NCBI RefSeq assembly: GCF_026153455.1
Contig: NZ_CP110629.1
Location: forward strand, 4,042,217-4,066,216
Direction of reading: 5' to 3'
DNA from: Marinimicrobium sp. C6131
GTDB taxonomy: Bacteria; Pseudomonadota; Gammaproteobacteria; Pseudomonadales; Cellvibrionaceae
Length of the DNA: 24,000 bases
This document shows positions 1-24,000 of this stretch, in pieces (position 1 is the first letter of the stretch; the number at the start of each line of letters is the position of its first letter). The notes under the pieces are model-generated. The model made no database searches, was not told where the DNA came from, and worked only from the letters and a program-made list of their open reading frames with translations. Both the position numbers and the translations under genes were made by a program.

Positions 1-293
1 TCGTCTTCCAGGTCATCTTCCAACTCGTCTTCGATGTCATCATCCAGATCGTCCAGCTCGTCCTCGAGGTCTTCAAGCTCATCGTCGATGTCGTCGTCCA
101 GTTCATCGTCGATGTCGTCGTCCAGTTCATCCAGGTCGTCGTCATCAATCTGGGCCAGATAGAGTGTCTGGGAGGAGCTGGTGAAGGAAAAGGGCGAGTC
201 CGCCTGAACCGTTCCGGTACCCAATACAACGCCCAGCAGACTGGCGAGTAGCAGGCGAGGGCTGGGAAGGAGACCGTTTGCAGGCATGGTCAT
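1..293 (-). CDS. Secreted, extremely acidic repeat protein (N-terminal part only; ORF runs off the left edge)
   Basis: Minus-strand ATG at 293-291, with a second ATG at 287-285. I translated the frame codon by codon and found no stop down to base 1; it is missing from the ORF track only because it has no stop in the window. The N-terminus MTMPANGLLPSPRLLLASLLGVVLGTGTVQA/DSP looks like a Sec signal peptide. The rest is D/E with L/I every 3-4 residues (DDLDELDDDIDDELDDDIDDELEDLEDELDDLDDDIEDELEDDLED). Confidence 0.55.
   Translation of the reverse strand, partial: MTMPANGLLPSPRLLLASLLGVVLGTGTVQADSPFSFTSSSQTLYLAQIDDDDLDELDDDIDDELDDDIDDELEDLEDELDDLDDDIEDELEDDLED
79..132. repeat. Perfect 24-bp tandem repeat inside the acidic ORF
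   Basis: The unit tcatcgtcgatgtcgtcgtccagt occurs at 79-102 and again at 103-126, followed by a partial third copy (tcatcc). It encodes the reiterated LDDDIDDE octapeptide on the minus strand. Confidence 0.9.
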
Positions 294-365
294 GGGCTCG
301 ATTCACGTCGAAGGGGGGGAGCAGAATAGAGCAGGGACGACAGGTTTGGCAATCGATGGCAAAGT

Positions 366-391
366 GCCGGGCCCTTTCCCTGTGGCCCGGC
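366..391 (-). terminator. Candidate stem-loop terminator downstream of the lipoprotein gene
   Basis: Perfect 8-bp inverted repeat gccgggcc (366-373) / ggcccggc (384-391) with a 10-nt loop, about a dozen nt past the minus-strand stop at 405-407. There is no clean U tract, so this is only a candidate. Confidence 0.3.
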
Positions 392-404
392 GAGTGGTTA
401 CGCC

Positions 405-2111
405 TTATGACTCGGCGCTGTCATCATCGTCCTGATCGTCATCTTCCTGGTCATCATCGTCCTGATCGTCGTCTTCATCTTCATCGCTGTCATCGTCCGA
501 ATCGTCATCATCGTCACGATCGTAGGTGGTTTCGACGTCGTCATCCCAGTCGAACTCCACTTCCTCGGCAATCAGCAGACCGTCAGAGCAGGCGGCGGCA
601 TTGTCTTCGTCGCTCTCGGCTTCGATCACCGCACTGCCACTGAGGGTCGTGAAGAAGCTCGCCCGGCCGAGTATGCTGTCGTCGTCATCGCCAAAGGCGT
701 CATCGTCCACAATGCTGGCGGTATCGATGGTCACACCCAGGATGGTGAAGGTGCCGGCGGAGGCATCAATGCTGTCGGCGTCTACCGGGCCGCGCAGGGA
801 ACATTCCTGATCGTCCTCATCGTCATCGCGCTCGATCCGGGTCCAGGTAAGGGTGCCGTCCTCGGCGAAATAACCCCGGGCTTCAATACTGTCGCCCGCT
901 TGCAGCCGAGCCATGAAGTCTTCCGGGTTGAGGCGATCGCCGTCGTCCTCATCGTCGTCTTCCACCCGGCTCAGGCCGGTGGGGGTGACGGTCACGCCCA
1001 GGCGGGTGGTGAAACTGGTGGCGCCGACGGTTTCGACCCGATCGGAGATTTCCACATTGTTGTTCCACTCGCGCTTGATACCGTCGTCATCGGTGTCGAT
1101 TTCCAGGCGACCTTCCGCGTTGAAGGATCCCTCGATTTCCACCTTGACGCCCACCAGGCTGACCAGCGCACTGGCGTCTGCCATGGGAATCACCACCCCG
1201 TTGATGGTGACGCTGTTCGGGGTGCTGTCGGTATCGACGGCCTGAATGATGCCTTCGATTTCGAACTCACCTTCGCGCTCATCGTCATCGTCCCAGCGAT
1301 CGTCTTCGCGTTCGATTTTACTGGCCAGCAGACTGCCGTCGGCCTGAACCTCGCCTTCGACTTCTACAAACCAGCCGTTGCTGAGCTCACCGTCTTCGAT
1401 GTCATCGTCCAGGGCGGACAGGTCGTAATGAACCAGCAGATCCCGGATCATGAAGGTGCCATTGGTGGTGTCCAGATTGGCGATGACCCCTTTGACCTCC
1501 GCTTCGTTGTCATCGTCGTCGCTGTCGTCGTCATTCTGGTTGAGACGTTCCAGACGGGTGGCAATAAAGCCCTCTTCCGTCGGGAAGCCGCTGACCTCGA
1601 CCACCACGCGGCCCTGGCTGCTGTCCAGGTCGTTCAGGTCAATGCGTCCGTCCATATTGGCGTCGGCAATGTCGCTGCTCAATACCGTGTTCGCATCCAC
1701 GGTCACGGTCTGACCGAGTACCACCAGGGTGCCCTGGGTGGGGTCCTCGGCGTTGGGGGAGACAGAACTGACCGGCCCTTTCAGGTCTTTGTCGAACATC
1801 ACGCGGGTAGCGCGGCGGTCGTCTCCGTCCTGTTCTGCTTCGATCTCGACCCGCATGCCCAGGCGAAGATCGTCTTCGGACATGCGGCCTTCGCCTTCAA
1901 ACTCAATCTCGGCGTTGGCGGTGTCGTAGCGCACCCCGTTGACGTAAATGCTGCCAAACCCGGTAATGACACCGGAGGAGCTGACTTTGTCGCTTGAATT
2001 GTTGCCGCCGGGGTTGTTGGCGTTCGGGGCGGAATCACTGCTGCCGCCGCCGCAGCCTGTCAGAGCCAGAGCGATGGATGTGGCCAATGCACTTTTTTTC
2101 AGATGTTTCAT
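405..2111 (-). CDS. Hyper-acidic lipoprotein with about six DUF5666-like repeats and a poly-Asp C-terminal tail
   Basis: ATG at 2111 with GAAGAGG upstream. MKHLKKSALATSIALALTGC is a signal peptide plus lipobox (LTG/C). A recurring module (GVITGFGSIYVNGVRY, QGTLVVLGQTVTV, TNGTFMIRDLLVHY, PNSVTINGVVIPM, ATSFTTRLGVTVTP, SAGTFTILGVTIDT) matches the DUF5666 pattern as I remember it, separated by Asp/Glu runs. The tail is DDDDDSDDDSDEDEDDDQDDDDQEDDDQDDDD. Confidence 0.8.
   Translation of the reverse strand: MKHLKKSALATSIALALTGCGGGSSDSAPNANNPGGNNSSDKVSSSGVITGFGSIYVNGVRYDTANAEIEFEGEGRMSEDDLRLGMRVEIEAEQDGDDRRATRVMFDKDLKGPVSSVSPNAEDPTQGTLVVLGQTVTVDANTVLSSDIADANMDGRIDLNDLDSSQGRVVVEVSGFPTEEGFIATRLERLNQNDDDSDDDDNEAEVKGVIANLDTTNGTFMIRDLLVHYDLSALDDDIEDGELSNGWFVEVEGEVQADGSLLASKIEREDDRWDDDDEREGEFEIEGIIQAVDTDSTPNSVTINGVVIPMADASALVSLVGVKVEIEGSFNAEGRLEIDTDDDGIKREWNNNVEISDRVETVGATSFTTRLGVTVTPTGLSRVEDDDEDDGDRLNPEDFMARLQAGDSIEARGYFAEDGTLTWTRIERDDDEDDQECSLRGPVDADSIDASAGTFTILGVTIDTASIVDDDAFGDDDDSILGRASFFTTLSGSAVIEAESDEDNAAACSDGLLIAEEVEFDWDDDVETTYDRDDDDDSDDDSDEDEDDDQDDDDQEDDDQDDDDSAES
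421..470. repeat. 20-bp perfect direct repeat (period 30) encoding the poly-Asp tail
   Basis: tcatcatcgtcctgatcgtc at 421-440 and again at 451-470. It encodes the repeated DDQDDDD-type tail segment of the 405..2111 ORF. Confidence 0.85.
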
Positions 2112-2279
2112 GGCGAGACCTCTTCGTCGTTGATCGCATTACCAAGGCGGCGTGGCGCCACCTTTCCGTGTGTTTCATTAGCGACAACGCTTGGCGCCGG
2201 ATTTTATTCCCTCGAGACGGATCGGTTTCTCAAAATGTGCAGGGCGTCACACAATATTGGGGGTTGGTGATGGCTTCGC

Positions 2280-3059
2280 TCACAGAGGCTTGAGCGTCTG
2301 GGTCAGTTGGGTCTCATGATGCTCGCCCGGAATATCGGTTTTCCGCCAGCGTTGGCGCTCGCGGACGATCAGGTGACCATCCAATACCTGATAGTGTTGG
2401 GTGGACTCCTCCCGGTACTCGCCGCGGATGACAAACAGCAGGCTTCCTTTGGCATGAAGGTTGAGACGGCTGGCCAGGGGCATCCCGGCGTCGTCCACCC
2501 AGACTTCCAGGGTGGAGTGGAACTGTTTGACGTATTTTCGGGCTCGCTCGTCGAGCACCGTTTTGTCCCGGTCAAAGATCAGACGGCGGGCGGGCTGGCC
2601 CTGCCAGCGGTCGGTGACGAGGGTCCGAAAGCTCGAGCGTTGGATTTCCCGGCGCAGCGGGGCGGCGGCATTCAGAAGCGGGCGAACCTCGTTCAAGTCC
2701 AGGCGCCACATGAAATCAGTGGTGGGGGTGCGGGCATCCGGGTCCTCCAGTAGGCGGTTCGCTTCGGCATCGAGCCGATCCAGCAGTGGCCAGCCGTAGG
2801 TCACGCTGATGCCATCAGTGCCCCGGTTGATGACCGTGTTCACCGACACCTCGACTTCCTCCCGGTCGTCGCCTTTGCCCTCGGCACGCCAGAGCGCCGA
2901 TAACAGTTGTACGCGAACGGGGCGGTTGTGCTCCAGCTGGTCGAGGGTCTGGAGCAGGTCTTCCGGCTGCGAAGCGCTCGCGGGTAGCGCCATCAATAGA
3001 GCGGAGGTAAGCCCGCTCAGCGCAAGAGTGCGGCGCAGGAATCCGGAAAGCAGCGGCAT
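2280..3059 (-). CDS. Exported (periplasmic) hypothetical protein
   Basis: ATG at 3059 preceded by GAGGGA. MPLLSGFLRRTLALSGLTSALLMALPASA/SQP reads as a signal peptide. I recognised no family. I prefer it over the overlapping plus-strand ORFs because of the start context and the signal peptide. Confidence 0.65.
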   Translation of the reverse strand: MPLLSGFLRRTLALSGLTSALLMALPASASQPEDLLQTLDQLEHNRPVRVQLLSALWRAEGKGDDREEVEVSVNTVINRGTDGISVTYGWPLLDRLDAEANRLLEDPDARTPTTDFMWRLDLNEVRPLLNAAAPLRREIQRSSFRTLVTDRWQGQPARRLIFDRDKTVLDERARKYVKQFHSTLEVWVDDAGMPLASRLNLHAKGSLLFVIRGEYREESTQHYQVLDGHLIVRERQRWRKTDIPGEHHETQLTQTLKPL

Positions 3060-3152
3060 GTGTCATCCCTCAAAAACGGTCGTAGGTCGGTGAGTACTAT
3101 ACGACGCTTCGACTCCAAACCGTGAAGAAAGCTCCTTTGATATAGTGACGGT

Positions 3153-4577
3153 ATGAAAGACCTGATCCGCCAATTCGGTCGCCTGCGTCTGTTGGCGCTG
3201 GTGCTGACCTATCTGCCGCTGACCGCGGTTCCGGTGGCCGGCGTGGTCTGGCTCTGGCAAACGGGGTACCTGGCCTATTGGTTGTTGCTGTTGGCCATTT
3301 GCGGCGGCTGTGCGCTGATGCTCCAGCTGTGGCTGGCGCGCACCGACAAGCGCCGGATTCCGGACGCGCGCACCGGTCCCAGCGGCCACTGGTCCACGAC
3401 GGCCGAAGGCGCCTGGACCCAGGTGGAGGCTCTGGCGCAGAGCGCGGACCCCGCGGAATACGCCCTCAGCGACGGTTCCGCACTCTGGCTGCTTGGACAG
3501 CATGCGCTGGAGCGGGTGGCCGGGCACTTTTTCCCGGATAAGGAGCGGCCGCTGCTTGAGCTGACGGTACCCCACGCACTATTGATCATCGAGCGCGCCA
3601 GTCGTGAGTTGCGTCAGGAAATTGTGCATACGGTACCCTTCAGCCATCGCCTCAGCCTGGGCAACCTGGTGCGGGCCCGGCGCCTGCAACAGACCGCCAC
3701 GCGCTACCACAATGCGTTCCGCATGGGGCGGGCGCTGATCAGCCCGACGAGTGCACTGTACCAGGAGTTCAGCCGCGCCGTGGGTGGCCATATTCTGGAT
3801 TACGGCAGCGAGCGCATGCAGCGCTGGTTGCTGCAGGAATATGTGCGCAAAGTGGGGTTCTACGCTATTGAGCTGTACAGCGGAAACCTGTTGCTCAGCG
3901 GCGAGCTGACCGCCGGCACGGGGCAGCCGCTGCAGGTCCTGGTGCTCGGCCCGGCCGGCAGTGGTAAAACCAGCCTGCTCGAGGCACTGGCCGGCGGCCA
4001 GTCCGACATCAACCCGAACACCAGTGATAAGTGGATCAACGCCCACCGAATCACGTCACCGGTCTGGGGCGAGCTCGAACTGTGGGATACCCCGGCGTGG
4101 CCAAAGTTGCCTCGGCGCCGAGCGCGTGCGGCGGTGGCAGCGGCCGATCTCATCATCTGGGTCAGCGATGCCAGCGCCGAGGGTATGAAAGACGATGCCG
4201 AGCAACTGGCGCGACTGCAACGCTGGCTGGGGCGTCGCGCCGGACAGCCGGAACCGCCATTACTGGTGGCCCTGACGCACCTGGAGCAACAGGGAGAAAC
4301 CTTTTCCTTGGCGGCAGTGGCGGAGCAACTGTCGATTCCGGTCGAGCAGATCATTCCTCTCTCGCTGGCGGACCCACACTCTGAACAGGCCCGAGAGCCA
4401 TTACAGGCCGCCTTCAATCAATACTATGTCAAGGCGGAGCGGTGCCACTACTGGCGATACCTGAATCAGCGCCGCCAGGCGGAGAATCGAGAACTGTCGG
4501 GCCGTCAGTTGCGTGGTGCCGCCGGCACGGCATGGCGCGCGGCGCGTGGGCTGTTTCGTCAGGGGCCCAAGGGGTAG
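3153..4577 (+). CDS. Membrane-anchored P-loop GTPase-like protein
   Basis: 474-aa ORF. It has two N-terminal hydrophobic helices (LLALVLTYLPLTAVPVAGVVWLW and YLAYWLLLLAICGGCALMLQLWL). Motifs: Walker A/G1 GPAGSGKTS (about 3948-3974), G3-like LWDTPA, G4-like ALTHLE. This is a family-level call only. Confidence 0.7.
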   Translation: MKDLIRQFGRLRLLALVLTYLPLTAVPVAGVVWLWQTGYLAYWLLLLAICGGCALMLQLWLARTDKRRIPDARTGPSGHWSTTAEGAWTQVEALAQSADPAEYALSDGSALWLLGQHALERVAGHFFPDKERPLLELTVPHALLIIERASRELRQEIVHTVPFSHRLSLGNLVRARRLQQTATRYHNAFRMGRALISPTSALYQEFSRAVGGHILDYGSERMQRWLLQEYVRKVGFYAIELYSGNLLLSGELTAGTGQPLQVLVLGPAGSGKTSLLEALAGGQSDINPNTSDKWINAHRITSPVWGELELWDTPAWPKLPRRRARAAVAAADLIIWVSDASAEGMKDDAEQLARLQRWLGRRAGQPEPPLLVALTHLEQQGETFSLAAVAEQLSIPVEQIIPLSLADPHSEQAREPLQAAFNQYYVKAERCHYWRYLNQRRQAENRELSGRQLRGAAGTAWRAARGLFRQGPKG

Positions 4578-4580
4578 AGG

Positions 4581-4850
4581 TTATTCGTAATGGAAACGGC
4601 ACTGAATGATAAGCAAAGTGGCGTCGGGGCCTTCGCCTTTGAGCTTGTAAACCAGTCGGTGCTCCCGGTCGATACGTCGGGACCAGTAACCTTTCAGTCC
4701 GTGTTTTAGGGGCTCAGGTTTACCGCTGCCGTCAAAAGGGGTGCGCATCGTCTCCTGGATTAGCTTATTGATACGTTTTACCGTTTTCTTATCCGTTCCC
4801 TGCCAGTATTCGTACTCACTCCAGGCAGTCGATGTCCATGCCAAAATCAT
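4581..4850 (-). CDS. yoeB: YoeB/Txe-family type II toxin (ribosome-dependent mRNA interferase)
   Basis: 89 aa, co-linear by eye with E. coli YoeB (WSEYEYWQGTDKKTVKRINKLIQETMRTPFDGSGKPEPLKHGLKGYWSRRIDREHRLVY...CRFHY). Its ATG overlaps the upstream antitoxin stop (ATGA at 4847-4850). Confidence 0.95.
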   Translation of the reverse strand: MILAWTSTAWSEYEYWQGTDKKTVKRINKLIQETMRTPFDGSGKPEPLKHGLKGYWSRRIDREHRLVYKLKGEGPDATLLIIQCRFHYE

Positions 4851-5098
4851 TCAACCAGATTCCTCTGCACGATGTCGCCGCGCTCGGCCTCTTCCAAAGA
4901 GGTTTGAAGCGCCCGGGCATTGGCTGGCGTAGACAGGAGGTAGCTGGTTTCCTCATAGGACTGGAAGTCTTCCAGGCTCATCAGTACTGCTGACCGGTTC
5001 TTTGAGCGGCGAATGATTACGGGTGCGTGATCGTCATTGACCCGATCCATAAAGCTCGCCAATTTTTCCCGGAAGGCAGAGAAATTGATAATGTCCAT
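4847..5098 (-). CDS. yefM: YefM/Phd-family antitoxin
   Basis: MDIINFSAFREKLASFMDRVNDDHAPVIIRRSKNRSAVLMSLEDFQSYEETSYLLSTPANARAL matches the YefM pattern. I use the ATG at 5098 (AAGG about 9 nt upstream) rather than the track's TTG at 5119. That gives 83 aa, as in E. coli YefM. Confidence 0.93.
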   Translation of the reverse strand: MDIINFSAFREKLASFMDRVNDDHAPVIIRRSKNRSAVLMSLEDFQSYEETSYLLSTPANARALQTSLEEAERGDIVQRNLVE

Positions 5099-5125
5099 GG
5101 GCGGTACCTTAGTCAGCAATCAATT

Positions 5126-5147
5126 GATGTACGAAAAATTGTACACC
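5126..5147. promoter_or_regulatory. Putative yefM-yoeB operator (two GTAC-core motifs 12 bp centre to centre)
   Basis: TGTAC at 5128-5132 and TGTACA at 5140-5145, just upstream of the yefM start. The E. coli yefM-yoeB operator is described as two palindromes with TGTACA cores spaced 12 bp centre to centre. Confidence 0.55.
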
Positions 5148-5297
5148 TTTTGGCGGTGATAGGGCAATGGGTGCGTAGGGGCTGCTGGTGTCGACATTTA
5201 TTGCACTGAAAATTGCTCCTGCATTTTCAGCATTTCCGCCATCCATGGCGGGCAACCCCGACTGAGGGACTCCAGCGCTCTGAACCGAACCACCCAT

Positions 5298-5327
5298 AAA
5301 AAACCCCCAGATCTTGCGATCTGAGGG
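5298..5327 (-). terminator. Rho-independent terminator (minus strand), orphan
   Basis: The minus-strand RNA reads CCCUCAGAUC-GCAA-GAUCUGGGGG followed by UUUUUU. The stem is 5304-5313 / 5318-5327 with one G-U pair and a GNRA-type loop; the A run is 5298-5303 on the plus strand. No intact minus-strand gene lies immediately upstream of it. Confidence 0.65.
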
Positions 5328-5410
5328 TTGTTTATTGGTGGGCCTGGGGAAGCTGAAAAGAATCGATAACGTATTGTATTTTAAAGTGAAAATATTGGTT
5401 CAACTAATCT

Positions 5411-5432
5411 TTGGAATACCGCTTGGAATACC
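5411..5432. repeat. 10-bp perfect direct repeat, 2-bp spacer
   Basis: ttggaatacc at 5411-5420 and 5423-5432, in the AT-rich scar between the terminator and the integrase relic. Confidence 0.8.
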
Positions 5433-5441
5433 TGTCACTCC

Positions 5442-5799
5442 CGTGAACCGGCGGTTCAAGGTAACAATACTTTAAGCGGGGTGGGGGTGGCGCTAATGCC
5501 GTTTTTTAAGCTGGGATAGGGTTTCGAGTATGGCTTTGATGGTATCACGAGCTGAATTGCCGTCAAAATGGGATATGACAGCAATACGCCAGGCAAGAGC
5601 AAGGGAGTTGTTGACACCCCATCATTCCTGAATGAGGAGGGCTTCAACCGTGACGCTATTGGGCGCCGGCTTTCCCGTCAGGAGCGTAAGGGCGTCCGTG
5701 CGGCTTATTACTCATCAGACCGAGTACTTAACTGAGCGGGCCCGAATGATGCCTTGGTGGGCAGACTTTATTAATCAGGCCAAGAGCGAGCAGGCATGA
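5442..5799 (+). pseudogene. Tyrosine integrase relic (P4/CP4-57 type), C-terminal ~120 codons only, decayed
   Basis: The translation reads LSGVGVALMPFFKLG*GFEYGFDGITS*IAVKMGYDSNTPGKSKGVVDTPSFLNEEGFNRDAIGRRLSRQERKGVRAAYYSSD, then a frameshift near 5720, then EYLTERARMMPWWADFINQAKSEQA*. This follows the C-terminal layout of P4-like integrases (..EYVFPG.., ..MGYD.., ..LNE.GF..D.IE.QL.H.., ..RAAY.., ..ERR.MMQWWADYL). In-frame stops lie at 5517-5519 and 5553-5555. The HxxR region is unrecognisable and the whole N-terminal two thirds is missing. Confidence 0.65.
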
Positions 5800-5836
5800 G
5801 CTCCCCGGTCAGTTGCGGGTGCAGGTTTGGCGACAT

Positions 5837-6691
5837 TCATGCGTGAGAGGCTGCATTGTTGGAGGTACGATCAAATTCCTCTCTGATTAGCTCATCAAGT
5901 AGCTGATTTACCGATTTGCCACGTAAGGTAGCTAAATTGTTTAGCTTATCTTTTGTGGCAATTGGCAGGCGAAAGTTGCATTGCTTGGTATTTGTATTTT
6001 TGTCCCGAAACTTTTTTTGGCTCCAAGACTTCCTCATGTTGCTGACTAGCAGTTTCCTGCTGTCTGAATGGCATCGCCAGGTATCGAACCTGGTTAGAAC
6101 TTGAGCGTAAAGATCTTTCCTTGGGTCACGCTTCAATCCAAACCACCCTATCCTCTTTTCAGCAAGGTAATCCCAGGCCCATTGGCATTGTGTTTGGTTG
6201 GTTTTGCTTAACCATTTTAACTGGTGATCATAGGCTTTTATGTTTTGCCACGTTTCGGACAACCCTTTGATGGTTTGCTTCTTCACGGATAAATCTTCAT
6301 CCATCAAGTCAATTTTGCAAACAAAAGCAGCATTTGGACTTAAGGCTTCTGGAATTAGAGGGTTGTATAAATCATCCACGTTACTGCTGAACATTGAAAT
6401 CGATAGCCAATCAATAAGCCGCTGGTCTGCTTTTTCAATCCACCGAATGTCCGTTTCGGGTAGCAACATCTCAGCGTGACAGCGTCGCGCGATCTGGGAA
6501 GTTAGTAAGGGGTTGTCAGCCCTATTTAGGGCACCGTGAATCTCTTCGCGCTTCCCTTGGGTGCTCCCGAACTTGCTTGGATCAAGGCCTCCAATATTGT
6601 GTTGGAGCCAACCCCATAACCAATTAATGTCCCGCAGGCTTTTGATGTGCCGAATCTCTTCAGGGAGATTTAAATTAATGTTAACCGACAT
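5837..6691 (-). CDS. Hypothetical protein, AT-rich orphan with C-terminal ribbon-helix-helix-like segment
   Basis: 284-aa ORF in a visibly AT-rich tract. The C-terminus CNFRLPIATKDKLNNLATLRGKSVNQLLDELIREEF has the strand-helix-helix pattern of CopG/Arc/MetJ-type RHH domains. The Trp-rich N-terminal ~230 aa matches no family I know. It occupies the position and orientation of yfjH in E. coli CP4-57 (from memory). Confidence 0.7.
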   Translation of the reverse strand: MSVNINLNLPEEIRHIKSLRDINWLWGWLQHNIGGLDPSKFGSTQGKREEIHGALNRADNPLLTSQIARRCHAEMLLPETDIRWIEKADQRLIDWLSISMFSSNVDDLYNPLIPEALSPNAAFVCKIDLMDEDLSVKKQTIKGLSETWQNIKAYDHQLKWLSKTNQTQCQWAWDYLAEKRIGWFGLKRDPRKDLYAQVLTRFDTWRCHSDSRKLLVSNMRKSWSQKKFRDKNTNTKQCNFRLPIATKDKLNNLATLRGKSVNQLLDELIREEFDRTSNNAASHA

Positions 6692-6965
6692 AAGTGAATT
6701 AAAACCATAATTTATATTCTAAAAATGAATATATTACTAGTAGTGTATTAAGTGGTAATTTAAGCAGTATTAAAGAAGGTTATCAAGTAGTTTTAAAGCA
6801 CAATTTGAAGTTAATAAATTTATCTGAGAGGCCTATTAATACTGGCCTATAGAGAAAAGGTTCTTAGTGCTCAAGGAGTTTATAAATTTTTCCGCCGAAG
6901 AATATGCTTGTTGTTATTCCTTACTCACTCGGCACATCTCATGAACGGATCTATAGGAGTCCACC

Positions 6966-7181
6966 ATGAGATTTTTACGCCTCAAAGAAGTCATAGAGCT
7001 GACCGGCCTGAGCCGGTCCACCATCTACAAATACATCGAAGACGGGCTATTTCCCCGCTCCGTCTCCCTCGGCGGGCGGGCTGTTGCCTGGGTTGAGCAA
7101 GAAGTTCACGATTGGATACTGGCTCGGATTGAGGAGCGGGACCAAGAGAAGCCGGCGTTCTCCGACCGCGCCGTCGCCTGA
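6966..7181 (+). CDS. alpA: AlpA-family transcriptional regulator / excisionase-like HTH protein
   Basis: MRFLRLKEVIELTGLSRSTIYKYIEDGLFPRSVSLGGRAVAWVEQEVHDWI is the canonical AlpA/phage regulatory protein motif (R.kEV....G.SrsTiYr....G.FP.pv.lG.r.v.W...EV..W). Confidence 0.93.
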   Translation: MRFLRLKEVIELTGLSRSTIYKYIEDGLFPRSVSLGGRAVAWVEQEVHDWILARIEERDQEKPAFSDRAVA

Positions 7182-7400
7182 TAAGGCGTGGTTTTCCTTC
7201 CGTATGCGAAACGGTAAGCGAGCGTCTGGCCAGGCGTCAGGGGGTGGGGCGCAGCCTCACCCTCTGGCACGGGCTGTGTTGCTCAAAAGCGCAGTGTGAC
7301 GGCAGTCACATTCCTGGATTTAGCGGATTATGGCCCGTTGCGTCTATGGCACGGTTCCGACACACTTCGGATCTCTGGAGATCACAAAAGGGACCTGCGT

Positions 7401-7979
7401 ATGTCATTACCTCACGAGCATGTCGTCAATCACGCCATCAGCCAGTTTGCCCGTCTGGAGCAGCCCAGCCTGCTGGACTGGAACCACCTGAAAACCCTTT
7501 CCCAGATACAGCGAGGATTGGCGGAATATGAGGCCAAGGGCCGGGGTATGACCTTCGAGCAGCTCATGAATGAGAGTCACGACTGTAAGCGCCTGGCTCG
7601 CCATATGACGGCGAGTGGGGACCCGAGGCCCAGCCAGAAGTGTGACTGCCATGCCATTATCGCTGGTAAGGACCCCAGATCGGTGCCTTTACGGGCGGTT
7701 ATGGCTTGGGTGAAGATGAGGATTGATTTCCCGTTGAACGGGGCTTGGCTTCCTCACAACACCGCTGCAAAGCCCCATATGCCCAAACACTTGAGTCAGG
7801 CGGTCCCCCATAGCAGAATTCACCGGAATGGCTATTACCGCTGGTTGGGCACCCTCATTGATCACGTCCGTATCAAGGACGACCGTTCATTGGCGGACGC
7901 GCTCCGAATGGTTCGCTTTAAGCTCCAGACCTCCAGCTTCCCGCCATACGTCATGCTGCCAGCGAGCCGGCTCAAATGA
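7401..7979 (+). CDS. AHH-clade HNH/EndoVII-like nuclease toxin domain protein (divergent, no delivery domain)
   Basis: In order: DCHAIIAG (CHAII at 7647-7661), NGAWLP (7737-7754) and PHSRIHRNGYYRW (7806-7844). This is the order and spacing of the AHH toxin family (aHHi.., NG..LP, H.g.H..Y). The start is ambiguous: ATG 7401 (AAAGGGA upstream) or the track's GTG 7296. The stop overlaps the next gene. Confidence 0.55.
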   Translation: MSLPHEHVVNHAISQFARLEQPSLLDWNHLKTLSQIQRGLAEYEAKGRGMTFEQLMNESHDCKRLARHMTASGDPRPSQKCDCHAIIAGKDPRSVPLRAVMAWVKMRIDFPLNGAWLPHNTAAKPHMPKHLSQAVPHSRIHRNGYYRWLGTLIDHVRIKDDRSLADALRMVRFKLQTSSFPPYVMLPASRLK

Positions 7980-8557
7980 TCTATCGAATTCTGCACGATG
8001 AGTCGTACCTAATGCATGTCATTCCGCCGGTGGAGTCTATGACCAAGCTGGGGGAGGAACACGGAACCTTTGCCTTTAACGCTGAACCCAAGGCGTATCA
8101 AGGCGTCTGGAAGCCGCTAGAGATTGAGTTCCGCCCCTGCGAGGGTTCGAGAGCGACCGAAGTGCCGGACGTATCGGAAAACTTCGGGCGGCTATTCCTG
8201 TCCGAGAGAGCATTCTTGGTCCTGGGCGATCTGTTGGAGCAGAGCGGGGAGTGCCTGCCAGTGACCTTCGGCGGGCGCAAAGGATATATTTTCAACCCCA
8301 CCTCCACGGCAGAGCAGTATGATGCGATTATTCAATCTGCGACTGCTTACGACGAGCACGGAAACTTGGTGCACTTTGGGTTTGTTGAGGCAAGGCTTGC
8401 CGGCGTCCCAATGTTTAAAACTGAGCTGGATCTCTACAAGGGGGTTTTTTGCGGTGAGCCGGTAAGGGATCTCTGCGTCAGCGAGGGGCTGACGGGAATA
8501 ACTTTCAGCCCGGACGCCTCTAATCCCCTGGGCAGGTCTTACGGCCAAATTCAGTAG
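7976..8557 (+). CDS. Imm11 (DUF1629)-like immunity protein
   Basis: ATGA start/stop overlap with the nuclease gene at 7976-7979. It is 193 aa, which is the typical family size. MIYRILHDE.. at the N-terminus, then PDVSENFGRLFLSERAFLVLGDLLEQSGECLPV, YIFNP, VPMFK and GLTGITFSP resemble the DUF1629/Imm11 pattern as I remember it. Confidence 0.5.
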   Translation: MIYRILHDESYLMHVIPPVESMTKLGEEHGTFAFNAEPKAYQGVWKPLEIEFRPCEGSRATEVPDVSENFGRLFLSERAFLVLGDLLEQSGECLPVTFGGRKGYIFNPTSTAEQYDAIIQSATAYDEHGNLVHFGFVEARLAGVPMFKTELDLYKGVFCGEPVRDLCVSEGLTGITFSPDASNPLGRSYGQIQ

Positions 8558-8901
8558 GGCGGTCCCGTCCAAGAGGAGGCCGGGTTTGATAGGCTTCTTC
8601 AAAACTCTTCGAAATAATCGACAGCGTAAAAACGCCGTGACTTGCCGAGCGCCCGTTCCTTAGGCTCTGTCTACGTCGGGACTTCATGGGTTCAATCATG
8701 TAGGGAATAGTAATATATACCCACGCCAGTGTGGATGAACCCATGCACGATAGTAAGCATGGGAAGCGGTAGCAGCGGAGTAATGGGCTGCCTCAAAGCA
8801 GCCCCCATATAACGTCGATAGCGAGCGAGAGCCTGACGTGGTGTAAAAGTTGATAGAGCCTCCTGACGGTATGTACATGAACCATACCTATTGGAGTAAC
8901 C
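8558..8901 (+). other. Hairpin-dense non-coding spacer (candidate cis-regulatory RNA / replication origin) upstream of the Gp2-family gene
   Basis: There is no credible ORF here. Inverted repeats:
- 8685-8694 catgggttca / 8736-8745 tgaacccatg (10 bp), enclosing ccac-gccagt-gtgg (8721-8734)
- 8785-8791 gggctgc / 8798-8804 gcagccc
- 8868-8873 ggtatg / 8883-8888 catacc, flanked by ctcc (8860-8863) that can pair with the GGAG Shine-Dalgarno (8893-8896). Confidence 0.45.
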
Positions 8902-9600
8902 ATGAAACCAACTACATTTGAACACCACGACCAACCTAAAGCCAAGCTGGGCCACTTAACGCTCCACGAAGATCATCACTACCGAAACCTCCCGGTTCAA
9001 GTAACCAGAGGACCGCTTATTGAGGAGTATCTGGAGCGACTGTACGAGGTGGTGCAGGAATCCCTGATGGACAACAGCCGTGTATTTGCAGTCCGGGTAG
9101 ATCTTAGGTTCCCGGTGAGCTACTGGCCTCTCGAAGGAGAAGCGCTTGGCAATGAATACATCAGGCGGTTTTGGGAGGTGTTGAAGTACAGGCTGTCTCG
9201 GTATCAACTCAGAGAGGGCCGTATTCACCCAGCGAAGCTCCACTATGCTTGGGCACGTGAATACAAGGCAGGTGAGACGAAACCACATTTCCATCTGCTG
9301 ATTCTGTTGAACGGCCATGCCTTCAACACGCTGGGTAATTTCAATTACTCTGGAGAGAATCTGCACAACGTGATAGCTGAGTCCTGGGCGAATGTGTTGA
9401 TGTTGCCGGAATTCGAGGGGAAGGGGCTGGCGAACTTTCCCGTAGATGGGCAGTACCTTGTTCGGCGGGGCGTTGAGTGGGAGCTTCAGAAGCTCTTCTT
9501 GCGGGGCAGCTATCTCACGAAAGCCGCCACCAAGTCCTTTGACGATGGCTGCCACTCATTTCGGACAAGTCAGACTTCAGTCGGCGGATGGATGTGGTGA
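8902..9600 (+). CDS. Inovirus Gp2 / YagK-YfjJ family protein (putative HUH-type replication initiator)
   Basis: ATG at 8902 with GGAG upstream. VFAVRVDLRFPVSY and KPHFHLLILLNGHAF are the family signatures I recall for YfjJ/YagK. HFH (9286-9294) is an HUH-like motif. Confidence 0.8.
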   Translation: MKPTTFEHHDQPKAKLGHLTLHEDHHYRNLPVQVTRGPLIEEYLERLYEVVQESLMDNSRVFAVRVDLRFPVSYWPLEGEALGNEYIRRFWEVLKYRLSRYQLREGRIHPAKLHYAWAREYKAGETKPHFHLLILLNGHAFNTLGNFNYSGENLHNVIAESWANVLMLPEFEGKGLANFPVDGQYLVRRGVEWELQKLFLRGSYLTKAATKSFDDGCHSFRTSQTSVGGWMW

Positions 9601-9606
9601 TTGAGT

Positions 9607-9631
9607 TATGGGCGCCGACAAGGCGCCCATA
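9607..9631 (+). other. Perfect 10-bp palindromic hairpin just after the Gp2-family stop
   Basis: tatgggcgcc (9607-9616), gacaa loop, ggcgcccata (9622-9631). No U tract follows, so it could be a terminator or a protein-binding/nick-site hairpin. Confidence 0.4.
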
Positions 9632-9701
9632 TGCCGGGATAGGTAGTAATTCTTGATGGGCTCGCCTGTTGATATGTAGCCATATTCACAGGAGCCCAAT
9701 C

Positions 9702-10223
9702 ATGAACACTGATTATCAACTGGTTGCCACCGGAACACTTACTCCACTTAGTCGCGATGTTCTGGATGGCGCGAGCCAAAGCGAACTGTCTTCCAGCCAG
9801 TCAAAGCGTGCGGACTGGGTCAAGAGGATTCAGTCATCAATGGTGGAGGTGGCGGTCACCACTGCGTTTCCAAGTTACCAAAGCCTGGGGGAAGGAGCCT
9901 GGCAACATCAAGTGGTCGAGCGCATCTATCAGGCCGCTATCGCACGAACCAATAGCCGGTTAAAGCACGTAGCCCCCAGGCAGTACCTGCACCCTGACAA
10001 ATCAGTGCGGGTCTGTCTTGTGTGGGATCGGCTACACGATAACGAGTATGGAAGGCCGGTTTATCGTCAACGTTGGTACATATCCAAGCGTGATGTTGCC
10101 CTGCTGGGTTATCCCGGCCGCCTGGGAGAGGAGTGCTTTTCGGATATCGTTCTGGCGACGTGGCACGCGGGAACGGATGATGCGGAAGCATGGCGCACCC
10201 ATGAAGTGGCGTGCGCCTGCTAG
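9702..10223 (+). CDS. Hypothetical island protein (173 aa) with two decayed paralogous copies downstream
   Basis: ATG at 9702 with AGGAG 8 nt upstream; the track's TTG at 9669 is less likely. I recognised no family. The C-terminal RWY..K.D.ALLGYPGRLGEECFSDIVLATWHAGT..AEAW block is repeated at 17300-17734 and partly at 17085-17171. Confidence 0.7.
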   Translation: MNTDYQLVATGTLTPLSRDVLDGASQSELSSSQSKRADWVKRIQSSMVEVAVTTAFPSYQSLGEGAWQHQVVERIYQAAIARTNSRLKHVAPRQYLHPDKSVRVCLVWDRLHDNEYGRPVYRQRWYISKRDVALLGYPGRLGEECFSDIVLATWHAGTDDAEAWRTHEVACAC

Positions 10224-10332
10224 ATACAGTTCTGTTCCCGGTCAAAAGGGGGGCGTAGCACGGACGCATTGGTCAGCATTTAGTAGCCGTGCGACATACC
10301 GAAATCCTCAAACAATCTTGGTACTAGACGTC

Positions 10333-11172
10333 TCAGCGAACTAGCGCAATACCGACTCTTACTACAAAGTCCGTCTTTTGGCTGTAGTCGACCAGGGTGT
10401 TACCGTAACCGTGAAAAGCTTGCACGTAAAAAAAGCCGCCCGCCCGATTGAAAATCCTGGCACTCATGGGGAAAGAAACCCCAAGCTCAACGCTACCATA
10501 ACCCTCTGTGCCCATTCTAAGCGTCGAGTCCACTAGCCAACTTTCCTCCCGGCCCAGACGGATGATGAGGTCACCGTAACCACGGTAGTCTCTTATATCC
10601 GGGTTTTCATCCTTGTCCAGGTAATAGCGGAGTCGCGGGATAATGGTGAGGTTGCGATCACCGATTGGTTTCTGCCAGATTGGCTGGATGAATAGCGTGT
10701 CGATACTGCGGGAGTCCAAGCCATCTTGCCCATTCGATTCGTGCTCATAGCCAATGCGCATGACATCGGGCGAAAAAAGCCCTCCTGGGCCGTCAACCTG
10801 CCAGAAAAAGCTTGGCCTGTAGCTCGTATCGTCAAAGGGGGCAGACTCCTCACTCAGGTTCCAAACCGAGGTTTGGGTGTAGGCAAAGTGCATGTTTCGA
10901 AGCACTGGCGCGGCCTCTACCAACGAACCCTCCGAATCAAAGATACGGTACATAAAGCTGAATTGAAAGCGCGCGGTATCCTGCTCGTCGTCGCTCCCCA
11001 CAACAAAGTACATCGGCTCGTTGGGCGCAAACACATCCTGAATTTCCATGGCCTCTTCTTCTGCTTCTTGGGGCGTATCTGCGCTAACCATTGGGGCGAA
11101 GCCTGCTGTCGCTAGGGCAGCGTACGACAGCCAACCGCGGATCTGCCGTGTAATGGCCTGATAGTCTGGCAT
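10333..11172 (-). CDS. pldA: Outer-membrane phospholipase A (OMPLA family)
   Basis: Signal peptide (..WLSYAALATAGFAPMVSA/DTP). It carries the catalytic-site signature GYEHESNGQDGLDSRS (compare E. coli YNHDSNGRSDPTSRS, with His/Ser and a later Asn). The F.FSFMYRI-type beta-barrel strands are present. Confidence 0.88.
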   Translation of the reverse strand: MPDYQAITRQIRGWLSYAALATAGFAPMVSADTPQEAEEEAMEIQDVFAPNEPMYFVVGSDDEQDTARFQFSFMYRIFDSEGSLVEAAPVLRNMHFAYTQTSVWNLSEESAPFDDTSYRPSFFWQVDGPGGLFSPDVMRIGYEHESNGQDGLDSRSIDTLFIQPIWQKPIGDRNLTIIPRLRYYLDKDENPDIRDYRGYGDLIIRLGREESWLVDSTLRMGTEGYGSVELGVSFPMSARIFNRAGGFFYVQAFHGYGNTLVDYSQKTDFVVRVGIALVR

Positions 11173-11326
11173 CTCAAATAACCTCTTTTTGCTTCGGTAA
11201 GTTCATTATCTTGAACGAAGTCGCGTCGCTTCGGTTTCAGCCTGTGCCCATTTACCCAACGCAGCTTCAATGGAGGAGAAAATGGTCGCTCTCTTAGTTT
11301 GAATATTTCAACAATACCAACCACCT

Positions 11327-14047
11327 CTATTCCTTTTTCGGTCCGCCATGGGGCATAGGAGCGGTACGGATGTGAATATCTCGCTGAGGAAAAGGGATTT
11401 CAACACCGGCTTCGCTGAGGGCGCGGGTGATGGCGGAGTGCAGCTCATGAGACAGAGGCATGAAGTCCAGAAGACTCCTCACGAATACCCGCACCTCGAA
11501 GTTGACGCCACTGTCTCCCAGACCCACGCAGAAGACCGCCGGGGCCGGGTTGCCCAACACCCGCTCGTTGTTTTCCGCCACTTTGTGCAGCAGGTCACGA
11601 ACCTTGTCCACATCGGAGCCGTAGGCGACATCCACCCGAATAATCACCCGGGTGATGGGGTCGGAAAGGGTCCAGTTGGTGAGATCCTGCGTCACAAAGG
11701 TCTTATTAGGAATAATCTGCTCTTTGCGGTCCCAGTCCACCAAGGTGGTCGCTCGGATGCGGATGCGAGACACGGTGCCCGTGGTCCCACCGATGGTCAC
11801 CGTATCGCCGACGCGGATCGGGCGTTCAAACAGCAGGATGAGACCGGAGACAAAGTTGGCGACGATTTCCTGCAACCCGAAACCCAGACCTACACTCAGG
11901 GCAGCTACCAACCACTGCAATTTGGACCATTGCACGCCGATTGCCACCAACGCCACTACCACGCCGATGAACACAATGATGTAGGTGGTCAGGGTGGTAA
12001 TGGCGTACCCGGCCCCGGGCTCCAAATTGATGCGGCTCAATACCATCACCTCCAGCGTCCCCGGCAGGTTGCGGGCGGCCAGGACGGTGCCGACCCCAGC
12101 CAGCAGCGCCAGCATCAGGTCACCCAGAGTAATGGGCACTAAGGCCTCAGCTTCAGCCCCCGTGCTGATAGTCCACAGGGTAATGTCATCAAAAATCTGC
12201 AGCGCGGGTATCACGTCGGCCCAGAAACCCCAGAGTACGTAAGCCGCGAGGGTAATGGCCAATATGCGCACCAGCGCCTTGCTTTGCTGGCTGATGTCTT
12301 CCAGATCCATTTCGGGCATGTCGAGGGCAACGGGTACGCCCTCTCCGGAATTTTCTGCAGCCTCGCGGGCTTCGGCCAGTTTACACTCGGCGACGCGCTG
12401 TTCCCGCAGCCGCTTGAGGGTCATGCGTCGCTCCCGTACCGACAGACCACGCAGAGCCAAGTAATACAGCAGCGTCGCGAAGGCCAGCCAGCAGATGCTG
12501 ATGAACATCAACCCTTCCAATTGAACCGCCGTATAGTGGTAGCCCCAGAGGGATGCGAGGGCGAGCAGCAGGGGCGTGGCGATCGCCAGCACCTGTTGGC
12601 CTTTCAGGAAGTTGCGCTCGGGCGCAACCTGCCGCGCGGCGGTCGTCACGCGCCAGCCAAACCAGGCCAGTGCCACTGAGGCTGCGGTAAACAGCAACCG
12701 ACCGAGGCTGTCACTGAAGGCGTCGCCCTCCGGCGTGTCCATGGTCGACAGGACAATCACGACCGGAATCATTACCACCAGCAGTACTGGGACCTGCCCT
12801 CGGATGGCCGACAGCGTTGGGCCATTCCAGTTGAAATGCCGCTCACCGAGCCCGCCTGGACGGGCCACCGAATGTAGGGCCCCCAGGAGCAGGGTAACGA
12901 AGGCGGCCGTGGTAAAGCCGGATGATAATGCGGAGAAGAAACTGTTGCCCTCCTTGAGCATCAGTGCACCGACGGAGAGTACCAGGACACCGGGCAATGC
13001 CAGCAGCAGACTCAGGGCCCCTGCGGTGAGGGTGACGGTGAAGCGATCACGGCCCACGTTGCCGACATCTTCTCCAGAATCCACCAGCACCTTTCGCAGA
13101 ATGCGACGCCGGCGTACCAAGAACGCCAGAGCAGCTAGTATTACCAGTACACGACCGCCCCTTTCGGCGAAAGAGCTGCGCAGGGCATCAGTGAGGTCGC
13201 TCAAATGAAAGCCCGACAGAAACCAACTGATCCCTTGGTACGAGTCTTTGACGGTGTTCAGGCTCACACGCTCGGTGCTGGGAAGCCAGAACAGCCGTTG
13301 CTGCAGTAGTTGCTGGTAGGCGTCAAGACGCTCCTGCAGCTCGGCCACAGTGTTGTAGTATTCATTGAGGACGTCGATATGTTTAGTTACGGCACCGTGG
13401 AGCTGGGTGATCAGCTCCTGGCGTACCTCTCGGGTGCGCTCGAGAGCAGGGACGTCGGGTTCGCTGATAGCTTCGTACTCTTCTAAGCGAAGCTGTTCTT
13501 CACGGGCGGTCGATAACTGGGCGCTGATACCATCGGTCAGCACACTGGCGATGGTATGGCTTTTGAGCCGGTCCAAGCGTTGGCGCAGCAGACGGGCATA
13601 GTCAACGGTGAGGTTCAGCCCGGCCGTCTCAAGTCGCAACTCAAAACTGCGGTACTCATTCTCCAGTCGTTCCAGCAGAGTCTGGGCCTGATCGAGCCGA
13701 CGATGGCTGCCTTCCAATGCAGACTGCCGGTTATCCAGCGAGTTGCGCAGAATCTGAATCTGCTGGTGGATATCTGCGGACTGTGGTGCCGACAGTTCGC
13801 TCTCCAACAGCTGCTCAGACTCATCCTCCAATATTGGCTGGAACGGATTGGCAGACGGCCCAGGCAACGGTTCCCCGGCTTCCTGTTGATCGCCGGACTC
13901 CTCGCCGGCATCTTCCTCCGCCTGTTCGTTGCTGGAGCCAGGCAACAGATCGGTCACCGTAGCCACGGCGGGCGCCACCAGCAGGCAGTACAGGATCAGC
14001 CCTGCGAAAAGTGACCAGTAAGTGGAGGGTGACGTTCGTGCAGTCAT
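11327..14047 (-). CDS. Large mechanosensitive channel of the MscS family (MscK/KefA/MscM-like)
   Basis: 906 aa. It has a signal/anchor segment, a long periplasmic coiled-coil-like region, then multiple TM helices. The C-terminal MscS core is GLGFGLQEIVANFVSGLILLFERPIRVGDTVTIGGTTGTVSRIRIRATTLVDWDRKEQIIPNKTF. Confidence 0.9.
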   Translation of the reverse strand: MTARTSPSTYWSLFAGLILYCLLVAPAVATVTDLLPGSSNEQAEEDAGEESGDQQEAGEPLPGPSANPFQPILEDESEQLLESELSAPQSADIHQQIQILRNSLDNRQSALEGSHRRLDQAQTLLERLENEYRSFELRLETAGLNLTVDYARLLRQRLDRLKSHTIASVLTDGISAQLSTAREEQLRLEEYEAISEPDVPALERTREVRQELITQLHGAVTKHIDVLNEYYNTVAELQERLDAYQQLLQQRLFWLPSTERVSLNTVKDSYQGISWFLSGFHLSDLTDALRSSFAERGGRVLVILAALAFLVRRRRILRKVLVDSGEDVGNVGRDRFTVTLTAGALSLLLALPGVLVLSVGALMLKEGNSFFSALSSGFTTAAFVTLLLGALHSVARPGGLGERHFNWNGPTLSAIRGQVPVLLVVMIPVVIVLSTMDTPEGDAFSDSLGRLLFTAASVALAWFGWRVTTAARQVAPERNFLKGQQVLAIATPLLLALASLWGYHYTAVQLEGLMFISICWLAFATLLYYLALRGLSVRERRMTLKRLREQRVAECKLAEAREAAENSGEGVPVALDMPEMDLEDISQQSKALVRILAITLAAYVLWGFWADVIPALQIFDDITLWTISTGAEAEALVPITLGDLMLALLAGVGTVLAARNLPGTLEVMVLSRINLEPGAGYAITTLTTYIIVFIGVVVALVAIGVQWSKLQWLVAALSVGLGFGLQEIVANFVSGLILLFERPIRVGDTVTIGGTTGTVSRIRIRATTLVDWDRKEQIIPNKTFVTQDLTNWTLSDPITRVIIRVDVAYGSDVDKVRDLLHKVAENNERVLGNPAPAVFCVGLGDSGVNFEVRVFVRSLLDFMPLSHELHSAITRALSEAGVEIPFPQRDIHIRTAPMPHGGPKKE

Positions 14048-14113
14048 AAATCGCGATACATGTTTAACCGCAAATTGCGGTAAGGTAGCGAAAAAGGGGC
14101 AGGCAAGGACGAC

Positions 14114-14767
14114 TTAAGAATCCTCAACGCCGCCCCAGGTTGAATTCGTCATGGCATCCTGCCAGTCGGTGCGGCAGAAGATGATCGCCCCTTGAGTAAT
14201 AAGCCCGTAGGCGAACAGTTCCAGGCCCTCCTGCAATCCCGACTTGAAGGCGTGGTTATAGCTGTCTCCCAGTGCACTTTTCCACAACAGGTTGCCACTT
14301 CCAAACAGGCGGCTGAAGATGAACAGGGTGACAAAGCCAATCAAGACAAAGACATAGGATCGGGTGCCGAGAAATCGAGCAGCTGGCCCGAATACCGAAT
14401 TCCGATTGAGCAATGCGAGCACGACGGAAATCAGTACCACGGCAGAGACAGGCCATACCCAGGTCCCATGCCCAAAAACTGCATCGAACAGAAAATCCAT
14501 TTCCCGCAATAACAGGCACAGGAAAAATCCGGTTATCAAAATCAGTGCCCCCCGTGCATATGGCACGCTCACAGCTCTATAGCCAAAGAGCAGTACACAG
14601 AGTAATAGCAAAGCTTCTTGCACTGTCTCGGTCAACGATGCTTCGCCCACGCCGTTGTCCAACACTACGAGATCGATAGAAACTACTACGGGAGCCAGAA
14701 TGGCGATTGCAACCAGCAGCATGATTTCTTTCCAGGTGTGACGTAATTGTCCGATAAATTCCTGCAT
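14114..14767 (-). CDS. Polytopic inner-membrane protein, function unknown
   Basis: 217-aa ORF with an ATG start and about six hydrophobic segments (MLLVAIAILAPVVVSI, LLLLCVLLFGY, ALILITGFFLCLLL, VWPVSAVVLISVVLALL, YVFVLIGFVTLFIF, LELFAYGLITQGAIIF). I recognised no family. Confidence 0.65.
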   Translation of the reverse strand: MQEFIGQLRHTWKEIMLLVAIAILAPVVVSIDLVVLDNGVGEASLTETVQEALLLLCVLLFGYRAVSVPYARGALILITGFFLCLLLREMDFLFDAVFGHGTWVWPVSAVVLISVVLALLNRNSVFGPAARFLGTRSYVFVLIGFVTLFIFSRLFGSGNLLWKSALGDSYNHAFKSGLQEGLELFAYGLITQGAIIFCRTDWQDAMTNSTWGGVEDS

Positions 14768-14962
14768 GACTACCTCTCCTAATTTACTGAAAATGTAACG
14801 TAATATCAGAATGGTAACGCATGCGGTGAATAATCTCGGTAAAGAAATGTAGTAAGTAATAGGGGGTGTTCTTCAAGTTATTTGGCTGGACCTGTATCGT
14901 TAGAGTGTCGGTGGTGTCGTTTCTTTAAAGTTGGCTAGGGTCGGGTAAGGTTGACTAATAAA

Positions 14963-15517
14963 TCAGCATCTTTTGTGCGTTACGTCGAGTAAAATTTCCC
15001 GGGTTTCACCTATATCAGGAGGGTTCACCCTGGATAGGGCAGATAGACAGAATTGCTCCGCAGCGAATCTTGCTACGGACAAATGATCATCCCCATCGGT
15101 ATGAAAGTGCTTTCGTAGAATGTTGTCAAACCAGTTTGCCCACATCGGTTGAAGCTCCGGATCGTTGAAGCAAAGAGCGACTAAAGCCGATCTCTTGTCG
15201 AGTTTTCCTCTCCATGCCGATTCTATTAGAAATTCGGTATAGGCGCGTGTAAATGATCCATATTCCTCTGGATCTTCGATCATGTATCTGTCAAGGTCGC
15301 GTTCGGCTGAGGAAATAAAATCATCAAAAATTGCCAGCGGGAGTGCTCGTTCATCGGAGAAATGGTGTAGAAATTCTCTCTCTGTGACTCCTGCTTCGAA
15401 GCACACATCCTGGACGGTTAACGATGCATTTGTAGGATTAGTCAATACTAAAGTTCCTGCGGTAATAATTTTCCTTCTGATAAGTTCTTTGTGGTCGTTT
15501 TGATGATATAGAATCAC
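14963..15517 (-). CDS. TetR-family-like transcriptional regulator (divergent), in an AT-rich patch
   Basis: GTG start at 15517 with GGAGGA 8 nt upstream. The N-terminal HTH-like segment ASLTVQDVCFEAGVTEREFLHHFSDERAL fits the TetR_N pattern. The C-terminal domain is unassigned. Confidence 0.6.
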   Translation of the reverse strand: MILYHQNDHKELIRRKIITAGTLVLTNPTNASLTVQDVCFEAGVTEREFLHHFSDERALPLAIFDDFISSAERDLDRYMIEDPEEYGSFTRAYTEFLIESAWRGKLDKRSALVALCFNDPELQPMWANWFDNILRKHFHTDGDDHLSVARFAAEQFCLSALSRVNPPDIGETREILLDVTHKRC

Positions 15518-15603
15518 CTATGTTTTCCTCCAATGCTCAATTGATCCGATATATTAATTTTCATGGATAATCTCCGGGCTTTCGTCATTGCTCTGGGGCT
15601 TAT

Positions 15604-16227
15604 CTATCTGTCTTGGGTGCCATCGCGAAAGGGTATTGAAGCAACTATCGGTACAGAATCGACTTTCTGTTGTATAGGCACCCAAATCTGTAGGTCGCCC
15701 CAGCCGGAATTAAGATCGAAAGACTCTTCGTAACGTTCTAGAAACTGCGGAACGTCTGGAACATGCCTCAACGGGAGTAGATTCAGTGACGGTAGGCTAT
15801 TGGAGAAAATCGCATGGGTTGTGGTCCTCAGAGCGGACAAATGTTTCTCGTGTGCGAACACGGCATAGTGTTGCGCGGGAATTGTCAACTGTTGCCAGTC
15901 CGAGTTGAGATGTTCAAAGCTCTCGACTTCCACGGCGGTTAGGTAATCGAAACCATCGGCTCCGTTCTTCGAATGCAGCAAGGCGCCATACAGGCGGCGA
16001 TCCACTTGCTCGGGCAGCCACCCCTGATAGGGCAAGAAGGTTTTCCGCAATGCCATAAGGTTGCTAAAGGGCAGCCCCTTCACCGGAGAGCGCAGCCCTG
16101 CCAGCTTAATCTCGGGCTGGTTGCGAATTTCTATCAGCCGGGGCGCCTCCGAGAGCGGGTCGCTCGGAAAGCGGTGGTGCGGAGATCGTTTAGTGTGCCT
16201 TCTGTGAGGGGTGGTGACGGGCATCAT
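15604..16227 (-). CDS. GyrI-like / AraC-effector-binding-domain small-molecule binding protein
   Basis: ATGATG at 16227 with GGAGA upstream. IEIRNQPEIKLAGL..., ..LTIPAQHYAVFAHEKHLSALRTTTHAIFSNSLP.. and ..LERYEESFD follow the two-repeat GyrI-like layout. It has a basic His/Arg-rich N-terminal extension. Confidence 0.6.
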   Translation of the reverse strand: MMPVTTPHRRHTKRSPHHRFPSDPLSEAPRLIEIRNQPEIKLAGLRSPVKGLPFSNLMALRKTFLPYQGWLPEQVDRRLYGALLHSKNGADGFDYLTAVEVESFEHLNSDWQQLTIPAQHYAVFAHEKHLSALRTTTHAIFSNSLPSLNLLPLRHVPDVPQFLERYEESFDLNSGWGDLQIWVPIQQKVDSVPIVASIPFRDGTQDR

Positions 16228-16260
16228 TGTCGTCTCCGTGCATCAAAGCGCTGTAGAGGC

Positions 16261-16311
16261 TGTTAACGGCGTTAACATATTAGTTCCAGTTTATTGGTAA
16301 CGGTGTTAACA
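16261..16311. promoter_or_regulatory. Twin 17-bp operator-like sites in the divergent TetR / GyrI-like intergenic region
   Basis: tgttaacggcgttaaca (16261-16277) and tggtaacggtgttaaca (16295-16311) differ at 2 of 17 positions. Each is an imperfect inverted repeat, TGTTAAC-N3-GTTAACA. The second abuts or overlaps the first possible start of the TetR gene. Confidence 0.6.
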
Positions 16312-17012
16312 TGTCAACTCTTTCAATGAAGAGTTGTGCCATGACCGAAGCGCTAGAGCTGTCTCCCGGGAGGCGGGAACGAAAAGAGAAACTGACGCCA
16401 ACTCAGATCGCGGAGGTGGCTCTGACGATTGTCGATCAGAAAGGCCTGGATGGCTTGACCATGCGAGCTCTGGCAGACGCCATGGGGGTGCAGTGCCCAG
16501 TGCTGTACCGCCTGATATCAGACAAGCAGCAATTACTGAGCGAAATGGCCGAGGTGATGGTGGGTCGGGTGTCACTTGATGACCTCGGTCACGGCGAGCC
16601 CTACCAGGACCTTGCAGAGAGCGTTCGTCGGATAAGGCTTGTGCTGCTGGAGCAGCGTGACGGGGCCCGAATTATCGGTGGCAGCTTCTGTGCCAAGCAC
16701 AACACCCTGCGCGCGGCGGAGGCCATGTTGGGATTGATGGCCCGAGTGGGCCTAACCGGCAGCCGCGCAATGCAGACAATGAAAACCATATTTAGCTTCG
16801 TACTGGGTGAAACACTTGAGCAGCAGGGCTTGCCACATGATGCCAAAAAAGCTGAGCGAGAGCTGTTAAATTCCGCGCGAGAAGCACTGGATGATCCCTA
16901 TTTCACTTTCTTAACCTTCGAGCTACTTGAAGATCACTTGTTTCAATTTGAGCAGTGTTTCGAGTCCGGGCTGGCGCTATTGCTCGCATGGATTCGTGAA
17001 GAGACGACTTAG
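16311..17012 (+). CDS. TetR/AcrR-family transcriptional repressor (TetR(class)-like C-terminal domain)
   Basis: LTPTQIAEVALTIVDQKGLDGLTMRALADAMGVQCPVLYRLISDKQQLL is a clear TetR_N HTH. The true start may be an in-frame ATG at 16326 or 16341, because the 16311 ATG sits inside the operator. Confidence 0.85.
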   Translation: MSTLSMKSCAMTEALELSPGRRERKEKLTPTQIAEVALTIVDQKGLDGLTMRALADAMGVQCPVLYRLISDKQQLLSEMAEVMVGRVSLDDLGHGEPYQDLAESVRRIRLVLLEQRDGARIIGGSFCAKHNTLRAAEAMLGLMARVGLTGSRAMQTMKTIFSFVLGETLEQQGLPHDAKKAERELLNSAREALDDPYFTFLTFELLEDHLFQFEQCFESGLALLLAWIREETT

Positions 17013-17084
17013 CAGGTATGCCTTGGAATGAATCAGGCGGCTTTTGGAGTTGAGCGGCTTGAGTGATGCCTCAAGCTCTCGGGC

Positions 17085-17171
17085 AGCTTCTGCACGTATA
17101 TCGGTTCCTTCATCTTGGTCATTTGGCATGCAGGAACAGTGGATGGGAAGGTGAGCTGGTCTGGCCTTTAA
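17085..17171 (+). pseudogene. Short 3'-end fragment of the 9702..10223 gene family
   Basis: The translation ..SFCTYIGSFILVIWHAGTVDGKVSWSGL* parallels ..ECFSDIVLATWHAGTDDAEAW.. (9702..10223 copy) and ..ESFSDIIIATWHAGTFDVEAW.. (17300..17734 copy). DNA around tggcatgc.ggaac also aligns by eye. An upstream in-frame stop lies at 17064-17066. Confidence 0.45.
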
Positions 17172-17299
17172 AGATAACCTAGCGTCGGAAGGGAAGTGGT
17201 CGAGTTCGTATGCTATTGCCAGGCCATGGGCGTCTCTCCCATTGAGGGGCTTCAGGCCGTATGGTCTGACTTGAGATCATAGGACCTAACTGAAGCCCC

Positions 17300-17734
17300 C
17301 GCCTGGTGCGCCAAGTCGTCAGATCAACCCCCCTCTCCGCAAAACTCACCACTGAGTTCCCCAGCTACGAGAGCCTGGGGGAGGGTGCCTAGTGTCACGA
17401 GCTGATAGAGCGTATCTACCACGCAGTCGTTGCCCGTACCAAAAAGCGCCTGGAGCATCTCAATCCTCGACGCTTCACCTACCCGCCGAAGTCGGCCAGC
17501 GTCAACTTGGCCCGGGAGCGCTTGCACCGCAACGACAGTGGTAAGCCGGTTTACGCGCAGCGCTGGTATCAGGAGAAAGACCACGCCGCGTTGTTCGGTT
17601 ATCCAGTGCGTCTGGGCGAAGAGTCCTTCTCGGACATCATCATTGCCACTTGGCATGCTGGAACCTTTGATGTGGAAGCTTGGCGTAAACGTTGGGCATG
17701 TGGCGGCGCTCCTCTACAACATGAGAAGACATAG
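17300..17734 (+). pseudogene. Decayed paralogue of the 9702..10223 gene (internal stop, 5' truncation, probable frameshift)
   Basis: The reading is ..TTEFPSYESLGEGA*CHELIERIYHAVVARTKKRLEHLNPRRF..KPVYAQRWYQEKDHAALFGYPVRLGEESFSDIIIATWHAGTFDVEAW... The intact copy reads ..TTAFPSYQSLGEGAWQHQVVERIYQAAIARTNSRLKHVAPRQY..RPVYRQRWYISKRDVALLGYPGRLGEECFSDIVLATWHAGTDDAEAW. TAG at 17390-17392 replaces the Trp codon. The first ~60 codons are absent or out of frame. The track ORF 17507..17734 is just its tail. Confidence 0.75.
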
Positions 17735-17740
17735 TTCGTT

Positions 17741-19135
17741 TCAGTCTTCGAGAAAGGTGAGCGTGAAAGTGGTCATGTTTCGCGCCGATGTTGCTTCAGC
17801 GCGACCGCCATGAGCCTCGACGATGGATTTGACAATAGCGAGCCCAAGTCCTGCGCCCTCGCTTTGACGAGCTCTCGACGGGTCGACGCGATAAAAACGG
17901 TCAAAAATATGGGGCAAATGTTCGGCAGGGATCTCCGACCCCGGATTTTGCACGCTTAGCGACACTTCCTGGTCTCCGGTCTTGGCCAGCTTCACCCGTA
18001 CCGTCTCACTCGAGGGCGAGAGGCGGATGGCGTTGGATAGCAGGTTGGAGATCGCTCGCCGCAGCATGGCCCGGTCACCATGAATGGTCGGTGCCCGACC
18101 TTCCAATATCAGGTGGATTTGCCTCTCGTCAGCCAGTGCTTCAAAAAAATCGAAGAGCGCATTCACCTCTTCTGCCAGATTCAGTGGTGTCTGCTCAGGT
18201 TTGAGTAGACCATGATCGCTTTTGGCCAGCCACAGCATGTCATTGACCATCTTGGCCAGGCGCTCCTGCTCCTCCAGATTGGAATACAGCAGTTCACGGT
18301 ATTCTTCCCTATCTCTGGCCTTTCCCAGGCCGACTTGGGTCTGGGTAATGAGGTTGGTGAGCGGCGTACGCAACTCGTGTGCGATGTCGGCGGAGAAGTG
18401 CGACAGGCGAGTAAAGCTGTCTTCCAGCCGACCAATCATGTGATTGAACGAGGCCACCAGGCCCTGTAGCTCCGATGGCACCAAGGCTGGATCGAGGCGC
18501 ACGTGGAGCCGATCGGCCTGGATATCACCGATTCTGTCAGACAATCCGCGCAGCGGCGCGTGGGCCTGATGAATGCCATACCAGGCGGCCAGAAGGGTAA
18601 TGGCGCCGGTGAGGCTCATGATCAGCCACAAAGTGCGGTGAAAGCTCTGGAGAAACTCCAGGTGGAAGCCCATATCAATGGCCGTAGTGATCGAGTAACT
18701 CCGGCCTCCGACCTCACTCTCAGAGATCACACCCCGGAAGGTCTTATCGCCTTCCTGCCAGGTTTGCACGTTGCCTGCATTGATTTCGGACGCTGGGAAG
18801 AGGGTATCGGATGCTTGCGACAGGTCGGCACCCGGCATGCTGTAGATAGCATCGCCTTGCTCATCCCGAACTTGGAAAAAGACTCCGTGATGTCCGGATA
18901 TGGCGTTAGCCAAGGCATCAGTCTGTCGTGCGGAACCGTTGCCACCGCTCTGCAAGGCTTCGACAACGGCTTCGGTCATTACGGCCAGTTCACCGGCATC
19001 CTGTTCGGCGAAGTGACGTTCGATGGCACTGAGAACGAGGTTCCCGATCAGGAAGAGGCTGAGCCCAATGGCCAGCCCCACAAACACCATGACCCGAGCG
19101 GCCAGCGACAGTGGTTGCCGATTAGTGATCTTCAT
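17741..19135 (-). CDS. copS: Heavy-metal (copper) sensor histidine kinase, CusS/CopS family
   Basis: Two TM segments flank a periplasmic domain. It has a HAMP region, the H-box [16 protein letters not shown], and the ATPase G-box [19 protein letters not shown] start at the ATG at 19135 ([11 protein letters not shown]..), which overlaps the copR end, rather than the track's GTG at 19171. Confidence 0.9.
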
Positions 19136-19814
19136 CGTCGGTTTCCACGTCAAGTTTGTAGCCCATGCCACGCACGGTGTGAATCAGTTTGGGCTCGAAA
19201 TCATCGTCAATTTTGGCCCTCAATCGACGAATGGCCACATCAATCACATTGGTGTCGGAATCGAAGTTCATATCCCATACCTGGGAAGCAATTAGCGAAC
19301 GAGGCAACACCTCGCCACGCCGACGGACCATAAGCTCCAGAAGGCAAAACTCCTTGTGGCTGAGGTTGATTTTCTTCCCGGCGCGGGTAACGCGGTGTTT
19401 TGGCAGGTCAAGAGACAGGTCGGCAATCTCCAGTTGTTCCGACAGGGTAGGCGCGGATCGCCGGCGCAGTAATGTGCGTATTCGGGCCAGAAGTTCGGTA
19501 AAGGCAAAAGGTTTCACCAGGTAATCGTCGGCGCCCAGCTCCAGGCCCTTTACGCGGTCGTCCACAGCGTCACGTGCCGTTAGAAACAGCACCGGAGTCT
19601 GGCGGCCGGCTTCGCGCAATGACTGCACGATGCGCCACCCGTCCACATCTGGCAGCATGACGTCCAGGACTATCAGCTCAAAAGACTCCGTCATCGCCAG
19701 GTGGTGGCCGTCGAGACCATTGCGTGCCAGCTCGACCATAAAGCCGGCCTCGGTCAAGCCTTGGCGCAGATAGTCACCTGTTTTTACTTCGTCTTCTACC
19801 ACCAGCAGTCGCAT
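19122..19814 (-). CDS. copR: Heavy-metal response regulator, OmpR family (CusR/CopR)
   Basis: [72 protein letters not shown] is followed by a winged-helix domain ..[11 protein letters not shown]. It overlaps the kinase gene. Confidence 0.93.
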
Positions 19815-19877
19815 GAAGCACCTCTTCTGATCCGTATCGCACGAGTGTAGCTGACTGTGTCCAACGACAAGGTTACA

Positions 19878-19903
19878 CGAACATTACAAAAATGTAATGT
19901 TCG
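19878..19903. promoter_or_regulatory. Cop box: perfect 11-4-11 palindrome between copR and the cop operon
   Basis: CGAACATTACA-AAAA-TGTAATGTTCG at 19878-19903, in the divergent intergenic region. CopR/CusR-type regulators bind palindromic boxes of this kind upstream of cop/cus operons. Confidence 0.7.
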
Positions 19904-19999
19904 AGTCATCTGGCAGACAGGGCCAGTTTGTTAGAGTGAGTGTTGGTTGTTGAAAACAGCAATGGCTGTTCACTTTCGTTCCAATTGAGGAGTTACCCC

Positions 20000-20290
20000 A
20001 TGACACACAAAACTTTACGTTGGTTGGCCGCCCTGCCAGCGCTTATTTTGGTCCTAGCCGTGCAGGCGCATGAGCCGTCGGAGCATATGGAGGAGGCCGA
20101 AAAGCCGAAATGCTCAGAAATGAAAGACATGGACCACGCCGAGATGGACATGGATGACCCGGTCATGCAGGCCATGATGAAGAAGTGCAAGCAGCACATG
20201 GATAAGAAGGATGCCGACTCAAAGGAGTCCGAGCACAAGCACTCCGAGTCCGATGACGACGCAGCGCGTAATTCCCAACACGACCACTAA
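20000..20290 (+). CDS. Small periplasmic Met/His/Asp-rich protein (putative copper-binding)
   Basis: ATG at 20000 with GAGGAG upstream; the track's 19940 start is less likely. Signal peptide MTHKTLRWLAALPALILVLAVQA/HEP. The mature part is rich in M, H, D, K and E (SEHMEEAEKPKCSEMKDMDHAEMDMDDPVMQAMMKKCKQHMDKKD..EHKHSE..SQHDH). It is the first gene after the cop box. Confidence 0.65.
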   Translation: MTHKTLRWLAALPALILVLAVQAHEPSEHMEEAEKPKCSEMKDMDHAEMDMDDPVMQAMMKKCKQHMDKKDADSKESEHKHSESDDDAARNSQHDH

Positions 20291-20307
20291 AGCATAAAGG
20301 AGAGCAC

Positions 20308-20868
20308 ATGGCGGCCCCTGGGTTTTTGTCTTGCACCAAGTGCCTGGTCCTTGCACTCGTTTTCGCCATAGCGGCGGGCGGGGCGTTCATCTACTCGGGC
20401 TTGTATCCCGTCGGTGCGGATGATCGGCACACCCCTCTGACCTACTGGGCGCTGGAAACACTGCGCGAACGCTCGGTTGACCGGGCGTCGAGCGGGATTG
20501 AAGTGCCCGCGGATCTGGACACGTCCGAGCGCCTGCTGGCCGGGGGCGCTGATTACAATGACATGTGTGCCGGCTGCCATCTCAAACCGGGCAAGGATGA
20601 GAGTGATTTCACCTTGGGCCTCAATCCCGCGCCACCGGATCTGACGCAACCGCATCAAGGGGAAGAGGATCTTGAGTCGCGGGCCCAACATAGGTTTTGG
20701 GTCATAAAACACGGCATCAAAGCCTCCGGCATGCCGGGCTGGGGTCCGAACCATGATGACGAGCGAATCTGGAGCATGGTGGCTTTCTTGAGACGCCTTC
20801 CCGAGCTGTCCCACGAGCAGTATCAAGTCTTGACTGCTCGGGGTTCCGCTGAAGCTCCTCATCATTAG
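20308..20868 (+). CDS. Membrane-anchored c-type cytochrome (cop-operon associated)
   Basis: AAGGAG RBS. It has an N-terminal TM anchor, the heme-binding CAGCH motif (..YNDMCAGCHLKPG..), and a distal Met-ligand context, IKASGMPGWG. I prefer it over the antisense 192-aa ORF. Confidence 0.8.
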   Translation: MAAPGFLSCTKCLVLALVFAIAAGGAFIYSGLYPVGADDRHTPLTYWALETLRERSVDRASSGIEVPADLDTSERLLAGGADYNDMCAGCHLKPGKDESDFTLGLNPAPPDLTQPHQGEEDLESRAQHRFWVIKHGIKASGMPGWGPNHDDERIWSMVAFLRRLPELSHEQYQVLTARGSAEAPHH

Positions 20869-20939
20869 CTTGGGCTACCGCCTGGTGGGCCCTGGAGTCA
20901 GATCCATTTTGCGAGAGTTTACAAGAGTCAGGAGGTTGC

Positions 20940-22718
20940 ATGATGGGAAAACCGATAGAGGCGAGCCGTCGACGCTTTATCAAATCGGCGATCGGGGTGG
21001 CATCGGCCCTCGCTATGGCCAGGATGGCGCCGACCTGGGCGTCTCCCCTGGGACGAAGCTATGGCGATGTGGTCAACGCTGGCTCTGCGATCGATTTACA
21101 TATTCGCCGGGAGGAGATGAACATCGGTGGAAAGGTCGGCAGACCAATCACCATCAACGGAAGCATGCCCGGGCCGCTGATCAGGCTCAAAGAAGGACAG
21201 AGAGCTCGCCTGAACGTCACCAACTCGCTTGCTGATGACACCTCAATTCATTGGCACGGCATCATTCTGCCCGAGAACATGGATGGTGTGCCCGGCGTGA
21301 GCTTTCCCGGTATCAAACCAGGAGAAACCTTTCAGTACGAATACGACGTTCAACAAAATGGAACCTATTGGTATCACAGCCACTCGGGACTGCAGGAGCA
21401 GTTGGGGCACCTGGGGCCACTGGTGATTGATCCGGCCGACGGCGATATAGGCGCGGACCGGGAGCATGTGATCATCCTGAGCGACTGGACTTTTGAAGAC
21501 CCTCACGAGGTATTCCGCAACCTGACCGTCGCGGAGGGCTACTACAATTACCAGCAGCGAACCTTGGGGGACACTTTTGCCGATATCCGCCGTCAAGGGC
21601 TGGCGAAAACCTGGGAACAGCGGTCCATGTGGAACACAATGCGCATGAGCTCCCGGGATTTGCTGGATGTGACCGGATCCACCTATACCTATCTGATGAA
21701 TGGCCGTGATAATGCAACAAACTGGACAGCGCTGTACAAGCCCGGCGAAAAGGTCCGGTTGAGAATCATCAATGGATCGGCCATGTCGTTTTTTGATTTT
21801 CGCATTCCGGGCCTTGAGATGGTGGTGGTCTCCGCCGACGGTCAACCGATCAAGCCAGTCACAGTCGATGAATTCCGTATCGGCGTGGCGGAAACCTACG
21901 ATGTCATCGTGACGCCGAAAAGCGACCGGCCCTATACGCTGTTCGCGGAGAGTATGGACCGCAGCGGTTATGTCCGGGGCACGCTCGCAACGGAGGTGGG
22001 GCAGCAAGCACAGGTGCCCGATTTGCGGCCGGTGCCCGAGCGGGGTATGGCGGCCATGGGAATGAGCCACGATATGGATGGCATGGATATGTCGTCTTCC
22101 AAGGGCGATGAATCCGGTATGGGGGGCCAGCATGAGATGCACGGTGACCATGGCGGGGGTATGGCGGCATCTCAACAACGGCCTTCGGCCCCGGATCTTG
22201 GCATCGAGCACGCGCCGGGCGGCCATGGTCCCGCCGCAGCGATGATTGCTCGCAACCCGGTCAGCCGGCTGAATGAGCCTGGCGTTGGTCTTGAGGATGT
22301 GGATCATCGCGTTCTGGTCTATGGCGATCTGATCGGCGCTCATCCCTGGCCAGACGAGAGGGAGCCGGAACGGGACATTGAGCTTCACCTTACCGGCAAC
22401 ATGGAAAAATACATGTGGTCCTTTGATGGTGTGAAGTTTACCGAGGTCGATGGCCCTGTGGAGTTCAACCATGGAGAGCGCCTGCGTCTGATTATGGTAA
22501 ATGACACCATGATGGAACACCCGATCCATTTGCATGGCATGTGGATGGAGCTTGAAAACGGCCAGTATCCCCGTCCGCGCAAGCACACCATCAGCCTCAA
22601 GCCCAGTGAGGTGGTCTCGTTGCAAATCAGCGCCGATGCGCCCGGCAGCTGGGCCTTTCACTGCCATCTGCTGTACCACATGAAGGCAGGCATGTTCCGC
22701 GTCGTCAACGTCAGCTAA
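20940..22718 (+). CDS. copA: Copper-resistance multicopper oxidase CopA/PcoA
   Basis: Tat signal SRRRFIKSAIGVASALAMA. Copper-ligand motifs are HWHG, YWYHSH, HPIHLHG and HCHLLYHM. It has the Met/His/Gly-rich insert MAAMGMSHDMDGMDMSS..GMGGQHEMHGDHGGGM typical of CopA/PcoA. Confidence 0.95.
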   Translation: MMGKPIEASRRRFIKSAIGVASALAMARMAPTWASPLGRSYGDVVNAGSAIDLHIRREEMNIGGKVGRPITINGSMPGPLIRLKEGQRARLNVTNSLADDTSIHWHGIILPENMDGVPGVSFPGIKPGETFQYEYDVQQNGTYWYHSHSGLQEQLGHLGPLVIDPADGDIGADREHVIILSDWTFEDPHEVFRNLTVAEGYYNYQQRTLGDTFADIRRQGLAKTWEQRSMWNTMRMSSRDLLDVTGSTYTYLMNGRDNATNWTALYKPGEKVRLRIINGSAMSFFDFRIPGLEMVVVSADGQPIKPVTVDEFRIGVAETYDVIVTPKSDRPYTLFAESMDRSGYVRGTLATEVGQQAQVPDLRPVPERGMAAMGMSHDMDGMDMSSSKGDESGMGGQHEMHGDHGGGMAASQQRPSAPDLGIEHAPGGHGPAAAMIARNPVSRLNEPGVGLEDVDHRVLVYGDLIGAHPWPDEREPERDIELHLTGNMEKYMWSFDGVKFTEVDGPVEFNHGERLRLIMVNDTMMEHPIHLHGMWMELENGQYPRPRKHTISLKPSEVVSLQISADAPGSWAFHCHLLYHMKAGMFRVVNVS

Positions 22719-22727
22719 GGAGGAATC

Positions 22728-23477
22728 ATGAGAAAATTGAAAGTCATTATGACTCTGGTGCTGGCAGGAGTGTGCGGTCCGGTGTGGGCGGGCCACGCCG
22801 AAGACGACTGGCCCGAGCCTGTCAAATCCTATCGGACCGGCCAGATTCTGTTTGATCGGCTGGAGGTCAGCCGCACCGACAACGACGAAGACGTGCTCGT
22901 CTGGGATATGCTGGCCTGGTACGGTAGCGACAGAAATCGAATCTATTTCAAGAGCGAAGGCGAAAACCAGAAGGATGATGGCGAGCCCACTGAGCTGGAG
23001 AGCGCGGAGGTGCTGGCCAGTCGTCTGATTGCCCCGTTCTGGGAGCTACAGGGGGGTATTGGTACCCGGGGGTCGTTGGCGTCGGGGGCGGAGCGCGAGA
23101 ACTACCTGGTGTTCAGCCTGTTCGGTGTGGCCCCCTATCGGTTTGAGATGGATAACTCCATTACGGTGAATGAGGATGGCGACATCGCCGCGACCATTGA
23201 GGCCGAATACGACCTGCGCCTGACCCAGGTGTCCTACCTGCAGCCGCGTTTGGAAGTTGCCGCCGCATTGACCGATGCTGAAGCGTACGATCGCCCCACC
23301 GGATTGAATGATATTCGTGTGGGATTACGCTATCGGTACGAACTGTCCAGAGAATTTGCTCCCTACATTGGTGCCTATTGGAGCCGCCCTCTGGGGGACA
23401 AGGCTGACCAGATACGTGCCGGAGGCGGAGACGACTCCGAAACCGGCCTCGTCATTGGCGCTCGCTTTTGGTTCTGA
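22728..23477 (+). CDS. copB: Copper-resistance outer-membrane protein CopB/PcoB (short form)
   Basis: AAGGAGG RBS and a signal peptide. The conserved run is ..ILFDRLE....D....WD...WYG.D.NR...KSEGE......E..E...L.SR.I..FW..Q.G.. with a terminal ..GARFWF. It lies directly downstream of copA and lacks the long Met-rich N-terminal region of some PcoB proteins. Confidence 0.9.
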   Translation: MRKLKVIMTLVLAGVCGPVWAGHAEDDWPEPVKSYRTGQILFDRLEVSRTDNDEDVLVWDMLAWYGSDRNRIYFKSEGENQKDDGEPTELESAEVLASRLIAPFWELQGGIGTRGSLASGAERENYLVFSLFGVAPYRFEMDNSITVNEDGDIAATIEAEYDLRLTQVSYLQPRLEVAAALTDAEAYDRPTGLNDIRVGLRYRYELSREFAPYIGAYWSRPLGDKADQIRAGGGDDSETGLVIGARFWF

Positions 23478-23519
23478 TTTCATAGAGTAGATAAACCAAC
23501 TTAACAGCCCGGAGGCTTT

Positions 23520-24000
23520 ATGGCTAAGGACGATGACAGAACAACGCGTTATCAGGAAGGAAGTTTGACATTATCGGGTACGGTCATGCTGGGTACCGGT
23601 GTCATGATTGGCGCCGGTATCTTTGCGCTTACCGGGCAGATGGCGCAGATGACCGGCGTCCTTTTCCCGTTGGCGTTCCTGGCCGCCGCCGTCATCGTCA
23701 GCTTCAGCGCCTATTCGTACATCAAGATTTCCAATGCCTACCCGTCCGCCGGTGGCATTGGCATGTATTTGCACAAGGCCTATGGCAATCGCTTGCCAAC
23801 AGCGTTCAATGCTCTGCTGATGTATTTTTCCATGGTGATCGCTCAGAGCTTTCTTGCCCGCACTTTTGGTTCCTACACCATGCAGCTCTTCGGTGGAGAT
23901 GAGAGCGGTATGATGGTGCCTATTTTGGGCGTATCACTTATTCTTGCAGCCTTTCTGATTAACCTTTCCAGTAATAGGCTGATCCAGGGCGTAGCTTCTT
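23520..24000 (+). CDS. APC-superfamily amino acid/polyamine permease (5' part, runs off the right edge)
   Basis: ATG at 23520 with GGAGG upstream, and open to the window end. LSGTVMLGTGVMIGAGIFALTGQMAQ..FSAYSYIKISNAYPSAGGIGMYL is the TM1-TM3 signature region of APC permeases. It is absent from the ORF track because it has no stop. Confidence 0.8.
   Translation, partial: MAKDDDRTTRYQEGSLTLSGTVMLGTGVMIGAGIFALTGQMAQMTGVLFPLAFLAAAVIVSFSAYSYIKISNAYPSAGGIGMYLHKAYGNRLPTAFNALLMYFSMVIAQSFLARTFGSYTMQLFGGDESGMMVPILGVSLILAAFLINLSSNRLIQGVAS

Follow-up and report, generated by a model that had tools for sequence, protein, structure and literature searches.

What does a stand-alone AHH-family nuclease gene, overlapped by a putative immunity gene, do inside an alpA island? 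This question is raised by two genes between positions 7401 and 8557 of a 24,000-nucleotide stretch of DNA from Marinimicrobium sp. C6131 (hereafter, the window; all features described are on its forward strand). The original prediction regarded the pair as an intracellular toxin-antitoxin, addiction, or abortive-infection module recruited from the warhead of a polymorphic toxin. We examined the two genes, their homologues, and the contexts in which they occur.

The upstream gene encodes an AHH-family protein

The upstream gene (7401-7979) encodes a stand-alone, predicted His-Me finger protein of 192 amino acids, with a molecular mass of 22 kDa and a pI of 10.1. It was expected to be an AHH-family nuclease. 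Indeed, residues 67-157 matched the Pfam AHH profile (PF14412) with an E-value of 7.2e-9 and a score of 36.1 bits, over the gathering score of 22.3. Furthermore, a profile built on the family of the window toxin retrieved the canonical AAHH toxins. No matches were obtained with NCBIfam. The length of the protein had been given as approximately 190-227 amino acids. The 192-residue form starting at ATG 7401 was retained, whereas the 227-residue form starting at GTG 7296 was rejected as an ORF-calling artefact, because the 32 close homologues are nearly all of 192 amino acids (range, 192-200) and a Shine-Dalgarno sequence of the AAGGA type, located 7-8 nt 5' of ATG 7401, is kept in distant loci.

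Three ordered motifs had been placed at positions 7644-7661, 7737-7754, and 7806-7844, and these coordinates agreed with the sequence. Numbered from ATG 7401, the first motif is D82-C83-H84-A85-I86-I87. It overlaps strand beta-1 (C81-D82-C83-H84-A85, 7641-7655), which was located by profile alignment to the canonical A-A-H-H-I toxins. The second, N113-G-A-W-L-P, corresponds to strand beta-2 and begins with the conserved Asn of the HNH/AHH motif; N113, G114, W116, L117, and P118 are invariant across the aligned toxin family. The third, P-H137-S-R-I-H141-R-N-G-Y145-Y-R-W (P136-W148), carries the helix-borne pair of metal-binding His residues and the conserved Tyr of Tox-AHH, and H137, H141, and Y145 are likewise invariant in the family alignment. 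Tox-AHH is defined by conserved N, H, H, and Y residues (PMC3482391), and all of these downstream residues are present in the window toxin, as N113, H137, H141, and Y145.

An AF2 model of the toxin (pLDDT, 91; pTM, 0.84) contained strands at residues 81-85 and 114-118 and a helix at residues 142-152. Helices 4-17, 24-47, and 52-59 were packed together with the nuclease core into a single compact domain. The HNH fold could not be confirmed from structure: a Foldseek search of the PDB with the model returned noise only, the matches in BFVD were weak, and a profile search of PDB sequences with the toxin family gave no match.

The protein was also said to be free of a signal peptide and of PAAR, Rhs, and LXG domains, and this was borne out. 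A hydrophobic N-terminus was absent, the maximum Kyte-Doolittle value over the first ~40 residues being 0.06 (averaged over 15 residues), and a sequence scan found no signal peptide, lipobox, or transmembrane segment. A Pfam search of the toxin detected no PAAR, MIX, Rhs, or LXG domain and none of the known N-terminal delivery markers (PAAR, MIX, FIX, and RIX).

The downstream gene encodes an Imm11 protein

The downstream ORF (7976-8557) encodes a protein of 193 amino acids with a pI of 4.8, so that the two products are opposite in charge. As predicted, it overlaps the toxin ORF by ATGA, which joins the toxin stop to the immunity start (CTC AAA TGA / ATG A). Through this overlap, translation of the immunity gene is coupled to that of the toxin.

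Membership of the Imm11/DUF1629 family had been proposed from a few residues. The Pfam Imm11 profile (PF07791) matched the window protein alone with an E-value of 0.083 and 12.6 bits, under the cutoff of 22.1; the same profile matched 26 of the 33 aligned homologues at E ≤ 0.01 (best, 4.3e-8), and one plasmid homologue is annotated as DUF1629. An AF2 model of the immunity protein (pLDDT, 92) showed a well-folded alpha+beta domain in which disorder was limited to a tail of 6 residues. The only significant PDB match of this model was 6A4C, the structure of the Imm11 prototype MXAN_0049 from Myxococcus xanthus (E = 8.5e-7; probability, 1.00; TM, 0.59/0.54 over 203 columns). Since most family members match the profile and the model resembles MXAN_0049, the window protein is an Imm11 protein, and the proposed assignment holds.

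No HTH, RHH, or AbrB domain was found in the immunity protein by Pfam search, nor was any DNA-binding domain or obvious degron. The predicted well-folded protein is thus unlike the typical type II antitoxin, which is labile and/or DNA-binding and autoregulating. This dissimilarity was counted against an intracellular module.

The two genes form an autonomous pair

An immunity homologue was found directly 3' of about 108 of 110 toxin genes at 104 loci, usually with a 4-nt overlap. [quoted passage not shown] The immunity proteins diverge faster, with 65% identity versus 78% for the toxins. When 1047 neighbours were clustered, no third conserved gene emerged; the best family occurred at 8 of 96 loci and had no Pfam match, and the remaining families that recurred were of a generic kind (sigma-54 activators, SDR, LysR, and AcrB). 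With its overlap and its toxin devoid of a signal peptide, transmembrane segment, or export domain, the locus has the form of a compact bicistronic operon with a predicted cytoplasmic toxin.

A profile search with the toxin family gave 1115 cluster representatives. The best ~125 of these 1115 were all short (at most 293 amino acids), the full-length ones being 190-260 amino acids, and long polymorphic toxins appeared only from E ~1e-13, with the core alone matched. Because long polymorphic toxins are distant matches only, the window toxin is, as judged by its homologues, not an orphan warhead fragment; it belongs on the same grounds to a large clade of autonomous AHH proteins of ~190-250 amino acids. 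The stand-alone nature of the gene, which had been proposed over a 3' fragment of a longer toxin, was therefore upheld, and the 192-residue protein is not the C-terminal warhead of a multi-domain secreted toxin.

Some loci depart from the simple pair. Extra immunity paralogues occur at three loci (L009, L019, and L083), an orphan immunity gene lies among Imm49/Imm11 genes at L017, and tandem T-I-T-I arrays are present at L058, L064, and L065. One Hahella MAG contains at least six loci of the pair. Such features, the multi-copy genome included, are hallmarks of interbacterial polymorphic toxins and were also counted against an intracellular module.

Genomic contexts of the pair

The pair was predicted to reside in an alpA island rather than beside a secretion system, and its flanks agree with this. 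On one side, the island that carries the pair has a gene for an excisionase/regulator of the AlpA family (6966-7181; Pfam Phage_AlpA, E = 3e-25) and, on the other, a YagK/YfjJ-family gene (8902-9600; Pfam YagK_YfjJ_C, E = 2.2e-30; phrog_25019, E = 1.6e-30). The block 6931-9864, which includes alpA, is 98% identical to two other loci (L001 and L003), and the alpA-YfjJ block sits inside a variable region of the window.

Homologous pairs were found on other kinds of mobile elements. Two small, non-mobilizable plasmids of Agarilytica carry the pair: its neighbours on pSU3 include a resolvase, a DUF1778-domain protein, and a PIN-domain protein adjoining an excisionase-family gene, and those on pSU2 include DprA adjoining a phosphoribosyltransferase. 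In the P2-like Vibrio phage ValB1MD-2 (Peduoviridae), the pair is located between the gpA-like Rep and portal genes, and the gpA-portal interval is a P2 defence hotspot (PMC9122126). Two PHROG families match the toxin. The pair is also carried by RPA/ParA elements, one of which additionally has an MvaI/BcnI restriction enzyme. It directly adjoins BREX at one locus and a DISARM-like cluster at another, and the nearest neighbours of the family loci include ResIII, HsdR, SIR2, NACHT, Cas1, and DndB. This co-localisation with defence systems and prophage hotspots is a plain tally, not set against a background rate. At the Aliikangiella locus L004, a row of small genes, among them a Barstar homologue, precedes the pair.

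None of the T6SS Pfam families was matched twice among the 300 nearest neighbours (25 families listed), and none occurred in the ~10 Pfam-annotated contexts. The flanks searched showed neither linkage to T6SS genes (vgrG, PAAR, hcp, and adaptor genes) nor an N-terminal delivery marker. Taken together, these comparisons define the locus as an autonomous, mobile two-gene toxin-immunity cassette. Neither protein matched PADLOC-DB v2 at E ≤ 1, and this too was counted against an intracellular module.

Likeness to known systems

The MXAN_0050/MXAN_0049 pair of M. xanthus is made up of the same two families in the same order, toxin then immunity, and the Myxococcus pairs likewise combine a basic toxin with an acidic immunity protein (PMC12077131). 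Extra imm11 paralogues are sometimes present in Myxococcus as well as in the window family. The Myxococcus toxins have been reported as active AHH-family DNases; they are substrates of the T6SS, and every locus studied but one has an adjacent PAAR gene (PMC12077131). In contrast, the window pair has no PAAR/T6SS neighbour, differs in its conserved N-terminal extension, which contains E-x-H, carries Ala in place of the catalytic His, and rides plasmids, phages, and islands. Tox-AHH warheads such as Agrobacterium V2a (Zhang et al. 2012; PF14412) share the His-Me core and the N/H/H/Y residues, and Imm11 is a listed cognate immunity family of these warheads (PMC3482391). They form the C-terminus of long PAAR, Rhs, CdiA, and LXG proteins and have [AG]HH, whereas the window protein is autonomous and has C-H-A.

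On the side of mobile-element biology, rnlA-rnlB of CP4-57 and gop-beta of P4 resemble the window pair as toxin-first two-gene operons on alpA-type islands, satellites, and prophage hotspots, although their folds are unrelated and the window family is absent from PADLOC. In rnlAB, the toxin is released once synthesis of the antidote stops. P4 gop-beta-cII (PMC9122126) follows the same logic, which is also that of the mechanism proposed below. In orphan T6SS pairs, namely VgrG2b-CT of Serratia and those of the GMT islands of Vibrio, a toxin domain that is elsewhere fused to delivery proteins forms a stand-alone gene with its immunity gene and accumulates beside anti-phage systems, as here (10.1101/2024.01.28.577318); those pairs are read as secreted effectors, whereas the window family shows no secretion link among the neighbours searched.

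Proposed function of the pair

The reading that we prefer, to which we give an even chance, is an intracellular addiction or abortive-infection module resembling a toxin-antitoxin system. By analogy with MXAN_0050/MXAN_0049, the immunity protein would bind and neutralise the toxin 1:1 in the cytoplasm of the producer; the co-divergence of the two proteins and their opposite charges are indirect evidence of such binding. The toxin would stay unexported. Plasmids, temperate phages, and integrative islands would carry the pair as cargo, and its action would resemble that of a type II toxin-antitoxin module. If the element were lost, or if an infecting phage shut off host gene expression, the immunity protein would no longer be replenished; free toxin would attack DNA, and growth would stop or the cell would die. 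The element would thereby be stabilised and/or the phage infection aborted. The comparative contexts (plasmids, the P2 hotspot, and BREX, DISARM-like, and restriction neighbours) fit such a role and are not proof of it; all functional evidence for the module is guilt by association. The original prediction of this role hence stands in so far as mobile-element and defence contexts fit it, but the same contexts fit orphan secreted pairs too. Were it true, an AHH/Imm11 interbacterial pair would have been repurposed to protect or stabilise plasmids, prophages, and islands, and the anti-phage/addiction repertoire would gain a compact two-gene candidate that PADLOC does not flag.

A role in interbacterial antagonism has a modest share of plausibility. 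The pair would then be an orphan cargo effector-immunity pair, and mobile elements would merely spread the weapon. The 22-kDa toxin would be loaded non-covalently, in the Hcp lumen or on a distant VgrG/PAAR spike, or would leave by other contact-dependent export; the DNA of rival cells would be degraded and kin would be protected by Imm11. There is an upper limit to the size of toxins loaded by Hcp, and the window toxin is small enough. The extra and orphan immunity genes, the T-I-T-I arrays, and the multi-copy genomes described above speak for antagonism, and an arms race over specificity would be expected to make the immunity protein diverge faster, as it does. The experimentally characterised AHH/Imm11 systems are, moreover, all delivered toxins (Myxococcus, by T6SS and outer-membrane exchange; Agrobacterium V2a), which was likewise counted against the intracellular module. 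Furthermore, defence or 'multi-conflict' islands have been documented to carry orphan effector-immunity pairs, and one such pair that was tested gave no phage protection (10.1101/2024.01.28.577318). However, PAAR, VgrG, Hcp, and adaptor families did not recur among the 300 nearest neighbours or the Pfam-annotated flanks, unlike in Myxococcus, where nearly all T6SS loci have an adjacent PAAR gene (PMC12077131). The toxin also lacks a signal peptide, a lipobox, and a known N-terminal delivery marker; its N-terminal extension was modelled within the single compact domain (pTM, 0.84) and not as a separable loading domain; and the location of the pair in a P2-phage hotspot and on small non-mobilizable plasmids, near resolvase, PIN-domain, and DUF1778-domain proteins, is not what antagonism would lead one to expect. 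If the pair nevertheless proved to be an orphan secreted effector, such weapons would hitch-hike freely in defence hotspots, and caution would be due in assigning function from guilt by association alone.

Replacement of the general-base histidine

The original prediction had also noticed a variant C-H-A strand. In the AHH motif, a metal-ligand His is followed by a second His that serves as the general base (PMC10902643). In the profile alignment, H84 (7650-7652) corresponds to the metal ligand, and A85 (7653-7655) replaces the second His of the canonical A-A-H-H-I, confirming the variant; strand 1 does not end in the [AG]HH motif. All 27 sequences of the family have A85, and Ala occupies the second-His position in 51 of the 121 alignable representatives (~40%). 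A toxin without the general-base His might be weak or inactive, a possibility that was counted against the intracellular module.

The other conserved part of the protein is its N-terminal helical extension (residues 1-66, 7401-7598), which is peculiar to the stand-alone clade. In long polymorphic toxins, the match to the profile is confined to positions ~68-188, that is, the nuclease core without the extension. Within the extension, E58-x-H60 (E58, 7572-7574; H60, 7578-7580) is near-invariant in the toxin family. H60 was present in all 52 representatives that lack the general-base His versus 38 of the 69 that keep it (raw counts, phylogeny ignored). To see whether the extension is a modular delivery domain common to other toxins, an N-terminus-only profile was compared with 5.8 billion sequences; this search, of low power, gave two matches, one of which is AHH-annotated.

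Because the metal-binding set H84, N113, H137, H141, and Y145 is invariant, catalysis probably still occurs despite A85. H60 is the likeliest candidate for a substitute base, as we infer from its distribution, and substitute bases are known in His-Me nucleases, for example a Tyr in PacI (PMC5714182). Whatever the delivery biology, the clade offers a natural experiment in enzyme evolution, in which the supposedly sole invariant His-Me residue is missing from a large share of the members while strict conservation is seen at the metal site and at a new N-terminal His. The more specific proposal that this large, mobile-element-borne nuclease clade, with its base moved to H60, constitutes together with Imm11 an unrecognised two-gene abortive-infection/addiction system, derived from interbacterial polymorphic toxins and populating the defence hotspots of phages, plasmids, and islands in marine Gammaproteobacteria, seems to us unlikely.

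That the protein is instead a degenerate, inactive His-Me finger protein, acting as a DNA-binding or regulatory protein with its partner or persisting as a decaying relic, appears distinctly improbable. The residue replaced by Ala has been described as the sole invariant residue of His-Me nucleases, and single His-to-Ala changes abolish the toxicity of V2a and V2c (PMC10902643). Against inactivity, the Ala itself is invariant and not drifting, and H84, N113, H137, H141, Y145, and H60 are likewise invariant down to ~40% identity, which implies purifying selection on the active site. The coupled immunity gene, kept in nearly every case, would be needless for a harmless protein, and the PacI precedent applies here as well. 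Finally, it is scarcely credible that the gene is a silent 3' module, an orphan C-terminal warhead cassette in reserve for recombination with the full-length gene of an Rhs, CdiA, or other polymorphic toxin: stand-alone toxin cassettes do occur in polymorphic toxin loci (PMC3482391) and the Aliikangiella pair follows a small-gene array with a Barstar homologue, but an ATG, a Shine-Dalgarno sequence, and a 66-residue extension of its own are conserved in the family, hundreds of representatives have the same architecture of ~190-250 amino acids, no full-length toxin gene was noted in the Pfam-annotated flanks or recurs among the nearest neighbours, and the DNA upstream is unrelated between loci. 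Homologue lengths, the profile search, and the unrelated upstream DNA largely refute this last reading.

The intergenic leader

A hairpin-containing leader had been proposed to precede the toxin gene. The intergenic leader (7182-7400) does contain a long G.U-containing hairpin (7236-7268) and the palindrome GTGAC-GGCA-GTCAC (7295-7308), and its fold has a z-score of -2.7. These elements are not conserved, however: the closest relative (L022, 98% identical) lacks the long hairpin through a deletion, L023 has an imperfect form of the palindrome, and similarity to distant loci does not extend upstream of 7410. No Rfam family was matched at the gathering score, a sub-threshold match to anti-hemB (7052-7199) having an E-value of 0.27, and a consensus scan of the leader found no consensus sigma-70 site. 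The idea of a leader RNA or operator found no support, in view of the unconserved hairpin, the lack of an Rfam family and of a consensus promoter, and the fold z-score of only -2.7. A terminator-like hairpin with a T-rich tail, detected by consensus scan only, overlaps the alpA stop codon (7175-7188). It suggests that the toxin operon may be transcribed separately from alpA. The scan found two terminator-like sites in the region versus 1.9 expected by chance. The Shine-Dalgarno sequence AAGGGA (7388-7393) is the only element of the leader conserved in the family.

Toxin and immunity genes

The ORFs and motifs of the original prediction were all located in the window sequence, at precisely the positions it gave. 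The toxin gene encodes an AHH-family protein, which matched Pfam AHH (PF14412) as predicted, with an E value of 7.2e-9 (36.1 bits against a cutoff of 22.3). Its motifs, numbered from the ATG at 7401, are D82-C83-H84-A85-I86-I87 (7644-7661), N113-P118 (7737-7754), and P136-W148 (7806-7844). Nearly all of the 32 close toxin homologues were exactly 192 aa long, and an AAGGA-type Shine-Dalgarno sequence 7-8 nt 5' of the toxin ATG was kept even where the upstream DNA was otherwise unrelated; accordingly, the gene was assigned to 7401-7979. On the same grounds, a GTG start at 7296 was ruled out as an ORF-calling artefact.

The immunity ORF (7976-8557, 193 aa) has its first codon within the stop codon of the toxin gene (ATGA). 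Against Pfam Imm11, the family to which it was predicted to belong, the immunity protein alone was sub-threshold (E=0.083, 12.6 bits against 22.1), whereas 26 of 33 aligned family members matched (best E value, 4.3e-8). Forty-three immunity homologues were found, the top one from Marinimicrobium koreense with 96% identity. When the AF2 model of the immunity protein (pLDDT 92) was compared with the PDB, only 6A4C matched significantly (E=8.5e-7, TM 0.59/0.54, 203 columns); this entry is the solution structure of MXAN_0049. In Myxococcus, MXAN_0049, the prototype of Imm11, serves as antidote to the AHH nuclease MXAN_0050 (PMC12077181, PMC12077131). The computed pI values were 10.1 for the toxin and 4.8 for the immunity protein, and the same pattern of basic toxin and acidic immunity protein has been reported for the Myxococcus AHH/Imm11 pairs.

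The pairing is obligate. Among 110 toxin genes in 104 loci, an immunity homologue was directly 3' on the same strand in about 108, usually with the 4-nt overlap. Furthermore, pairwise identities of toxins and immunity proteins were correlated (r=0.86), a value reached by none of 500 Mantel permutations. Taken together, the adjacency and the correlation show that the two genes are co-inherited as a cognate pair, and we infer that their products bind directly. The immunity protein diverges faster than the toxin: when two toxins share 78% identity, their immunity proteins share about 65%.

Active site of the toxin

Tox-AHH was defined by Zhang et al. as [AG]HH, N, H, H, Y (PMC3482391). In the profile alignment, A-A-H-H-I of the canonical toxins corresponded to D-C-H-A-I of the window toxin; hence, A85 stands in place of the second His, and the C-H-A strand was read correctly from the beginning. 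N113, H137, H141, and Y145 were invariant in the toxin family. The first His of the AHH motif is a metal ligand, and the second, called "the only invariant residue" of His-Me nucleases, is the general base (H386 in V2a, H384 in V2c) (PMC10902643). A85 was invariant across the 27-sequence family, and position 85 in the 121 alignable representatives of the best 150 listed was Ala in 51, Phe in 1, and His in 69. Homologues retaining the second His were interspersed among close relatives, such as the protein P0080 (E=2.5e-65).

We also observed a clade-specific motif, E58-x-H60, just before the helix leading into strand 1. H60 was present in all 52 of these representatives without the catalytic His versus 38 of the 69 retaining it (Fisher's exact test 1e-9, uncorrected for phylogeny). 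This distribution fits the view that H60 already belonged to the active site and so may have permitted the loss of H85. The AF2 model of the toxin was confident (pLDDT 91, pTM 0.84), and its order of elements was as expected, with strands at 81-85 and 114-118 followed by a helix at 142-152.

Autonomy of the toxin clade

Of 1.84 billion cluster representatives compared with the toxin-family profile, 1115 matched at E<=0.001, and 244 did so at E<=1e-10. The top ~125 of the 1115 matches were all short (≤293 aa); the full-length ones, of 190-260 aa, aligned to the profile from the N-terminal region through the C-terminus. Long proteins (540, 677, 808, and 3681 aa) entered the search only from E~1e-13, and their matches, at their C-termini, covered profile positions ~68-188 only. 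As judged from these alignments, the short proteins are a distinct clade of autonomous AHH proteins with their own N-terminal extension of ~66 residues. The original prediction had left room for the ORF being the fragment of a longer, disrupted polymorphic toxin; the short autonomous clade with its own extension rules this origin out.

Distribution and mobile elements

Scanning 185,579 species genomes turned up 96 relatives, mostly from marine Gammaproteobacteria (Cellvibrionaceae, Microbulbifer, Hahella, Endozoicomonas, and Kangiellaceae), often with several copies per genome. One Hahella MAG had at least six loci of the toxin family (L031, L048, L056, L058, L059, and L069), L058 containing a tandem toxin-immunity-toxin-immunity array; Microbulbifer, Endozoicomonas, Sessilibacter, and Marinibactrum genomes had 2-3 loci each.

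The cassette is autonomous and mobile. In Agarilytica rhodophyticola, plasmid pSU3 (31.5 kb) carries the toxin and two immunity paralogues in the vicinity of a resolvase, a PIN-domain protein beside an excisionase-family gene, and a DUF1778-domain protein, and a serine recombinase adjoins the AHH/DUF1629 pair on plasmid pSU2 (71.7 kb). The pSU2 locus (L021) also has, 3 kb 3' of the pair at 9047-10293, genes for DprA and a phosphoribosyltransferase, which together have been described as an anti-phage system of P2 hotspots (PMC9122126). The Peduoviridae Vibrio phage ValB1MD-2 encodes gp31 (AHH, 243 aa, with the second His retained) followed by gp30, which matched the immunity profile at 5e-34. 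This pair has a gpA-like Rep on one side and the portal gene on the other, a site known as a P2 defence hotspot (PMC9122126, PMC13586616). Two PHROG families, with function not assigned, matched the toxin.

The pair was also found in RPA/ParA integrative elements, once adjoining an MvaI/BcnI restriction enzyme, near an SMC/AAA_23 ATPase and a methylase at one locus, and adjoining a set of SNF2, DEAD/MZB helicase, and Eco57I-type methylase, which is presumably DISARM-like. In L013 it directly adjoins a BREX system, and further AHH-type pairs lie near a Toprim primase. The latter, at 16560-18505, are two more divergent pairs (250 aa with ~195-201 aa; 140 aa with 196 aa) placed back to back close to the primase, which is of the Zn-ribbon/Toprim type; they may be carried by a satellite or a prophage-like element. 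RPA/ParA elements were located just 3' of uvrC-pgsA in two metagenomic lineages (L105 and L106, boundary ~6580-7161) with different cargo, MvaI/BcnI plus the pair versus an integrase plus an immunity-only remnant; the site looks like a recurrent integration hotspot. The remnant in L105 is a 257-aa immunity call (10001-10774) after short ORFs only, with the integrase and RPA/ParA adjacent, and L017 has an immunity homologue (10001-10585) without an intact toxin among Imm49, another Imm11, and RES-domain genes. These two loci suggest that the toxin may decay while immunity is kept.

Neighbours and mode of action

Clustering of the 1047 neighbours around 96 non-redundant loci yielded no family present in more than eight loci, and the annotatable recurrent families were generic. 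The Pfam families of the 300 nearest neighbours included ResIII (5), type I HsdR (2), SIR2_2 (2), SWI2_SNF2 (2), NACHT NNH3 (2), resolvase (2), YagK (2), ParA (2), ParE (2), Cas1, DndB, Tn3 transposase, and Phage_GPA; no T6SS-related family was matched twice among them, and PAAR, VgrG, and Hcp families were absent from the Pfam-annotated flanks. By contrast, the Myxococcus T6SS AHH/Imm11 loci have an adjacent PAAR gene in all but one studied.

We consider the chances about even that the module acts as an intracellular, toxin-first system resembling toxin-antitoxin pairs. The toxin would remain in the cytoplasm, where Imm11 would neutralise it by 1:1 binding; the module would stabilise its carrier element and/or abort phage infection when immunity synthesis stops. 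The main rival, a secreted effector-immunity pair left as an orphan, is possible but distinctly less probable. In its favour, delivery between cells holds for all AHH/Imm11 pairs that have been characterised. Extra or orphan immunity genes (L009, L019, L083, and L017), tandem arrays (L058, L064, and L065), and multi-copy genomes are typical of secreted systems, and Imm11, in contrast to classical type II antitoxins, looks like a stably folded domain and has no DNA-binding module. Furthermore, defence islands collect orphan T6SS effector-immunity pairs, one of which gave no phage protection when tested (bioRxiv 10.1101/2024.01.28.577318). That the toxin is a catalytically dead relic is improbable, because purifying selection evidently acts on both the set of active-site residues and the coupled immunity gene.

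AHH/Imm11 pairs and stand-alone toxin cassettes were known already, and databases label such proteins "AHH domain-containing". Three features are described neither in the literature searched nor in PADLOC: a large autonomous clade whose N-terminal extension carries E-x-H, a canonical catalytic His that has been lost systematically in the clade of the window toxin, and a consistent location, free of secretion genes, on plasmids and in phage hotspots and defence islands.

Leader region

The 219-nt intergenic leader folded slightly better than shuffled sequences (z=-2.7) and contained a long hairpin (7236-7268) and a palindrome (7295-7308). A consensus scan gave a terminator-like hairpin at 7175-7188, overlapping the alpA stop; no consensus promoter was found in the leader, nor any Rfam family at gathering score. 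The Burkholderia sRNA anti-hemB gave a sub-threshold Rfam match (E=0.27, 20.2 bits against 49.5) at 7052-7199, covering the 3' end of alpA, which is most likely due to chance. The long hairpin was deleted in L022, whose toxin is 98% identical, the palindrome was imperfect in L023, and distant loci had no upstream similarity. The hairpin-containing leader originally proposed as a feature was thus not upheld, and judging by conservation, only the Shine-Dalgarno sequence belongs to the system.

Genomic island of the window

The pair is flanked by an AlpA gene (6966-7181) on the 5' side and a YagK/YfjJ gene (8902-9600) on the 3' side, both identified with Pfam. The block 6931-9864, comprising these four genes, was 98% identical in Marinimicrobium relatives with differing flanks; therefore, the pair lies in a variable region. 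On the left, 4577-6930 differed from the relatives; on the right, 9865-17535 was absent from L001 and L003. No tRNA gene was found within the 24,000-nt window and no integrase domain among the window ORFs scanned against Pfam.

L001 and L003 are otherwise 96-98% identical, and their yagK side abuts the cusS region. The missing segment of ~7.7 kb encodes, on the minus strand, phospholipase A1 (10333-11172) and an MscK-like channel (11327-14047), and also a 217-aa protein of no assigned function, TetR-family regulators, and a GyrI-like/Cass2 protein. In place of 4577-6930, L002 and L003 have 198/247-aa and 391-aa genes without Pfam matches, and share only a 176-bp piece of it (5287-5462, 92.6% identity). 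The GC content fell to 0.41 at 6001-7000. Divergent from alpA, 5837-6691 on the minus strand encodes a 284-aa protein that has a ribbon-helix-helix of the Arc type at its C-terminus (E=0.036 for Pfam Arc and 3.9e-4 for phrog_582, an Arc-like repressor) and also matched DUF1281 weakly. The YagK/YfjJ_C protein gave a sub-threshold match (E=5.3e-5, 23.9 bits against 27.8) to REP_ORF2-G2P, a rolling-circle Rep family that was also matched by the gpA-like protein 5' of the phage-borne AHH pair.
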